DNA from: a bacterium
GTDB taxonomy: Bacteria; RBG-13-61-14; DATKZS01
Direction of reading: 5' to 3'
Assembly: GCA_963674965.2 (NCBI GenBank)
Contig: CAXXFL010000001.1
Coordinates: 704,001-768,000 of the forward strand
DNA: 64,000 bases
Part shown: piece after piece, positions 1-64,000 of the stretch
Numbering within the stretch: the first letter of the stretch is position 1
Layout: each line of letters begins with the position of its first letter
Translations under genes and position numbers: made by a program
Notes under the pieces: model-generated
The model's input: only the letters and a program-made list of their open reading frames with translations
What the model was told of the DNA's origin: nothing
Database searches by the model: none

Positions 1-1878
1 GGCGTAGTCCCCCGAGGCGACCCCGTGGCTGAGCGTGTAAGGCTGTATCTCTCCCTTTATCCGGGGAGCCTTCACGCCGGCCGACTCGAGGAGTTTCTTG
101 ATCGCCTCGACCTTGGCCGCCGAGCCGAGCCGGAGCTCGTTCTCCTCGAGCTTGCCGTCTCCATTTTCGTCCAGGGCCCGGACGTACTCGGGCCGATAGG
201 TCCCGTCCTTTTCCAGGAAGGCGGCCTTGAGGTCGGCCTCGCGAACGGGTCTTTCCGGGTCTCCCTCCACCCAGAACCAGGAGGTGATGACGTTGTGCGG
301 GCCGAGTCTGTATTCCCCGTCGTCCTCCTCATGCATGAGCAGCACGGGAGTGTATCCGTCGATAATCGACGCGGGATCGTTGACCCTTCCCCTTACTCCC
401 CGGTGGGTAACCAGGGGCTCGCCGGCGCTATCGAGGAGGGTCCAGTCCGTGGACATCCGGGCCGGCGCCAGGACTCGCTGCACGTGGCAGGTCTGGCAAC
501 TGAGCTTCTGGAAATGAAGCTTCTTGTATGGAAGGAAATCATGGCGGGCCTCGGCGTCGTGGCAGTCCCGGCAGTCCCGCATGCTTCCGTCCATGGCCCT
601 GGCCACCGTGCCCTGGGCCGAGTGTCCCTTTGCCAGGTTGTGATCTGGCGTCTCGAGGTACTCTCCAAAGCCGAGCTTGCGGGCGTCGAACCTTAAATGA
701 CCCGGCCTTTCATCGCCCGTCTCCTCGTTATACTCGGGGTTGTTCATCGAGTGGTGACAGTTCGAGCACTGGAGAAGTCTTTGAGCGTGAACGTCCCAGG
801 GAAGATGAAGACTCTCCTTGCCCTTGAGGTTCATGCCCGAGCGGTCCACCGGGTCGGGCGAAAATATCTCGCCCGTCGTCTCCGTGCCCCAGTTGTCAAG
901 GGAGTTCTCGAAAATAACCGGGTCGGAGCACCGGCAGGCGGAGCCATGGCAGATGCGGCAGTTGCCGCTGCGGGGGTCGGAAACCCGGAAATACTCGGGC
1001 CTTACGCTCCCGTCCTCGGCAAAGGCCTTGGCCGACCATTTAATCTCACCGCCATCCCTTTCCGCCACGCCCGACCCCAGCAGGGTGGCGGAGGAAGCCC
1101 AGCCAAAGCGGCCCTTTTTGATCTCGGCCACCCGCTGGGCGTTGTTCGGGTCCTTAACGTGGCACAGAAGGCAGTTAAGCTCCATCACCCCCGACTCTTG
1201 CCAGTTCCACGCCGCGGGCTTCCGGGTTATCGGGTCCAGGACAAAGGCGTCGGGATTCTTCGGGTCGTCCGCCCTCGTCTCGGTCAAGGGCCGGCCCGTG
1301 AACCGGCTTGTCACCGCCGGGCCGCCGCCCACGTGGCGCGGTCCCATTACCATGATCCAGTCGGCCGTGCCCATGTCGATCTCATCGAAGCCCTCGGGCG
1401 AGAGCGTCCTGTAAGTTAAGGGGTTCCATCTCCCGAACATGCCGGGACTTACGTCCCAGGCCCGGCCGCTCTTGGCCTGGCCGGGAGGGGTCAGCTCGTT
1501 AAGCCCAACTTGGGAGTGGTAGTTGTTCCTGGCGATATAATCGACGTTGTGGCAGCCCCCGCAGGTCGCGGCCAAGGAAAGAGGACGGCCGGACCTGATG
1601 ACGGGCTCCATATCCTCGTCCATGAGGATCACGGGAGGATGGATGGAAGGCGTCCTGGGCTCGGCCGCCTTCTCCAGGGATTTGAGAGTGAGAGGCGGAA
1701 ACAGCGACGACGGCCCCTCTTCAGCCGGCGGCGTCTGGACAGCGGCCGTGTCTCCGGCCACGACCTCGGCGGCGGCCTCGGCTACGGCCGGGGTCTCCAC
1801 GTCGGCGGAGGAAATCACCCATACGGCGGGGGCCAATACCAAAAGGACGACGATTATAAGGGTCAGTCGCGAATTCAT
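1..1878 (-). CDS. Multiheme cytochrome c, 3'-truncated by window edge (OTR-related; >=6 CxxCH)
   Basis: Not in ORF track. ATG at 1878 overlaps the upstream stop (ATGA); in the parts I translated the frame stays open and is still in frame at base 1. MNSRLTLIIVVLLVLAPAVWV signal; CGGCH, CLLCH, CRICH, CSNCH, CRDCH, CQTCH; ends ..YTLSHGVASGDYA. Confidence 0.9.
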   Translation of the reverse strand, partial: MNSRLTLIIVVLLVLAPAVWVISSADVETPAVAEAAAEVVAGDTAAVQTPPAEEGPSSLFPPLTLKSLEKAAEPRTPSIHPPVILMDEDMEPVIRSGRPLSLAATCGGCHNVDYIARNNYHSQVGLNELTPPGQAKSGRAWDVSPGMFGRWNPLTYRTLSPEGFDEIDMGTADWIMVMGPRHVGGGPAVTSRFTGRPLTETRADDPKNPDAFVLDPITRKPAAWNWQESGVMELNCLLCHVKDPNNAQRVAEIKKGRFGWASSATLLGSGVAERDGGEIKWSAKAFAEDGSVRPEYFRVSDPRSGNCRICHGSACRCSDPVIFENSLDNWGTETTGEIFSPDPVDRSGMNLKGKESLHLPWDVHAQRLLQCSNCHHSMNNPEYNEETGDERPGHLRFDARKLGFGEYLETPDHNLAKGHSAQGTVARAMDGSMRDCRDCHDAEARHDFLPYKKLHFQKLSCQTCHVQRVLAPARMSTDWTLLDSAGEPLVTHRGVRGRVNDPASIIDGYTPVLLMHEEDDGEYRLGPHNVITSWFWVEGDPERPVREADLKAAFLEKDGTYRPEYVRALDENGDGKLEENELRLGSAAKVEAIKKLLESAGVKAPRIKGEIQPYTLSHGVASGDYA

Positions 1879-3335
1879 TTGTCCGTCCCTCCCGCCATGG
1901 AAACCACCCGCTTGCGAGATCGGCCTCCCACGTACGCCGGGTCTCCGTCATAGCCGAGGGCTTTCCAGTCCATTCCCCCCGAGTCCCCGTGGCAGTCCAC
2001 GCACTGGAGGGCCCTTTCCTTGGGAGCGATCATGTGCGAGAGCCTCCAATACATTTCCGTCTCCGTAAAGCCGAACTCGCCGCTGAAGGGAAGCCCCGAG
2101 GCCTCGCCCCCCAGCTCGGCCGCCTTGATCCAGTCGAAGTCGGTCCAGTAGCCGCCCTTGCCGACCGTCTTGGGAACAATGAGCCTTTTATACTTGACGT
2201 CGTAAGGCTGCTTGGCCCGGTGGACTTTAAAGGGCCATATCTTCGAGTTCGGGTCGCCGATGCTTCCAAGGGGGCGGTTGATCTGGGTGACCTTTTCCGG
2301 GTCGATGAGGTCGCCTTTCAGGTAGCGCTCCAAAGAGCCGTTAAACCAAAAGTATTCGGGCCGAAGGTTTTTGGCGTAAATGAAGCTTCCTTTTATCTTG
2401 AGATATTTATGGGGGTCGTCGGCGCCTATATCCTGGCCGGCGGTGGACCAGTCCCAGGCGACCTTGGTCGCCTCCTTGACAGCCATCTCCGGCAGGTGGC
2501 AGGTCTGACAGGCCAGGGCCTCGGTATGGCCGTCCAGCCTTTCATTGCCGTGCGGCTTGTCCGCGTGACAGGACACGCAGCCCACCTGGTTGGTATTCGT
2601 GGCGCTGACCGAGACCATACGGCCCGTGATTTTATGGTCCCTGGTTTTGTGGCAGTCGATGCATACCAGGTTCAGCCGGCCCATGTGAACGTCGATCCGC
2701 TCGACCGGCTTGGCCAAAGACCCGTCAAGGTCGCCGTGCTTGACCGCGTTTCCTCCCCCCCCGTTGAAATGGCAATAGCCGCAGTTGTCGCGGGTCGGGC
2801 GTCTCACGCTTTTTGCCGCGGCTAAAAGGTCCACGTCCTTGGGAGGGATTCCCGACTCGCCCTTGTCGTAGAGGCCGGAGCCGTCGTGGCAGACCAGGCA
2901 GTCAACGTTCTTTTTCACGGAAAAATCGAAGCTCGCGTCCTTCCATCCATAGCCCGCGTGGCACTTGGTGCATTTGGGCCAATTGCCCTCGATGCTGATG
3001 CAGAAGTTGTTGATAAGGTTGAGCTTGCCTATTCGGACCGGTTTGTCGTGGCCGGGGACTGTCTCCGGGTCGCCCAGCCAGTTCCAATGGGAGGTGGCCA
3101 TGACCTGGTCGGCCGCCTGAGGATGGCACTCGAGGCAGGCCATGGTAACCGACGGCCCGTCCTCGAACTTGTCCGCCTTATAAAGGTGGGCGTGGTTGGT
3201 GTGATCCGGGTATCTCGTTACGCCTCGCCAGGGATCGTCTCTGCCCGGCCCGACCTCCTCGGAGCACCCCAGCACAAGCGCCGCCCCCGCCAGGGAGACG
3301 GCCAGGAGCGCCATATAGATTTTTTTACGCGCCAT
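1875..3335 (-). CDS. Octaheme c-type cytochrome, tetrathionate reductase (OTR) family, lipoprotein
   Basis: Eight CxxCH (CLECH, CTKCH, CLVCH, CGYCH, CIDCH, CVSCH, CQTCH, CVDCH); INNFC, GGGNAVKHGDLD; lipobox LVLGC; GGAG RBS before ATG 3335. Confidence 0.92.
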   Translation of the reverse strand: MARKKIYMALLAVSLAGAALVLGCSEEVGPGRDDPWRGVTRYPDHTNHAHLYKADKFEDGPSVTMACLECHPQAADQVMATSHWNWLGDPETVPGHDKPVRIGKLNLINNFCISIEGNWPKCTKCHAGYGWKDASFDFSVKKNVDCLVCHDGSGLYDKGESGIPPKDVDLLAAAKSVRRPTRDNCGYCHFNGGGGNAVKHGDLDGSLAKPVERIDVHMGRLNLVCIDCHKTRDHKITGRMVSVSATNTNQVGCVSCHADKPHGNERLDGHTEALACQTCHLPEMAVKEATKVAWDWSTAGQDIGADDPHKYLKIKGSFIYAKNLRPEYFWFNGSLERYLKGDLIDPEKVTQINRPLGSIGDPNSKIWPFKVHRAKQPYDVKYKRLIVPKTVGKGGYWTDFDWIKAAELGGEASGLPFSGEFGFTETEMYWRLSHMIAPKERALQCVDCHGDSGGMDWKALGYDGDPAYVGGRSRKRVVSMAGGTDK

Positions 3336-3533
3336 TAAGCGGCTCCTTAAAGAATTGGATGTGTAATTTGCTAAATAGCATACAAGGATATCCCAACGCA
3401 AGCATTGCGATAGATAAAGATGCAAATAGAGGAGGGAGGTTACGAATTTTCCGGTTGCCAGTCGAGCTGTCGGGGAAATAATAGCATTATCCCGGAGCTG
3501 CGCGGTGTTCATTCCGGGCCGGAGGTTCCTATA

Positions 3534-3640
3534 GTCCCAAAGGGGCGGCGGCCTGCCCATCCGGACAATTCCCTTTACGGAACTTTCCGTCCTGGCCCCA
3601 AAGGGGCGTAGGTCTAAAGCCCGTGGCGACAACCCTGGGG
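3534..3640. repeat. REP-like palindromic element (GCCCCAAAGGGGCG..GCCCGTGGCGACAACCCTGGG) plus partial copy
   Basis: GCCCC-AAA-GGGGC hairpin at 3595 and GTCCCAAAGGGGCG copy at 3534, just past the gpmA stop. Confidence 0.45.
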
Positions 3641-3660
3641 TAATGAATATATAAAAACCT

Positions 3661-4407
3661 TTACTTGGCCTTGCCCTGCTTGGCCACGGCGTCCATCTTG
3701 GCCTTGATGGCCTCCTGGTCGCCAAGGTAGTAGTGCTTTATGGGCTTTAGGTTCTCGTCCAGCTCGTAGACGAGGGGAACGCCCGTGGGTATGTTCAGGC
3801 CGACGATCTCCTCGTCCGATATGTCGTCGAGATATTTGACCAGGGCCCGCAGGCTGTTGCCGTGAGCGGCGATAAGGACCTTCTTCCCGCTCTTTACCGC
3901 CGGTCCAATTTCTTCTTTCCAATAGGGCAGAAATCTTTTTACGGTCAGCTCGAGGCTTTCCGTTTTCGGCACGTCCTCCTTGGAAAGGTCCGCGTACCTC
4001 GGGTCCTTGCCGGGGTAGCGATCATCGTCCTCCTCCAGCTCGGGGGGCGGTATCGAGTAGCTCCGACGCCAGACGAGGACCTGGTCCTCCCCATGCTTGG
4101 CCGCGGTTTCCGCCTTGTTCAGGCCCTGGAGCGCTCCATAATGCCTCTCGTTAAGGCGCCAGTTGCGGATGACCGGAATCCACATTAGGTCCATTTCGTC
4201 CTGGGTGATCCAAAGGGTTCGGATGGCCCTTTTCAGGACCGAGGTATAAGCCACGTCAAAGGTATAGCCTCCCTCCTTGAGGAGTCTGCCCGCCTCCTTG
4301 GCCTCGGCCACGCCCTTTTCCGTAAGGTCCACGTCGGTCCAGCCGGTGAACCTGTTTTCCTTGTTCCACTGGCTTTCGCCGTGCCTGAGAAGGACAACCT
4401 TATACAT
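3661..4407 (-). CDS. gpmA: 2,3-bisphosphoglycerate-dependent phosphoglycerate mutase
   Basis: [27 protein letters not shown] motifs; GGAGG RBS. Confidence 0.97.
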
Positions 4408-4764
4408 TACATTCCCTCCTGAAGCTTTTTATCGCCGAGCGTCGAGTGAATCCATGCGATCGGCCGAGAAGCAAAACCGCGTTTCTCCCGAGCATATACA
4501 ATAGCTTGCCCCGGCGCCCTTTGGCAAGTCCAAATGGGCGCGAAGTTTCCCAATATCTCGATCCCGGACTTTTCGGGTCGCGGAATGTATGGCGGATACC
4601 GACGGCGATGAAATAGAAGCGGACTTTAATCGGCATGGCGATCTCCAAGACCCCGTCCAGGCCGATCGGCTGGTCCAAAACCCGCCACGCCGGCGGTTGA
4701 AAATCAAGGAAGCGATATAAATCCCTTTTCCAATCTTGCCTTCCTCGTGATAAATTATGGCGAT

Positions 4765-5637
4765 ATGGAATTCAATCTTACCTGGCCTGAAATGGACGGA
4801 TGGCTGCTGGGGGCCCTGGCCGAGGACATAGGCGGCGGCGACGTAACGACCGAGTGCCTCGCGGGTAAGGCGGACTATGCCCGCGTGGACTGGACGGCCA
4901 AGTCCTCGCTCGTGGTTTGCGGTCTGCCCGTTTGTTTCAGGACCTTCGAGTTGCTGTCTAAAGAATGCTCGGCGCTCTTCATGGCCCAAGAGGGGACCAG
5001 GGCCGAGCCCGGCCAGGTCGTGCTTTCCCTGGCCGGTCCGGCGGGGGCCCTTTTATCGGGCGAGCGCGTGGCCCTCAATATAGCCCAGCACTTGTCGGGC
5101 GTGGCCACCTCGACGGCGCGCTTCGTGGCCGCCGTCGAGGGAACGGGGGCCAGGATCGCGGCCACCAGAAAAACCATCCCCTATAACCGCCGCCTCGAGA
5201 AATACGCGGTGACCGTGGGTGGAGGCGTTCCCCACCGCTACGGCCTTGACGACGGCGTGCTGATCAAGGACAACCACATCGCCCTGGCGGGGTCCATCAC
5301 CCAGGCCGTCCAGCGCGCCCGGTCCTTGGCTCATCACCTTTTGAAGATCGAGGTCGAGGTCGAGAACATGGGCCAGGCCGAGGAGGCGGTCAAAGCCGGC
5401 GCCGACCTTCTCCTCCTCGACAACATGACTCTCGATATGCTCCGCGAGGCGGTCAAAACATTCAAGGGAAAAGTTATCCTCGAGGCCTCGGGCAACGTGA
5501 CCATCGACGTGGTGAGAAGCATCGCGGAGACGGGCGTGGATATCATTTCCACCGGAGCCATAACTCACTCGGTGATCGCGGCCGACGTCTCGGCCCGGCT
5601 CGCCCTTGCCTCGAGACCGGAGGCCGGCAAGGAGTGA
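4765..5637 (+). CDS. nadC: Nicotinate-nucleotide diphosphorylase (carboxylating)
   Basis: EDIGGGDVTT, TRKT, HRYGLDD..LIKDNH, LLDNM, EASGNV. Confidence 0.95.
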   Translation: MEFNLTWPEMDGWLLGALAEDIGGGDVTTECLAGKADYARVDWTAKSSLVVCGLPVCFRTFELLSKECSALFMAQEGTRAEPGQVVLSLAGPAGALLSGERVALNIAQHLSGVATSTARFVAAVEGTGARIAATRKTIPYNRRLEKYAVTVGGGVPHRYGLDDGVLIKDNHIALAGSITQAVQRARSLAHHLLKIEVEVENMGQAEEAVKAGADLLLLDNMTLDMLREAVKTFKGKVILEASGNVTIDVVRSIAETGVDIISTGAITHSVIAADVSARLALASRPEAGKE

Positions 5638-6422
5638 AGGACCCTCTGGACAAGGCGTCCCTTACGAGAACGGGACGCGAGCTGGGGCATACGTTCGTGG
5701 TGAAGGAAGTCACCGGCTCCACCAACGACGACCTGCGAGGGATGGCCGAAAAGGGCGCGGCTCACGGAACGGCCGTCATCGCGGACCGGCAGGAAACCGG
5801 ACGGGGAAGGCTGGGAAGGAAATGGAGCGCCCCGTCCGGCTCGGGCGTCCTTATGTCCGTTCTTCTCCGGCCCGGTCCGGACGAGGCCTGGAGTCCGGGC
5901 CTGGTGACCCTGGCCGCGGGGGCCGCCGCGGCCGCCGCCGTACGGAATCTATGCGGGATCGAGGCCATGATCAAATGGCCAAACGACGTCCGGGTGCATG
6001 GCAAAAAACTGGCGGGCATACTGGCCGAGGCGGGGGGAAGGGGCAAGCTTGACTACGTGGTCCTGGGCATCGGGATTAACGTAAACCTCGCCGAGGATGA
6101 AACGCCGGAGGAAATCCGGCGGATAGCCACCTCGATTTCCATGGAGACGGGCAAGGATTATACTAGATCTTCCCTGGTCCACGCCTTTTTGGACGAGCTC
6201 GAGGCCCTGATCGATCCCGTCAGGCGAGGAGATAGCGGACCCGTGCTCTCGAGTTGGAAGTCCATGGCCGAGGTGGTCGGAAAGCGGGTTAAGGCCGAGG
6301 TCCCGGGCGGGACCTTTTTTGGCCGCGCCCTTGGCGTCCGCGAGGACGGAGCGTTACTGATACTGGAGGAGCCCGGCGGCGGCGAGCGCGCCGTGATCGC
6401 GGGCGACGTCACGATAATATAG
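5634..6422 (+). CDS. birA: Biotin--[acetyl-CoA carboxylase] ligase (no HTH)
   Basis: STND, QETGRGRLGRKW, KWPND, KLAGIL, GIGINV. Confidence 0.93.
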   Translation: MKDPLDKASLTRTGRELGHTFVVKEVTGSTNDDLRGMAEKGAAHGTAVIADRQETGRGRLGRKWSAPSGSGVLMSVLLRPGPDEAWSPGLVTLAAGAAAAAAVRNLCGIEAMIKWPNDVRVHGKKLAGILAEAGGRGKLDYVVLGIGINVNLAEDETPEEIRRIATSISMETGKDYTRSSLVHAFLDELEALIDPVRRGDSGPVLSSWKSMAEVVGKRVKAEVPGGTFFGRALGVREDGALLILEEPGGGERAVIAGDVTII

Positions 6423-6432
6423 GGGTAGGTTC

Positions 6433-7221
6433 ATGCTGGTATTTCTCGACGTTGGCAATACCAACACGGTCATAGGGTTGTTCGAGGGGGACGAGCTAAA
6501 GGTCAGGTGGCGTATACGCACGGGCAGGGGCGTCACGAGCGACGAGTACGGTATTTTTTTCAGCGAGCTTTTAAGGACCACTGACTTCGAGAAAAAGGAC
6601 ATCGAGGGAGTGGGAATAGCCTGCGTGGTCCCTCCCGTCCTTCCCTCTTTGATTGAATGGTCGAGGAAGTCGCTCGCCGTCGAGCCCATGGTCGTGAGTC
6701 CCGGCATCAAGACGGGCATGCCCATACACGTGGACAACCCCCGGGAGGTGGGCGCGGACAGGATAGTCAACGCCGTCGCCGCCTACGAAAGATACAAGAC
6801 GGCAGTGATTATCGTGGATTTCGGCACGGCCACCACCATAGACTTCGTTTCCTCGAGGGGGGTTTTCGAGGGCGGCATCATCGCGCCGGGCATGGCCATA
6901 TCCACCGAGGCCCTTTTCAAGAGCGCCTCGAAGCTTCCCCGCGTCGAGCTGATGAGACCTCCTCGGGTGATCGGCAAGAACACGGTCAACGCCATGCAAA
7001 GCGGCATCGTTTTCGGCTACGCCGGACTGGTGGACGCCCTTGTTGGGAGGATCAAAAAGGAGGTTTCCCTCGAGTGGCCGGACGAGCCGGACCCCGTCGT
7101 GGTGGCCTCGGGAGGATTGTCTTCCCTCTTTTCCGAGGTGGCGGAGACGATAGGAGAGATAGACGAGTTCCTCACCCTGCAGGGACTCCGGATAATCTAC
7201 GCCCGAAACCGCCAGGAATAG
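6433..7221 (+). CDS. coaX: Type III pantothenate kinase
   Basis: DVGNTN, GADR, VDFGTATT, GGIIAPG. Confidence 0.95.
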   Translation: MLVFLDVGNTNTVIGLFEGDELKVRWRIRTGRGVTSDEYGIFFSELLRTTDFEKKDIEGVGIACVVPPVLPSLIEWSRKSLAVEPMVVSPGIKTGMPIHVDNPREVGADRIVNAVAAYERYKTAVIIVDFGTATTIDFVSSRGVFEGGIIAPGMAISTEALFKSASKLPRVELMRPPRVIGKNTVNAMQSGIVFGYAGLVDALVGRIKKEVSLEWPDEPDPVVVASGGLSSLFSEVAETIGEIDEFLTLQGLRIIYARNRQE

Positions 7222-7257
7222 GGGCGTACTGAAAAGTCCAGGCCGGGAGAAGTAATA

Positions 7258-8280
7258 ATGATTGACCTTAGAAGCGACACCGTAACCAGGCCCACCCCCG
7301 CCATGCGGGAGTTCATGGCCAAGGCCGAGGTGGGAGACGACGGATACGGCGATGATCCGACCGTCAATCTTCTGCAGGAAAAGTCGGCCCGCGTCACCGG
7401 CAAGGAGGACGCCCTGTTTCTTCCCTCCGGCACCATGGCCAACGTGGTGGCCATCATGTGCCACACCCGGCCCTCCGACTCGGTTATCCTGGGCAAGAAC
7501 GCCCATAGCTGGCTCTACGAGAGCGGAAGCATCGGGGCCGTGGCCGGCGTTCTTCCCATCATCGTGGGAGAGGACGGGACCTTTACCTGGGAAGACGTGA
7601 ACGCCAACGCCAAGGGCGGGGACGTGCACATGGCGCCCACTACCCTGGTGATGATGGAGAACACCCACAACGGCGGGGGAGGGATAGTATTTCCTCAGAA
7701 GTGGATCGTCGAGATATGCGAAAAGGCCGGCTTCTGGGGCATCAAGACCCATATCGACGGGGCCAGGATATTCAACGCCTCGATCGCCTCGGGAAAGCCC
7801 GCGGCCGAGCTTTGCGCGCCGGTGGACTCGGTCAGCTTCTGCCTTTCCAAGGGACTGGGCGCGCCGGTGGGATCGATGCTTTGCGGGACGCGCGATTTTA
7901 TCCTCAAGGCCAGGCGCTACCGCGAGCTTTTAGGTGGAGGCATGAGGCAGGTCGGGATAGTGGCGGCCGGAGGGGTTTGGGCCCTGGACAACCACGTCGA
8001 GCGCCTCGAGGAGGACCACGCCAACGCCATGGTTCTGGCGCGGGGCCTAAAGGATATTAAAGGACTGAGGGTCGACCTCGAGCGAGTTCACACCAACATG
8101 GTCTTCATTGGGCTGGAAAAGGATGGCCTCAACGCCTTCGAGTACGCGGCCCGGCTGGGAGAACTGGGCGTTAAGATCAACGCCATGGGCAAGGATTTCC
8201 TGCGCGCCGTGACTCACCTCGACGTGTCCTGGTCGGACGTGACCAGGGCCATAGATCTTTTCGAGAAGGCCCTCGCCTAG
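7258..8280 (+). CDS. ltaE: Low-specificity L-threonine aldolase
   Basis: [36 protein letters not shown]. Confidence 0.93.
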
Positions 8281-8288
8281 GGCGGAGT

Positions 8289-8561
8289 TTACAGGACCTT
8301 AAACCACATCAAGAACCCGATAATAATAAAAAGACCGGCGGCGCCCTTTTCGAGATACTCGACCGGCGCGACCCTGGTCAGGGCCTCTCCGCCGAGCACC
8401 CCTATCAGGGTGACCAGCGTCAGGGCCAGGGCCGCGCCCAGGAAAACCGAGAGCGGCTTGCCCGTCTTCGAGGTCATGGATATGGCCGCAAGTTGGGTCT
8501 TGTCTCCCATCTCGGCTATGAACAAGGCGATAAAGGTCGCGCCGAAGGTCTTCCAGTCCAT
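8289..8561 (-). CDS. TMEM165/GDT1 (UPF0016) family membrane protein, single-repeat form
   Basis: AEMGDKTQLA motif, three TM helices, 90 aa. Confidence 0.88.
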   Translation of the reverse strand: MDWKTFGATFIALFIAEMGDKTQLAAISMTSKTGKPLSVFLGAALALTLVTLIGVLGGEALTRVAPVEYLEKGAAGLFIIIGFLMWFKVL

Positions 8562-8578
8562 CCTTATTTCCTTTCTCG

Positions 8579-9292
8579 TTACCTGTAGCCGTCAAGGCTG
8601 AACTTTCCAGCCTCCGTCTGGATGGCCACGTCATCCTCGACGATGAGGTCCCTGCTTTTCAAGCCAAGCTCGATCTGGACCAGCTTGCGCCTTCCGCCTG
8701 GACCGTCCAGGGCGTATCTTTTCCGCCTGAGGTAAAGCCCGGAAGACTCGGCCGCGTCAAGAAGACGCTTTTCCTCGTCCGCCGGATAAACGAAAAAAAC
8801 GAGCCCGTCGGCGGCCAGAAAACTCGAGGCCGACCGCGTCCACGAACCTATGGTCATCTCGATCTCGTGCCGGGCGATGGCCTTCTCGGGGTTGGGACTG
8901 TGACGCCCAGACTCCCTGGCGCGAAAAGGAGGATTCGTCGCGATCGCGTCGAATCGATAACCGCCAAGCTCGGGAAGACCGCCCGTCGCGTCGCCGCGTA
9001 TTATCTCGACTTTAGGACTGGTGGCGTTAAGCTCAGCGTTGCGCCGGGCCAACTCGGCCAGGCCCGGTTGTATCTCGACGCCCACCACCCGGCTCGGGTT
9101 GCCGCGGGCCGCGAGGATCAAGGCGATGACCCCCACTCCGCAGCCCATGTCCAGGACGCTCTTTCCCCTGATTTTTTCCAGCGCGAAGTCGGCCAGGAGA
9201 AGAGCGTCCACCGAGTACCGGTAGCCCTTCTTGTACTGGTATATCTTGAGTTCCCCGTGCAGGAGATCGTCAAAAGTCTCTTCCCGTTCCAT
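8579..9292 (-). CDS. SAM-dependent methyltransferase, tRNA1(Val) A37 N6-methyltransferase-like
   Basis: YRYSVDALLLA, LDMGCGVG, NPPF, ARHE. Confidence 0.85.
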   Translation of the reverse strand: MEREETFDDLLHGELKIYQYKKGYRYSVDALLLADFALEKIRGKSVLDMGCGVGVIALILAARGNPSRVVGVEIQPGLAELARRNAELNATSPKVEIIRGDATGGLPELGGYRFDAIATNPPFRARESGRHSPNPEKAIARHEIEMTIGSWTRSASSFLAADGLVFFVYPADEEKRLLDAAESSGLYLRRKRYALDGPGGRRKLVQIELGLKSRDLIVEDDVAIQTEAGKFSLDGYR

Positions 9293-9403
9293 GCCGTCCC
9301 TTCCCAACGGCGCTTTCAGGATCAAAACGCCCGGGAGAGTTCATCTTGACCGATGTTCCGCTAGTCGTCAATTCAAGAGCGAGAAGAAAAAATCTGATTT
9401 TCG

Positions 9404-10588
9404 TCAGTCGTGCTCTCCTCTTTGGATTTCCCCTATGGTATCGAAGATGGCCTCGACGTTCGCCTGGGCCATGGTGCATTGTATCTCGTGGCTGGTTCCC
9501 AGTACGTGGCCGCCGCCTCGGCCTCCGGTTTGGTAGTTCGCGATTATCTCGGCGCGAAGTTCCTCGGGCGTCATGAATTCACCGCGCTGGACGTCGATGC
9601 CGGTAATAAAGGTCAGCTTGTCCCCGTACTCGGCGTGGGCCTTCTTGAAATCGTTTCCCGCCTTGGTCTGGAATGAATGGAGCATGTCCAGGCCGGCCTC
9701 CACGTAATGCTCGAGAAAGGGCCCCTGGTAGCCGCAGGAATGAAGACAGGCCAGGGCCCCCTCTTCATGAGCCGCGTCGATCAGCCGCTTTAAGTTCGGA
9801 TAGGTGAATTCCTTCCACATCTTCATCGAGATAAGGGGACGGTTGTCGTATCCATAGTCGTCCTCGATGAACACCACGTCCGCGCCGGCGCGAACGCTCC
9901 TTTTCGCCACCTCGACGTGGAAGTCGGTCCAGCGTCTCATGAACTCCAGCATCTCCTCGGGGTAGTCGATAAGGAAGGTCATGAACCTCTCCATACCGAA
10001 AAGGGACGTGGCCGTGAAATCCTGGCTGCCCCAAACCTCGGCCGCCACGCTCGCGTGGGGGTAGGATTTTCTGTAGTTCCTGAAGATCGAGAAATGGGCC
10101 TCCTTTAAAGGACTCGGGAAGCGGTAGTCGTTCGCGTCCCGGATGGTCTTGATGGCCGGCTCGACCATGTCCGGATAGATGCCGCTCCCCAGGGCGCGGG
10201 TCGCGCCGTAAAGGTCCCGCATGTGAATCCGGCCGCCGCGGCGGAAGAAAGTGGCGTAGCGCCAGGGCGTGGCAAAGGAGGCCAGCACCATGTCGGCCCC
10301 CAGCTCGAGGGAATAGGCGTTGGCCCAGTTAAAGGTGTGCACGTCGAAAAGAAGAGGGGCCAGCCTCCATATCTCGGCCGCGTTTTGCTCGCCGCCTTTT
10401 TTGTATCGGTCCCAGAAAAGCCGGGCCAGGGCGTTCCAGTGAGCGCGCGCCGCGGGCTTATACTCCGCCATAAGACGGCAGCCGGTATGGGCGTTGATCC
10501 AGACGAAGACGGGTACCCGGTCAACCGGGGCCCCCCTGGCCGTGAAGTGTATCCTCTCCCTGGAGGTCATGGAGCCGCTATTCGTCAT
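9404..10588 (-). CDS. Uroporphyrinogen decarboxylase (URO-D/MtaA-like) family protein
   Basis: MTSRERI..DRVPV, EDDYG, LHSCG, FITGIDVQ. Confidence 0.85.
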   Translation of the reverse strand: MTNSGSMTSRERIHFTARGAPVDRVPVFVWINAHTGCRLMAEYKPAARAHWNALARLFWDRYKKGGEQNAAEIWRLAPLLFDVHTFNWANAYSLELGADMVLASFATPWRYATFFRRGGRIHMRDLYGATRALGSGIYPDMVEPAIKTIRDANDYRFPSPLKEAHFSIFRNYRKSYPHASVAAEVWGSQDFTATSLFGMERFMTFLIDYPEEMLEFMRRWTDFHVEVAKRSVRAGADVVFIEDDYGYDNRPLISMKMWKEFTYPNLKRLIDAAHEEGALACLHSCGYQGPFLEHYVEAGLDMLHSFQTKAGNDFKKAHAEYGDKLTFITGIDVQRGEFMTPEELRAEIIANYQTGGRGGGHVLGTSHEIQCTMAQANVEAIFDTIGEIQRGEHD

Positions 10589-10815
10589 TTATAGTACCTC
10601 CCGCGTTGATGGGTGCTATTATAATCGTTAATGAAATAGCAATGAAAGTATCGAGAAGCGGCCAGGTTGCGCTTCCATTATAAACGGGTGAAAATGGTCG
10701 TATAATATTTTTACCGCCAACGCGCGGCGGTATCATCTCATAGAAATTTATTTCGACGTTCGCGAGGCGGGCCGCCCTCCCGATTAATGACAAGATAGGT
10801 CAATAAATTCAGCTT

Positions 10816-11460
10816 ATGCCCGATAAATTCAAAGAAGTCTTCGACGTGAGCGTGACGCTCGGCGGGGGATCGGTCGATTACCCCGGCGATACTCCTTACG
10901 CGAGAAAGTCCCTTTGCGAGATAGGCCGGGACTGTCCTTATTCTCTTTCCAGCCTGACCATGAGCGCTCACTCGGGGACCCATATCGACGCCCCGTCCCA
11001 CTTCATCGAGAAGGGCAAGACCATCGACGAATACGAAGCCGGGGATTTCATGTTGCCCGCCCTGGTCGTCGACGCTCGGGGCAAAAGTGCGGTCACGCCG
11101 GAGACCCTGGCCGACGTAACGGTCCCTCCGGGATGGGCGCTTCTTTTCAAGACGGACAATTCCGAAAGCGGCTTGTGCCGGGGCGGGGTTTTCTCCGAGA
11201 ACTACGCGTTTATATCGCCCGCGGCCGCCCGGGCCTGCGTTGCGAAAAGGGCCGCCCTGGTGGGCCTGGATTATCTCACCATCGAAGAGCACGGCCGGGA
11301 GGATTTCGAGTCTCATCGGACGCTCTTGTCCGCGGGCGTCTTGATCCTGGAGGGCCTCGATCTAAGCGGCGTCTCTCCGGGAGAATATTCACTTATTTGT
11401 CCGCCTCTCAAACTGGGAGGCGCCGAGGCCGCGCCGGTACGGGCGGTCTTGATAAGGTAG
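10816..11460 (+). CDS. Cyclase / kynurenine formamidase family metallohydrolase
   Basis: HSGTHIDAPSH, GLDYL, ILEGL, EAAPVRA. Confidence 0.9.
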   Translation: MPDKFKEVFDVSVTLGGGSVDYPGDTPYARKSLCEIGRDCPYSLSSLTMSAHSGTHIDAPSHFIEKGKTIDEYEAGDFMLPALVVDARGKSAVTPETLADVTVPPGWALLFKTDNSESGLCRGGVFSENYAFISPAAARACVAKRAALVGLDYLTIEEHGREDFESHRTLLSAGVLILEGLDLSGVSPGEYSLICPPLKLGGAEAAPVRAVLIR

Positions 11461-11469
11461 GACAAGGTC

Positions 11470-13857
11470 ATGAGTTACGACCACTATTACCAGTCCGTCT
11501 TGGAGAGCATGAACGAGCAGGTGTACGTTCGCGACCTGGACATGAACATCCTTTATATAAACCCGGCCGCCGAGAGGCTTACGGGCTGGTCCCTGTCCGA
11601 GGCCTTGAAAAAAAAATGTTATGAGGTTTTTGGAGACGAGGACCTTGTATGCAAAGCCGTGTGCCCGGTTGAAAAGGCCCTTTCCGACAAATGTGGCATG
11701 ATGCATCATGAGGGTGAATTAAAAAGCCGCTCGGGGAGACTCCATAAAATGCGCGTATCCATCGCGCCCTTTCGCGAGGAAGGCAAGGCCGGCGGCGCGG
11801 TGATTGTCCTCCAGGACGTCACCGACTTGAAGAACCTCGAGGAAACCCACGTCAAGACCCTGATCAAGCTGGAAAAGGAAATCGAGGCCGGCAAAAAGAA
11901 GGAACTCGAATTGAGGCGGGCCCAGGCAGTGGCCCGGGTAGGCAGTTGGCGACTTGACTTCGGAAGCAACGTCCTTACCTGGAGCGAGGAAACCTCCAGG
12001 ATGTTCGGCGTGGAGCCGGGGTCCCGTTTGAACTTGAGCGATTTTATCGAGTTGGTCCACCCCGAGGACCGGGAGCGGATGCAAGCCGCCTGGCGGGCCG
12101 CCCTTAAGGGCGAGGTCTACGAAACCGAGCACCGCGTCCTGGGTTTCGACCAGGAAATCTGGGTCCAGGAAAGGGCGGAAATATTCTTTAACGAAAAGGG
12201 CGAGCCGGTCGAGGCGGTGGGAACGGTATTCGACGTTACCCAACGAAAGCAGCTCGAGACCCTGCTCCAGTCCGAGAGTGACATGGCCTCGGCATGGAGT
12301 AAGAGTGGTTCCTTTTCGGAAAGGATGGAAATATGCCTTGTGGCCGCCATCCAGGCCTCGGGCATGGACTGCGGCGGCTTCTACCTTATCGATGAGAGCG
12401 ACCAAAGCCTCTCGCTCAAAGTGCACCGCGGCGTATCGGAGGAGTTTCTCAAGCGGGCCTCCCGTTTCCCCGCCGACTCGAACAACGCAAGGCTCGTGCG
12501 GCGAGGCGAGCCGGTTTACGCGCTTCACAGCGAGCTTCTTCTCCGGAAAGACGACCTCAACGTAAAGGAGGGCTTCAAGGCGGTCGCGATCGTTCCGCTC
12601 CTGTGCCAGGGCCGGACGTTGGGATGTCTGAACCTCGCCTCCCGCTCCATGAGCGCCGTGCCCGGCCACGTTCGCGCGGCCCTCGAGGGGATTGCCCGTT
12701 ACGCCGGCTCCTTCGTGGCCCAGGAGATCGAGGAGGAAAAAAGCCGCCAAAGCCACCGCGACCTGGAGGAGCTGTTCAACACCATCGAGGACATGCTGTT
12801 TATCCTCGACATGGAGGGCAATATTTTAGGGCATAACCGCATCGTGAGCGGACGCCTCGAATACGGCCAGGATGAACTGACGGGCCGTCACGTTCTGGCC
12901 GTTCACCCGGAGGACCGCCATGATGAGGCCCGGAGGGTAATCGCCGCCATGCTGGCGGGAAAGTCGGATATCTGCATGATCCCGCTCATCGCCAAAAGCG
13001 GACGCCTGATTCCCGTGGAAACCAAAGTCAAGCTCGGCCGCTGGGCCGGAAAGGAAGTCATCTTCGGGACCAGCCGGGACATTTCCGAGCGTCTTAAACT
13101 CGAGGCCGACCGCCTTGCCCTCGAGCGTCGCCTTCAGCAGATCGAGAAAGCGGAGAGCCTCTCCCGCATGGCGGGGGCCGTTGCCCACAACTTCAACAAC
13201 ATGATGATGGTGGTTGCCGGAAATCTCGAGATGGCTCAGATGGCGCTGCCTCCCGAATCCAAGGCGGCCGGCGAGATCGAGGAAGCCAGGAAGGCCGCGA
13301 GAAAGGCGTCGGAAACGAGCCGCCTCATGCTGACCTTTCTGGGCCAATCGTCCCGCCAGACCGAAATTCTGGACCTTTCGGAAACATGCCGAAAATGTCT
13401 GATCGAGGCCCGGGCCTCCTTGCCGGAAGGCATGGAACTGGAAGCGGACCTGCCCTCGCCCGGCCCCAGGATCACGGCCGATCCCACGCAGATTTGTCAA
13501 CTTATCTCCAATCTGGTCACGAACGCCTTCGAGTCCATGGAGGATTGTCCCGGCACGGCGCGTGTGACGGTCAATGAGGCCGAGGCGTCTGAGGTCCCCT
13601 CCCAGCGCCGTTTTCCTAAGGACTGGGCGCCCTCGGAAAAGCGCTACGCTCGCGTGTCGGTGTCCGACCGGGGTCGCGGGATGCAGGAGGAGATTATTGA
13701 CAGTATCTTCGATCCTTATTTCAGCGAAAAGTTCACGGGCAGGGGACTGGGGCTGGCCGTGGCGCTTGGAATAGCCAAGTCCTGCGACGGTTGCGTCACC
13801 GTGGACACAAAACCGGGGAAGGGAAGTCTGTTTCAGGTATTTGTGCCGCTCGCGTAA
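11470..13857 (+). CDS. PAS/GAF sensor histidine kinase
   Basis: PAS-PAS-GAF-PAS; H-box AHNFNN; N-box NLVTNA; DRGRGM; FDPYFSEK; GRGLGL. Confidence 0.92.
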   Translation: MSYDHYYQSVLESMNEQVYVRDLDMNILYINPAAERLTGWSLSEALKKKCYEVFGDEDLVCKAVCPVEKALSDKCGMMHHEGELKSRSGRLHKMRVSIAPFREEGKAGGAVIVLQDVTDLKNLEETHVKTLIKLEKEIEAGKKKELELRRAQAVARVGSWRLDFGSNVLTWSEETSRMFGVEPGSRLNLSDFIELVHPEDRERMQAAWRAALKGEVYETEHRVLGFDQEIWVQERAEIFFNEKGEPVEAVGTVFDVTQRKQLETLLQSESDMASAWSKSGSFSERMEICLVAAIQASGMDCGGFYLIDESDQSLSLKVHRGVSEEFLKRASRFPADSNNARLVRRGEPVYALHSELLLRKDDLNVKEGFKAVAIVPLLCQGRTLGCLNLASRSMSAVPGHVRAALEGIARYAGSFVAQEIEEEKSRQSHRDLEELFNTIEDMLFILDMEGNILGHNRIVSGRLEYGQDELTGRHVLAVHPEDRHDEARRVIAAMLAGKSDICMIPLIAKSGRLIPVETKVKLGRWAGKEVIFGTSRDISERLKLEADRLALERRLQQIEKAESLSRMAGAVAHNFNNMMMVVAGNLEMAQMALPPESKAAGEIEEARKAARKASETSRLMLTFLGQSSRQTEILDLSETCRKCLIEARASLPEGMELEADLPSPGPRITADPTQICQLISNLVTNAFESMEDCPGTARVTVNEAEASEVPSQRRFPKDWAPSEKRYARVSVSDRGRGMQEEIIDSIFDPYFSEKFTGRGLGLAVALGIAKSCDGCVTVDTKPGKGSLFQVFVPLA

Positions 13858-13943
13858 ACGGAGTTTATATTGGACGCGGTCACGCGCTAAAATGTGGATA
13901 CGACCTGGGCGCGTCGGCGCCTTTTCTTTTTCGGGGGGAGCAA

Positions 13944-14924
13944 ATGGACCATTACGGAAACATCGGAGTATTATTGGACGTTCCCGGCGTCAAGGTCGGG
14001 CATAAGACCGACGAGAGGGGCGGCACGGGAACGACGGTCATAATATTCGAGAAGGGGGCGACGGGTGGCGTGGACGTCCGGGGCATGGCCTCGGGCAGCC
14101 GGGAGACCCCGGCCCTCGATCCTCTTCACGTGACTTCCTCCTGCCACGCCCTCTGCCTCTCGGGTGGAAGCGCCTTTGGCCTGGCCGCGGCCGACGGGGT
14201 AATGAAATACCTGGCGGAAAGGAACATCGGCTACTTCGCCAGGGTGGCGGTGGTTCCCATCGTTCCGGCGGCCATCATCTTCGACCTTTCCTTCAAGGAC
14301 GTCAACGCCCGGCCCGACTCCTCCTTTGGCTACGAGGCCTGCCTGGACGCGGAGAAGGGCGAGACCAGCATGGGCTCGGTGGGAGCGGGCACGGGGGCCA
14401 CGGCGGGCAAGATTTTCGGGGTCCCCAACGCCACCAAGGCGGGCGTGGGAGAGGCCTCCATTACCACGCGGGACGGCGTCACCGTGGCAGCCCTGGCCGT
14501 GGTCAACAACCTGGGCGACGTGCTCGATCACGCAACGGGAGAGATAATCGCCGGGACCCGCGACCCGAAGACGGGCCGGTTCGTGGACACGGCGAAGACC
14601 CTGGCGGGCATGGCCGACTTCACGCCGCCCATGAGCGAGAACACCAACCTAATCGCGGTGGTCACCGACGCGGCCCTGGACAAGGCGGGCGCCAACAAGC
14701 TGGCCCGCATGGCCTCGGCGGGCATGGCCAGGACCCTCAGGCCCGCCCACTCGACCTTTGACGGCGACATGGTCTTCGCCTTTTCCTACGGCCAAAAAAA
14801 GTCCGACGTCAACCGGCTGGGGATCATCGCGGCGGACGCCGTAGCCATGGCGATCAACAGGGCCGTCATCGAGGCCGACGGACTGGGCGTTATTCCCGCT
14901 TATAAAGACCTGAAGAAAAATTGA
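13944..14924 (+). CDS. P1 / DmpA family peptidase (S58)
   Basis: DVPGVKVGH, GVDVRG, LSGGSAFGL, GSVGAGTGA, NTNL, HSTFDGD. Confidence 0.9.
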   Translation: MDHYGNIGVLLDVPGVKVGHKTDERGGTGTTVIIFEKGATGGVDVRGMASGSRETPALDPLHVTSSCHALCLSGGSAFGLAAADGVMKYLAERNIGYFARVAVVPIVPAAIIFDLSFKDVNARPDSSFGYEACLDAEKGETSMGSVGAGTGATAGKIFGVPNATKAGVGEASITTRDGVTVAALAVVNNLGDVLDHATGEIIAGTRDPKTGRFVDTAKTLAGMADFTPPMSENTNLIAVVTDAALDKAGANKLARMASAGMARTLRPAHSTFDGDMVFAFSYGQKKSDVNRLGIIAADAVAMAINRAVIEADGLGVIPAYKDLKKN

Positions 14925-14952
14925 GAATCCGGGCCCGGACGCGGGCCGCGAA

Positions 14953-15393
14953 TCAATTGGTGGATTTTCCCGCGGGAACGTATCCCAAACGGCGGGCGTT
15001 GGCCAGGTGCTCCTTGGACCTGATGGGGTCGTCCAGACGCTTGTAAACGACGGCAAGGTTGTAATGGGCCACGGCGTAATCCGGGTCGATCTCGAGGGCG
15101 GTCTTGAACATTTTTTCGGCCTTGGCGTATTCTTTTCTTCCCGCGTGAATCACTCCCTGGTTTTGATAGGCCACGGCCATGAAGTGCTCCATGTCCTTGA
15201 TCTGGATTTTCAGAAGCTTGATTATGTTCGTCCACTCCTTATAGGAGTCCTTGCCCGCCTCGAACTTGGCCTGGGCCGCCTCGAACTGCTTGACAGCGAA
15301 CCCGACCTTGTCGCCAAGCTCCTGGACGCGCATGGCCTTGCGGGTCACGTCCACGCGGCCCAGGGTTGCCTTCTTTTTTATCTCTTCACTCAT
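14953..15393 (-). CDS. Tetratricopeptide repeat protein
   Basis: AYQNQG..ALEIDPDYAVAHYNLA TPR motifs. Confidence 0.85.
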   Translation of the reverse strand: MSEEIKKKATLGRVDVTRKAMRVQELGDKVGFAVKQFEAAQAKFEAGKDSYKEWTNIIKLLKIQIKDMEHFMAVAYQNQGVIHAGRKEYAKAEKMFKTALEIDPDYAVAHYNLAVVYKRLDDPIRSKEHLANARRLGYVPAGKSTN

Positions 15394-15420
15394 CTGACGC
15401 GTTTTCTCCGCCGGACCGGA

Positions 15421-17136
15421 TCATGCCGCCGGTCCTCTTTCCCGGGTCCTTTTTTCCTCGGCCCAGGCGGTCATGGCCATGTCCGCGTATTTGATCGACT
15501 GCTCGTGGTCTCCCATTCCCGCGTGAATCGAGCTGAGCCGGGCGAACATCTCTCCCATGGCGTCCTTGTCCTCGATCTCCTCGCTCTCGTAGCCGCGAAG
15601 CGCGCCTTGAATCGAGGAAAGGGCCCTGTTCATCTCGCCCAGGGCCTGGTGCGCGATGGACATGTTAAACCAGGCCATGCTCGCGAGGGAGGGATCGTCC
15701 TTTTCCTCGAGCAGCTTGAGGCATTCTCCAAGCGACTCCTTGGCCGCCGGGTAGTCGCCGTTTTCCATCCGGGAAACGCCAAGATAAAAAGCGGCCCTGG
15801 CCCTTAGTTCCCCCTCCTGGCCGGACGCCTCGAGCGCGGCGGCGCAGTCGAGACAGGCATCCTCGGCCTTCTCGGGCTCGCCCGTGTCCAGCCGCGCCTC
15901 GGCCAGCTTGAGACAGGCCCAGGCCAGGTCCGGATGATTTCCTCCCTTGGATTTCTTCATCTCCCCGATGGCGTCCTCGAGGATGGCCGCGGACCTGGCG
16001 GGCATGTTGAACGACCTGTAGAGGTCCGCCAGGTCAATCATGCCCGAGGCGATCATCGAGTCGCCGACCCCGGCGCGGGACATGAGGTCCAGGGCCTTCT
16101 TCATGTCGGAGATGGCCTCGCCGCTCCGGCCGGTCCAGCGGGCCAAACGGGCCGATTCCTGGAGAAGCACGGCCAGGGCCAGGGGTTCCTCCTCGGGTGG
16201 AGGAAGGGTAGAGATGAGGTCAAGTATAAGGGACTCCGCCGCCGGGACCATGGCCAGCCCGACCATGGCGTCCGAAAGGCGCGAGGTGACGACGGCCATC
16301 GAGAGGTAAGGAAGGCACTCATCATTGGCCCGCTCGAGCCGGGATTCCCAGTAGCGCAGTTCCTCCTCCGGGTCTCGGCGGCACTGGTAGAAATCCGCGA
16401 TCCTGTCCGCCACCGCCACTAAAAGCTCGGCGTCGTCCCGCCTCCACGCCAGGTCGAGGGCCTGGTCGAAAAGCTCGATGGCCGCCTCGATATCTCCCAT
16501 CTCCTCCTTGATCTCGCCGCCGTTAAGGAGGCAGGTTATCTTGAAAGGCGCCCCCTCCGGGTTATTTTCGCAGGCCAGTATGGCCCGGTCCATGGCCGCG
16601 TCGGCCTTCTCGAGCCGTCCGTTATCGAAATGATAATTGGCGATCTCGTCCATGGCGTCGGCCAGGTCCTGGGAACTCATCTTCCGAAGCCTTTTTTCCA
16701 GGAGCCTCTCGGCCTCGGAGAACAAGCGCTCCGCTTCCTCGATCCCTCCCTCACGCGAGGTTATCCTGGCCAGCATGACGAGGGCCACAACGGGAAGCGA
16801 CCCCTTCCGGTCCATTTTGGAGAGGAGCCTGAGGCCAGGCTCGAAAAGCGCTCGGCTTTTCTCGTATTCTCCCACCCGGAACATGAAGGCGCCCAGGCTG
16901 GCCCGGGCCCGAGCGTGGACGCGGGCTTCCTTGAGGCCATGGCCGGAAAAAAGTCCAAACAGTCCCTCCCCCTTCTCGAGGGCCTCGTGCAGGTTTCCCA
17001 GCGACTCGGCCTCGAGCACGGAGTTCACGTAGTCCATGACCGCCAGGGAGGAACGCCTGTTCACGCCTTTCCTGATAAAAATATAAGTCAACGCGCCGAG
17101 CGAGACGCCGGCGGCGGCGGCGATAGGCCAGATCAA
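15421..17136 (-). CDS. Membrane-anchored multi-TPR protein
   Basis: N-terminal hydrophobic helix, many TPR-like helices (HPDLAWACLKLA, AWFNMS); TTG start with GGAG RBS. Confidence 0.8.
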   Translation of the reverse strand: MIWPIAAAAGVSLGALTYIFIRKGVNRRSSLAVMDYVNSVLEAESLGNLHEALEKGEGLFGLFSGHGLKEARVHARARASLGAFMFRVGEYEKSRALFEPGLRLLSKMDRKGSLPVVALVMLARITSREGGIEEAERLFSEAERLLEKRLRKMSSQDLADAMDEIANYHFDNGRLEKADAAMDRAILACENNPEGAPFKITCLLNGGEIKEEMGDIEAAIELFDQALDLAWRRDDAELLVAVADRIADFYQCRRDPEEELRYWESRLERANDECLPYLSMAVVTSRLSDAMVGLAMVPAAESLILDLISTLPPPEEEPLALAVLLQESARLARWTGRSGEAISDMKKALDLMSRAGVGDSMIASGMIDLADLYRSFNMPARSAAILEDAIGEMKKSKGGNHPDLAWACLKLAEARLDTGEPEKAEDACLDCAAALEASGQEGELRARAAFYLGVSRMENGDYPAAKESLGECLKLLEEKDDPSLASMAWFNMSIAHQALGEMNRALSSIQGALRGYESEEIEDKDAMGEMFARLSSIHAGMGDHEQSIKYADMAMTAWAEEKRTRERGPAA

Positions 17137-17279
17137 ATTATTATCTCCATCTAGAAATAATTTAACTCAATTTTTCCGGGTTTACATGTCGGCGGTCGAA
17201 TTTAGTCCGACCCAAACGGACGGGAAGCGCCTCGGCGTGGTGAACTCAATAACTATGAAGTACAAAAGGGCAAGTCCGG

Positions 17280-19040
17280 TTATCCGGATTCCTCGAGCAT
17301 GTCCGTCAATTCTATAACGTCTTCATCGATAACTTCCGCCTCGGATACCAGGGCCGCCAGCTCGGGCAACTCGGAGAAGCCGGTCCAGGCGTCCTCATCC
17401 CGCTGCACCTCCTCCTGCCCCGTCAGGTTGCCCGAGTCGAAAAGCTCCCCTATGGTCTCGAGCTTGACGGGCCCCAGTATTAGGCCGTCGGGGTAGCGGA
17501 TGCGGTAGCGCGAGTCCTGAGGCGCCTCCTGGATGGGCTCGAGGTCCTCGATAATCTCCTCCTCATCCGACGCCGGCTCAGTCTCGTCGTCCAGGCTGAA
17601 CTCGGTGCCGACCTCCTCGGGCTCGACCGCGGGCTCCTCCGGCTGGGGGGAAATCTCTTCCATGACCTGTCCGACTTCCTCCTCGTCCTCCTCGAACTCC
17701 ACTCTTTCTTGATCCGCGGACGAGCCGGGAAAATCGATTATGTCCTCCGCTTCATCGTCTTCGCCGCTCAGGTCCGGACCTTCCAGGCCTGGCTCCTCCG
17801 CCTCACCCTCGAGCTCGCCAAGGCCGGCCTGAAATTCCTCGTCGTCCTCGTCGGTGGATTCTTCGGACCCGTCTTCCGAGGTCAAATCGCCCTCATCCTT
17901 TTTCTCGTCCGAGAAGTCAGACGCGGGAAAGTCGATAATATCCTCTTGTTCCTCGTCGTCCTCTTCGGGCGCGGCGGACTCGGTCTCGTCTCCTATTTTT
18001 TCAACATCTTCTTCAAAGGCTTCTGCCTCGGCGGGACCTTCCTCCACCGTCTCATCTTGCCCTTGTTCCTCCTCGCCGATCTCATCTTCAGAGGCATCCT
18101 CCGAGGCCGACGGCTGGAAGTCTATTATCTCATCCTCATGTGGGGTCCCAGCCTCGGAGCGGACGGAGGAAAAATCTATGATCTCATCTTCATCAGGCTC
18201 GGACGGCTCCGGTTCATTGGCAACTGGTTCAGCTTGCGGCTCATCTTCTTGCGTCTCTTCATCGGGAATCGAAGCTTCCTCCTCGAATCCCTCGAGGTCT
18301 TCTCCTACATCCGCGTCCAGACCCGCTTGCTCGCCCGCCTCAGCTAAGTCTTCTCCTCGCTGATCCGGTTCCTCCGGCGGGGGAACGGCCGGCTCCGGAG
18401 GAGCGTCTTCCCCGGCCGGGGCAGGACCGGCTTGCCCGTCATCCTCCTGGCCGAAGGCCGCCATGAACGCCTCGTCCACCTTATCCTCCAGGCCGTCGGT
18501 GTCCATGATCTCCTTGAGAGCGGGAAACATTTCGGCCAGCTCGGGATAACTCATAAGCGGCTTGAAGGGGGAGTCGTCCCTCGATACCTCCTCGACTCCC
18601 TTGACGCGTTTCTCCCGGGCCAGGACCGAGACCGTCCTCAGCTTTATCGGTCCCAGCACCAGGCCGTCGGCGCTGCGTATGGTGTATTTCGAGTCCGAGG
18701 CGTCCTCCGGCTCGGGCTTGGACACGCCGTATTTGTTCTTGATATTGTCAACCAGCGAGTCGATCCTGCATTGGTAGCATATGGGATTTTTCTCCGCGGC
18801 GGGCTTTATGAAATCGTTGCCGCACTTGAGGCAACTAACCTTGACGGTTTCACTTTTCGAGGACGCCGAGCTTAAGGGAACGGGTTTGGGCGTCTCGACG
18901 GACTGGTCCACCAGGATATCCTCGGGAGCTATCCGGATAAGGTTCTGGCACTTTCCGCACTTGAAGGTTACGGGTTTTCCCGGATTCTTCTTGATGGATA
19001 TCTTATACTTGGCTTGGCATTGGTCGCAGTGGACTAGCAT
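17280..19040 (-). CDS. Zinc-ribbon / GYF_2 domain protein with long acidic disordered linker
   Basis: CDQC..CGKC, CLKC..CYQC; two DGLxLGP(I/V)KL GYF_2-like domains; E/D-rich middle. Confidence 0.85.
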   Translation of the reverse strand: MLVHCDQCQAKYKISIKKNPGKPVTFKCGKCQNLIRIAPEDILVDQSVETPKPVPLSSASSKSETVKVSCLKCGNDFIKPAAEKNPICYQCRIDSLVDNIKNKYGVSKPEPEDASDSKYTIRSADGLVLGPIKLRTVSVLAREKRVKGVEEVSRDDSPFKPLMSYPELAEMFPALKEIMDTDGLEDKVDEAFMAAFGQEDDGQAGPAPAGEDAPPEPAVPPPEEPDQRGEDLAEAGEQAGLDADVGEDLEGFEEEASIPDEETQEDEPQAEPVANEPEPSEPDEDEIIDFSSVRSEAGTPHEDEIIDFQPSASEDASEDEIGEEEQGQDETVEEGPAEAEAFEEDVEKIGDETESAAPEEDDEEQEDIIDFPASDFSDEKKDEGDLTSEDGSEESTDEDDEEFQAGLGELEGEAEEPGLEGPDLSGEDDEAEDIIDFPGSSADQERVEFEEDEEEVGQVMEEISPQPEEPAVEPEEVGTEFSLDDETEPASDEEEIIEDLEPIQEAPQDSRYRIRYPDGLILGPVKLETIGELFDSGNLTGQEEVQRDEDAWTGFSELPELAALVSEAEVIDEDVIELTDMLEESG

Positions 19041-19260
19041 GTTATCAAAAGAAACATAGCAAAGCATTTAAGGGATTTCAACTCGGCTCCTATCAAGGGG
19101 AGGTCCTCGGAAGCGATTCGGGTCGGCCGGCCCTCTTACTTTGGACCTCGGCGAGCGCCCGCCTCGGGTCCGATTTTTTGCTATTTCGCTCAATTTATCC
19201 CGCGGGCGTTGAAATAGGTTGATAAAACGTTAATTATTATTAATAATGTAAAGCTGGACC

Positions 19261-20313
19261 ATGACGGTAAAAACGGAAATAAACGAGACCGACGGCGCGC
19301 TCAAGATTTTGCGTGAAGTGGGCAAGGCCCTGACCTCGACCCTTGAACTCGACTCGGTGCTGGGCGTGATCATGGACATGATCGCCACCCTTTACAAGCC
19401 CAGCGACTGGTCCCTGTTAATGGTGGACGAGGACACCAACGAGCTTTACTTCGCCGTGGCCGTGGGAAAGGCGGCGGAAAACCTCATGGACCTTCGCCTT
19501 AAAATAGGCGAGGGGGTGGCGGGCTGGGTCGCCATGCACGGAGAGCCGGTGGTGATCACCGACGCCTACAGGGACGAGCGGTTCGCCAAGTGGGTAGACG
19601 GCGACAGCGGCTTCAAGACCGACTCGATCGTTTGCGTTCCCCTGATCAGCAAGGGTCGGACCATGGGCGTTATCGAGCTGGTCAATTTCTCGAGCAGCTT
19701 CAAGGAGCGCGAGCGCCTCGAGTTGCTCGAGGCCATGGCGGACTTCGCGGCCATCGCCATCGAGAACGCTCGCTACGTCAACCGGGTCAAGGAGTTGACC
19801 ATCATCGACGACTGCACCGGCCTTTACAACGCCCGCCACATGCACGACCTTATCGACGCGGAGATCAGCCGGGCCAACCGTGAGGGCGGCAACTTTTCCC
19901 TGGTCTTTCTCGATCTGGACCACTTCAAGGAGGTCAACGACACCAGCGGCCATCTGGTGGGGTCGAGACTCTTGGCCGAGATCGGCAAGGTCCTCAAATC
20001 ACAGCTTCGGGCCATGGACTGGGCCGTGCGCTATGGAGGAGACGAGTTCGTGGTCATCCTGCCCCATACCAACCGCGATCAGGCCATGATCGTGGCCAGA
20101 AGATTGAGGAAGGCCCTGAACGAGACGACCTTTTTCACGCGGGAGGAACTCAATATAAAGGTCACCGCCAGTTTCGGCGTGGCCTCATATCCCGAGGACG
20201 CCGGGACCAAGGAGGAAATCCTCAAGCTCAGCGATCAGGCCATGTACAAGGTCAAGGACACGACTCGGGACGGGGTCCGCTCGGCGGCGGGCGAAACTTT
20301 CGCGGACGATTAA
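19261..20313 (+). CDS. GAF-GGDEF diguanylate cyclase
   Basis: GAF domain; DLDHFKEVND; RAMD I-site; GGDEF. Confidence 0.93.
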   Translation: MTVKTEINETDGALKILREVGKALTSTLELDSVLGVIMDMIATLYKPSDWSLLMVDEDTNELYFAVAVGKAAENLMDLRLKIGEGVAGWVAMHGEPVVITDAYRDERFAKWVDGDSGFKTDSIVCVPLISKGRTMGVIELVNFSSSFKERERLELLEAMADFAAIAIENARYVNRVKELTIIDDCTGLYNARHMHDLIDAEISRANREGGNFSLVFLDLDHFKEVNDTSGHLVGSRLLAEIGKVLKSQLRAMDWAVRYGGDEFVVILPHTNRDQAMIVARRLRKALNETTFFTREELNIKVTASFGVASYPEDAGTKEEILKLSDQAMYKVKDTTRDGVRSAAGETFADD

Positions 20314-20366
20314 GGGCGAGCGGGCCAATTGGGGCCGCCGTCTCGCTCGCCTCTCAGAGACTCCGA

Positions 20367-21269
20367 ATGCGGGAAAACTTTTACAAGCTCATCCTCGACA
20401 ACGTCCACGACGGGGTTTACTTCGTGGACCGTGAAAGACGGATCACCTACTGGAACAAGGGGGCCGAGCGCATCACCGGGTACTCGAGCGCGGACATGGT
20501 GGGCAAGCGCTGTTTCGACGATATCCTCAAGCACGTCAACGAAAAAGGCGTAAAACTCTGCCGGGTCGCTTGTCCCCTCGTCGAGGCCATGTCCTCCGGC
20601 CAGACCCGGGAGGACCACGTGTTCCTTCATCATCGCGACGGCCACCGGCTTCCCGTCCACGTCAGGGCCGTGCCGGTGAGGGATGAGGGCGGGTCGGTGC
20701 TGGGGGCGGTCGAGCTTTTCAGCGACGCGAGCAAGACCCTGGCCGACGTGAAACGGATCGAGGTCCTGAGCGAGATGTCGCTTCTGGACTCGCTGACCAA
20801 GATTGGAAACCGCCGTTATCTCGAGATCAACCTCATGTCCCGCTTCGAGGAGTTCAAGAGGTACGACTGGCCCTTTGGGCTTATTTTCCTTGACGTCGAC
20901 GACTTCAAGAAGGTCAACGACCAGTGGGGCCACGAGGTGGGCGACGAGGTCCTTTTCATGACGGCGGCGACCCTTATTAACAACGTGCGGTCCTTTGACG
21001 TGATCGGCCGCTGGGGTGGGGAGGAGTTTTTAATCATCCTGGTCAACGTCGGGCAAGGGGAAGTAGGCAAGGTGGCCAACAAGCTGCGCGTTCTTATCGA
21101 GAAGTCCGGGCTTTACATGGGAGAGGACATTATCGAGGTCACCGTCTCGATCGGGGCCACCATGGCCAGGCCGGGAGACGACGTGGAAGGGCTAATGAAG
21201 AGGGTCGACCGGCTCCTTTACCAAAGCAAGGAAAAGGGAAAAAACAGGGTCACGGCGGACTGGGACTGA
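20367..21269 (+). CDS. PAS-GGDEF diguanylate cyclase
   Basis: PAS; DVDDFKKVND; RSFD I-site; GGEEF. Confidence 0.93.
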   Translation: MRENFYKLILDNVHDGVYFVDRERRITYWNKGAERITGYSSADMVGKRCFDDILKHVNEKGVKLCRVACPLVEAMSSGQTREDHVFLHHRDGHRLPVHVRAVPVRDEGGSVLGAVELFSDASKTLADVKRIEVLSEMSLLDSLTKIGNRRYLEINLMSRFEEFKRYDWPFGLIFLDVDDFKKVNDQWGHEVGDEVLFMTAATLINNVRSFDVIGRWGGEEFLIILVNVGQGEVGKVANKLRVLIEKSGLYMGEDIIEVTVSIGATMARPGDDVEGLMKRVDRLLYQSKEKGKNRVTADWD

Positions 21270-21295
21270 ACGAGGAATTTTCACGGAGGATAAGT

Positions 21296-21610
21296 ATGCC
21301 GGTTTACGAATACAAGCATCTGGGCGAGACCTGCTCGCTGGGCGAAGAGTTCGAGTGGGAGCAGGGCATCAAGGAAGACCCGCTGGTCGTTTGTCCCGAA
21401 TGCGGGGGCAAGGTGAAAAGGCTGGTATCGGGAGCTTTTCTCAGTTTTCCCAAGACCTCCAGCGAACTGAAGGGGCAGGGTTTTACCAAGCTGGTTCGGA
21501 GGGACAAGGGGGTTTACGAGAACGTGACCGCCTCGGACAAGGAGAGCAAGATAGTCAAAATGGGCGAGTCGAGCACTTATCCTGATTTCAAGTCCAAGAT
21601 TGGAGATTGA
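21296..21610 (+). CDS. FmdB-family zinc ribbon protein
   Basis: MPVYEY..CPECGG..KRLVS. Confidence 0.85.
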   Translation: MPVYEYKHLGETCSLGEEFEWEQGIKEDPLVVCPECGGKVKRLVSGAFLSFPKTSSELKGQGFTKLVRRDKGVYENVTASDKESKIVKMGESSTYPDFKSKIGD

Positions 21611-21618
21611 AGAAGCAT

Positions 21619-24600
21619 TTAATCCTCTCCCTGATCGGGCCCTCCCTCCAGTACCCGTTTCACCGCGTCGGCCAGCCTCTGCATGGAGAAGGGCTTTTTA
21701 ATGACGAGGGCCGCTCCCAGGGCCACCATCTCCTTGACCTCGGCGCCGTTGACCGCCCCCGAGCAGGCCACGATTTTAATGTCCGGCTTTATTTTCCTTA
21801 TCATCCGCATTATTTCCGGCCCGCTCGAGTTGGGAATTCTGGCGTCGATAATAGCCAGGTCCATGTCTTCCTTTTCGCGAGTTATTATCTCGGCCGCTTT
21901 TTGGGCGTCAATGGCCCCGAGGGCCTTATATCCCATCCGCCCGAGCAGGCGGGTGGTCACGTCCAGTATGGCCTCCTCGTCGTCGACCACCAGGATTTTG
22001 CGCTGACGATCATCCTTTTCGGGACGCCGGACCGGGTCCATATCCTTGCCTTTTTCCCGCCGGGCGGGCAGGAGGAGGGAGACGGTCCTTTTCCCATTTT
22101 GCGACTTGGCCAGGATGGCCCCTCCCAGAGCGCGGGCCAGAAGCGAGGCCGCGGCCAGAAGGGCCTCGTCGCCGCCGAAGTCGATCAACCCTATACGCTT
22201 CGAGTCAAGGGCTTCCTTGAATATCTCGAGGCCCTCGGGGCCGCCGTCGCTTTTAAAGGTGGCCCGGAAATACATGCCCGGGCCGGCGTCGAACCCTGAC
22301 TGGCTCAACATTTCCTCATTGACTTTATCGACCCCGGTCTCGACCTCGAGCCAGGCGTCCTCCATGTCTTCCATCAGGCCCCGGGCCATGGACGCGGCCA
22401 GGTTGGAGACTAAAAGCCGCAAGGCCGCCATGTCCGCGTTGATGAGTTCCTCGATCTCGGGAGTCTTTATCCGAACGAGCGGGCCGGCGGCAAGGGCCGT
22501 CTCCATTTCCTTGAGGGTTTCCCTCACGAGCGCGTCGGCGTTAACCGGGACCTTGTTCATGGTGGACGGGGACGTCGTTTCCTTGACCTTTTCGGTCCAC
22601 CGCGAGGCCTGGTCGGCCGCGGACCGCACCTTTTCCGCGCACAGCCTCGAGTCCGAGTCGTCCTCCAGGTCGCCGGCCAATATCTCAGCGTAGCCCTTCA
22701 TCACCGCCAGGGAATTATTGATCGCGTGCGCAACCGAGGACGACAAAACTCCCATGGACTCCAACTGAAGGGACCGGAAATAGGCTTCCCTCCCGGCCTC
22801 GCGCGCTCCGGCGGCGAGAAAGGGCTTTTCCTTGGGCCGGGATATCCCGTGGATGCCAGACAGCCGGCCTAACTGGTCCCTTAAAAGGGTGGCCCTGGTC
22901 TCGGTCCAAAGCACGCCCCCGCTCTTAGTATTAAAGCCAAGATCAAGAACGACCGACTCCTCGGGACTCTCGCCGGGCGCGCTCTCCCTTCTCAAGACCT
23001 CGGCGATCGATCGCCGGGCGGCGGCGGCCGACTCGGGCTCGAGGGCCTCCTCGACGCTCTCGTTCATAACCTCGTCGGCGGTGAAGCCCCGGAGGGCCTC
23101 GACGGACGGGCTGACGTACTTGGGCCTGAAGTCCATTCCCGTCACCCATATGAGGTCGACCGCGCTTTCCGCCAGGGCCCGGTATTTTTCCCTCGTTCGC
23201 ATGGCCTCGTCGCCCATCCTCACGCGCCCGGTCACGTCGTCCATGTGAACGATCACCCTGTCGGGGGGAACGAAGGCGTACTTGACCAGAAGGGTAAGAA
23301 TCATTCCGTCCTTTTTAAACTCGATCTCCTTCTCGAAACCGGTTTTCTCCCTGAAGGCCCGCTCGATCTCGGCGATCCTCTCGGGCTCGCGCTCGTAAAT
23401 TTCCCCGGCCTTCATTCCCACGTAATCGATGATGGCCCCGTCGGTGAACTTCATGGCCGCGTCGTTGTACTCGAGCAGGATGAAATCCTCTCCCTTTTTG
23501 CACCACGTAAAGGTCGGGGCGGGGATCGACTTGAAAAGGACCCTAGCTCTCTCCTCGCTCTGCCGCAGGGCCTTTTCCGCCTCGAGCCGGGCGGCCACGG
23601 CGGCAATATGGGACGCCACGCTCTCGAGGGCGTGCCTTACGTCCATGGCCGGCCGGCCGGGCCGGCTCGAGGAGAGGTGAAGTGAGCCGAGCACGCGCTC
23701 GCCCGTCCGCAGGGGAAGGATGACGATGGAATCGAGTCCCTCCTCGAGGCCCGCCCGGGCGGCGAAGTCGGGAAGGTCCGTGACGCGGCAGTAAAGCGCC
23801 GCCCCCTCCAGCAGGCCCCCCTCCGTCTCCTCCACGCGGGGAACGAAACGGACCGCGTCAACGAACTTGTCCGACAGACCCCGGTGAACCATAAGCTCCA
23901 GCACGTCCTTTTCATGGTCCACAAGATAAAGCCCGCCGCCCTCCATCTCGGATATCTGGATGGCCGCGCTGAGGGAATAGTCAAGGGCGGACTGGGCGTC
24001 GAGGCCCTGGCTGAGCATCATGCCCAACTCCCTTTGTATCTGCGCTATCCGAGAGGCCTTCTTGGCGGCCGAAATATCGCTGTTGACGCCGATCCACTTC
24101 GCCAGCTTTCCTTCATCGTCCCTTACCGCCACCCCCCGGCTGGAAATCCAGGCCCAGCTTCCATCCTTTCTTTTAAGCCGGTACTCGAGGTTGAAGTCGT
24201 CCTTTTTCGCCACGTGGTCGGCAACGGCCTTGATCACCTTTTCCTGGTCGTCGGGATGGACCACGTCTTTGGCCGCGACCACGTTGCGGGGAAACTCGCC
24301 CCGGCCGTAGCCGAGCATGCTGTCCACGTCCCCGAACCATTTGAAGTCGAAGGTGCGAGCGTCCCACTCGTAAATGGCGTCGCTGGCCACGTGGGCGGCG
24401 AGTCGAAACCTCATCTCCGACTCGCGCAGGGACTTCTCCATTTCCTTCCGGTCCGTCACGTCCCTGGTGATCACCTGGACGCCGAAGGGCTTTCCGTCCT
24501 TGTTCAGGAAGGTCACGTAATTCTCGAGCCACCTGTGGCCCTTGTCCCTGGTTTCGACCTCGACCTCGATGGGACCGGCCTCCTCGCCCCCGAGTATCTT

Positions 24601-26778
24601 GGAGAAAAGCTCCATGTTGTCAGTAATCTTGTCCTCGGGGATGACGCCCAGCTCCATAAAGGACTTACCGATTATCTGGTCCTTGGTCCATCCAGCCACC
24701 TCGAACTCGTTGTCGTTGAAGTCGATGATCCGGCCGTCGAGACCGATCAGGGTAATCATCTCGGGAGAGCGCTCGAACAGGGTCCGGTATTTTTCCTCGC
24801 TTTGCCTGAGAGCGTCGAGGGCGGCCTTGCTTTCGGTCACGTCGGTGTTGACCCCGATCCATTTGGTGGGAGTTCCAGACTCGTCGCGGAGGGCGAAGCC
24901 CCTGCTCTGAACCGTAATATAAGTCCCGTCTTTCTTTTTAACGCGGTACTCGGCCTCGAAGGGAGTGCCCTCCTCGAGGTGCCGGGCCACGGCCTCGAGA
25001 ACGCGGGGACGGTCGTCGCGATGGATTTGGGCGTTGTTGCCGTAAAAGTCGCGGGGAAACTGGCCGGGCTCGTATCCGAGCATGCCGTCAATGTCGCCGT
25101 ACCAGTTCATGCGCAGGGTCCGGGGGTCGGCCTCGTAAATCAGGTCGGTGGCGAGGCTGGCGGCTATGCGGAACCTTTCCTCGCTGGCCTCCAGCGCCGC
25201 CCTGGCCCTGCGGCGTTCCGAGATGTCGATGACGGTGGCCGCAATATATGACGATTCGCCTCGCCCTTCCTTGATCAAAATTGCGTTGACAAGAGCGGGA
25301 AAACGGGTCCCGTCCTTTCTCTCCAATAATATTTCCTCGGCGTTGAAGCTCTCCTCGGCGTTGACCTTGTTCCTGAGATCGACGGCCCGCTCAGGACCGA
25401 GAACGCGGAACAGGTCCCTGAAATTCATGCCCACCAATTCCGAGGCGGCGTACCCGAGCGCGTCCGCCATCGCTCCGTTGACGTAGGTGAAATCCCCTCT
25501 CGCGTCCACGATGCAGTTGCCCGTGCCGGACTGGTCGGAGATGGCCTTGAACTTTTTCAGTTCCTCCTCGGCCCGCCTCTTCGCGGTCACGTCCCGAGCC
25601 ACCGCCACGAACTGAACCGCCTTTCCGTTTTCGAATAACGGGGCCCCGCTGACGGATACGATCAGAAGCTCGCCCGACCGAGTGACCATCTCGTACTCGG
25701 CGCCCTGAATGGTCTCGCCCGACAAGACCCTGACCGCGTCCATGTAGGCCTTATCGAGGGAGCGGGGAGAAAATATCTTCATCTCCGTAAGATGAAGTCC
25801 AACCACCTCCTCGGGCGGGAAGCCGAAGACGCGTTTGCTCGAGGGAGAGGCGGCGGTAACGCGCAAATCGCCGCCCATGGCGAAGATCACGTCGGTCACG
25901 TTGTCGAAGTGGAGACGGAACTTTTCCTCGCTCTCGCGCAGGCCCTTCTCGGCCTCGATCTTTTCCGTAACGTCGAGAAAGGTGACAAGCGCGCACCTGC
26001 GGCCGTTGACCCAGGCCGAGCCGCCGGAGCAGTCCAGGACCCTCAAGGCCCCGTCCTTTCGTATGATCTTCGCCGAGAACTGGCCCGGCGGCTCTTTGTT
26101 CCCGATCCAGTCGCGGGAAAATTTTATTACCTTGCCAAGTTCCTCCGGCGCGAGCTGATTAAGCACGGCGCCGCCGGCGAGCTCCGAGAAGTCCTTTAGC
26201 CCGTAGGCCGCCACGGCCGCGGGGTTGGCGTAAATCATGCCCAGGTCCTCGTCGAAAACGAGGATGCCGTTTTGGGACTTGTCCGCGATCACTCGGAAAA
26301 GCTCGGGCCCTCCGGCAAGGTCGGCGGCGCCCGGGTCCTTGGAGGCAAGAGGGAGGGGGCGGCAAACGGCAATGCCCTTTCCACCCTCGACCATGAAGGG
26401 AATAAATAAAAGGATTACCTGCCTGGACGACCCGTTCGCGGCCAGGGAACATTCGATTTTATGGGGCAGACGAGACTCGAGGCAGGCGAGGATGGCGGAA
26501 TCGACGCGGCCCTTGCTTTCCGCGCCGGGGAATATCCTTTCCGCGATTTCCTCGACGCTTTGGTCGGGAAAGTCGAACTCGCGCCGAAAGGAATCGCTGA
26601 CCTCGATCAGTCTTTGCGCCTCGAAGACCAGAAGCGCGCCGCTCTCCCGGGCAAGATCGGGCAAGATGGACCGAAAGAAATCATCCCTCGAGATAAGGGG
26701 CGTTGAATAAGCTCCAGGGTCTGCCATTGATGTAGTACTCCCTTGGTACGCGCCCTCCGCGAAAAGGCGCTGAGCCAT
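21619..26778 (-). CDS. Multi-PAS/GAF hybrid sensor with HisKA and receiver; ATPase domain degenerate (start may be 26727)
   Basis: About 8-9 PAS/PAC repeats, GAF, AHAINN H-box, receiver VVDDE..IIDARIP..KKPF. Confidence 0.9.
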   Translation of the reverse strand: MAQRLFAEGAYQGSTTSMADPGAYSTPLISRDDFFRSILPDLARESGALLVFEAQRLIEVSDSFRREFDFPDQSVEEIAERIFPGAESKGRVDSAILACLESRLPHKIECSLAANGSSRQVILLFIPFMVEGGKGIAVCRPLPLASKDPGAADLAGGPELFRVIADKSQNGILVFDEDLGMIYANPAAVAAYGLKDFSELAGGAVLNQLAPEELGKVIKFSRDWIGNKEPPGQFSAKIIRKDGALRVLDCSGGSAWVNGRRCALVTFLDVTEKIEAEKGLRESEEKFRLHFDNVTDVIFAMGGDLRVTAASPSSKRVFGFPPEEVVGLHLTEMKIFSPRSLDKAYMDAVRVLSGETIQGAEYEMVTRSGELLIVSVSGAPLFENGKAVQFVAVARDVTAKRRAEEELKKFKAISDQSGTGNCIVDARGDFTYVNGAMADALGYAASELVGMNFRDLFRVLGPERAVDLRNKVNAEESFNAEEILLERKDGTRFPALVNAILIKEGRGESSYIAATVIDISERRRARAALEASEERFRIAASLATDLIYEADPRTLRMNWYGDIDGMLGYEPGQFPRDFYGNNAQIHRDDRPRVLEAVARHLEEGTPFEAEYRVKKKDGTYITVQSRGFALRDESGTPTKWIGVNTDVTESKAALDALRQSEEKYRTLFERSPEMITLIGLDGRIIDFNDNEFEVAGWTKDQIIGKSFMELGVIPEDKITDNMELFSKILGGEEAGPIEVEVETRDKGHRWLENYVTFLNKDGKPFGVQVITRDVTDRKEMEKSLRESEMRFRLAAHVASDAIYEWDARTFDFKWFGDVDSMLGYGRGEFPRNVVAAKDVVHPDDQEKVIKAVADHVAKKDDFNLEYRLKRKDGSWAWISSRGVAVRDDEGKLAKWIGVNSDISAAKKASRIAQIQRELGMMLSQGLDAQSALDYSLSAAIQISEMEGGGLYLVDHEKDVLELMVHRGLSDKFVDAVRFVPRVEETEGGLLEGAALYCRVTDLPDFAARAGLEEGLDSIVILPLRTGERVLGSLHLSSSRPGRPAMDVRHALESVASHIAAVAARLEAEKALRQSEERARVLFKSIPAPTFTWCKKGEDFILLEYNDAAMKFTDGAIIDYVGMKAGEIYEREPERIAEIERAFREKTGFEKEIEFKKDGMILTLLVKYAFVPPDRVIVHMDDVTGRVRMGDEAMRTREKYRALAESAVDLIWVTGMDFRPKYVSPSVEALRGFTADEVMNESVEEALEPESAAAARRSIAEVLRRESAPGESPEESVVLDLGFNTKSGGVLWTETRATLLRDQLGRLSGIHGISRPKEKPFLAAGAREAGREAYFRSLQLESMGVLSSSVAHAINNSLAVMKGYAEILAGDLEDDSDSRLCAEKVRSAADQASRWTEKVKETTSPSTMNKVPVNADALVRETLKEMETALAAGPLVRIKTPEIEELINADMAALRLLVSNLAASMARGLMEDMEDAWLEVETGVDKVNEEMLSQSGFDAGPGMYFRATFKSDGGPEGLEIFKEALDSKRIGLIDFGGDEALLAAASLLARALGGAILAKSQNGKRTVSLLLPARREKGKDMDPVRRPEKDDRQRKILVVDDEEAILDVTTRLLGRMGYKALGAIDAQKAAEIITREKEDMDLAIIDARIPNSSGPEIMRMIRKIKPDIKIVACSGAVNGAEVKEMVALGAALVIKKPFSMQRLADAVKRVLEGGPDQGED

Positions 26779-27036
26779 GATCGATCGTTCTCCGGTAAAG
26801 GCGACTCTTAGCTCTCCGTCGGGAGAGTCCCGGTCTCCTTACGTCAGGGCCGCAGCTAATAGGCAAGGCCCTCTCGAATCCAAGTTAACGAGTCATCTAT
26901 GAGTATATTTCATGAATGAGAAAAATTCCAAATGAAATTTGCGCGCCAGGCGTATTCTTCTCCTCACACGTCATCCATGGCCTTAGTTGGCCGCTAAGCG
27001 CGCATGGACGATCGATCGCGGATTTAGGGCGCCGCG

Positions 27037-27064
27037 TTGACATGCCGCCGGCTCGTGATAAAAT
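27037..27064 (+). promoter_or_regulatory. Sigma70-type promoter of bTHX gene
   Basis: TTGACA-16-TAAAAT with extended TG. Confidence 0.7.
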
Positions 27065-27110
27065 CGAAAATAGGTTGATCGCAAATTTAATTATAGAAGA
27101 GAGGTATTAA

Positions 27111-27218
27111 ATGGGCAGGGGAGACAAAAAAACGAAAAAAGGAAAAATCTGGCGTCACTCTTTCGGAAACACCAGGCCCAAACAGGGCAAAAAGAAAGAC
27201 AAATCCGACGAGTCTTGA
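27111..27218 (+). CDS. thx: 30S ribosomal protein bTHX (Thx/S31 family), 35 aa
   Basis: MGRGDKKTKKGKIWRHSFGNTRPKQGKKKDKSDES; GAGGT RBS; own promoter and terminator; below ORF-track cutoff. Confidence 0.92.
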   Translation: MGRGDKKTKKGKIWRHSFGNTRPKQGKKKDKSDES

Positions 27219-27254
27219 AAATATATCAAATGGACCATTAAAATCCTTGAAAGC

Positions 27255-27292
27255 TTTTTCAGCCCCCACTTTCCGGCGGGGGCTGGAAAAAA
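27255..27292. terminator. Intrinsic terminator-like hairpin after thx
   Basis: TTTTTCAGCCCCC-loop-GGGGGCTGGAAAAAA. Confidence 0.65.
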
Positions 27293-27502
27293 TTCCCGCA
27301 AGTAATCGCTCTCATCTCTTGAGCCGCCGGTTGCGGTTTTTTTCATGAGGTCTGTTGGTTCTTTCTTCCAGCGGGTTAATCGCGTTCCCTGATTCACGTC
27401 TCAGGCGTCGTTGACCGCGACGGGATTATGCTGTATTTTCAGTTTATTATCGTGAAAGATAAAGGCGCTTTTTTTTAGGCGCCTTAACTATCGGGATGTA
27501 AA

Positions 27503-28525
27503 TTGGGCGCTTCTCGCAAAATATACGTAGCTTTGGCGGCGTTTATGTCGGTGATCCTATTTGGGACCCTGGGATACGTGTTTCTCGAGGGGGCCGGCTT
27601 TCTCGACGCCATGTACATGACCATCATCACGGTGGCGTCGGTGGGCTACGAGGAGACCGTCGATCTCGACCAAAAAGGCCGCGTTTTCACGATGATCCTT
27701 ATCCTGGCCGGCCTTCTGACGTGGACCCTTTTTACCGTCAACCTGGTGGCTTTCCTGGTGGAGGGCGAGTTCCGCCGCCTTTTTCTTCACGCCCGGGCGA
27801 TGAAGAGGATTAGTAGAATGAAAAACCATTACGTTATCTGCGGGCTGGGCCAGGTCGGGACCTCGGCCCTCGAGGAGTTCATGGCCATCGGCGTTCCCTG
27901 CGTGGTCGTGGAAAAGGACACCCGGGTCATCGAGGACGTCAAGGAAAAGTATCCCGAGCTTCTCGTCATCCATGGAGACGCCACCAACGACGAGACCCTC
28001 GAGGCGGCCAACGTGCAGAAGGCAAGGGGACTGATGGCCGCGGCCGAGAGCGACGCGGACAACCTATTTATCGTGCTCAGTTCCCGCGCCAAGAACCGGG
28101 ACCTGGTTATCGTGTCCCGAGCCACCCGCACACAAAGCCGGGACAAGCTCCTTTACGCCGGCGCCAACCACGTGGTCATGCCCAACGTGACGGGCGGAAT
28201 GAGAATGGCCTCCCAGATGCTGAGACCGCAGGTGTGCGATTTCCTTGACGTCATGATGACCGGTACCAAGGAAATCCTCCGCATCGAGCAGGCCGTCATC
28301 GATAAAAGCTCGCCCCTGGCGGGCATGACCCTGGTCGACGCCTGCATCCCTCAAAAGACGGGCCTTTTAGTACTGGCCATCCTGCACAAGGACGGAACAT
28401 TCGTTTACAATCCCACCTCCATGGAAAAGATACTGGCCGAGGATACCCTGGTGGTGCTGGGCCGGGCCGACCAGATGCCCGCTCTCGGCAAGCTGATCGG
28501 GTCCAGGTCGGAGGCTAGCCGCTAG
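27503..28525 (+). CDS. Potassium channel protein (2TM pore + TrkA-N/TrkA-C RCK)
   Basis: TVASVGY filter, ICGLGQVG, GDAT, TrkA-C. Confidence 0.9.
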   Translation: MGASRKIYVALAAFMSVILFGTLGYVFLEGAGFLDAMYMTIITVASVGYEETVDLDQKGRVFTMILILAGLLTWTLFTVNLVAFLVEGEFRRLFLHARAMKRISRMKNHYVICGLGQVGTSALEEFMAIGVPCVVVEKDTRVIEDVKEKYPELLVIHGDATNDETLEAANVQKARGLMAAAESDADNLFIVLSSRAKNRDLVIVSRATRTQSRDKLLYAGANHVVMPNVTGGMRMASQMLRPQVCDFLDVMMTGTKEILRIEQAVIDKSSPLAGMTLVDACIPQKTGLLVLAILHKDGTFVYNPTSMEKILAEDTLVVLGRADQMPALGKLIGSRSEASR

Positions 28526-29183
28526 GCTTGCCCGTTTTCTTTCGAGGATCGATATACGCGGAATGGTCCGAGCCGGACATGGCCCGCAGTATGCCCACCA
28601 CCGACCTGGCCATGGCGTCTATTACCGCGTCACGCTCGAGGCCCGGGTCATGAGCGTACTCGTTTAAAATGGCCGTGACCGCCGCCAGGATGGCCCGTGA
28701 GGCCAGGCGCACGTCAAAGGGAGGAAGCCAGCCCCTGTCTATATGGTCTTGAAGGTCGCGGGTCTGCTCCTCGTGGTAAAGACGGCGCTCCTCCATGGCC
28801 AGTCGCCTCAACTCGGGAGGCATACGCTCGGTCTCTCCCGTCAGGAGCGAAAAGATCACCCGGTGCTTTTCCGCGAAGTTCATGAACTCCGTCACCGCCC
28901 GGACGTTGCGCTCCTCCAGGGAAACCGAGGAGGGAAGGTAGCGGACCTCGCGCAAAAAACGGCGAAGCGCCACGTGAGCGTCGTCCACCACCGCCGCGAT
29001 AAGGTCGTTCTTGTTCTTGAAGTGATGGTAAAAAGAGCCCACCGACGAACCGGCCCGCTCCGCTACCACGCGAACCGAAACCCCCTCGAAGCCCCGCTCG
29101 GAAATGATCTCGGTGGCGGCCCTTAACAGGTCGACCCTCGTGTGCTCTCCCCGGCTCTGCTTTTTCCTGCGCGTCTTCTCCAT
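28515..29183 (-). CDS. TetR/AcrR family transcriptional regulator
   Basis: HTH ..VAERAGSSVGSFYHHFKNK; start chosen downstream of TTGACA-17-TATGTT promoter. Confidence 0.92.
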   Translation of the reverse strand: MEKTRRKKQSRGEHTRVDLLRAATEIISERGFEGVSVRVVAERAGSSVGSFYHHFKNKNDLIAAVVDDAHVALRRFLREVRYLPSSVSLEERNVRAVTEFMNFAEKHRVIFSLLTGETERMPPELRRLAMEERRLYHEEQTRDLQDHIDRGWLPPFDVRLASRAILAAVTAILNEYAHDPGLERDAVIDAMARSVVGILRAMSGSDHSAYIDPRKKTGKPSG

Positions 29184-29193
29184 CGATTTTCCT

Positions 29194-29236
29194 GGAACAA
29201 CGGTTCTAACATAAGCCATGGCCTGGAAGTTGTCAA
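29194..29236 (-). promoter_or_regulatory. tetR promoter with adjacent GAAC-N4-GTTC operator
   Basis: Minus strand TTGACA(29236)-17-TATGTT(29213); GGAAC-AACG-GTTCT at 29194-29207. Confidence 0.65.
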
Positions 29237-29337
29237 CGAGAGGTGGATGAAAGGCCCGTGATCCCGCGCGCCAAGCCTTTTGTTCCGGGCTTATAACAAA
29301 GCGCGCCGTCCGCGGGACGCGGGACCCGCCACCCGGC

Positions 29338-29385
29338 TTGACCGGCCGGCGGCTTCGTGTTAAATAGAACGAACGTTCTGATTTA
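29338..29385 (+). promoter_or_regulatory. Operon promoter with palindromic operator
   Basis: TTGACC-17-TAAATA; TAAAT-AGAAC-GAAC-GTTCT-G-ATTTA palindrome over -10/+1. Confidence 0.7.
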
Positions 29386-29421
29386 CAAGAAGCGCCCCAT
29401 TAAGCTAACAAGGAGGAACCC

Positions 29422-30162
29422 TTGAAAATCGTGGCAATAAATGGAAGTCCCCGCAAGTGGAAGGGCAACACGGAAAGGGTCCTTAAACCTTTCCTCGAGG
29501 GGGCCAGCTCGGCGGGCGCCGAGGTCGAGGTCATTTACGTCAAGGAAAAAAACATAAAGCCCTGTCTTGGATGTAACTCATGCTTTCTCAAGACGCCGGG
29601 CCGCTGCGTGCAAAAGGACGACATGGCCGATATCATCGAGTCGATCCGCTCCAGCGACGTGATCGTACTGGCCTCTCCCATCTACGTTGGAGGAGTAACC
29701 GGCCAGACCAAGACCTTTCTCGACCGCCTCACTCCCTTGTCTCTTCCCTTTCTCGAGGTGGTGGACGGATACAGCGTCCATGAAAAACGGGAAGACTTCA
29801 AGCTTCGGGGGATCGCGTTCGTTTCTAACAACGGTTTTCACGAGCTATATCATTTCGACGACCTGATCGCGCACGTCAAGTCCGTGGCCAAGATGATGCA
29901 GACGGAATTTTTAGGCGCGATCTTAAGGCCCCATGGCGTAATTCTCGAGATGGCCGAGAAGCTCATGCCCGACAAGACGGCGGCCGTTTACGACGCGGCC
30001 CGCCGCGCCGGAGTCGAGTTGGTGGAAAAGGGCAGGGTCTCGGCCGAGCTCGAGGCCGAGGTGGCCCGGGAGCTTTTGCCTCGCGACTATTTCAACAAGG
30101 CGATGAACGATTATTTCCGCAAGGCGTGGGATGAAGCCGCGAAAGGCGAAACAATTAACTGA
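29422..30162 (+). CDS. Iron-sulfur flavoprotein / NADPH-dependent FMN reductase family
   Basis: INGSPR..GNT, CLGCNSC..C, DDM, LASPIY; AAGGAGG RBS + TTG. Confidence 0.88.
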   Translation: MKIVAINGSPRKWKGNTERVLKPFLEGASSAGAEVEVIYVKEKNIKPCLGCNSCFLKTPGRCVQKDDMADIIESIRSSDVIVLASPIYVGGVTGQTKTFLDRLTPLSLPFLEVVDGYSVHEKREDFKLRGIAFVSNNGFHELYHFDDLIAHVKSVAKMMQTEFLGAILRPHGVILEMAEKLMPDKTAAVYDAARRAGVELVEKGRVSAELEAEVARELLPRDYFNKAMNDYFRKAWDEAAKGETIN

Positions 30163-30190
30163 AACAAACAAAGGAAAGGCGGCCGATAAT

Positions 30191-31807
30191 ATGGACGTAA
30201 TCGAGACGAAAATCGACAAGTCCTCGGACGAGTACAAGAAGAACTTCGAGGACATGGCCGCGCTGGTCGAGGACCTTAACAAAGAGCTCGACCGCGCCTG
30301 GAACGAGCGCTCCGGGAAGTCCCTCGCCCGTCTCGAGGAGTCGGGCAAGCTTCCGGCCAAGAAGAAGCTCGAGCTTCTCCTGGATAAAAACACCCCCTTT
30401 CTCGAGCTTTGCCCCCTGGCGGCCAAGGACATGTACGACGGTAAAATCCACAAGGCCGGACTGGTCAAGGGCATAGGCGTGGTCTCGGGCAAGGAGGCGG
30501 CGATCAGCGTCAACGACGCCACCATCAAGGGCGGCTCGGCCTATCCCATGACGGTGAAAAAGATGCTTAGGGGCCAGACCATCGTCATGGAAAACCGCTT
30601 GCCCTCGATAAGCCTGATCGACTCGGCCGGCGCTTTCCTTCCCCTTCAGGCCGAGATATTCCCTGACTACGACGGGGGAGGCCGGGTTTTTTACAACCAG
30701 GCCATGATCTCGAAGATGGGCATCCCCCAGATCGCGGCGGTCATGGGACTTTGCACGGCCGGCGGCGCCTACGGCGTGGCCATGTGCGACGACGTGGTCC
30801 ACGTAAAGGGCCACGGGGCCATTTTCCTTGGCGGCCCGCCCCTGGTGAAGGCGGCCACGGGGGAGGAGGTGACGGCCGACCAGCTTGGCGGGGCCGAGGT
30901 CCATTGCGTCGAGTCGGGCGTGTCCGACTACATCGCGGAGGATGACGCCCACGCCATCGCCATAATCCGGAACATCGTGAAGAACCTTCCCCCCACCAGG
31001 AAGACCGAGCTGGCCATGGAGGACCCCGAGCCTCCGGCCTACGATCCCAAGGAACTTTACGGCGTGGTCAGCCCGGACCTTTCCAAGCCCTACGACATCA
31101 GGGAGGTGATAGCCCGGATTGTGGACGGCTCCAAATTCCTCGAGTTCAAGGAACACTACGGGACCTCACTCATCTGCGGCTGGGCCCACATCCACGGCTA
31201 CCCAGTAGGGATTTTGGGAAACAACGGCATCATCTTCTCGCAAGACGCCCTCAAGGCCACCCAGTTCATGCAGCTTTGCGACCGCCGCGAGGTCCCTCTC
31301 CTCTTCCTCCAGAACATCAACGGCTTCATTATCGGCAAGGCCTACGAGGAGGGCGGCATTACCAAGAACGGCCATAAAATGGTCAACGCCGTGTCCACCG
31401 TCTCGGTGCCCAAGTTCACGGTCATAGTGGGAGCGTCATTCGGAGCGGGCAACTACGCCATGTGCGGAAGGGCCTACTCGCCCCGCTTTCTCTATACCTG
31501 GCCCAACGCCCAGATCGGGGTCATGGGAGGGAAGCAGGCCGCGGGGGTGCTCGAGACCATAACCAACGACCAGCGCCAACGCCTCGGCCAGGAGCCCCTT
31601 ACCGAGGAGGAGGCCGCCAAGATAGTCGAGCCCATCATCGCCCGGGCCGCCGAGCAGGGAAACGCCTATTACGCCACGGCCAGGCTATGGGACGACGGGA
31701 TCATCGACCCCGCCAAGACCAGGGACGTGCTCGGGCTAAGCATCTCGGCGGCGCTGAACGCGCCCATCCGGGACGACAAGCTCGGGTACGGCGTGTTCAG
31801 GATGTAA
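30191..31807 (+). CDS. Acyl-CoA carboxylase carboxyltransferase subunit (MCC/geranyl-CoA carboxylase beta-like)
   Basis: NDATIKGG, CTAGGAY, GPPLVKAATGE, GAGNYAMCGR, ARLWDDG, YGVFRM. Confidence 0.92.
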   Translation: MDVIETKIDKSSDEYKKNFEDMAALVEDLNKELDRAWNERSGKSLARLEESGKLPAKKKLELLLDKNTPFLELCPLAAKDMYDGKIHKAGLVKGIGVVSGKEAAISVNDATIKGGSAYPMTVKKMLRGQTIVMENRLPSISLIDSAGAFLPLQAEIFPDYDGGGRVFYNQAMISKMGIPQIAAVMGLCTAGGAYGVAMCDDVVHVKGHGAIFLGGPPLVKAATGEEVTADQLGGAEVHCVESGVSDYIAEDDAHAIAIIRNIVKNLPPTRKTELAMEDPEPPAYDPKELYGVVSPDLSKPYDIREVIARIVDGSKFLEFKEHYGTSLICGWAHIHGYPVGILGNNGIIFSQDALKATQFMQLCDRREVPLLFLQNINGFIIGKAYEEGGITKNGHKMVNAVSTVSVPKFTVIVGASFGAGNYAMCGRAYSPRFLYTWPNAQIGVMGGKQAAGVLETITNDQRQRLGQEPLTEEEAAKIVEPIIARAAEQGNAYYATARLWDDGIIDPAKTRDVLGLSISAALNAPIRDDKLGYGVFRM

Positions 31808-31811
31808 GGAG

Positions 31812-33305
31812 ATGGCCATGTTCAAAAAAATACTGGTGGCCAACCGGGGAGAGATCGCAAGGCGCGTCATTCACGCGTGCCGAGAGATGGGCGTCGAGAC
31901 CGCGGCCGTTTACTCCGAGGCCGACGAAAAGGCCCTCCACGTTCTCGAGGCCTCCGAGGCCGTGAGCCTGGGGCCGTCCGAGCCCTCTCAAAGCTATTTG
32001 AATATCGACAAGATAGTCGAGGCGGTTAAAAAGACCGGCGCCGAGGCCGTGCATCCGGGCTACGGCTTTTTGGCCGAGAACGCCCGCTTCGCCAAGCGGA
32101 TCGAGGAGGAGGGCGTCGTTTTCATCGGACCGCCCTCGGCCGTGATCCGGGACCTGGGCGACAAGATCGTGGCCCGGCGCATCATGAAGGACGGCGGAGT
32201 GCCCATTACTCCCGGCATGATCGAGCCGGGCCCGGACCCGGCCCGGGTGGCCGCCGAGGCCGACAAGATAGGATATCCCGTTCTTATCAAGGCCGCCGCC
32301 GGCGGGGGGGGCAAGGGCATCAGGATCGTGAACTCGGGCGGGGAGATCGCCGACGCCCTGGCCGGGGCCTCGAGCGAGGCGAAAAGCGCCTTTGGCGACG
32401 GCTCGGTTTACGTGGAGAAATTTTTTCCCAAGGCCCGGCATATCGAGTTCCAGATACTGGCCGACTCGCATGGGAACGCGATCCACCTTTGGGAGCGCGA
32501 GTGCTCGATCCAGCGCCGTCACCAGAAGATAATCGAGGAGTCTCCCGCCAACGTGATGACGCCCGAGCTGCGGGAGAAGATGGGCCAGGCCGCGGTGGCG
32601 GCGGCCCGGGCCTCGGGCTACGTGAACGCGGGCACGGTCGAGTTCCTGGTGGACGAGAAGGGCGACTTTTATTTCCTCGAGGTCAACACCCGCCTCCAGG
32701 TCGAGCATCCCGTGACCGAGATGATCACGGGGATTGACATAGTAAGAAAGCAGCTCGAGATAGCCTCGGGGGAAAAGCTGGGTATAAGGCAGGAGGACGT
32801 TATGGGCAGGGGCCACGCCATCGAGTGCCGCCTTTACGCTGAGGACCCGAGAAGCGACTTCATGCCCTCGCCCGGCAAGATCAAGTACTACAAGGAGCCC
32901 GCCGGACCGGGGGTAAGGGTTGACGGCGGGGTCTACTCGGGCTTCGAGGTCCCGGTGGATTACGACCCCATCGTGTCTAAGCTCATAGTACACGGCGAGG
33001 ACCGGGACAAGGCCATAGCCAGGATGATCAAGGCCCTCGGCGACTACGTCGTTTTGGGAGTGACCACGCCCATTCCCTTTATGATCGACGTGCTGAACTC
33101 GGAGGCGTTTCGGGGCGGCGACATATTCACCGACTTCATCCCTCGCCATTTCGCGGACTGGAAGCCGGCGAACAGGAATAAAAGGGAGGCGCTTATCGCC
33201 TTCGTGGCGGACGAGCTTTCGGGCCGTGCCAGTAAAAAGCCCATTGCCGCGGGCAAGTCCCGGGTCCCGTCGCCTTTTGACACGCTGGGCAACTGGCGCC
33301 TCTAG
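31812..33305 (+). CDS. Biotin carboxylase subunit
   Basis: ANRGEIA, HPGYGFLAEN, GGGGKG, ERECSIQRRHQK, RLQVEHPVTE. Confidence 0.95.
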   Translation: MAMFKKILVANRGEIARRVIHACREMGVETAAVYSEADEKALHVLEASEAVSLGPSEPSQSYLNIDKIVEAVKKTGAEAVHPGYGFLAENARFAKRIEEEGVVFIGPPSAVIRDLGDKIVARRIMKDGGVPITPGMIEPGPDPARVAAEADKIGYPVLIKAAAGGGGKGIRIVNSGGEIADALAGASSEAKSAFGDGSVYVEKFFPKARHIEFQILADSHGNAIHLWERECSIQRRHQKIIEESPANVMTPELREKMGQAAVAAARASGYVNAGTVEFLVDEKGDFYFLEVNTRLQVEHPVTEMITGIDIVRKQLEIASGEKLGIRQEDVMGRGHAIECRLYAEDPRSDFMPSPGKIKYYKEPAGPGVRVDGGVYSGFEVPVDYDPIVSKLIVHGEDRDKAIARMIKALGDYVVLGVTTPIPFMIDVLNSEAFRGGDIFTDFIPRHFADWKPANRNKREALIAFVADELSGRASKKPIAAGKSRVPSPFDTLGNWRL

Positions 33306-33327
33306 GCGATGAAACGGAGAAGGTCGG

Positions 33328-33855
33328 ATGGAATACAATTTAATCCTGGATGGTGAGACCGCGCCTGTCGAGGTGGAGACCGAGGGCGAAGGAAAGATTT
33401 CGGTTACCATAGACGGCGTCAAAAGCGACGTGGCCTACTCGGTAATCGGCGAGCATCGGATACGTCTGGTTATCGAGGGGAAGGCGGTCGACGTCTTCGT
33501 GACGGGCGACTCGAGCGGGAAATCCATCTTGATCGGCGGCGAGTCCTTTTTGGTGGCCGATAAGGACGCGGCTGGGCAGCCGTCCTTCCGCAAGGTCGCG
33601 GTGGGGTCATTGCCGGACGTGGTTACCGCTCCCATACCGTCGGTGGTGGTGTCCGTGGCCGTGTCCGAGGGTGACCGCGTGGACAAGGGCCAGGCCGTGA
33701 TGGTGGTCTCGGCCATGAAAATGGAGACCACCCTCAGGGCGCCTTACAGCGGCACGGTGATCAGGGTGAACGCCGGGGAAGGCGACAAGGTCATGCCCGG
33801 GCACGTGCTGGTGGATATCGAGCGGGACGAGGACGGGGAGGGAGAACATGTCTGA
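33328..33855 (+). CDS. Biotin carboxyl carrier subunit (BT-like + BCCP)
   Basis: SAMKME biotinylation site. Confidence 0.9.
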   Translation: MEYNLILDGETAPVEVETEGEGKISVTIDGVKSDVAYSVIGEHRIRLVIEGKAVDVFVTGDSSGKSILIGGESFLVADKDAAGQPSFRKVAVGSLPDVVTAPIPSVVVSVAVSEGDRVDKGQAVMVVSAMKMETTLRAPYSGTVIRVNAGEGDKVMPGHVLVDIERDEDGEGEHV

Positions 33856-34624
33856 GGGCGAGCTTTTTTACCGCGTCGAGAAGAACGTGGGCTATTTCAC
33901 CATCAACCGGGAGGCCAAAAGGAACTCGATCAGTCCCGACGTGATCACGTCCTTTTTAAAGTACCTGGACGAGGCGGAGGCCGACGCCGAGGTCCGGGCC
34001 GTTTGCGTGACCGGCGCGGGGGACAGGGCCTTTTGCTCGGGCGCCGACCTGGGCGGGGCCATCGAGGGAGGCGAGACCGGCGCCTCGGGCTTTTCCTATT
34101 ACGCCAAACTCCTTAAGCGCATCGCGTCCTTTCCCAAGCCCACGGTGGCACGGGTCAATGGATACTGCCTGGCGGGAGGGATGGGCTTCATGCTGGCCTG
34201 CGATATAGTAATCGCGACGAAGGACGCCAAGTTCGGAACGCCCGAGGTCAACGTGGGGTTGTGGCCCATGATGATCGGCGCCCTCATCTTCCGGAACGCG
34301 CCAAGGAAGAAGGCCATGGAGATGATCCTTTTGGGCGAGAAGCTGGGCGCGGACAAGGCCGTCGAGATGGGCCTTATCACCCGCGCCGTTCCCAGAGATA
34401 AACTGGACGATGAGGTGGGCGGCGTCCTTGCCGGCCTGGCGGGCAAAAGCCCGATCGGCATGAAGATCGGCAAGGACGCCTTTTACAAGTCGGCCCATTT
34501 GCCGCTCGACGAGGCTCTTGACTACCTGGCCGAGCGGCTGGTTGAGGTCACGGCCACGGAGGACGCGGTCGAGGGGATCACGGCCTTCATCCAGAAAAGG
34601 CCCCCCCTGTTCAAGGGCAAATAA
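33848..34624 (+). CDS. Enoyl-CoA hydratase/isomerase (methylglutaconyl-CoA hydratase-like)
   Basis: FCSGADL, GYCLAGG, FGTPEVNVG. Confidence 0.9.
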   Translation: MSEGELFYRVEKNVGYFTINREAKRNSISPDVITSFLKYLDEAEADAEVRAVCVTGAGDRAFCSGADLGGAIEGGETGASGFSYYAKLLKRIASFPKPTVARVNGYCLAGGMGFMLACDIVIATKDAKFGTPEVNVGLWPMMIGALIFRNAPRKKAMEMILLGEKLGADKAVEMGLITRAVPRDKLDDEVGGVLAGLAGKSPIGMKIGKDAFYKSAHLPLDEALDYLAERLVEVTATEDAVEGITAFIQKRPPLFKGK

Positions 34625-34649
34625 ACGTCCTTATTGAAAGGAGACTCGA

Positions 34650-35519
34650 ATGTCGGAGCTTAAAGACAAGTGCGTTATATCCTGCGCTCTTACCGGGGTG
34701 CTTACCAATCCCAAGACGCACAACGTTCCGGTCACGCCCGAGGAGATGGCCAACGAGGCCAGGCGGGCGGCGGACGCGGGGGCCACCATCGTGCATTGCC
34801 ACTTCCGGGACCAGCGACCGGACATGGGCCACATGCCCTCGTGGGAGCCCGAGGTGGCCAACGCCATTATCCAGGCCATCAAGGCCGAGGTCCCCGAGAT
34901 GATCATCAACATGTCCACGGGCGTGCCGGGCCTGGACATCGAGGGGCCGCTGTCATGCCTCCGAGCCGGCAAGCCCGACATGGCGGCTATGAACTCGGGG
35001 TCCCTCAACTACCTCAAGCTCACGAGCAAGAACGAGTGGGCCTGGCCCCCCATGCTCTTCGACAACCCCATTGACAAAATACAAGGCTACCTGGACGTTA
35101 TGGACGAGTTCAACATCGTGCCCGAGTGCGAGTGTTTCGACACGGGCATCGTCAGGAGCGTGGTCCTCTTCGAGAGAAAGGGCATGCTCAAGTCTCCGGT
35201 CCACGTGTCCCTGGTCATGGGCGTGGCCTCGGGCATGCCCGCCGACCCGGACCTCCTGCCCATTCTCATCCGGCAACTGAATCCGGGGACCCGGTTCCAG
35301 ACCATCGTCATCGGCCGGGGCGAGATATGGGACGTTCACAGAAGGTGCGCCGAGCTTGGCGGCAACGTGCGCACGGGGTTGGAGGACACCTTCTATCTTC
35401 CCTCGGGGGACAAGGTCGACTCGAACGGCCCCCTGGTCGAGGCCCTGGTCAAGGTCGTCCGCGAAACCGGCCGCGAGCCGGCCAACTTCGAGGAAGCGAG
35501 GAAGATAGCGCTGCAATAA
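34650..35519 (+). CDS. Beta-keto acid cleavage enzyme (BKACE, DUF849/Kce family)
   Basis: CALTG, PVTPEE, HCH Zn ligands, NMSTG, GSLN, PECECFD, RTGLED. Confidence 0.92.
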   Translation: MSELKDKCVISCALTGVLTNPKTHNVPVTPEEMANEARRAADAGATIVHCHFRDQRPDMGHMPSWEPEVANAIIQAIKAEVPEMIINMSTGVPGLDIEGPLSCLRAGKPDMAAMNSGSLNYLKLTSKNEWAWPPMLFDNPIDKIQGYLDVMDEFNIVPECECFDTGIVRSVVLFERKGMLKSPVHVSLVMGVASGMPADPDLLPILIRQLNPGTRFQTIVIGRGEIWDVHRRCAELGGNVRTGLEDTFYLPSGDKVDSNGPLVEALVKVVRETGREPANFEEARKIALQ

Positions 35520-35520
35520 T

Positions 35521-35711
35521 CGGGTAACCCGCTAGAGGGGGGGGTGACCCGGCCGGTTTGAAAAAACCGTCCGGGTCCGGCGAAGCCGGATAGGTATATG
35601 GGGAAGATGACGAAGAACGGTGGAAAGACGTGGTCGCGAGAGGGGCGGAGCGGGATACCTATCCCGCTACACGGGACCCGCGCGGTTTCTACGAAACCGG
35701 ACGGGTCACCC
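35521..35711. repeat. Cluster of palindromic REP-like hairpins inside operon
   Basis: Related hairpins GACCCG..CGGTTT/AAACCG..CGGGTC at 35546-35577 and 35675-35707; also 35576-35590 and 35649-35670. Confidence 0.7.
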
Positions 35712-35773
35712 GGGCTGGGACAGCGCGGCAGAGGATTATAGGTTAAGTATTTCAGACATATAAGGAGGCGACA

Positions 35774-36922
35774 ATGGGTTTTGATAAGTATTTCACTGAG
35801 GAACACAACATTTTTCGCATGCAGCTCCGCTCTTTCGTGGAGAAGGAGCTTGCTCCTCACGCGGAGGAGTGGGAGAAGACGGGCTTTCCCAACGAGGTTT
35901 TCAAGAAGCTGGGTGAGCTTGGTTACCTGGGCCTCCGCTACCCGGAGGACGTGGGCGGCGCGGGCGTGGATTACTGGTACACGGTGATCTTCCATGAGGA
36001 GCTGACGCGGTGCAACTCGGGCGGCGTGGTCATGGGGGTGGGGGTCCAGACGGACATGTGCACGCCCGCCATCGCGGCCCACGGCTCTCCCGAGCAAAAG
36101 GCCGAGTTTTTAACGCCCGTGATCAAGGGCGAGAAGATCGGTTCCATCTGCGTGACCGAGCCGGGCGCGGGCTCGGACGTGAAGGCCATCCGCACGAGAG
36201 CGGTAAGGGACGGCGACTATTACGTCATCAACGGTTCCAAGACCTTCATCACCATGGCCTCGCGGGCCGACTTCCTGACCCTGGCCGCCAAGACCGACCC
36301 GGACGGCGGTTATAACGGCATATCTCTTTTCACATTTCCCACGGACACGCCCGGCTATACCATGCTCCGGAAGCTGGACAAGTTCGGCATGCACTCGGCC
36401 GACACCTGCGAGCTGACCATCGAGGATTGCCGGCTGCATAAGAAGTATCTCCTGGGCGAGGAGAACAAGGGATTCTACTACATCATGGAGGGCTTCCAGT
36501 TCGAGCGCATGGTCTCGGTCATCGCCTGCCTGGCCGCGGCGGAGAACTGCTTGAAGCAAACCATCGAGTACGGCCGCACGCGCGAGGTCTTCGGCAAGCC
36601 CATCATCCGGCACCAGGCCAACGCCCATATGATCGCCAACCTGGCCACCGAACTGGAGGCTGCCAAGGCCCTGGCCTACCATTGCGCGGACATGCTGAAC
36701 AGGGGGGAGGACGCGCTCAAAGAGGTGAGCATGTGCAAGCTTTTCGCCTGCGAGACGGGGGTCAAGGTAATGGACCGTTGCCTCCAGCTTCACGGCGGTT
36801 ACGGCTACATGGAGGAATACCACGTGGGCCGATCGTACCGGGACAACCGTCTCAACACCATCGGCGGCGGGGCCTCGGAGGTGATGCGAGAAATCATCTC
36901 GAGGATCGTCTGCGCCGGCTGA
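35774..36922 (+). CDS. Acyl-CoA dehydrogenase, AtuD (citronellyl-CoA dehydrogenase)-like
   Basis: GVQTDMCTPA, TEPGAGSD, NGSKTFIT, QLHGGYGYMEEY, IGGGASE. Confidence 0.9.
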   Translation: MGFDKYFTEEHNIFRMQLRSFVEKELAPHAEEWEKTGFPNEVFKKLGELGYLGLRYPEDVGGAGVDYWYTVIFHEELTRCNSGGVVMGVGVQTDMCTPAIAAHGSPEQKAEFLTPVIKGEKIGSICVTEPGAGSDVKAIRTRAVRDGDYYVINGSKTFITMASRADFLTLAAKTDPDGGYNGISLFTFPTDTPGYTMLRKLDKFGMHSADTCELTIEDCRLHKKYLLGEENKGFYYIMEGFQFERMVSVIACLAAAENCLKQTIEYGRTREVFGKPIIRHQANAHMIANLATELEAAKALAYHCADMLNRGEDALKEVSMCKLFACETGVKVMDRCLQLHGGYGYMEEYHVGRSYRDNRLNTIGGGASEVMREIISRIVCAG

Positions 36923-37022
36923 GGCGGCCTTAAATATATGGTCAAAACCCTTGTCAACGCGTCTCGAAGCGGCGCGGGCGCTTGATTTTTCCAGCGACTG
37001 TGCTATAAAATTATAAGAACAA

Positions 37023-37097
37023 GGGCGCTTAACTCAGCGGGAGAGTGCCACCTTCACACGGTGGAAGTCGTAGGTTCAAATCCTACAGTGCCCACCA
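37023..37097 (+). tRNA. tRNA-Val(CAC)
   Basis: GGGCGCT acceptor/AGTGCCC-ACCA, anticodon arm CCACC-TTCACAC-GGTGG, GGTTCAAATCC T-loop; upstream TTGATT..TATAAA. Confidence 0.96.
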
Positions 37098-37109
37098 TAA
37101 TAACGGCAA

Positions 37110-37131
37110 GGGGGCTATATGCCCCCATTTT
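37110..37131 (+). terminator. Putative terminator after tRNA
   Basis: GGGGGC-TATAT-GCCCCC-ATTTT. Confidence 0.55.
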
Positions 37132-37264
37132 AATATTCTCAGCCCTGGGGCGGGACGGCATATCTTCAATGCGCGTGGGCAAAGCCATCGCCGGCGGGGA
37201 TTTTTTCGGGCACGATAAGACGGCCTTGGCCGTTTAAGACGACACTCTTTGGAGGTTTCACTCA

Positions 37265-38326
37265 TTGAGCGGCAACCACTCGAGTACCCAGCCCGGCCGT
37301 CCCTTCATGAACAGGGGTGAAATTTATTATTATCTTAGGAGTCGCATTCCTCGCGAGCGCGACTCCCTTTTAAGTAAAGTCTCCAGCATCCGCCGGGCCG
37401 GCTCACCCAACCTGGTTTATTGCGTGGGCGTCATCACTATTTCAAGTCATTGCGTAAGAAATTGTATCTACTGCTCTTTTCGGGCTGACCGCACCAGCGC
37501 CTCCAAGTTTCGACTCTCCAGGAACGAGATTATGGAGGCGGCTGAAAGGACCCGGGCCGCCGGTATCAAGTACATCATGCTTTACTCGGCCGACGATCCT
37601 ACCATCAAAACCGAGGACGTTATCCAGTTGACGCGAGACCTGAAAAACAATTTCGACTTCGACGTGACCTTGTCCATGGGCGAGAAGGAGGCGGCGGTTT
37701 ACAACGCCTGGTCCGACGCGGGGGCAAGGTCCTATTGCATCCGGCACGAGACCTGCGACCCTCATCTATACCGGCGCATCCGTCCGTCCATGTTCTGGGT
37801 GGACAGAATCCGCGCCCTGGACGCGGTCAAGGCCTCGGGCCTTCGCCTGGCCACGGGCATCATGGTGGGCATGCCCAACCAGAGCTTCGAGAGCCTGGTC
37901 GAGGACATAGTCCTTTTTCAGGACGACAAGGTCTTCGGCGTGGTGGTCGAGCCCTACTCGCCGCCGGTGGACTCGCCCGGACATTCCCTTGCCATGCGGC
38001 CGGAGAACCTAATCGTGAACCCCGACCTGGCCACCATGGAAAAAGTCATCGCCATTACCCGCATAAACCGGCCGGACCTGATCATACCTCTTACCAATAC
38101 TCACCTTAAGCTCTACGACGCGCTGTCCGACAAGAAGCTTTTTACGGCCGGCGCCAACGCGGTCCTTCTCGAGATGACGCCTTCTCAATATATGCCCGTC
38201 GCCTCGAGCCATCCCTGCGCCGGATGGCCCGCGGACGAACCCGGCATTATCGAGAAGATCGGCGAGACCCTCGACAAGGGAGGATGGACCTTTACTCTCG
38301 AGTCTCCCATCAACTTCGGGAGATGA
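37265..38326 (+). CDS. Radical SAM protein, HydE/BioB/PylB-like
   Basis: CVRNCIYC, LSMGE, RHET, GIMVGMPNQ, AGANAV; GGAGG RBS + TTG. Confidence 0.85.
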   Translation: MSGNHSSTQPGRPFMNRGEIYYYLRSRIPRERDSLLSKVSSIRRAGSPNLVYCVGVITISSHCVRNCIYCSFRADRTSASKFRLSRNEIMEAAERTRAAGIKYIMLYSADDPTIKTEDVIQLTRDLKNNFDFDVTLSMGEKEAAVYNAWSDAGARSYCIRHETCDPHLYRRIRPSMFWVDRIRALDAVKASGLRLATGIMVGMPNQSFESLVEDIVLFQDDKVFGVVVEPYSPPVDSPGHSLAMRPENLIVNPDLATMEKVIAITRINRPDLIIPLTNTHLKLYDALSDKKLFTAGANAVLLEMTPSQYMPVASSHPCAGWPADEPGIIEKIGETLDKGGWTFTLESPINFGR

Positions 38327-38385
38327 CCCGGCGTTTCAGAGTCCGATGATGTTGCTCTTCAATCTTCGAAATATTTCTCGCGGCC

Positions 38386-39024
38386 ATGGCCATGCCTGAA
38401 ATGAAGGGCCCCCGTAAGATATCCGATCTTACCTGCATTATCATGGCGGGCGGAAAAAGCAGCAGAATGGGCTCCGACAAGGCCCTCCTCAAACTGGGAG
38501 GAATGACTCTCATCGAGCGCTCCGCCCGCCAGGCGGCCAAGGTTTTCGAGCGCGTGGTTATATCGGGGCCGCCAAGCCTGGGCTGGACCGGCTTTCGGGC
38601 CATTCCCGACGACCGCCCGCCCGAGGGACCGCTGATGGGGCTTTTATCGGTTATGAGGACCATCGATTCCCCGTGGTTTTTCACGCTTCCCTGCGATTCG
38701 CCCTTTGTGCCCGAGGCCTTTTTGCGGGGCATGGCCGGCCTCAGGGAGGGAGTGGACGCGGTCGTTCCCATGATCGAGGACTATTACGAGCCGCTCCACG
38801 CCCTGTACTCGAGGTCCTTGAGAGAGGAGGCCGAGCGTTTCGTGGCTGAGGGGGAGCGGCAGATACTTCGTCTTTTCGAGAGGGCGAGAACGAGGGTCGT
38901 GGGCCCGGAACTTCTTTTTGAATGGGACCCCCGGTCGCTCGCCTTCTTTAACGTGAATTATCCAGGTGACCTTATTGAGGCCGAGGAAATCCTTCAAGGC
39001 CTCACGCGGGAGGGACTTGACTGA
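38386..39024 (+). CDS. mobA: Molybdenum cofactor guanylyltransferase
   Basis: MAGGKSSRMGSDKA, GPLMG, PCDSPF, EPLHALY, FFNVN. Confidence 0.92.
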   Translation: MAMPEMKGPRKISDLTCIIMAGGKSSRMGSDKALLKLGGMTLIERSARQAAKVFERVVISGPPSLGWTGFRAIPDDRPPEGPLMGLLSVMRTIDSPWFFTLPCDSPFVPEAFLRGMAGLREGVDAVVPMIEDYYEPLHALYSRSLREEAERFVAEGERQILRLFERARTRVVGPELLFEWDPRSLAFFNVNYPGDLIEAEEILQGLTREGLD

Positions 39025-39168
39025 TAGTGGGCTTTCGTTTGACTGGATGGAAGCCGGTTGGTATGTTTGAACGGCGTCGCAAAGGCGAAAACACGAACAA
39101 TTTTCGCTTTACAACCTGGTAAAACGCAAATAAAATATAGGATAACGAAGACTTATGGAGGGTTTGAA

Positions 39169-40278
39169 ATGAAGCGTCGCGATTTTATCAACCTTACCGC
39201 CGCTGGGGCGGCCGCTTTGGCCCTGGTTGGAAAACCAGGATCGAGCCGGGCCTTTGACATGCTACTCGAGGATTGCCGGGACCTTCAGCGCTTCGACTGG
39301 TTCGAGGCCGGGCCGGACGGCAAATTGCTTCTGTCCGACGGGGTGGCCGACGAGATCATCGACTTCCATACTCACATCGGGCTATCCTTCCTCGCCACTC
39401 CCCACGTCGACCTCGGCAGGCGGGATGAAGACCCGCTGACCTTTTTCCCGGTGGAAGGCAATCCCATTGACCTCAGCCTTTACGCGGCCGACAGCTTCAC
39501 CGAGGAAAACGCGAAGACGGCTCGCAAGGAATCGGTGCGCCAGGCCTACTCGATAAGGGGATACGCCTCGACTCATACTCCGCTCAACCTGCTCGATATG
39601 ATGGATCGGACCCGCGTGTCCAAATCGGTCATCCTGGCCATCGACTACCCGGACGGACTTTCCCATAACACCAAACACTATCTTAAGTGCTCGGAGATGT
39701 ACGACCGTCTTATCACCTTTTGCTCGGTCCATCCCCACGACGCGCAAGTCGAGCGGAAGACCCTCAAGTTCAAAGAGAAAGGCGCCGTCGGCATGAAGCT
39801 GCATCCGCCGAACCAACTCGTTCGGGCCAATAACAAAAAATGCATGGAATTGACAAAGATGTGCGGAGAGATTGGCCTACCCTGTCTTTTCCATTCCGGG
39901 CATTCTCCCCTCTCGCCCCAGTCCCTGGCGGACTACCCCGCCATCAAGCACTTCTGGGAGCCAGTCGAGAAGCAGCCGGACACGACGTTCATACTGGCTC
40001 ACGGCGGCATGAACATGTACAAGGAGCTTATCGACCTGGCCGTCCGGCATGAAAACGTTATTATCGAGCTTTCCGGCCAGGCCCCCGGTCCCATCAGCGA
40101 GATGATCGAGGCCGGCCTCGAGGACCGCATGTTATTCGGGTCGGACTGGCCCTATTACGTCGAGGCCCTGCCGCTGGCCAAGGTGCTTATCGGTACTGAG
40201 GGTAAGCCGGAGGCGAGGAAAAAGATACTTTACGACAACGGGGCCAGGCTGTTCGAGCAAATGGGGGTCTCAACTTAA
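39169..40278 (+). CDS. Tat-exported amidohydrolase family protein
   Basis: KRRDFI twin-arginine; DFHTH, KLHP, HSG, AHGG, FGSDWP. Confidence 0.88.
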   Translation: MKRRDFINLTAAGAAALALVGKPGSSRAFDMLLEDCRDLQRFDWFEAGPDGKLLLSDGVADEIIDFHTHIGLSFLATPHVDLGRRDEDPLTFFPVEGNPIDLSLYAADSFTEENAKTARKESVRQAYSIRGYASTHTPLNLLDMMDRTRVSKSVILAIDYPDGLSHNTKHYLKCSEMYDRLITFCSVHPHDAQVERKTLKFKEKGAVGMKLHPPNQLVRANNKKCMELTKMCGEIGLPCLFHSGHSPLSPQSLADYPAIKHFWEPVEKQPDTTFILAHGGMNMYKELIDLAVRHENVIIELSGQAPGPISEMIEAGLEDRMLFGSDWPYYVEALPLAKVLIGTEGKPEARKKILYDNGARLFEQMGVST

Positions 40279-40578
40279 AGCCTGAGATTTTTTGCGCGAG
40301 AAATTATATTCGGCCTTGCATGCCGATGGTTGTCAGGATTGGGGCCTTCGGAAATTATTTAGGAACCGTCCTTGGGAGACTCGTTAATCGAACGCGGGGG
40401 CCCCTATTAAGGGGCCTCAAAATTTTTCAAAGCCTTGATATTCACATTCTCCCCTAATAATGGCGTTGCATGATAGAATATGGAAGGGGAGAGAAGCTAT
40501 TCCCATCCAGATCATGAGAAATTGCTCGCGAGTAAACATGCCGGCCGAATGCCGTAATTTTATTACCCGGGAAACGCC

Positions 40579-41517
40579 ATGAGTTTCGTGCTGGAGATAG
40601 TCAACATCGTTTCGCCCGTGTTCCTGGTGATCGGCGTGGGATACGCCTTGGGCCGGCGCAAGTTTCTCGAGCGCGACGTAATCGACGGTATGTCTCGCCT
40701 GGTATTTTACGTGGCTGCCCCGGCCCTTCTTTTCCATGGAGCGGCCAAGGCCGACCTGGCCGAGGCCTTCGATTTGAGGATAGTATCCGTGTCCTACGCG
40801 GCCTCGATCATCACCGCCTTTGGAGTGTACTTTCTATCCGCCCGCGTCATCCCCGCCCGGCGGGGCGTGATCGCGCAAGGGTCCTTTCGCAGCAACATGT
40901 TTTTCGTGGGCCTGCCCGTCGTCGTCAACGCCTACGGAGAGGACGTGATCGGGCCGGCGGCCGTTTTTATCGGGTTCATGGTTCCCCTTATCAATTTCCT
41001 TTCCGTAATCGTCCTGACCATGCCCCATACAAAAGGGGGCGACGGCGCCGGCAACGTGGCGGGCCGGATCGTAAAGGACGTGTTTACCAATCCCCTTATC
41101 ATATCCAGCGCCGCGGGCATACTCTTTTCCTTTTTTGGGCTGACCATTCCCAAGCCCGTTGACGGCACCCTCGGTCTTATTGGCCGCGTCGCCATGCCCC
41201 TGGCCCTGTTAACGGTAGGCGCCAGCCTGGACTTCGGAAAGCTGAAAGCGCAGCTTCCGGCGACGGCGCTGACTTCTCTCATCAAGCTGATCATTTACCC
41301 GGTCCCGGTTTACCTGGTCATGTCGGCGCTTGGCGTGAGTGGAGAGAAGCTTCATTTCGCGGTTATTTTAATGGCCACGCCCACGGCGGTGGTCAGCCAC
41401 GTCATGGCCCGAGAGATGAAGGGGGACGACGACCTGGCCGGGGCCGTTGTCCTGGGCACGACCATCGCCTCGGTTCTCACCATATCCGGGTGGCTGGCGT
41501 TTTTTATGTACGACTGA
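40579..41517 (+). CDS. AEC (auxin efflux carrier) family transporter
   Basis: PALLF, SNMFFVGLP, NPLI, ATPTA; ~10 TM. Confidence 0.9.
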   Translation: MSFVLEIVNIVSPVFLVIGVGYALGRRKFLERDVIDGMSRLVFYVAAPALLFHGAAKADLAEAFDLRIVSVSYAASIITAFGVYFLSARVIPARRGVIAQGSFRSNMFFVGLPVVVNAYGEDVIGPAAVFIGFMVPLINFLSVIVLTMPHTKGGDGAGNVAGRIVKDVFTNPLIISSAAGILFSFFGLTIPKPVDGTLGLIGRVAMPLALLTVGASLDFGKLKAQLPATALTSLIKLIIYPVPVYLVMSALGVSGEKLHFAVILMATPTAVVSHVMAREMKGDDDLAGAVVLGTTIASVLTISGWLAFFMYD

Positions 41518-41567
41518 CGGAACGCCCGCACGCGGCGGGCCTTATATAGAAAAGCATGGAGGCGGCA

Positions 41568-42236
41568 ATGGCGGAAAAAATTCTCTTTTCCTGGAGCGGC
41601 GGCAAGGACAGCTCGATGGGACTATGGCGAATCATGGAAGGCGGCGACTACGAGGTGGAAGCCTTGATGACTACCGTAACCGACGCTTATAACCGCGTCA
41701 GCATCCACGGGGTTCGGCGCGAGCTTTTAAAGGCGCAGGCCGAATCGATCGGCCTTCCTCTTCTCGAGATATCTCTTCCGGGCAAGACGTCGAACGAGGA
41801 ATATGAGGAAATAATGGGCCGGGAGATGGAGAAGGCCAGGCAAAGGGGCGTGTTCAAAGTGGCCTTTTCCGATCTGTACCTCGAGGACGTCCGCGAGTAC
41901 CGGGAAAAAAACCTGGCCCGTGCCCGAATGAAGGCCATCTTCCCCGTGTGGGGGGAGGACACTCTGGCCTTTGCCCATGACTTTATAAAGTCCGGCTTCA
42001 AGGCCGTCATTACCTGCGTTGATACCCGGGCGCTTGAGGCGTCCTTTTCCGGCAGGTTTTTCGATGAGTCCTTTTTAGAAGACTTGCCCGAGGGAGTGGA
42101 CCCCTGCGGAGAAAACGGGGAATTCCATTCCTATGTTTTCGACGGCCCAATTTTCCATAAGTCAATCCAGATTGAACTGGGGGAAAGAGTGCTCAGGGAA
42201 CAGCGGTTCCAATACATTGACGTTCTGGCCGCCTGA
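41568..42236 (+). CDS. PP-loop ATP-binding protein (diphthine--ammonia ligase family)
   Basis: SWSGGKDS, DPCGENGEFHS. Confidence 0.9.
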   Translation: MAEKILFSWSGGKDSSMGLWRIMEGGDYEVEALMTTVTDAYNRVSIHGVRRELLKAQAESIGLPLLEISLPGKTSNEEYEEIMGREMEKARQRGVFKVAFSDLYLEDVREYREKNLARARMKAIFPVWGEDTLAFAHDFIKSGFKAVITCVDTRALEASFSGRFFDESFLEDLPEGVDPCGENGEFHSYVFDGPIFHKSIQIELGERVLREQRFQYIDVLAA

Positions 42237-42473
42237 GCGTGGAATGTTTTGCGTCAGGCGTGAAAAAACGCCATCATAGTGAGGGGCCCGTATGGATTTC
42301 TTTCCGGGCGAGGCAAGGCCGCGCGCTTTATTATTCGTTTATTTCGTCATGCCCGCGGCAAACGCCGCTTTAATGGCCGCGGATTGGTTAATCAATTTCT
42401 TTGTCGGCGGGTAACCATGAAAAAAATATCGAGTGGCGCTGAACGGACATGGACGATCAATTAGGAAGGCTTC

Positions 42474-44201
42474 ATGAATAGGACTTGGGCCGGGATTTTT
42501 CTTCTCGTCATGGTGCTGTCGCTCGCCGCTTACGGCCGTTACTCGGGCGCTCCCGTCCGAACCTTCGAGAAGGTAATAGACTCGCGATCCGGCTCGCCTA
42601 TTCGCGTCCAGGTTTTCTTTCCGGCCAAGACCGACGGTTTCGCGGAAAAATCCCGTCCCGCCGTCGTGGCTATCCCTCCTTACAGCATCCATCCCGAGGC
42701 CATGGAGATCATCTGCGCCGAGCTGGCCAGAAGAGGGGCGGCCTGCGCCGTTCCTAATTTTTTCGGCAAGACCCCCGAGGAATCGCGGCAGCACATGGAC
42801 AAGGAGAGCCTCAACATAATGGCTGAGGACGTCTTTACCATCGTCCAGTACCTTCGCTCCCTTCCCTGGGTCGATCCCCGTAAAATTGGCGCCTGCGGCC
42901 ACTCGGTTGGCGGCACGGTGACGACGCTGGTGGGAATAAGGGACCCCAATCTGGCGGCCGCCGTTCCCATCGGCATGGAGTCCATGTTCCTGGAAAAGCG
43001 CCCCCGGAACCTCCTCTTTCTATCCGGACTTTACGACGAGATACACTCGCCCAAGGCCCTGCTTGAAAACCTCAAGGAGCATGAAGTCACGGACAACCCC
43101 CAGCTTGACCAGCTTTACGGGTCCTTTGAAAAAAACAACGCCCGGCAAGTAACGGTTATTCCGACCACCGACCACTTCATCGAGACCTTCGATTATCTTC
43201 TTATTAAAAAGCTTCTTGACTGGTACGCGCGGGCTTTTAACGCGCCCGAGCTCGGCGCCGGACCGCTTGAAGAGTGGTTCAAGAGGGTATCGCAATTCTT
43301 CCTGGCCTTTAGCCTCACGGCGCTATACGCCATGGCTTACGGCGCGTTCGCGAAAAGGATGGCCAGACGCATGGCGGCCTTTAAGCCGTCCTGGCTGATC
43401 CTCCGGATCACCGCCTTGCCGGCGGTTCCCTGTCTTATCGCGGCGTATCTTTTAGGTTTTCATTTTCCCGAGCACAGGTCGCTGGCCATGGACCTTATGA
43501 TATCTCTTATCCTGGGACAGGAGGTTGCCGTGACCATGGCCAGGGGCGAGCTGACTCATCCCGGACGCTCTCCTTTCCGTGCCTGGCGTAGCGCCCTTTT
43601 CATCCTGGCGGCCCTGGGCGTCGGGACCCTTTTAAGCTTCGGCATAGTTACGGCGCCGGACTTTTTCAGGTATGAGGGGACTATCAAATGGTATCCGGTG
43701 TTTTTCGCCAATATGACCTTTCTTTTTCCCATCGAGGTTTGGGGAAGGGCCAAGCCCTTTTTATTCGCCGAATACATAGGAGGGTTTAAGCCGGACCTTT
43801 TATATTTTGCTCTCGCGGCCTTTGCCATGCTTTTCCCCGGACATCTGCTTTGGCTTTTCGAAATCGTGCTCCGAGAGCTGACCTTGACCGTAAGAAGAGG
43901 CCTGAAACCGCTGGCCCCCAAAGGCATGGCGGCTATTCCACTGAAAGAAGAAAAGAATAGCCAAACCATTGATAAAAAAGCGCCGGGCGCTCCCTTCTCT
44001 CCCGTCAAACTCTCTGTTCTCGCGCTTCTGTTTATAATCCTCATTTTTTTTGGAGCCAAAAGAATAAGGGAGGGAATGCTGACGCTCGAGACCTTCTGGC
44101 TGGTCGTGGTGTCCCTTACCCGCTTCGCCGTGCTGCCTTTTATTATCACGTGGCTGATCGTAAGGACCCGAGGATTCAGAAAAATCAGCCTGCTCGATTG
44201 A
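42474..44201 (+). CDS. Alpha/beta hydrolase fused to multi-TM membrane domain
   Basis: GHSVGG nucleophile elbow, GLYDE, TDH; hydrophobic C-terminal half. Confidence 0.8.
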   Translation: MNRTWAGIFLLVMVLSLAAYGRYSGAPVRTFEKVIDSRSGSPIRVQVFFPAKTDGFAEKSRPAVVAIPPYSIHPEAMEIICAELARRGAACAVPNFFGKTPEESRQHMDKESLNIMAEDVFTIVQYLRSLPWVDPRKIGACGHSVGGTVTTLVGIRDPNLAAAVPIGMESMFLEKRPRNLLFLSGLYDEIHSPKALLENLKEHEVTDNPQLDQLYGSFEKNNARQVTVIPTTDHFIETFDYLLIKKLLDWYARAFNAPELGAGPLEEWFKRVSQFFLAFSLTALYAMAYGAFAKRMARRMAAFKPSWLILRITALPAVPCLIAAYLLGFHFPEHRSLAMDLMISLILGQEVAVTMARGELTHPGRSPFRAWRSALFILAALGVGTLLSFGIVTAPDFFRYEGTIKWYPVFFANMTFLFPIEVWGRAKPFLFAEYIGGFKPDLLYFALAAFAMLFPGHLLWLFEIVLRELTLTVRRGLKPLAPKGMAAIPLKEEKNSQTIDKKAPGAPFSPVKLSVLALLFIILIFFGAKRIREGMLTLETFWLVVVSLTRFAVLPFIITWLIVRTRGFRKISLLD

Positions 44202-44317
44202 ACTCTTTTGCCGCGCCTATAAAGGGATGGACCGGAAGGTAAATTCTTTTGCTTTCAGAGGCCAAGGCGTCTATTATAATAAGATTATGAAGTCCCCGAT
44301 ACAAAGAGGTATTTTGT

Positions 44318-45307
44318 ATGCCGGCCAATAAAAAGCGGCTTCTGGGATTGGACCTGGTGGGCCGCGATCTCGAGGCGGTCGAGTCCCTTCTGGCCGAGGA
44401 AACCCGGTCCGAGGTTCAACTGGTAATCGACGTTTCGCGTCATATCCTGGACAGCGGCGGCAAGCGTTTTCGTCCCATGCTCACTCTCCTGGTCGGTCGC
44501 ATGCTCGGGCTTAGACGCAAGAAGGAGCTTATCTGTTACGCCGCCGGGATCGAGTTTGCCCATACCTCGACTCTTCTCCATGACGACGTAATCGACGAGG
44601 GCGAAGTTAGAAGAGGCAAGATAAGCGCCAACCGCGCCTTTGGCAATTCCCCCTCCATCATCGTGGGCGATTACGTCCTGTTCAAGGGTTTCTCCTTGAT
44701 GGTCAGGGGGAAAAACATGGAGGTCTTGAAAATCATCTCCAACGTGGCCGTGCAGATGGCGGAGGGAGAGGCCTACCAGCTTACTCAGAAGTCCAGGATC
44801 GACCTTGGCGAGAAGGAGTACGAAAAAATAATCCGGGGCAAAACGGCCCTCCTTATCCAGGCGGCCTGCGAGATTCCGGCCATCGCCGCGGGGGCCACGC
44901 CAAAACAAGCTAATTGCGCGGGAAAGTTCGGCTATTTGCTGGGGCTGGCCTTCCAGATCGCCGACGACGTGCTGGATTACTCGGCCACCGACAAGGGCTG
45001 GGGCAAGAAGGTGGGCCAGGATTTCCTGGAGGGCAAGACCACCCTGCCCTTGATTTTCACCTACCAGGCCGCCTCCAAGAACGAGCGGGAAGAACTGAAA
45101 GCTCTCTATAAAAAACCTTCCCGTACCCGGGAAGATTTTCAAAGGGTCATGGAACTTATCGCAAAGTATGACGCGCTGAACAAATCCAAGGCTCGCGCCA
45201 TGGCTCACGTGGAAGAAGGCAAAAAGCAACTTCAGGTCTTTCCGGACAACGCCGCTCGGCGGGCCCTTTCGGACCTGGCCGATTACGTGGTTGAAAGGGT
45301 GATATAA
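44318..45307 (+). CDS. Polyprenyl diphosphate synthase (IspB-like)
   Basis: GGKRFRP, LHDDVID..RRG, GKTA, FQIADDVLD, EGKTTLP. Confidence 0.93.
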   Translation: MPANKKRLLGLDLVGRDLEAVESLLAEETRSEVQLVIDVSRHILDSGGKRFRPMLTLLVGRMLGLRRKKELICYAAGIEFAHTSTLLHDDVIDEGEVRRGKISANRAFGNSPSIIVGDYVLFKGFSLMVRGKNMEVLKIISNVAVQMAEGEAYQLTQKSRIDLGEKEYEKIIRGKTALLIQAACEIPAIAAGATPKQANCAGKFGYLLGLAFQIADDVLDYSATDKGWGKKVGQDFLEGKTTLPLIFTYQAASKNEREELKALYKKPSRTREDFQRVMELIAKYDALNKSKARAMAHVEEGKKQLQVFPDNAARRALSDLADYVVERVI

Positions 45308-45406
45308 GGGAAATCACCGGAGGTTTATCGAGCCCGGCCTAATTCATCCTGATTCTGCCGCTTGTCGATAAGGACAGCGCGCCGGTATTGACAGCCAAAA
45401 ACAACC

Positions 45407-45501
45407 AGGGCCCCGGAAGCGCAATACTTCGCGGGGCCCTTATTGCGGCCTTCAGCCCACTCGAGGTGGGGATATGGATTGTTGGCGGGCCTTGGGCTGA
45501 A
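45407..45501. terminator. Two hairpins between convergent genes
   Basis: AGGGCCCCG/CGGGGCCCT (45407-45440) and TTCAGCCCA/TGGGCTGAA (45451-45501). Confidence 0.5.
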
Positions 45502-45509
45502 CCCGGAAA

Positions 45510-46082
45510 TCACATGAGATTTTGCAGCGCCATGAGGAACATCATGTCGCCCGAGAACTGCATCTTGCCGCCCATGACCAGGGTTTGGCCGTCCACTTCC
45601 TTGCTTTGCATGGCCGCCCAGTCGCTCAGGCTCAGCTTGATGACGCTCTCCGGCGAGGCGGCCCCGTTAAAGACCATGGCCAGTTTGGCGATGGAGCCGT
45701 CCGGTTTGGTAAGCTCCGCCTTGAGAGTGCCGCTCGTGGATTGAAGCGCCGCGTAGCGGGCCGCGTCCGCCGCCTGCTGAGGGTCGGTAAATTGATCCAT
45801 GCCCGCCTCGATCTTGCCCGTGACCGAGTCCCGCCAGAAATCCTCGGATATCTGGATGCCCAGCATGGGCTTTTCAATGCCGCCCTCGATTATCTCGAGG
45901 TCCTTGCCGTCTTTGACCTTGAGACAATATTTTTTTCCGTCCACGTCGAACTGGAGGGTGAAATCTTTGCCCGCCATGACCGACATGTCCGCGCCCTCGA
46001 GTGTCTCCTTGAACTGCCTGGGCACTAAGTCCTTGAAGAAGTCATCCACGCTGATGTTTTCCGGCGCCTGGAACATTGCCAT
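45510..46082 (-). CDS. SCP2 sterol/lipid-binding domain protein (tandem SCP2)
   Basis: LQFDVDG..IIEG; DGQTLVMGGKMQFSGDM. Confidence 0.8.
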   Translation of the reverse strand: MAMFQAPENISVDDFFKDLVPRQFKETLEGADMSVMAGKDFTLQFDVDGKKYCLKVKDGKDLEIIEGGIEKPMLGIQISEDFWRDSVTGKIEAGMDQFTDPQQAADAARYAALQSTSGTLKAELTKPDGSIAKLAMVFNGAASPESVIKLSLSDWAAMQSKEVDGQTLVMGGKMQFSGDMMFLMALQNLM

Positions 46083-46254
46083 TTTTTTCCTCCCTGCAAC
46101 ATAATTATTGGAGCGTTATTTTTACGCTCGTTAAAGTATAGGGCCGGATCAGTCGATTGTCAACGGTTTTTTTAACGAAAGTTTAAAAATAGCGGGGCTG
46201 ATTCATGAAACACATTTTAAAACGGCGCCTTACTTGAAAATATAACGCGACTCG

Positions 46255-46731
46255 TCAATAGACGTTGATCTGGGCCAGAGCGTCGCAGCGCGAGTTATTG
46301 TTCTCGTTTGACTCGTCGTGATCGGACCAAAAGTCAATGTAGCCGCATACGTAATATACTCCTACCGGCGTACCGGCCAGCACCGGGCAGGAAGCGTTGG
46401 CCGTAAAGCTTTCCCCCGCGTGCAGGTCTTCCGAATACGAATTGTAGCACTCAAGTATATCCGAGCTGGGCCAGTAGCATTCAGCGTCGGTCGAGAAAAA
46501 CAAGCCCACGTCATAGAACGAAACATAAGCGTTGCCGGCGTTTTTGGCGGTATAGTTTACGAAAAAATTCTGCCCTACAGTCGCGTTGAGCGTATAATTG
46601 TGAAAGGAAGTAATCGTCAGATCGCTGTAAAAAGCCGGCCCATCGGGCGTGTCACCCTCCCCCTCCCCGCAGCTAAGACAGCAGAAAATGGCGCATAGGA
46701 CGATGATGAAATGATACTTGATTTTTGACAT
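46255..46731 (-). CDS. Putative lipoprotein with CARDB/Ig-like domain
   Basis: Lipobox CLSC; SDL..KNAG..ESNENNN; AGGAGG RBS. Confidence 0.75.
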   Translation of the reverse strand: MSKIKYHFIIVLCAIFCCLSCGEGEGDTPDGPAFYSDLTITSFHNYTLNATVGQNFFVNYTAKNAGNAYVSFYDVGLFFSTDAECYWPSSDILECYNSYSEDLHAGESFTANASCPVLAGTPVGVYYVCGYIDFWSDHDESNENNNSRCDALAQINVY

Positions 46732-47105
46732 GCTTCGCCTCCTGTTTCATGCAAGATAAAATTTCCCCGGAGTCAGGATGATAACCATCCCCACGCCCGT
46801 AAAGCTCCTTTGCATGGCTCGACGCCTCGGTGATTGTACAAATGGTAAAACATTACTTAACAAAAGGCAATGCACTATTATGAAAGGGGTCTCAAATCCT
46901 GAAAAGTTAATGGAACCGCGCTGAAAAATTTTTTACCAAACCGCGCTCCGATAAAAATCTTTTTAAAAATTGTTCCCCTCCCCTTGATATGGACCCAATA
47001 TTGTGTTTTATTCCATGAATACAAAAGCTTAACCCCAAGGGAAAAGCGAAGGCCCTTGCCTTGACGGCTTTTCGGGACGGCATATTTACCCTGGAGGAAA
47101 TATCC

Positions 47106-48521
47106 ATGAATCAGGAGCCGCAAAATTTAGCGCAAAATCAGTACATGACGACCAACCAGGTGATCCGGGTTATCCAGGAGCATCTGGAGAAGTCCGAGGT
47201 CGAGGAAGCCGCCAAGCTTTACAGCCATTGCCAGGAAGACGTGGGATATCTTCTGATGACGAGGATGCCCCGCGAGAGGCCGCTCCAGGCCAAGATGGCC
47301 AAGATGTTCTTCGCGGCCAAGGACTACGAAAAGGCCGCGCTGGTACTCGAGGCCAACGAGGAGTATAAAAGGGCGGCCGAGCTTTACGAGCGGACCGATC
47401 AGTTCGAGAACGCGGCTGAAATGTGGCTCAAGATAGGAGAGCCCAAACGGGCGGCCCACAACCACGAGAAGAACGGGGCCTGGCAGAACGCGGCCGAAAT
47501 CTACACCCAGCTCGGGGACTACGAGCGGGCGGCCTATTGCTTCGAGAAGGCCATCAACCACTACCTTGCGGGCAAGTATTATTACCAGCTCAACAAATTC
47601 CAGAAATCCATGGAGCTTCTCCAGAAGATCAAGGAGGATGAGGAGCACTACCTCGAGGCGACCTCCATGATCGCCAACATCCTGGCCATGCACGGATACC
47701 TGGACATGGCCATCGCCAAGTATAAAAGCGTGTCCAAGAGCGTTCCCCTCTCTGGAGCTTCCCTTTCGGTTTATTACAACCTCGCCCAACTTGACGAGAA
47801 AAAGGGCGACCTGGGCGAGGCCCTCCAGTATTACCGCGACGTCGCCTCGGTGGACTCCTCTTACAAGGACGTGCAAAAAAGGATCGCCGATTTGTCCGAA
47901 AAGATTTCGGACGATAAGGCCGTCGACTTTTCCGAGGAGGAAGAGGGGGGCGAGGACATGCTCGAGATGCTCGAGAGCCAGCCCATCGCGGAGGACGTCC
48001 TGCCGATGGGGGCCCTTAGCGAGTACGCTCAGGCCCAGCAGACCAAGATCGTGAGCGTCATGGACGGCTTCGAGTTCCTTAAGAACACGTCTCTTTTCGA
48101 CCGCCTCTCCTTAACGGAGATGAAACGCTTGTGGAACATCTGCGAGGTGCAAGACTTCGGACCCGACGAGATAATAATCGAGCAGGACGAGCCGGGCCAG
48201 GGCCTTTTCATCGTCAAGTGGGGCAAGGTGATCGTGCAGAGGATCGAGGGCGACAAGGTAACGAACCTTGTTCAACTCGGTGAGGGCGCCCACGTGGGCG
48301 AGATGTCCCTGGTAGACATGGCGCCCACCTCGGCCCGGGTCATCGCGGGCCAGGACGGCGCCCAGGTTTTCGCCATGACGCCGCAGAGGTTCGAGGACCT
48401 GCTCGAGTCCGACCAGCGCATCGCCATCAAGGTCTACCGCGTGTTCGCGGAAACCTTTTGCCAGCGGCTTCGAAAGACCACGGCCGAGCTTTCGGCCCTC
48501 AAGGCCAAGGTGGGAGATTGA
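47106..48521 (+). CDS. TPR + cyclic-nucleotide-binding domain protein
   Basis: AAELYE repeats, YKDV, C-terminal cNMP (GEMSLVD..PTSARV); GGAGG RBS. Confidence 0.85.
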   Translation: MNQEPQNLAQNQYMTTNQVIRVIQEHLEKSEVEEAAKLYSHCQEDVGYLLMTRMPRERPLQAKMAKMFFAAKDYEKAALVLEANEEYKRAAELYERTDQFENAAEMWLKIGEPKRAAHNHEKNGAWQNAAEIYTQLGDYERAAYCFEKAINHYLAGKYYYQLNKFQKSMELLQKIKEDEEHYLEATSMIANILAMHGYLDMAIAKYKSVSKSVPLSGASLSVYYNLAQLDEKKGDLGEALQYYRDVASVDSSYKDVQKRIADLSEKISDDKAVDFSEEEEGGEDMLEMLESQPIAEDVLPMGALSEYAQAQQTKIVSVMDGFEFLKNTSLFDRLSLTEMKRLWNICEVQDFGPDEIIIEQDEPGQGLFIVKWGKVIVQRIEGDKVTNLVQLGEGAHVGEMSLVDMAPTSARVIAGQDGAQVFAMTPQRFEDLLESDQRIAIKVYRVFAETFCQRLRKTTAELSALKAKVGD

Positions 48522-49156
48522 GGATACGTATTTTTGTCTCGCTGTCGGCCGCGATACTCGTCGCGGCCATGCTCGGGCCGTCATGCAAAAAGGAGAAGCG
48601 GCCGGTCCCCGGCGCGTCGAACTCCTTCAGCTATACCGCCGTCCCCGCCAGGGAGGAGCGGGACCGCGTCTTTCAGCGGGTCGAGGTCAAACGCGACGGC
48701 GAAAGGTTCAGCTATAAAGTCCTCGAGTACAATCCCTCGGCCCACTCGGATTATACTCCCACCTTGTGGATACTCCACGACGGTAAAAAGCTTTATCGTT
48801 TTTATGGCGACCAGGAACTCACGTCCGAGGAAAGCCCGGACGACGAGTGGCTCGAGCACTTGGGCCGGGCCATCATCAATCCCGTCTGGGAGCGGCACCT
48901 CGAGGACATGCAAGGCAAAATCCAAACCGAGCGAGTGGAAGAGATAGTGGTGCAAGGAGAAATAGTCAAGAGGTATAAGGTGGCCATGGCGGCTTCCACC
49001 AATCTTCTGGCCGTGCTCGGCGAGGACGACATGGTCTATTACGACGTGAATCAAGACGGCCTCATCCTCCGGGCCGGACCAATGGAGTTGACGAAGGTTA
49101 AGCTGGACCCGGAATTTTCGCCCCTCGATTTTTGCCCGCCATCTTCAGATGAATAG
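48518..49156 (+). CDS. Hypothetical lipoprotein
   Basis: TTG overlapping previous stop; hydrophobic leader ending LGPSC. Confidence 0.65.
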   Translation: MRIRIFVSLSAAILVAAMLGPSCKKEKRPVPGASNSFSYTAVPAREERDRVFQRVEVKRDGERFSYKVLEYNPSAHSDYTPTLWILHDGKKLYRFYGDQELTSEESPDDEWLEHLGRAIINPVWERHLEDMQGKIQTERVEEIVVQGEIVKRYKVAMAASTNLLAVLGEDDMVYYDVNQDGLILRAGPMELTKVKLDPEFSPLDFCPPSSDE

Positions 49157-49351
49157 CGGCAACCCTCAAAATGCCAGGATAGGATGAAGCGCTCTTGGCG
49201 GCCATTACCCTTCGATCGTGAGGACGTCGCAGTACATCTCATGTTTGAATGAAAAACAGTTGATCCTTCCGGATTATGGCGCTATTGTAATTATTGACCA
49301 ATATTGAGCCAAGCGGTTGGCTGTATCTTGCAATGTGAGGAGGGGCTTGAA

Positions 49352-49750
49352 TTGAAAGAGATAATAAATAAATTTTACCGGCTTAGATACGATGAAAAGG
49401 AAAACCGCGTTTATTTCGATTGTATGGGAAACTGGACTTCCCGTGAGGTTACGCCCGATTTCGTCAAGGACTGGGAGACCATAATCGAGAATTGCAAGAC
49501 AGGCTGGACTATTATCGGAGACCTCAGGAAAGTCGAATATTTATCCGATGACGCCCAGGCGTGGCACGCGGAGGCTCAAAAAAAATGCATGGAAAACGGC
49601 GTAAGAAAAGTCGCCCAGGTGGCGCCCATGGAAACGGCGGCGACTTGTATAGCGTTCTCGAGGCAGTCCGGCATGAAAAAAGTCCTATGGGCTTTTACCA
49701 AGCCTGAAGACGCCATCGAATGGCTGGACGACAAAATCAGCTTTGATTAA
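49352..49750 (+). CDS. Hypothetical protein, SpoIIAA/STAS-like
   Basis: GAGGAGG RBS; DLR..GVRKVAQV..FTKPEDAIEWL pattern. Confidence 0.65.
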   Translation: MKEIINKFYRLRYDEKENRVYFDCMGNWTSREVTPDFVKDWETIIENCKTGWTIIGDLRKVEYLSDDAQAWHAEAQKKCMENGVRKVAQVAPMETAATCIAFSRQSGMKKVLWAFTKPEDAIEWLDDKISFD

Positions 49751-49923
49751 TTTATCGAGATAATTCCCTTTTTTTGGCGCCGTCCGCGAACTTCTCCGGC
49801 TTCGCGGACGTTATTACTCCTTGGGCTGGACGCGTGGACCTGGAGGTATTAAAGCCGATTCCGTCTATTGTCCGGTCCTTTCAGCGGCAAAGAACGTCTT
49901 CCGGGCGCTACGTGAAAAATCCC

Positions 49924-49950
49924 TCAAGTTATTCCCCTTCGATCCGATAA
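49924..49950 (+). promoter_or_regulatory. Putative sigma28 (FliA) promoter
   Basis: TCAAGTTA-N11-TCCGATAA vs consensus TAAAGTTT-N11-GCCGATAA. Confidence 0.65.
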
Positions 49951-49989
49951 GCTTATTTGATAGGGCCATCAGGCGTTGGAGGTCTTGCC

Positions 49990-51081
49990 ATGATAATAAG
50001 CTCGTCGGAAATAACTCTTTCCAGTTCGCGCGTCTTCGCTTCCCACTCGGAGCAAAAAACCTCGGCCCGCGTCTGGAGGGGCGCTCCTCCAGCCGGGGAG
50101 TACGATAATCGGACCGGCGGGGCAAGCGGTCCCGAGAAATCTTCATCATCGCTCCTTAAAGCCGACCTGGTCGAGATATCCAAAGCGGCTCAAAGCTCTT
50201 GGTTCGAGTCGGTCTCCGAGGTCAATAAAAAGGATGAGCCGGCCATGGATTCCCGCGAGCTTTTCAAGGCTCGCCTGCTGAAGGCCCTGCTTGAAAAAGC
50301 CACGGGCAAGAAAATCGAGATTTACCTTCCCGACAACCTGGAGAACGCTGAAGGTAAGGAGGAGAGCCGGCCGGAGAGCGGGGGAGGAACGACTTCTCCC
50401 CCGCTCCTTGGCTGGGGAATCGAGGTCCATAGCCTCGAGACCCGGGCCGAGGTGGAGATTACCGAGTTCAAAGGACAAGGAGTCGTCACCACCGCCGACG
50501 GCCGACGGATAAAGTTCTCGGTCACGGCGGGGATGAGCCGGGAATGGCTTGAAACGAGCGAGACCACCATCAGGATGGGTGACGCTGCCCGACTCGCCGA
50601 CCCCCTGGCCATAAGCTTCGAGGGGGCCGTGACCGATCTGACCGAGCAAAAATACGACTTCGATCTTAACGCCGACGGCGAGGTGGAAAGGATTTCATTC
50701 CTCCAGGAGGGCGCCGCCTTCCTGGCCATCGACCACAATGGTGACGGGACCATTAACGACGGCTCCGAGCTTTTCGGTCCCACCACCGGCGATGGATGGG
50801 CCGAGCTGGTCAGGTACGACAAGGACGAGAACGGCTGGATCGACGAGGCCGACTCGATCTACTCGAGCCTTAAGTTATGGTCGAAATCGGCGGCGGGCGA
50901 GGACAAGGTTTACTCGCTTTACGAAAAAGAAGTAGGGGCCATTTACCTGGGAAACGTCGACACGGCCTTCGACCTTCGCGACGCGGGCAATACTCTCGAG
51001 GGCAAAGTCCGGACCTCGGGAGTGTATCTCAATGAGGACGGCTCGGCCGGGGTAATCCAGCAGGTGGACCTGGCGGTATAG
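49990..51081 (+). CDS. Conserved hypothetical protein with DxNxDG Ca-binding loops
   Basis: DPL, FDLNADG, DHNGDG..GSELFG, YDKDENGWIDE, QQVDL; GGAGG RBS. Confidence 0.8.
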   Translation: MIISSSEITLSSSRVFASHSEQKTSARVWRGAPPAGEYDNRTGGASGPEKSSSSLLKADLVEISKAAQSSWFESVSEVNKKDEPAMDSRELFKARLLKALLEKATGKKIEIYLPDNLENAEGKEESRPESGGGTTSPPLLGWGIEVHSLETRAEVEITEFKGQGVVTTADGRRIKFSVTAGMSREWLETSETTIRMGDAARLADPLAISFEGAVTDLTEQKYDFDLNADGEVERISFLQEGAAFLAIDHNGDGTINDGSELFGPTTGDGWAELVRYDKDENGWIDEADSIYSSLKLWSKSAAGEDKVYSLYEKEVGAIYLGNVDTAFDLRDAGNTLEGKVRTSGVYLNEDGSAGVIQQVDLAV

Positions 51082-51483
51082 GCCGGCCCAGCCGGCAATA
51101 TTAGCTCAGGCTAATCTAATAAATAGCTTTTATTATTTTCTTTAACCGACAAAATAAATCGGATTTACCTTTTTTGTCCGTATCCCTCTCGGCTTAACGC
51201 TAAAATCTCGATTAAGCGCATTTTTATTTCTAAATTAATTACTTGTGATATTAGGGCCTTAAGCGGCAACCTGGACGGGCCGAGCACTTTTTTATTAAAA
51301 CCGCTTGAAATTTCGTCAAAAAACCCCGATAATAAACGTCTGTTCAAGGGAAGTTTTTAAAGGTCTTTCGGTAGTTCTTCTTTTATTCAAATTGCACTTC
51401 AGCGTCTTTACGTCACCGGTGACGTCCCTTTACCGATCGCGGTTTTCCCAATCTTTTTTCTTTAAAATGGAGGATTGTAAAAA

Positions 51484-54150
51484 ATGAAAAAAAGGATCGC
51501 CCTCGCGGCTTTCTTGACTTGCGTCGCGTTGGTTATATCCGCGCTGGCCCAGACCGTGCCTGACCGTATTAACTACCAGGGCCGTCTTTTCGACGGGTCG
51601 GGACTTCCCGTGACCGGCGCCAGCGTGCCCATGGAATTCAGCCTCTGGGACGGGGCCGTTACCATGGACGCCGTCACCGACGAGGAAGTCTGGATCGAGG
51701 GAACCAGCCCCATTTCCCTTGCCCACGGAGACGTCCTTCCGGGCGAGACCGTCACCGTAACCAGGCTGGGCGGGTCTCCGGTATTCGAGAGCCCGAGGGA
51801 TTACGTCGTCGATTATGAGAACGGGACCATCACTCGGTCGCCCTCGGGTTTTATCATTGACGGCGAAACGATCGAGATCGATTATAAATGGATGAACTAT
51901 GGAAACGAGCTTTGGAGCGAGTCCATGGCCGTCGAGGTGGAGGACGGGTTATACTCGATAGCCCTCGGCTCCTCGGTGGGCGTCCCCTACTCGGTCTTCT
52001 CGGGTCCCGAGCTTTTCCTTCAGGTATCCGTGGGCGGCGAAACCCTGTTGCCTCGCGCCTCATTAACTTCCGTGCCTTACGCCATAAACGCGGCCCTGCT
52101 GGGTGGAATGACGGCGGGCGATTTTGCCCTCGCGTCCCATTCCCATGATTTCTCCTATATCGCCGGCCAGGTTACGGACGCGCAAGTACCCGACGATATT
52201 ACTATAATCTATTCGGAAGACGCCGGGTCCCTCGACGGTCTCGATTCTTCCGCCTTCGCCCTTAGTGGACACGCGCATGACTTTGCCGAGATAACCGGGC
52301 AGGTTACCGACGCCCAGGTACCGGACAATATTACCGTAACCCTGGCCGAGAACTCGGACCTTCTTGATGGACTCGACGGGTCGGCCTACGTTCACGCCGC
52401 GGGAGACACGGTCACGGGGCCTCTCACGGTGCAGGGAAAGCTCCAGGCCCAATCTATCTTCGAGTCGCAAACGGACGCCATCTTTCATGGGCAGATAGGA
52501 TTGGGGCGAGCGCCCGCGTCGAATTACGGGATCATTCAGGACCATGCCAGTCCGAAGCAATACGGGGCCGCCTTCTACGGCACGAGCCAGGGAGTACTTG
52601 GCGGTTGGGCCAACGACCCGGGCAATAACTACGCCTATTTAGGAAGCCAAAATTACGGGGTCTACGCCCGGGCCGGGTCTTCCGGCTCGATGTCCAATCA
52701 GTTCGCGGGCCGGTTTACAGCCCTGTCTCAGAAAGCCGCGTATGGAGTGTACGGCTACGCCAACGGATATAGCGTCGACCCGTCCTTCGGCCTCTACGGA
52801 TACGGTTACAATACGGGCGCCTCCAGCTCCGTCTATGGCGTCTATGGCATAGGCCAAGGCGCGGGAGCCTCCAACTCAGCCGTCGGCGGTTTCTTTACCT
52901 CCCTGGGAAGCTCGGCGGCGTCAAATTACGGCGCGCGGGCGACGGGCTACAACAGTGGAAGCGGAGACGCCTACGGCGCCTACTTTAACACCAACAACGT
53001 GGGAAGCGGAACGCATTACGGCGTGTACGCCCAAAGCGAAGACTATCCGGCCGTTTTCGCCAACGACCTGGGTCCCGACGTTTACCGGGTAACGATAAGC
53101 GCCCCCGACGAGGGCGTTGAAATTCTGAGCGGGACCTCGGTATCGACCGGTACCAGGAAGGGCCTGGCCATGGCCGCGGCCAATAGCGAGGCGCTTACTG
53201 GAATAGACATGGACGTCGACGGCTACTCGACTTCATACTATACCTACGGTATCGACATGGACGTCATAGGACACAACAACGACGCGGTCGGCATAAGGCT
53301 TGGCCTTAGCGCCATGGACAACGCCAGGGGCATCGAGGTCCGGGTCGACAGCGAGGACACGAGCGGCACGGGCATGGGAATCTTTAGCGCCGTGAATATG
53401 CACGACAATAACGACTACGCCTACGGCGTTTATTCGACGGTATCTGGAAACACGGGAAACGGACCTCAATACGGCGTATACGGCGCCGCCAATGGCCAGG
53501 TCTTCGGCTACACCTACGGAGTATACGGCTACGCGCACAACGACCCCGGCGTCGCCTACGGCGTTTACGGCAAGGCGGGCAGACAAGACGACTACGCGGG
53601 TTATTTTTCGTATGGAAAGGTGAGAGTGGGAGACGGCGGCACGGAGAACCACGTCAACGGAAGCGGGGACCTTTTCGTGGCGGACGACGTGGAGGTGGGG
53701 GGCGGCTATTACTACGCCGCTTCCAAAACCATGTATTTCTCGGTCCCGCTGGTGGGCCAATACGACGGGAGCGCCGGTACCGAATGGGACCCGAGCACCG
53801 CCGGCTTCTCGTGCCCGGGAGGAGTGACTTGCGGAAGCTATATAGGAGTCAACCTGCCGCATGGGGCGGTGGTTACGGCGGTCAGGGCGTGGGGGAACAC
53901 GTCCGCCGCTTCTCACTTTTTCGAACTTTCTCTTTACAGGAAGGACCTGGACTCCAGTTCTAATAGTACCATGGCGTTCATGTATTCCAGCGACGTCGAT
54001 ATGAATATTGAGGACGCGACTATAGCCAATCCGACTATCGACAACGAAAATTTCTCGTATAAGATTTATATTAATGAGGGAACGACCAGGGCCGACGTCG
54101 TCAGGCTTTATGGAATAAGAATAGATTACACCGTGGAAGGTCCTCAATAG
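51484..54150 (+). CDS. Secreted fibre/adhesin-like protein with YGVYG repeats
   Basis: Sec signal, INYQGRL, SVPYA, 44-aa internal duplication, many (A/Y)GVYG repeats. Confidence 0.8.
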   Translation: MKKRIALAAFLTCVALVISALAQTVPDRINYQGRLFDGSGLPVTGASVPMEFSLWDGAVTMDAVTDEEVWIEGTSPISLAHGDVLPGETVTVTRLGGSPVFESPRDYVVDYENGTITRSPSGFIIDGETIEIDYKWMNYGNELWSESMAVEVEDGLYSIALGSSVGVPYSVFSGPELFLQVSVGGETLLPRASLTSVPYAINAALLGGMTAGDFALASHSHDFSYIAGQVTDAQVPDDITIIYSEDAGSLDGLDSSAFALSGHAHDFAEITGQVTDAQVPDNITVTLAENSDLLDGLDGSAYVHAAGDTVTGPLTVQGKLQAQSIFESQTDAIFHGQIGLGRAPASNYGIIQDHASPKQYGAAFYGTSQGVLGGWANDPGNNYAYLGSQNYGVYARAGSSGSMSNQFAGRFTALSQKAAYGVYGYANGYSVDPSFGLYGYGYNTGASSSVYGVYGIGQGAGASNSAVGGFFTSLGSSAASNYGARATGYNSGSGDAYGAYFNTNNVGSGTHYGVYAQSEDYPAVFANDLGPDVYRVTISAPDEGVEILSGTSVSTGTRKGLAMAAANSEALTGIDMDVDGYSTSYYTYGIDMDVIGHNNDAVGIRLGLSAMDNARGIEVRVDSEDTSGTGMGIFSAVNMHDNNDYAYGVYSTVSGNTGNGPQYGVYGAANGQVFGYTYGVYGYAHNDPGVAYGVYGKAGRQDDYAGYFSYGKVRVGDGGTENHVNGSGDLFVADDVEVGGGYYYAASKTMYFSVPLVGQYDGSAGTEWDPSTAGFSCPGGVTCGSYIGVNLPHGAVVTAVRAWGNTSAASHFFELSLYRKDLDSSSNSTMAFMYSSDVDMNIEDATIANPTIDNENFSYKIYINEGTTRADVVRLYGIRIDYTVEGPQ
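52096..52390 (+). repeat. Intragenic tandem duplication, 132-nt period
   Basis: HSHDFSYIAGQVTDAQVPDDIT / HAHDFAEITGQVTDAQVPDNIT (cores at 52168 and 52300). Confidence 0.8.
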
Positions 54151-54170
54151 GGAAGGCTCGATATCTCTCG

Positions 54171-54199
54171 AACGGCCGGGCTCGATACCCGGCCGTTTT
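54171..54199. terminator. Intrinsic terminator between convergent genes
   Basis: AACGGCCGGG-7-CCCGGCCGTT-TT. Confidence 0.8.
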
Positions 54200-54218
54200 C
54201 ATTGGAACCATTACGCGG

Positions 54219-55325
54219 CTACATCGAGGTCCTGGCGGTGGTAAAGGCCTCGATCCGCTTTGTTACCACCTCGTATCCGATGCCGGGCTTTTCGGAAAGC
54301 TCGATATGTCCGTCCTCCATGATGACGGCGGGCTCGATAATGTCCTCCTCCCAGTAGCGGTCGCTGGCGGACACGTCGCCCGGAAGGGAGAACTCGGCGA
54401 GCGAGGCCAGGGCCAGGTTATGGGCCCGTCCGATGCCGGTCTCGAGCATGCCCCCCGTCCATACGGCTATTCCGTTTCGGAGGCATTCCCTTGCCAGCTC
54501 GCGGCCGGCCAGGAGTCCGCCCACCCTGCCGAACTTGACGTTCACTATCCTGCAAGAACCCAGGGCCACGGCGGCCCGGAGGTCCTCGATCCCCCGGATG
54601 GACTCGTCCAGGCACACGTGGGTCCGGATTCTTTTCTGAAGCTCCGCGTGATCGGCCAGGTCCTGAGGACCGAGAGGCTGCTCGATCATGATAAGGTTGA
54701 ATTTCGATATGGCCTCGAGAAGAGAAAGGTCGGAAATGGTATAGCAAGAGTTGGCGTCGACCATGAGGTTGATATCCTCGAAGCTCTCGCGCACTCCTGA
54801 AAGGACACCCACGTCGCGGCCGGGCTTCACCTTAAGCTTGATCCGCTGATATCCCTCGTCAAGGGCCCACCGGATCCGGTCGAAAAGGACCCCCTGGTCG
54901 TCCTCGATGCCCAGGCTCACTCCCGCGGGGATAAGGGTCCTCGACCCGCCCAGCCACCTGTGGATCGGCTCGCCGATGGATTTGCAATAAAGATCGATGA
55001 ACGCGCTTTCCACGCCGGTCCTGGAAAAAGGATACCCCGTTATGGCGCCGATCTCGGCCGCCAGGTCCTCCGGCGTCTCGAAGGACTTTCCCACTACCCG
55101 GGGGAAGACGTACTTCTCGAGAACAAGAAGAGAAACGGGAGGCGTTTCATAACAATAGTCCGGACACTCGCTGACGGCGGCCTCCCCCCAGCCCGTGAGG
55201 CCTTCCGACTCGAGTTTCACGAGCACCGTTTCGCGCTCGGTCTGCCGGCCGTAACTGGTCTCGAAGGCAAACTTAAGTGGAATTTTTACGGAGACGGCCT
55301 CCGCTCGCTCGATTTTCAAAACCAA
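54219..55325 (-). CDS. menC: o-Succinylbenzoate synthase / N-acylamino acid racemase (enolase superfamily)
   Basis: FETSYG, KLKVKP, VDAN, IEQP, LDES, GGMLETG, GDVSAS. Confidence 0.85.
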   Translation of the reverse strand: MVLKIERAEAVSVKIPLKFAFETSYGRQTERETVLVKLESEGLTGWGEAAVSECPDYCYETPPVSLLVLEKYVFPRVVGKSFETPEDLAAEIGAITGYPFSRTGVESAFIDLYCKSIGEPIHRWLGGSRTLIPAGVSLGIEDDQGVLFDRIRWALDEGYQRIKLKVKPGRDVGVLSGVRESFEDINLMVDANSCYTISDLSLLEAISKFNLIMIEQPLGPQDLADHAELQKRIRTHVCLDESIRGIEDLRAAVALGSCRIVNVKFGRVGGLLAGRELARECLRNGIAVWTGGMLETGIGRAHNLALASLAEFSLPGDVSASDRYWEEDIIEPAVIMEDGHIELSEKPGIGYEVVTKRIEAFTTARTSM

Positions 55326-55599
55326 ACCTCCATTTTCCGTTTAACCGCGACGTGAATGAAGATGTACCGCGCCTCGAATTCCCGGTTGAAACAAGGCCCC
55401 CTCGGGCTCTCCCCTAACCCGATCCAAACATTATAATCCATCGCGGGTCCCGGTTAAAGCCTCTTTTTCCGGAATCGCGCTCGCCTTTCCTTCATTTAAC
55501 TTCCGTTATACCTTGACTGGCAATACAATTGTGGTAGCTTAACTTAAAGACCCTCATCGTTATAGTTATATGCGGCGCGCGCCGCGAAGGAGGCTTCCC

Positions 55600-56889
55600 A
55601 TGAAAAGGATGGAAACCGACGTCGTCATAGCCGGCTCCGGTCCGGGCGGAGGGACGCTCGCCCGGGAACTGACCCGTCGAGGCAAGAACGTGGTAATAGT
55701 CGAGAGGGGCGGGTGGCAGAACTGGCCGCTGGGCACGCTGGCTTCCATGGCCACGGTCACTCAGATGATCCGCTCGACCAGCGGCGGGCTCATGGGCCGG
55801 GGCATCACGGCCGGCGGCTCGTCCGTGGTTTTTAACGGCAACGCCTACGAGCCTCCCACCTGGTTAAAGGAGGAGCTTGGCATCGACCTTGCCGAGGAGG
55901 TGGCCGAGGCCAGGGAGGAGGCCGGGGTCAAGGTCCTGCCCGATTCCTTTTACGACCGCTGGCCCGCCACCCGGAGGCTGATCGAGGCCGCGGGCGAGGC
56001 GGACGTGGCCCTGCTTCCGCAGAAGAAATTCATCAACCCCGACAAATGCGTGAACGGCTGCGACGACTGCATGCTCGGGTGCCGCCATGGCGCCAAATGG
56101 ACCTCCCGGACCTATATCAAGGAGGCCATGGAGGGAGGCGCCAGAATACTGACTCGCACCAAGGTCAACTCGGTCATCAGAGACAATGGCGAGGCAAAAG
56201 GAGTCAATATAAGCGGTCCCGACGGGATCGAGGAAATCCGGGCCGAAAAGGTCGTGCTCGCCGCCGGCGGCATCGGGACGCCCATTATTCTTTTGCGCTC
56301 GGGCGTCGACGCGGGCGAGGGTTTCTTTATCGATCCCATGAACGTGATCATGGGCGTGGGCAAGGACAAGGGCACCCTGGGCGAGATGAGCTTCTCCGTG
56401 GCCAGTGAGGAGTTCGTCGAGAGCGACGGCTTTTTGGTGGGCACGGTGGGGGCCTTCATGGTCTGGTCGGCCCAGCTTACGCGGCTCGAGAGCTTCAAGG
56501 CCATTTTCCGTTCCCACCAGTACAAGCGGATCATGGGCATGTTCACCAAGATCGGCGACACCCCCGGCGGCCGCATCCACGCGGACGGCACGATCGAGAA
56601 GCCCTATCCCGCCGAGGACCAGGTCAAGTTCGAAAAGGGGACCAAGGCCTGCCGCGATATCCTGGTCGGGGCGGGGGCCGATCCCGACTCGATCACCGTG
56701 GCCCGCGACATCGGCGGACACCCGGGCGGCACGGCGGCCATCGGCCGGGTCGTCGGCAAGGACCTGCAGGTCAATGGGGTCAAGGGCCTTTACGTGTGCG
56801 ACGCGTCCGTGTTCCCCCGTTCTCCCGGCAGGCCGCCCACCTTGACCCTCATATCTTTGGCCAAGCACCTGGCGAAGAACCTCCAGTGA
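55600..56889 (+). CDS. GMC family FAD oxidoreductase with Cys cluster
   Basis: GSGPGG, GGSS, CVNGCDDCMLGC, LAAGGIGTP, HPGGT, DASVFP..PTLT. Confidence 0.88.
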   Translation: MKRMETDVVIAGSGPGGGTLARELTRRGKNVVIVERGGWQNWPLGTLASMATVTQMIRSTSGGLMGRGITAGGSSVVFNGNAYEPPTWLKEELGIDLAEEVAEAREEAGVKVLPDSFYDRWPATRRLIEAAGEADVALLPQKKFINPDKCVNGCDDCMLGCRHGAKWTSRTYIKEAMEGGARILTRTKVNSVIRDNGEAKGVNISGPDGIEEIRAEKVVLAAGGIGTPIILLRSGVDAGEGFFIDPMNVIMGVGKDKGTLGEMSFSVASEEFVESDGFLVGTVGAFMVWSAQLTRLESFKAIFRSHQYKRIMGMFTKIGDTPGGRIHADGTIEKPYPAEDQVKFEKGTKACRDILVGAGADPDSITVARDIGGHPGGTAAIGRVVGKDLQVNGVKGLYVCDASVFPRSPGRPPTLTLISLAKHLAKNLQ

Positions 56890-56901
56890 CGGAAGACGCG
56901 A

Positions 56902-58314
56902 ATGCAGGAACTTAAGCCCTTACAGATGCTCCACGAGCTCTACGACGACAGGGTCATGGCCTTCGGCGAGAGGGCCCTCAAAAACGAAGCCGCCGTGATG
57001 AGAAGGTGGAAACTGTTAAGGGCGCTGGGTAAGCTGGGCAAGCCCCTGCTCCGCTTCGAGAACCTCCTCGGCGTCCAGAAAAGAATGGCCCTCGAGCTGG
57101 CGAGCAGCCAATCGGTCAACATGGAAATCCATTGGGCGCTGCATCCGCTTCACCTGGCCCTCAAGGAATACATCGAGCGCCTCTTTGAATGCGAATACGA
57201 AAACAAGCGCCCCCTCGCCTGGCTCGAGTGGTGCGTGAGCACGGACCTGCTTTACGCTTTCGACGCCCAGCCCATGTGCTCGGAGGGGCTGGTGGCCATC
57301 CTTTTACTTCTAAACCCCGAGTATAATCTTCAGCTTATCGACATAGGAGAGGCCGCCGGCGTGCCGAGCGAGTATTGCTCGGCCTCGAAGAACGCGGTCG
57401 GGGCCGCGCTGGGCGGACAGCTTCCGACCCCCGACTGCATCGTCACCAGTTCCCACCCATGCGACAGCATCGTCAGCTCGTACCAGTCCCTCGAGTACCT
57501 GTCCCGCGTTCCCACCTTCAGGCTCGATACTCCTTATTGGGACGACGCTCGCTCGGTGGACTTTTACGCCCAGGAGATGAAGGACCTCGTCGCCTTCCTG
57601 GAGAAGAACTTCAATAAGAAGCTCGATTACGACCGCCTCCGCGAAGTGATTGACGACGTCAACAAGACCAACAACTACATGATGGAAGTTTGCGAGATGT
57701 ACGCCAACGTGCCCTGCCCCGGCTCGATCTTTTCCACCGTCTTCGGGTGGGTGGCGCGCATACTCGGGCAAGGAACGCCCCTGGTCACGGAATGCTCGAG
57801 GCGGCTGCACCAGGTTACCAGGAAGAGGGTCGAGAACGGACTCGGCACCATCAAGAACGAAAAGATACGGGTCATCTGGCTTGACGTTCCCATCGCCTAC
57901 TATCCCATCGTCACCTGGATGGAGGAAACCTTCGGCGCCGTCATCGTGACGGACATAGTGACCTTCCTGAAAACGCCCGATATCGACACCTCGACCAACG
58001 AGTCCATGCTGAGAGGGCTGGGAGAGTCCTACATGAACCTGGCCATGGCCCGCCAGTTCCACGGGCCGATCGAGCTTTTCATGCGCGACTTGACCCACGT
58101 GTGCGAGACCTTCAGCGGCGACTGCTTCATCTTCGCCGGCCACCAGGGATGCAAGCATATATGGGCCAGCACCAAAATCCTGGCCGATTATCTCAAGGAA
58201 ATCGAAATGCCTCTTCTTCTTCTTTCCACCGACATCTTCGACCGCCGGGTCACCCATGAGGACCAGGTAAAAAGACAGATCACGGAATTCTTCGTGTCCA
58301 ACGGGCTGGCGTGA
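56902..58314 (+). CDS. 2-hydroxyacyl-CoA dehydratase family subunit (HgdA/B-like)
   Basis: EYCS, HPCD, LDYDRL, HQGCK. Confidence 0.85.
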   Translation: MQELKPLQMLHELYDDRVMAFGERALKNEAAVMRRWKLLRALGKLGKPLLRFENLLGVQKRMALELASSQSVNMEIHWALHPLHLALKEYIERLFECEYENKRPLAWLEWCVSTDLLYAFDAQPMCSEGLVAILLLLNPEYNLQLIDIGEAAGVPSEYCSASKNAVGAALGGQLPTPDCIVTSSHPCDSIVSSYQSLEYLSRVPTFRLDTPYWDDARSVDFYAQEMKDLVAFLEKNFNKKLDYDRLREVIDDVNKTNNYMMEVCEMYANVPCPGSIFSTVFGWVARILGQGTPLVTECSRRLHQVTRKRVENGLGTIKNEKIRVIWLDVPIAYYPIVTWMEETFGAVIVTDIVTFLKTPDIDTSTNESMLRGLGESYMNLAMARQFHGPIELFMRDLTHVCETFSGDCFIFAGHQGCKHIWASTKILADYLKEIEMPLLLLSTDIFDRRVTHEDQVKRQITEFFVSNGLA

Positions 58315-58315
58315 C

Positions 58316-59446
58316 ATGGAAGCCCTGGAAGCCTTCAAGAAGATCGCCAAGACGCCCTATAACCACACCCTTTCCGCCCACAAGGACAAGGGCGGCAAGA
58401 TCGTGGGTATTTTCTGCTCCTACGCGCCCGAGGAGATGGTCATGGCCGCGGGCATGATCCCCTTCCGCATGAGGGCGGTGGGCTCGGACAAGACTACCCT
58501 GGGCGACGCCTGGTTCAGTTCCCTTAACTGCTCCTTTGTGAGGCATACCCTGGACATGGCCCTCGAGGGAAACTACGGCTTCCTGGACGGGGTCGTGTTC
58601 ATTAACGCCTGCGACCACATCCGAAGAATGTACGACAACTGGCGGCGAGGGGTAGACGGTCCCGGACTCGTCCACATGATGAGCGTTCCCCACAAGGCCG
58701 GCGGCAGGGCCCTTGCCTGGTACCGGGAGGAACTCGACCTGCTCCGTCAAAAAATCGAGTCTCACTTCAAACTTAAAATAACCGACGACGACCTGCGCGC
58801 CGCCATCAAGGTCTCGAACCAGACCAGGCGCCTTCTCGCCAAGCTCTACGAGTTGAGAAAGGACGAGTCGCCGCCCATCACGGCGGCGGAAACCCTCTCG
58901 GTCATCATGGCGGGAACGGCCATGGAGCGGGAGAGGTTTAACGAGCTTCTCGATCAGCTCCTCGAGGAGATTCCCGGACGGAAGGCGTATAAGGCAGGAG
59001 CGCCAAGACTCCTTATAATGTCGGGCTGCCTCGAGGAGCCCGAGCACCTCGAGCTTATCGAGGGCCAAGGAGGGGCCATCGTTGACGACCTCCTTTGCCA
59101 CGGCCGCCGCTATTTCGATACCCTGGTGGACGAGGAAAACAAGGACCCCATCCAGGCCCTGGCAGAGCGCTACATGAACCACCTCTCCTGCCCCCGCATA
59201 GGCGACGACTTCGGCCGGAGAATCGACCGGGTCAAGGAGTCCACCGGCGAGTACGGGCTGGACGGGGTCATCGTCGAGACCCTGAAGTTCTGCAACCTCT
59301 GGGGAGGCGAGTCGTTTATTATGAGGCAGGAATCCAGGAAGACCGGCATGCCGACCCTCCACCTGGAAAGGGAACTCTACGGGGGAGGGGACGGCCAGGT
59401 AAAAACAAGGGTCCAGGCTTTCCTCGAAAGGATAGGAAAGTTCTAG
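58316..59446 (+). CDS. 2-hydroxyacyl-CoA dehydratase family subunit D
   Basis: CSYAPEE, NCSFV, ACDHIRR, SCPR, KFC, TRVQAFLE. Confidence 0.88.
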   Translation: MEALEAFKKIAKTPYNHTLSAHKDKGGKIVGIFCSYAPEEMVMAAGMIPFRMRAVGSDKTTLGDAWFSSLNCSFVRHTLDMALEGNYGFLDGVVFINACDHIRRMYDNWRRGVDGPGLVHMMSVPHKAGGRALAWYREELDLLRQKIESHFKLKITDDDLRAAIKVSNQTRRLLAKLYELRKDESPPITAAETLSVIMAGTAMERERFNELLDQLLEEIPGRKAYKAGAPRLLIMSGCLEEPEHLELIEGQGGAIVDDLLCHGRRYFDTLVDEENKDPIQALAERYMNHLSCPRIGDDFGRRIDRVKESTGEYGLDGVIVETLKFCNLWGGESFIMRQESRKTGMPTLHLERELYGGGDGQVKTRVQAFLERIGKF

Positions 59447-59464
59447 GCCGATAAGCCAAGAAGA

Positions 59465-60226
59465 TTATTTTATCGCCACGAAAAACGCCCTGTCCTCCTT
59501 TTCGGGTTCGGCGAGAGGAACGTCAAGGATTCCCTCCGCCGCGGCGTAGGCTTCACGAAAACCAATATCAAGGAGGGCCTCCAGGACCTCGGCCACCGGA
59601 TAGGTCTTCTCGATGATCATCTCCTCGAAACGCTCGTAAAGGCCGCCGGCGGTATGCACGAAGCCCGAAAGTTTGTAAAAGGCCTGGCCCGTCCGGTCGT
59701 CGTATCCTCCCCTCGTGATCAGCGTGACCTCGGGGCTCTCGTCAACCGTTATCTCGGCCCAGTGCCGAAGTCCCTTCCTGGTGTTTAGATCGAAGATGAA
59801 AACGCCGCCCTCCGCGAGGGCCGCGTGGGCCAGGCGAAGACACTTGACAGCGGCCTCGAAGCCGTCCAGATGGTTGAGCGAGTCGTAGGTGGCCAGGACC
59901 AGGCCATACTCGCGGTCGGGCGAGTACTCGGTCACGTCGGACGGCGTGAAGCGGGCCTTGCCTTTTTCGACGTATTCCCTGGCGTTGTCGAGGGCGTAGT
60001 TCAGCATGTACTCGGACGCGTCCACGCCGGTGACCTCGAAGCCCTCGGCCAGGAAATGAAGGGCCAGGGTACCCGTCCCGCAGAAAAGATCGAGCACCGG
60101 CCGCCGGTCCCTCCCCGGGGCGGAGGCCTTGTAAAATTCGAGTATATGGGAGGCCACGCCGTCGGCGAAGTCGGTCCACATCATGTTGTAAACGCCCGCG
60201 AAAGTTTTATTGTACGCCTGGACCAC
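59465..60226 (-). CDS. Class I SAM-dependent methyltransferase
   Basis: LDLFCGTG, GVDAS..ML, YDSLNH, GGVFIFD. Confidence 0.88.
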   Translation of the reverse strand: MVQAYNKTFAGVYNMMWTDFADGVASHILEFYKASAPGRDRRPVLDLFCGTGTLALHFLAEGFEVTGVDASEYMLNYALDNAREYVEKGKARFTPSDVTEYSPDREYGLVLATYDSLNHLDGFEAAVKCLRLAHAALAEGGVFIFDLNTRKGLRHWAEITVDESPEVTLITRGGYDDRTGQAFYKLSGFVHTAGGLYERFEEMIIEKTYPVAEVLEALLDIGFREAYAAAEGILDVPLAEPEKEDRAFFVAIK

Positions 60227-60313
60227 GCTTGTCTCCTTTCATGAGCCGGCTCGCTTCATTTTATTGCCGGAGCCAAACTAGCATATAATCATTAACGGCA
60301 GCGGACAATTTTC

Positions 60314-61738
60314 ATGGATATAACCACCACGGGACTTATTACCCTCGCCGTGGCCGCCCTGGATATAAGCGCCATCATTCTGGCCATATCCCGGAGCGGC
60401 GGCGTCGAGCGGACCCTGGCCTGGCTGGCCGCCATCGTGGCCTTCCCGGGAGTGGGGGCCGTCGCCTATCTGGCCCTGGCCAACCCCAGCGTGAAGCGGA
60501 CGACCCACCGCAAGCGCCGCGGCTCGTCGGCTATCAGGGCCGCGATCACCGCCTGCGGGAGCGTGGACGACCTCGAGGCCGGTTTCCGCGAGCGGTCGAT
60601 CCTGCAGCTATCGTCCGAGCTTACCGGGCTTATTCCCTCGGTGGGAAACTCGGTCGAGCTTTTAGTGGCGGACGAGTCGGCCGCCAGGCGGATGAGGTCC
60701 GTGTTCGAGTCCGCCAAGCGAAGCATATGGGCGGAGTTTTACATCATCCAGAACGACGAGACGGGAAGACTTTTTCTCGATCTCCTCGAGCAAAAGGCAA
60801 GCGAGGGTCTTGACGTCCGGCTTCTTTACGACGCGGTCGGGTCGATGCTCATCAACGAGGAAAAGCTTGGCCGCGTCAGGCGGGCGGGCGGCAAGGTCGA
60901 GTCCTTCCTTCCCCTGAACCCTCTCCGGAAGCGCTGGAGCGTGCATCTCAGGAACCACCGCAAGCTGGTGGTGGTGGACGGTGAATACGGTTTCACGGGC
61001 GGCATGAACGTGGGCGACGAGTACTCGGGCCGGGCCAGGCGGTCGGGCCGGGAGTATTTCCATGACACCCACCTCCTTATTCACGGCGCCGCCGCGGGTG
61101 ACCTTGCCCAGGTGTTCGCCGAGGACTGGATGTTCGCCTCGGGCGAGAAACTGGGTCCCGCTCCCAGGGTTTCGGCCATGTCCGGGGAAGGGACCATCGT
61201 GGCCGCCGTGCCCAGCGGCCCGGACCAGGAGTTCAACGCCAACGGCATGATCTTCTTCTCGGGCATAGCAACGGCCAGGGAGAGGGTATTTCTTACCACT
61301 CCCTACTTCGTTCCGGACGGGCCCACCGCCAGGGCCCTTATCAGCGCGGCGCTCCGGGGCGTGGACGTACGGGTGATGGTACCGGCCAAATGCGACGTGG
61401 CCCTTGTCCGGGCGGCCGCCAGGTCCTATTACCCGGAGCTTTTGGCGGGGGGGGTCCGTATCTTCGAGTACCTGCCCGCCATGCTTCACGCCAAGACCAT
61501 GGTGGTTGACGGCAGGTGGGGCGTCGTGGGGTCGGCCAACGTGGACTTTCGCAGCTTCAGGCTCAACTTCGAGTTGGGCGCCATGGTGGTGGACAAGAAG
61601 TTCGCCTCCCTTCTCGAGTCGAGGTTCAGGGCCGACGTGAAGGACTGCGTCGAGATCACCCAGGCCGATTCGGCAAAAAGAGAATTCATGGGCAAGCTCA
61701 TAGACGGCACGGCCAGGCTACTGTCTCCGCTCCTTTAA
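60314..61738 (+). CDS. cls: Cardiolipin synthase
   Basis: Two N-terminal TM; two HKD motifs (NHRKLVVVD, LHAKTMVVD). Confidence 0.92.
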   Translation: MDITTTGLITLAVAALDISAIILAISRSGGVERTLAWLAAIVAFPGVGAVAYLALANPSVKRTTHRKRRGSSAIRAAITACGSVDDLEAGFRERSILQLSSELTGLIPSVGNSVELLVADESAARRMRSVFESAKRSIWAEFYIIQNDETGRLFLDLLEQKASEGLDVRLLYDAVGSMLINEEKLGRVRRAGGKVESFLPLNPLRKRWSVHLRNHRKLVVVDGEYGFTGGMNVGDEYSGRARRSGREYFHDTHLLIHGAAAGDLAQVFAEDWMFASGEKLGPAPRVSAMSGEGTIVAAVPSGPDQEFNANGMIFFSGIATARERVFLTTPYFVPDGPTARALISAALRGVDVRVMVPAKCDVALVRAAARSYYPELLAGGVRIFEYLPAMLHAKTMVVDGRWGVVGSANVDFRSFRLNFELGAMVVDKKFASLLESRFRADVKDCVEITQADSAKREFMGKLIDGTARLLSPLL

Positions 61739-61882
61739 TATGCCGAGCGCGCCGCCAAGGTTGTTCCATTTTTATCGGCCTGAATATTCGACTGCACTTG
61801 ATTATCGCCCGGATATTAATGATGCTTAGTCATATGGGCCTTTTCCAGGAAGCGAAAGCAACTCGCGCGCTCGGAGTAATAT

Positions 61883-63712
61883 TTGAAGCTTAAAAAAGAA
61901 CTCACGCTTCTCGATGTTTTCAGCATCACCGCCGGCGCGATGATGAGCGCTGGTCTTTTCCTGTTACCCGGCATGGCCTACCTCAAGACGGGTCCGGCCG
62001 CCCTGGTCTCCTATCTCCTGGCCGGGGTCCTGGCCACGGCGGGAATGCTCAGCCAGGCGGAGTTGACCTCGGCCATGCCCAAGGCCGGGGGCACGTACTT
62101 TTACGTGACCAGGAGCATGGGATCCGCCGTGGGCACGGTCTACGGACTCATCACCTTTTTGGCCCTGTCCCTTAAAAGCGCCTTCGCCCTTTTCGGCATG
62201 GCCGCTTTTACCAACTTTTTGATCGACGTCGATATAAGGCTGATCGCGATCCTCCTGTGCGTTCTTTTTCTGGTTCTCAACCTGGTGGGAGTCAAGGGCG
62301 CCGGACGGGTGCAGGTGGTCCTGGTAATAGTGATCCTGGCGGTTCTTGCCGTCTATTCCTTCATGGGCGTTCCTCAGGTGAAGGCCTCGCGCTTCGAGCC
62401 TTTCATGACGGGGGGAGCCGGATCGATACTGGCCACCGCGGGCTTCGTATTCGTGAGCTACGGCGGCCTTCTCAAGGTGGCCAGCCTGGCCGAGGAGGTC
62501 AAGGAACCCGGCAGGGTGTTGCCCCTTGGAATGATCCTCTCCCTTTTGGCGGTGGCCGTCGTATACTCGGCGGTTATCTTCGTGACCTACGGAGTGCTCG
62601 ATTCCGATACGCTTGGAAAAACCCTGACGCCCGTCTCCGACGCGGCCGAGGTCTTCATGGGAAAATGGGGAGCCGTTCTCCTCAGCCTTACCGCCATCCT
62701 CGCTTTTTCCTCCGCGGCCAACGCCGCCATCATGGGAGCCTCGCGCTATCCCCTGGCCCTGAGCAGGGACTCTCTTATACCCGGCCTCTTCTCCCGCGTG
62801 AACGGGAAATTTAATACTCCTCACTACGCCCTTCTCGCCACCGGCGTTTTCATGATGGGCGCGTTGTTTCTGAATCTGGACGCCATCGTCAAGGCCGCCT
62901 CGAGCGTTTTGATCCTCACTTACTTATTCTCCTGTCTGGCCAATATCATCATGCGCGAAAGCCGGATACAGAACTACCAGCCAGCCTTCAAGGCCCCTCT
63001 CTATCCTTGGATTCAGATAGCCGGCGTCATCGGCTTTTGTCTTCTCTTGATCGAGATAGGCTCCGAGGCCTGGCTGGTGGGAGGAGCGCTCAGTCTTGTT
63101 GGACTCCTCGTATACATGCTTTACGGCAGGCGCAGGGTGAAGAGGGAATACGCGCTTTTACATTGCATCGAGAGGATCACGGCCAAGGAGTTGACCACCC
63201 ACTCCCTGGAGGAGGAACTCAAGGAAATCATCCGGGAAAGGGACGACATTGTCAAGGACAGGTTCGACTCCCTGGTCGAGAAATGCACGGTCCTCGATAT
63301 TGACGAGCCCATGAGCGCGGAGTCCTTTTTCAAGATCGTGGCCGATCATCTGGCCCAAGGCGTGGACATGGGACCGGCCGAGTTGGTGAAGCTCTACCTC
63401 GAGCGCGAAAAGGAAAACGACACGGTCATCGCCAAGGGTCTCGCCATACCCCATATCGTGGTGCCGGGGGAGAAAACCTTTAACGTCCTGATCGCCCGGT
63501 GCAGGCCGGGGGTCCTGTTCCTCGAGTCGGCCTCCCGGGTCAACGCCGCCTTCGTGCTGATGGGAAGCTCGGACGAGAGAAACTTCCACCTGCGCGCCCT
63601 CGCCGCCATCGCCCAGATAGCCATGGACCCCCACTTCGAGAAAAAATGGATGAGCGCCAAGAGCGTGGAAGCGCTGAGAGATATCGTGCTTTTAAATCCC
63701 AGAAAACGGTGA
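61883..63712 (+). CDS. APC-family amino acid permease fused to PTS EIIA domain
   Basis: AELTSAMPKAGG, AEEVKEP, ~12 TM; C-terminal ERE..GLAIPH..HLRALA. Confidence 0.88.
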   Translation: MKLKKELTLLDVFSITAGAMMSAGLFLLPGMAYLKTGPAALVSYLLAGVLATAGMLSQAELTSAMPKAGGTYFYVTRSMGSAVGTVYGLITFLALSLKSAFALFGMAAFTNFLIDVDIRLIAILLCVLFLVLNLVGVKGAGRVQVVLVIVILAVLAVYSFMGVPQVKASRFEPFMTGGAGSILATAGFVFVSYGGLLKVASLAEEVKEPGRVLPLGMILSLLAVAVVYSAVIFVTYGVLDSDTLGKTLTPVSDAAEVFMGKWGAVLLSLTAILAFSSAANAAIMGASRYPLALSRDSLIPGLFSRVNGKFNTPHYALLATGVFMMGALFLNLDAIVKAASSVLILTYLFSCLANIIMRESRIQNYQPAFKAPLYPWIQIAGVIGFCLLLIEIGSEAWLVGGALSLVGLLVYMLYGRRRVKREYALLHCIERITAKELTTHSLEEELKEIIRERDDIVKDRFDSLVEKCTVLDIDEPMSAESFFKIVADHLAQGVDMGPAELVKLYLEREKENDTVIAKGLAIPHIVVPGEKTFNVLIARCRPGVLFLESASRVNAAFVLMGSSDERNFHLRALAAIAQIAMDPHFEKKWMSAKSVEALRDIVLLNPRKR

Positions 63713-63726
63713 CCGAAGCAGCCGCG

Positions 63727-64000
63727 CTATACCGCGTCGCTTTTATAAACCGGCGGATGAGACTTGATGAAATCCACCACCTCGGCCGGGTCGTCGGAAA
63801 GGAAAAGCAGTTTCTCGTATTCCCTTCCCTTGGCCAGGCCCCGAAGCATCGGATACAGGGAAGTCTCGGCCTCGTAGCGCTCCCGGCCCAGGAAAACCAT
63901 GGGACTGTAATAATCGAAAGTGCCGTAATGGTTCTGAGTGGCGTCCTGGAATATCTCCTGCGTCGTGCCCGCGCTTCCCCTGGCGTAAACGATCCCGTGG
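63727..64000 (-). CDS. LOG/Rossmann-fold nucleotide-binding protein, 5'-truncated by window edge
   Basis: Not in ORF track; HGIVYARGSAGTTQEIFQDATQNHY..SPMVFL.. to TAG at 63727. Confidence 0.8.
   Translation of the reverse strand, partial: HGIVYARGSAGTTQEIFQDATQNHYGTFDYYSPMVFLGRERYEAETSLYPMLRGLAKGREYEKLLFLSDDPAEVVDFIKSHPPVYKSDAV

Follow-up and report, generated by a model that had tools for sequence, protein, structure and literature searches.

A run of seven co-directional genes, found in a 64-kb window (the whole stretch of DNA analysed, 64,000 nucleotides), on balance probably encodes a "carboxylate, hydrate, cleave" route, independent of oxygen, that removes the beta-methyl branch of 3-methyl-branched (isoprenoid-like) acyl-CoAs, a branch that blocks their beta-oxidation. 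The genes code for an Isf-like flavoprotein, a carboxyltransferase (CT), a biotin carboxylase (BC), a BCCP, a crotonase-fold hydratase (ECH), a BKACE protein and an acyl-CoA dehydrogenase (ACAD), with a TetR-family regulator divergent from them (Table 1), which is the content and layout given by the first-pass annotation. The operon resembles the bacterial beta-methyl-removal route in a lyase-free form, where BKACE would fill the lyase slot and the biotin carboxylase would be of a third kind. The evidence is the gene content, the conservation of the neighbourhood and residues diagnostic of the individual enzymes. The two pathways used for comparison are Atu of Pseudomonas (atuR and atuABCDEFGH, with geranyl-CoA carboxylase (GCC) AtuC/AtuF; gene order and roles as described in PMC4847356) and Liu (methylcrotonyl-CoA carboxylase (MCC) LiuB/LiuD, LiuC and the HMG-CoA lyase LiuE). 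The steps proposed for the operon, namely acyl-CoA dehydrogenation, carboxylation at the 3-methyl (gamma) position, formation of a tertiary alcohol by hydration and C-C cleavage, would be those of Atu, which shares also the divergent TetR regulator.

Table 1. Genes and sequence elements of the operon region (coordinates in the window).
Feature	Position	Strand	Characteristics
TetR-family regulator	28515-29219	-	TetR_N (59 bits) and TetR_C_24
Promoter-like site	29236-29208		near the TetR gene
Inverted repeat, 20-nt arms	29352-29393		80% arm complementarity, 2 nt between arms
Isf-like flavoprotein	29422-30162	+	PF03358, FMN_red fold, 86 bits
Carboxyltransferase (beta subunit)	ORF 30131-31807, likely start 30191	+	Carboxyl_trans
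Biotin carboxylase, 497 aa	31812-33305	+	Biotin_carb_N, CPSase_L_D2, Biotin_carb_C
BCCP	33328-33855	+	Biotin_lipoyl, 59 bits; AMKM biotinyl-lysine motif
Crotonase-fold hydratase	33848-34624	+	ECH_1, 190 bits
BKACE	34650-35519	+	PF05853, 265 bits, full-length match
Two related palindromes, GACCCGnnCGGTTT type	35546-35707		in the BKACE-ACAD spacer
ACAD	35774-36922	+	three ACAD domains
Two terminator-like hairpins	36967-37126	+	consensus matches only; 3' of the last gene

Among solved structures the CT is closest to MCC-beta (641-643 bits, vs 457 bits for GCC-beta; PDB scores), and it retains the three-residue insertion that distinguishes MCC from GCC (PMC4673880). Unlike canonical MCCs, it carries Gly183 (558-aa ORF numbering) at the position of Phe191 of human MCCB. 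This Phe clashes with geranyl-CoA and its GCC counterpart is Gly162 (Jurado et al. 2015, PMC4673880); the F191G exchange confers geranyl-CoA activity on MCC while activity on methylcrotonyl-CoA is essentially lost (PMC4673880). A tree of 82 CTs places the operon enzyme in an 8-member clade (support 0.97) in which all eight have Gly, separate from 68 canonical MCCs, all with Phe (Gly in 0/68), and from six GCC-like CTs, to which it is 41-49% identical. Gly occupies the same site in 120/120 of its closest homologues. Homologues of the CT go under the name "methylcrotonoyl-CoA carboxylase" in their sources. Five genomes (G329, G147, G302, G154 and G309) have a CT of each type, Gly-clade and Phe, which implies that the two types have different jobs. 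The BC is not fused to BCCP, a split shared with the Gly-clade loci L062-L066 that sets the operon apart from both Atu and Liu. From these features the CT is best described as a putative acyl-CoA gamma-carboxylase of an MCC-sister "Gly clade", rather than a GCC orthologue, and its Gly points to a large 3-methyl-branched substrate in preference to plain leucine/isovalerate. The F191G result was obtained outside this clade, and in the operon CT, whose overall similarity is greater to MCC than to GCC, the pocket could be refilled by other residues.

Residues 90-99 of the ACAD read GVQTDMCTPA, the motif ascribed to AtuD in the first-pass annotation. GVQTDM(A/C)TPA is common to this enzyme and to the ACADs of L043, L056, L059, L060 (GVHTDMCTPA), G309 and G093, and it is not present in the one liu-cluster ACAD checked. 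Solved isovaleryl-CoA dehydrogenases (IVDs) score only 241-265 bits against the operon protein. The AtuD attribution of the first-pass annotation thus holds as a motif of ACADs in GCC-type clusters and is not confirmed against a characterised AtuD. By type it belongs with the ACADs of GCC (atu-like) clusters, which again points to a large 3-methyl-branched substrate. In the flavoprotein a compact 4-Cys motif (C48-x2-C51-x2-C54-x7-C62) makes the label "Fe-S flavoprotein" reasonable.

The crotonase lacks the general-base Glu: Gly113 is its Glu144-equivalent and Glu133, 20 residues further, its Glu164-equivalent. The same Gly/Glu pair was found in 11/11 hydratases of BKACE- or carboxylase-linked clusters and in 4/4 LiuC-like controls. 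A single-Glu pattern has been assigned to AtuE, LiuC and ThnL, whose substrates bear a free carboxylate (PMC13689101), and the operon hydratase would accordingly fit a carboxylated, isoprenoid-like substrate. Unlike its residue pattern, its overall sequence is distant from the hydratases of GCC and liu clusters (25-28% identity for GCC clusters, 25-32% across both), and its nearest solved relatives are generic hydratases.

Neither HMG-CoA lyase nor AtuA was found in the window, as noted at first reading, or in the whole genome (97.6% complete). The PF00682 matches of the genome comprise LeuA, CimA and PycB/OadA-like proteins and nothing else; NF004283, the model for HMG-CoA lyase, gives at best 64 bits genome-wide (cut-off 246 bits), and AtuA (PF07287) gives zero matches in a search that detected AtuA in 12/151 other genomes. 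The operon also differs from Atu by having no AtuB/G or AtuH, with BKACE and the Fe-S flavoprotein instead. HMG-CoA lyase is, however, often missing from CT-bearing genomes (33/71), and only 5/33 of these carry the BKACE clade; G176 and G329, from one Gly-clade family, have neither HMG-CoA lyase nor this BKACE clade.

The BKACE retains the HxH motif and the Glu of RTGLED, aligned with the metal site of Kce, which we presume to be the Zn ligands. In its CALTGVLT segment (residues 12-19), Leu18 occupies the position of the Glu in the solved Kce chain 2y7d, an alignment that bears out the substitution first read from the sequence. CALTGVLT(N/D)P together with a 12-residue LNYLK...WAWPPM insertion is the signature of its clade; the genome's own Kce-like paralogue has neither. 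The protein falls under all four NCBIfam equivalog cut-offs (185 vs 382, 176 vs 350, 158 vs 430), and solved BKACE-family structures reach at most 127 bits against it. It differs in these respects, and by its biotin carboxylase partner, from known members of the family (Kce of lysine fermentation, Paracoccus BKACE15, and the 3-oxoadipate and 3,5-dioxohexanoate enzymes). It is a Zn TIM-barrel enzyme from a separate clade of the BKACE family, and we propose it as the exit enzyme of the route. The family converts a beta-keto acid and acetyl-CoA to acetoacetate and an acyl-CoA, and a crystal structure of BKACE15 contains both acetoacetate and acetyl-CoA at once (PMC11961710).

Conservation of the neighbourhood was evaluated by counting as operon partner any carboxylase part, ECH, ACAD or Isf. 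At least one partner adjoins BKACE in 5/18 clade loci on genome contigs (5/5 of those without a Myxococcota label), in 7/11 metagenome loci and in 6/13 genomes of an unbiased 401-genome sample, so that the association suggested by the first-pass annotation does recur. BKACE is solitary in all 13 Myxococcota-labelled loci and in 5/13 sample genomes; the enzyme is therefore independent of an adjacent carboxylase. Several unrelated lineages have orthologues (57-86% identical to the operon protein) beside a carboxylase of MCC-sister, GCC-like or PCC-like type, some of them in the place of AtuA; four CT types and no fewer than six gene orders are represented. These include BCCP-ECH-BKACE (L053), ECH-BKACE-Isf (L031, L050) and BKACE-Isf (L051), the Isf-like orthologues directly adjoining BKACE in the last three loci being 71-72% identical to the operon flavoprotein; TetR|BKACE-SDR-ACAD-CT-BC/BCCP (L043, L056); CT-ACAD-ECH-BC/BCCP-BKACE (L059, L060); CT-BC/BCCP-x-BKACE (L046, L047); BC/BCCP-BKACE (L044, ending at the contig edge); BKACE-CT (L057); CT-CT-BKACE-ECH-BC (G401, G255); and BKACE convergent with BC-CT..ECH (G054, G226). 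GCC-like CTs score 743 bits (L043) and 562 bits (L046) against 5ikl, and the CTs of G054/G226 and G401/G255 are PCC-like. The BKACE clade is present in 5/8 Gly-clade genomes vs 1/63 genomes with Phe-type CTs only. Six among 151 sampled genomes bear GCC: five have AtuA without BKACE and one (G061) BKACE without AtuA, which is missing also from the other three BKACE-GCC genomes. AtuA and this BKACE clade coexist in G093, G154 and G309, and there is thus no strict replacement; weak AtuA-family matches occur in G401 and G255.

In the proposed route the AtuD-like ACAD would form a 3-methyl-2-enoyl-CoA, its electrons possibly passing to the Isf-like flavoprotein. The split carboxylase (CT, BC and BCCP) would then carboxylate the 3-methyl group with ATP and bicarbonate, and the single-Glu crotonase would add water to the 3-alkylglutaconyl-CoA so formed, giving a tertiary alcohol, 3-hydroxy-3-alkylglutaryl-CoA. 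A retro-aldol cut on its thioester side would release acetyl-CoA and a free beta-keto acid, from which, with acetyl-CoA and by the known reaction of its family, BKACE would make acetoacetate and an acyl-CoA that is shorter by the branch; the branch would leave as acetoacetate, with acetyl-CoA being catalytic. Alternatively, BKACE may act on the hydroxy-alkylglutaryl-CoA itself, giving acetoacetate and the shortened acyl-CoA. We think that BKACE performs the retro-aldol step because HMG-CoA lyase and AtuA are absent; the crotonase, as a hydratase-lyase, might do so instead. Cleavage of the adduct would yield precisely the two compounds that BKACE normally takes as substrates. No retro-aldol precedent for a BKACE or for this single-Glu type of crotonase, and no genomic link between BKACE and biotin carboxylase, was found in the literature. 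We infer substrate size and step order as well as the retro-aldol enzyme. The branched, isoprenoid-like route envisaged by the first-pass annotation gains support from the CT Gly, the ACAD motif and the single-Glu hydratase; its mechanism is conjectural and the carboxylase is an MCC sister, not a GCC orthologue.

It is unlikely that the operon is an ordinary Liu-type leucine/isovalerate pathway, with a divergent MCC, a methylglutaconyl-CoA hydratase and BKACE as a non-homologous HMG-CoA lyase yielding acetoacetate and acetyl-CoA. The MCC-like score of the CT, the names given to its homologues and the Gly/Glu pattern shared with LiuC-like hydratases would agree with it, and a preprint ties one BKACE context cluster to "conversion of valine to leucine" (10.1101/2023.02.15.528638). 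Since the genome has no second MCC-like CT (E≤1e-170) and no HMG-CoA lyase, there would then be no candidate route for isovaleryl-CoA other than this cluster. However, the invariant Gly of the clade and its close homologues, the near inactivity of MCC F191G on methylcrotonyl-CoA (PMC4673880), the genomes that hold both CT types and an ACAD of GCC-cluster rather than IVD character argue against leucine catabolism. Moreover, if the beta-keto acid were acetoacetate, the usual reaction of BKACE would regenerate its own substrates; a useful contribution would require a new lyase activity.

BKACE could also be a mere neighbour, serving a separate route for a hydrophobic beta-keto acid (such as beta-leucine-derived beta-ketoisocaproate or a medium-chain 3-oxo acid) while the carboxylase pathway exits via an unrecognised lyase elsewhere. 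Solitary BKACE loci (13/18 on genome contigs), the L062-L066 CT-BC-BCCP modules without a nearby BKACE and the G093 gene, flanked by two ACADs only, speak for this, but we consider it quite improbable given the diversity of CT types, gene orders and lineages in which the adjacency recurs, the direct ECH-BKACE contact in three families (window, G012, G401/G255), the 25-base gap upstream of BKACE and the enrichment with Gly-clade CTs. Very doubtful, finally, is a carboxylase acting on an unbranched enoyl-CoA (e.g., crotonyl-CoA to glutaconyl-CoA) or a 3-oxoacyl-CoA enol, with BKACE using a 3-oxodicarboxylate (3-oxoglutarate or its CoA ester). Glutaconyl-CoA would suit a single-Glu hydratase, Gly at the selectivity site may signify a different pocket and nothing more, and the PCC-like CTs beside BKACE mean that a carboxylase outside the MCC/GCC type can be its partner. 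Against this stand an operon without a 3-hydroxyacyl-CoA dehydrogenase to form the keto group, the GCC-cluster type of the ACAD, and a BKACE with a Trp-rich insertion and Leu at a position where a dicarboxylate or amine would call for a charged or polar ligand.

The host belongs, unlike that of Atu, to a small phylum (13 genomes in the library), and the operon lacks an acyl-CoA synthetase or transporter from which its substrate could be read. Gaps from Isf through BKACE are of 28, 4, 22, -8 and 25 bases, the downstream CT start being likely because homologues are 538 aa long. The BKACE-ACAD spacer has 254 bases and its palindromes are candidates for a REP-like element or a regulatory site. The inverted repeat lies directly upstream of AAGGAGGA (~29411), the ribosome-binding site of the first gene, and may be the operator of the TetR regulator, whose two domains are found also in genes flanking the Gly-clade CTs of G176 and G309.

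β-Oxidation is blocked by β-methyl branches. Animals remove these branches by oxygen-dependent α-oxidation and Pseudomonas by the carboxylation route of acyclic terpene utilisation (Atu) and leucine/isovalerate degradation (Liu), in which the hydratase product is a 3-hydroxy-3-alkylglutaryl-CoA. The co-directional gene run opposite a TetR gene described in the first-pass annotation was recovered by ORF and profile annotation of the window. It encodes, in this order, an FMN_red flavoprotein, a carboxyltransferase (CT), a biotin carboxylase (BC), a biotin carboxyl carrier protein (BCCP), a crotonase, a β-keto acid cleavage enzyme (BKACE; PF05853, DUF849) and an acyl-CoA dehydrogenase (ACAD). Intergenic gaps along the operon are 28, 4, 22, −8 and 25 bases, and the ACAD gene is preceded by a 254-base spacer. 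The CT start listed in the table is the likely one because the homologues are 538 aa long. The spacer holds a pair of near-identical palindromes, possibly REP-like or else forming a binding site. The flavoprotein (PF03358, 86 bits; FMN_red fold) has a compact N-terminal four-cysteine motif, CxxCxxCx7C, as in the iron-sulfur flavoproteins (Isf), and may be classed as Isf-like with putative Fe-S cluster binding; its best hit among solved structures is a partial match of 48 bits.

Coordinates of the features in the window and at related loci (CT, BC, BCCP, BKACE and ACAD as in the text)
Feature	Position	Strand	Remarks
Multihaem cytochrome c	1875–3725	−	616 aa
Biotin protein ligase (BPL_LplA_LipB + BPL_C) adjoining type III pantothenate kinase	5634–7221
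PAS-rich protein	21619–26778	−	1719 aa; many PAS domains, GAF domain, receiver domain
Inverted repeat	between TetR gene and first operon gene		20-nt arms
CT	ORF from 30131; likely start 30191		start from homologue length
BC			497 aa
BCCP			separate gene, 175 aa; AMKM motif
Palindrome pair, BKACE–ACAD spacer	35546–35577; 35675–35707		GACCCGnnCGGTTT / AAACCGnnCGGGTC
Terminator-like hairpins	3′ of ACAD
Genes directly downstream of operon	37265–40278		HydE-like, MobA-like, Amidohydro_2
GMC-type flavoprotein, then two HGD-D genes	55570–59446
Second BKACE of the window's genome (L006/L030)	C1:861622–862425	−	outside the window
PycB/OadA-like gene in three pieces (L005)	G000:C6:1–2967		start of contig C6
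Tandem-CT cluster (L075)	G401:C72, 3195–9932
Ferredoxin–BKACE cluster (L069)	G054:C63, 8347–16323
BKACE-clade gene with in-frame TGA	G453:C5:732–1571

The dehydrogenase does contain the sequence GVQTDMCTPA that had been pointed out in it. In the form GVQTDM(A/C)TPA the motif is shared with ACADs encoded inside clusters of the geranyl-CoA carboxylase (GCC) type, which are 41–44% identical to the window protein; by comparison with these cluster ACADs the enzyme may be of the AtuD type. The ACAD of locus L060 has the variant GVHTDMCTPA, and the motif differs in the single liu-cluster ACAD compared. Identity is 49–50% to ACADs encoded beside a CT of the window's own clade (genome G309; clade described below) or beside BKACE (G093). 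Solved isovaleryl-CoA dehydrogenases match with 241–265 bits, and an uncharacterised ACAD scores higher (327 bits). The crotonase is not an AtuE orthologue (25–28% identity to hydratases of GCC clusters) and has Gly113 and Glu133, 20 residues apart, so that the general-base Glu is missing as in AtuE-type enzymes. Loss of the Glu144 equivalent with retention of Glu164 is given as the mark of AtuE, LiuC and ThnL in a passage of PMC13689101 (2026), where the free carboxylate of the substrate is thought to replace the missing base. The same Gly/Glu pattern was found in all 11 hydratases of BKACE- or carboxylase-linked clusters and in 4/4 LiuC-like controls. It points to a hydratase built for a carboxylated enoyl-CoA, and by these residues the window enzyme is predicted to be suited to the product of the operon carboxylase.

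The window CT matches solved β chains of methylcrotonyl-CoA carboxylase (MCC) with 641–643 bits versus 457 bits for the solved GCC-β (5ikl), and in the tree it lies outside the GCC-like clade; it is not an AtuC orthologue. The residue aligned with Phe191 of human MCCB is Gly183, a small residue of the Atu kind, whereas all 68 canonical MCC-clade sequences have Phe. According to a section of Jurado et al. 2015 (PMC4673880), Phe191 blocks the geranyl pocket in MCC, GCC has Gly162 at that site, and MCC F191G gained geranyl-CoA activity while its methylcrotonyl-CoA activity was essentially gone. A tree of 76 MCC-like CTs (E ≤ 1e-170; from 71 of 401 diverse genomes) and six GCC-like CTs resolved three clades: the GCC-like sequences (6; support 1.0), canonical MCC (68, Phe in all; support 0.89) and the clade holding the window CT (8, Gly in all; support 0.97), hereafter the Gly clade. 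By this placement the window carboxylase is of a third kind, apart from canonical MCC and the GCC-like enzymes. Gly occupies the selectivity site in 120/120 of the closest CT homologues (75–100% identity), many of which come from metagenome-assembled genomes (MAGs) labelled as Desulfobacter-type; these close relatives are 75–78% identical to the window CT, and none exceeds 63% in the 401-genome sample. Separate BC and BCCP genes are common to Gly-clade loci. Five genomes carry a Gly-clade and a Phe-type CT together, which argues for distinct substrates. The Gly-clade CT of G340 (L082) lacks the three-residue insertion that otherwise divides MCC- from GCC-type sequences (DEVGV---AGGRMFYNQ), a loop intermediate between the two types.

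The BKACE is full length (265 bits to PF05853 against a cut-off of 24.8; profile positions 1–271 of 274). Retention of the HxH/E residues holds in the alignment with the solved lysine-fermentation enzyme Kce (2y7d): H49-C-H51 and the Glu of RTGLED, which we take to be the Zn ligands, are invariant in 15 aligned sequences. The protein scores 185 bits against the Kce model NF052387, below the 382-bit equivalog cut-off, and is not assigned to Kce. CALTGVLT indeed replaces the Kce Glu, with Leu18 at the site where Kce and the paralogue of the same genome have this presumably amine-binding residue. Proteins 57–86% identical to the window BKACE form a clade marked by the signature CALTGVLT(N/D)P and a 12-residue insertion, LNYLK...WAWPPM. 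The paralogue (Pfam 334 bits, more than the window BKACE) has a Kce-like CAVTGAETT motif with Glu and is devoid of clade signature and insertion, and so perhaps belongs genuinely to the lysine-fermentation type. The BKACE-clade gene of G453 contains a single TGA in frame; its product is 56% identical to that of L043. Loss of gene function, recoding or an error in the sequence may account for the TGA.

A search of gene neighbourhoods, with genes in high-GC comparison loci called by a GC3 filter and Pfam, found BKACE conserved near carboxylase genes in genome, metagenome and 401-genome sets alike. Among BKACE loci in genome contigs 18 of 19 belong to the clade; operon partners are present in 5/5 of those not labelled Myxococcota (carboxylase parts; crotonase and Isf in L031), and the gene is solitary in 13/13 of those that are. 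Of 11 metagenome loci, seven have partners and the remaining four lie on contigs of 1.6–4.3 kb. The unbiased 401-genome sample has the clade in 13 genomes. Partners adjoin BKACE in six: carboxylase genes in G054, G226, G401, G255 and the window's own genome, G000, and a crotonase alone in G012 (short contig); the other seven have ACADs only (1), no partner within about 9 kb (5) or too short a contig (1). The partner CT is MCC-sister in the window, PCC-like in G054 and G226, GCC-like in L043 and L046 (743 and 562 bits to 5ikl) and a tandem pair in G401 and G255. One gene order, TetR/BKACE-SDR-ACAD-CT-BC/BCCP, has BKACE in the place of atuA in atuR/atuABCDEFGH, the order stated in a passage of PMC4847356; another, CT-ACAD-crotonase-BC/BCCP-BKACE, is the atuCDEF order with BKACE added at the end. 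The most notable co-occurrence is with the Gly-clade CT: BKACE of the clade occurs in 5/8 genomes with a Gly-clade CT, which represent just five families (three BKACE-positive), versus 1/63 genomes with Phe-type CTs only. The host phylum has 13 genomes in the set searched; BKACE orthologues besides that of the window were found only in G012 and no window-type CT (E ≤ 1e-150) in the other 12, and the distribution is therefore patchy.

FMN proteins recur near these clusters: Isf in relatives of the window, a ferredoxin with a nitroreductase in G054/G226, and in G401 a protein of the NMO family. G401 and G255 (L075, L076) show another cluster type, in which the order after tandem full-length CTs is BKACE, single-Glu hydratase and BC, with a possible BCCP in the gap before BC; the NMO-family flavoprotein lies 1.2 kb beyond. 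In the 1.8–1.9 Mb genomes G054 and G226 (L069, L079) the genes for ferredoxin, a flavoprotein of the nitroreductase family and BKACE form one run. The genes convergent with this run encode BC, PCC-like CT, single-Glu hydratase and acyl-CoA synthetase.

The genome search that the first-pass annotation had called for found neither AtuA nor HMG-CoA lyase in G000 (6.5 Mb, 7 contigs, 97.6% complete). The best match to the HMG-CoA lyase model NF004283 has 64 bits against a 246-bit cut-off, no LiuE thereby being recognised, and PF00682 (HMGL-like) finds LeuA, CimA and PycB/OadA-like proteins. AtuA (PF07287) has no match in the whole genome; the search itself is effective, having detected the family in 12/151 genomes of another class. 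All 8 Gly-clade genomes are devoid of HMG-CoA lyase at E ≤ 1e-60. GCC-like CTs occur in 6/151 genomes of one class; AtuA without BKACE is found in five of these, next to the CT in three cases, and the reverse combination, BKACE without AtuA, in the sixth, G061. The other three GCC–BKACE genomes are also without AtuA, but a standard HMG-CoA lyase is encoded elsewhere in each of the four. Strict exclusivity of AtuA and BKACE is rejected because G093, G154 and G309 carry both; G401 and G255 have weak AtuA-family matches. Replacement of HMG-CoA lyase by BKACE as a general rule is rejected too: the lyase exceeds the cut-off in 2/13 BKACE-clade genomes versus 65/401 overall, which is no depletion, and of the 33 of 71 CT-bearing genomes lacking it only five have the BKACE clade. 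One PycB/OadA-like gene of G000 (L005) is split into different frames, owing either to breakage of the gene or to misassembly at the end of the contig.

HMG-CoA lyase cleaves its substrate on the thioester side, giving acetyl-CoA and a free β-keto acid. Retro-aldol cleavage of a 3-hydroxy-3-alkylglutaryl-CoA on that side would thus supply both BKACE substrates, and the Claisen exchange by BKACE would convert them to acetoacetate and a shortened acyl-CoA, for an isoprenoid chain the same acyl-CoA as from the textbook lyase-plus-thiolase route. With methylcrotonyl-CoA the BKACE step would merely give back its own substrates, one reason to favour a longer substrate. The exchange of β-keto acid and acetyl-CoA for acetoacetate and acyl-CoA is the family reaction according to a section of PMC11961710, which also describes acetoacetate and acetyl-CoA side by side in a solved BKACE (PDB 9HNF). 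As the retro-aldol agent in a genome without lyase and AtuA we favour BKACE itself; alternatively, the crotonase might act as a hydratase-lyase. The earlier reading of the operon as a branch-removal pathway draws support from neighbourhood conservation and three independent residue-level signals. With its genes confirmed, the operon is supported, at the level of sequence, as a putative variant of the known Atu/Liu-type pathway.

A wider proposal, which we put forward tentatively and regard as rather unlikely, takes the BKACE clade as a bifunctional exit enzyme in which retro-aldol cleavage to bound acetyl-CoA and β-keto acid precedes the Claisen exchange. Together with a third, previously unseparated γ-carboxylase clade (Gly at the selectivity site, split BC/BCCP) it would form a widespread anaerobic route for isoprenoid acids (phytanate-like lipids) and hint at the long-unassigned role of AtuA in Pseudomonas. 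If true, one BKACE would replace the HMG-CoA-lyase/AtuA step and the subsequent thiolysis. More generally, a lyase-free route centred on BKACE would give this large family a new physiological role, and isoprenoid lipid breakdown in sediments would gain a testable anaerobic route. The third clade would likewise be set apart from the database label “methylcrotonoyl-CoA carboxylase” that it bears, and because of this label the leucine-catabolism annotation of many Desulfobacter-type MAGs may be wrong. AtuA function would become testable by cross-complementation; published accounts disagree on which enzyme carries out the cleavage in the Atu route, AtuA according to PMC4847356 and LiuE according to PMC4097962. 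No paper in the literature searched joins BKACE/DUF849 with MCC, HMG-CoA lyase, GCC or acyclic terpenes, the nearest hint being a sentence of the NetSyn preprint on a BKACE context cluster for “conversion of valine to leucine” (10.1101/2023.02.15.528638).

Elsewhere in the window, the biotin protein ligase and pantothenate kinase genes precede the operon with the biotin carboxylase by about 23 kb. Three proteins are encoded directly downstream of this operon: one is HydE-like, of the radical SAM type (154 bits, less than the cut-off), the second a guanylyltransferase resembling MobA, and the third an Amidohydro_2 protein without a match to any NCBIfam family. The HGD-D pair (2-hydroxyglutaryl-CoA dehydratase D-component family) points to a dehydratase of 2-hydroxyacyl-CoA or a related radical enzyme; the ORFs scanned included no gene for an activator. 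The multihaem cytochrome c and the large PAS-rich protein suggest an anaerobic or metal-reducing host with extensive signalling.
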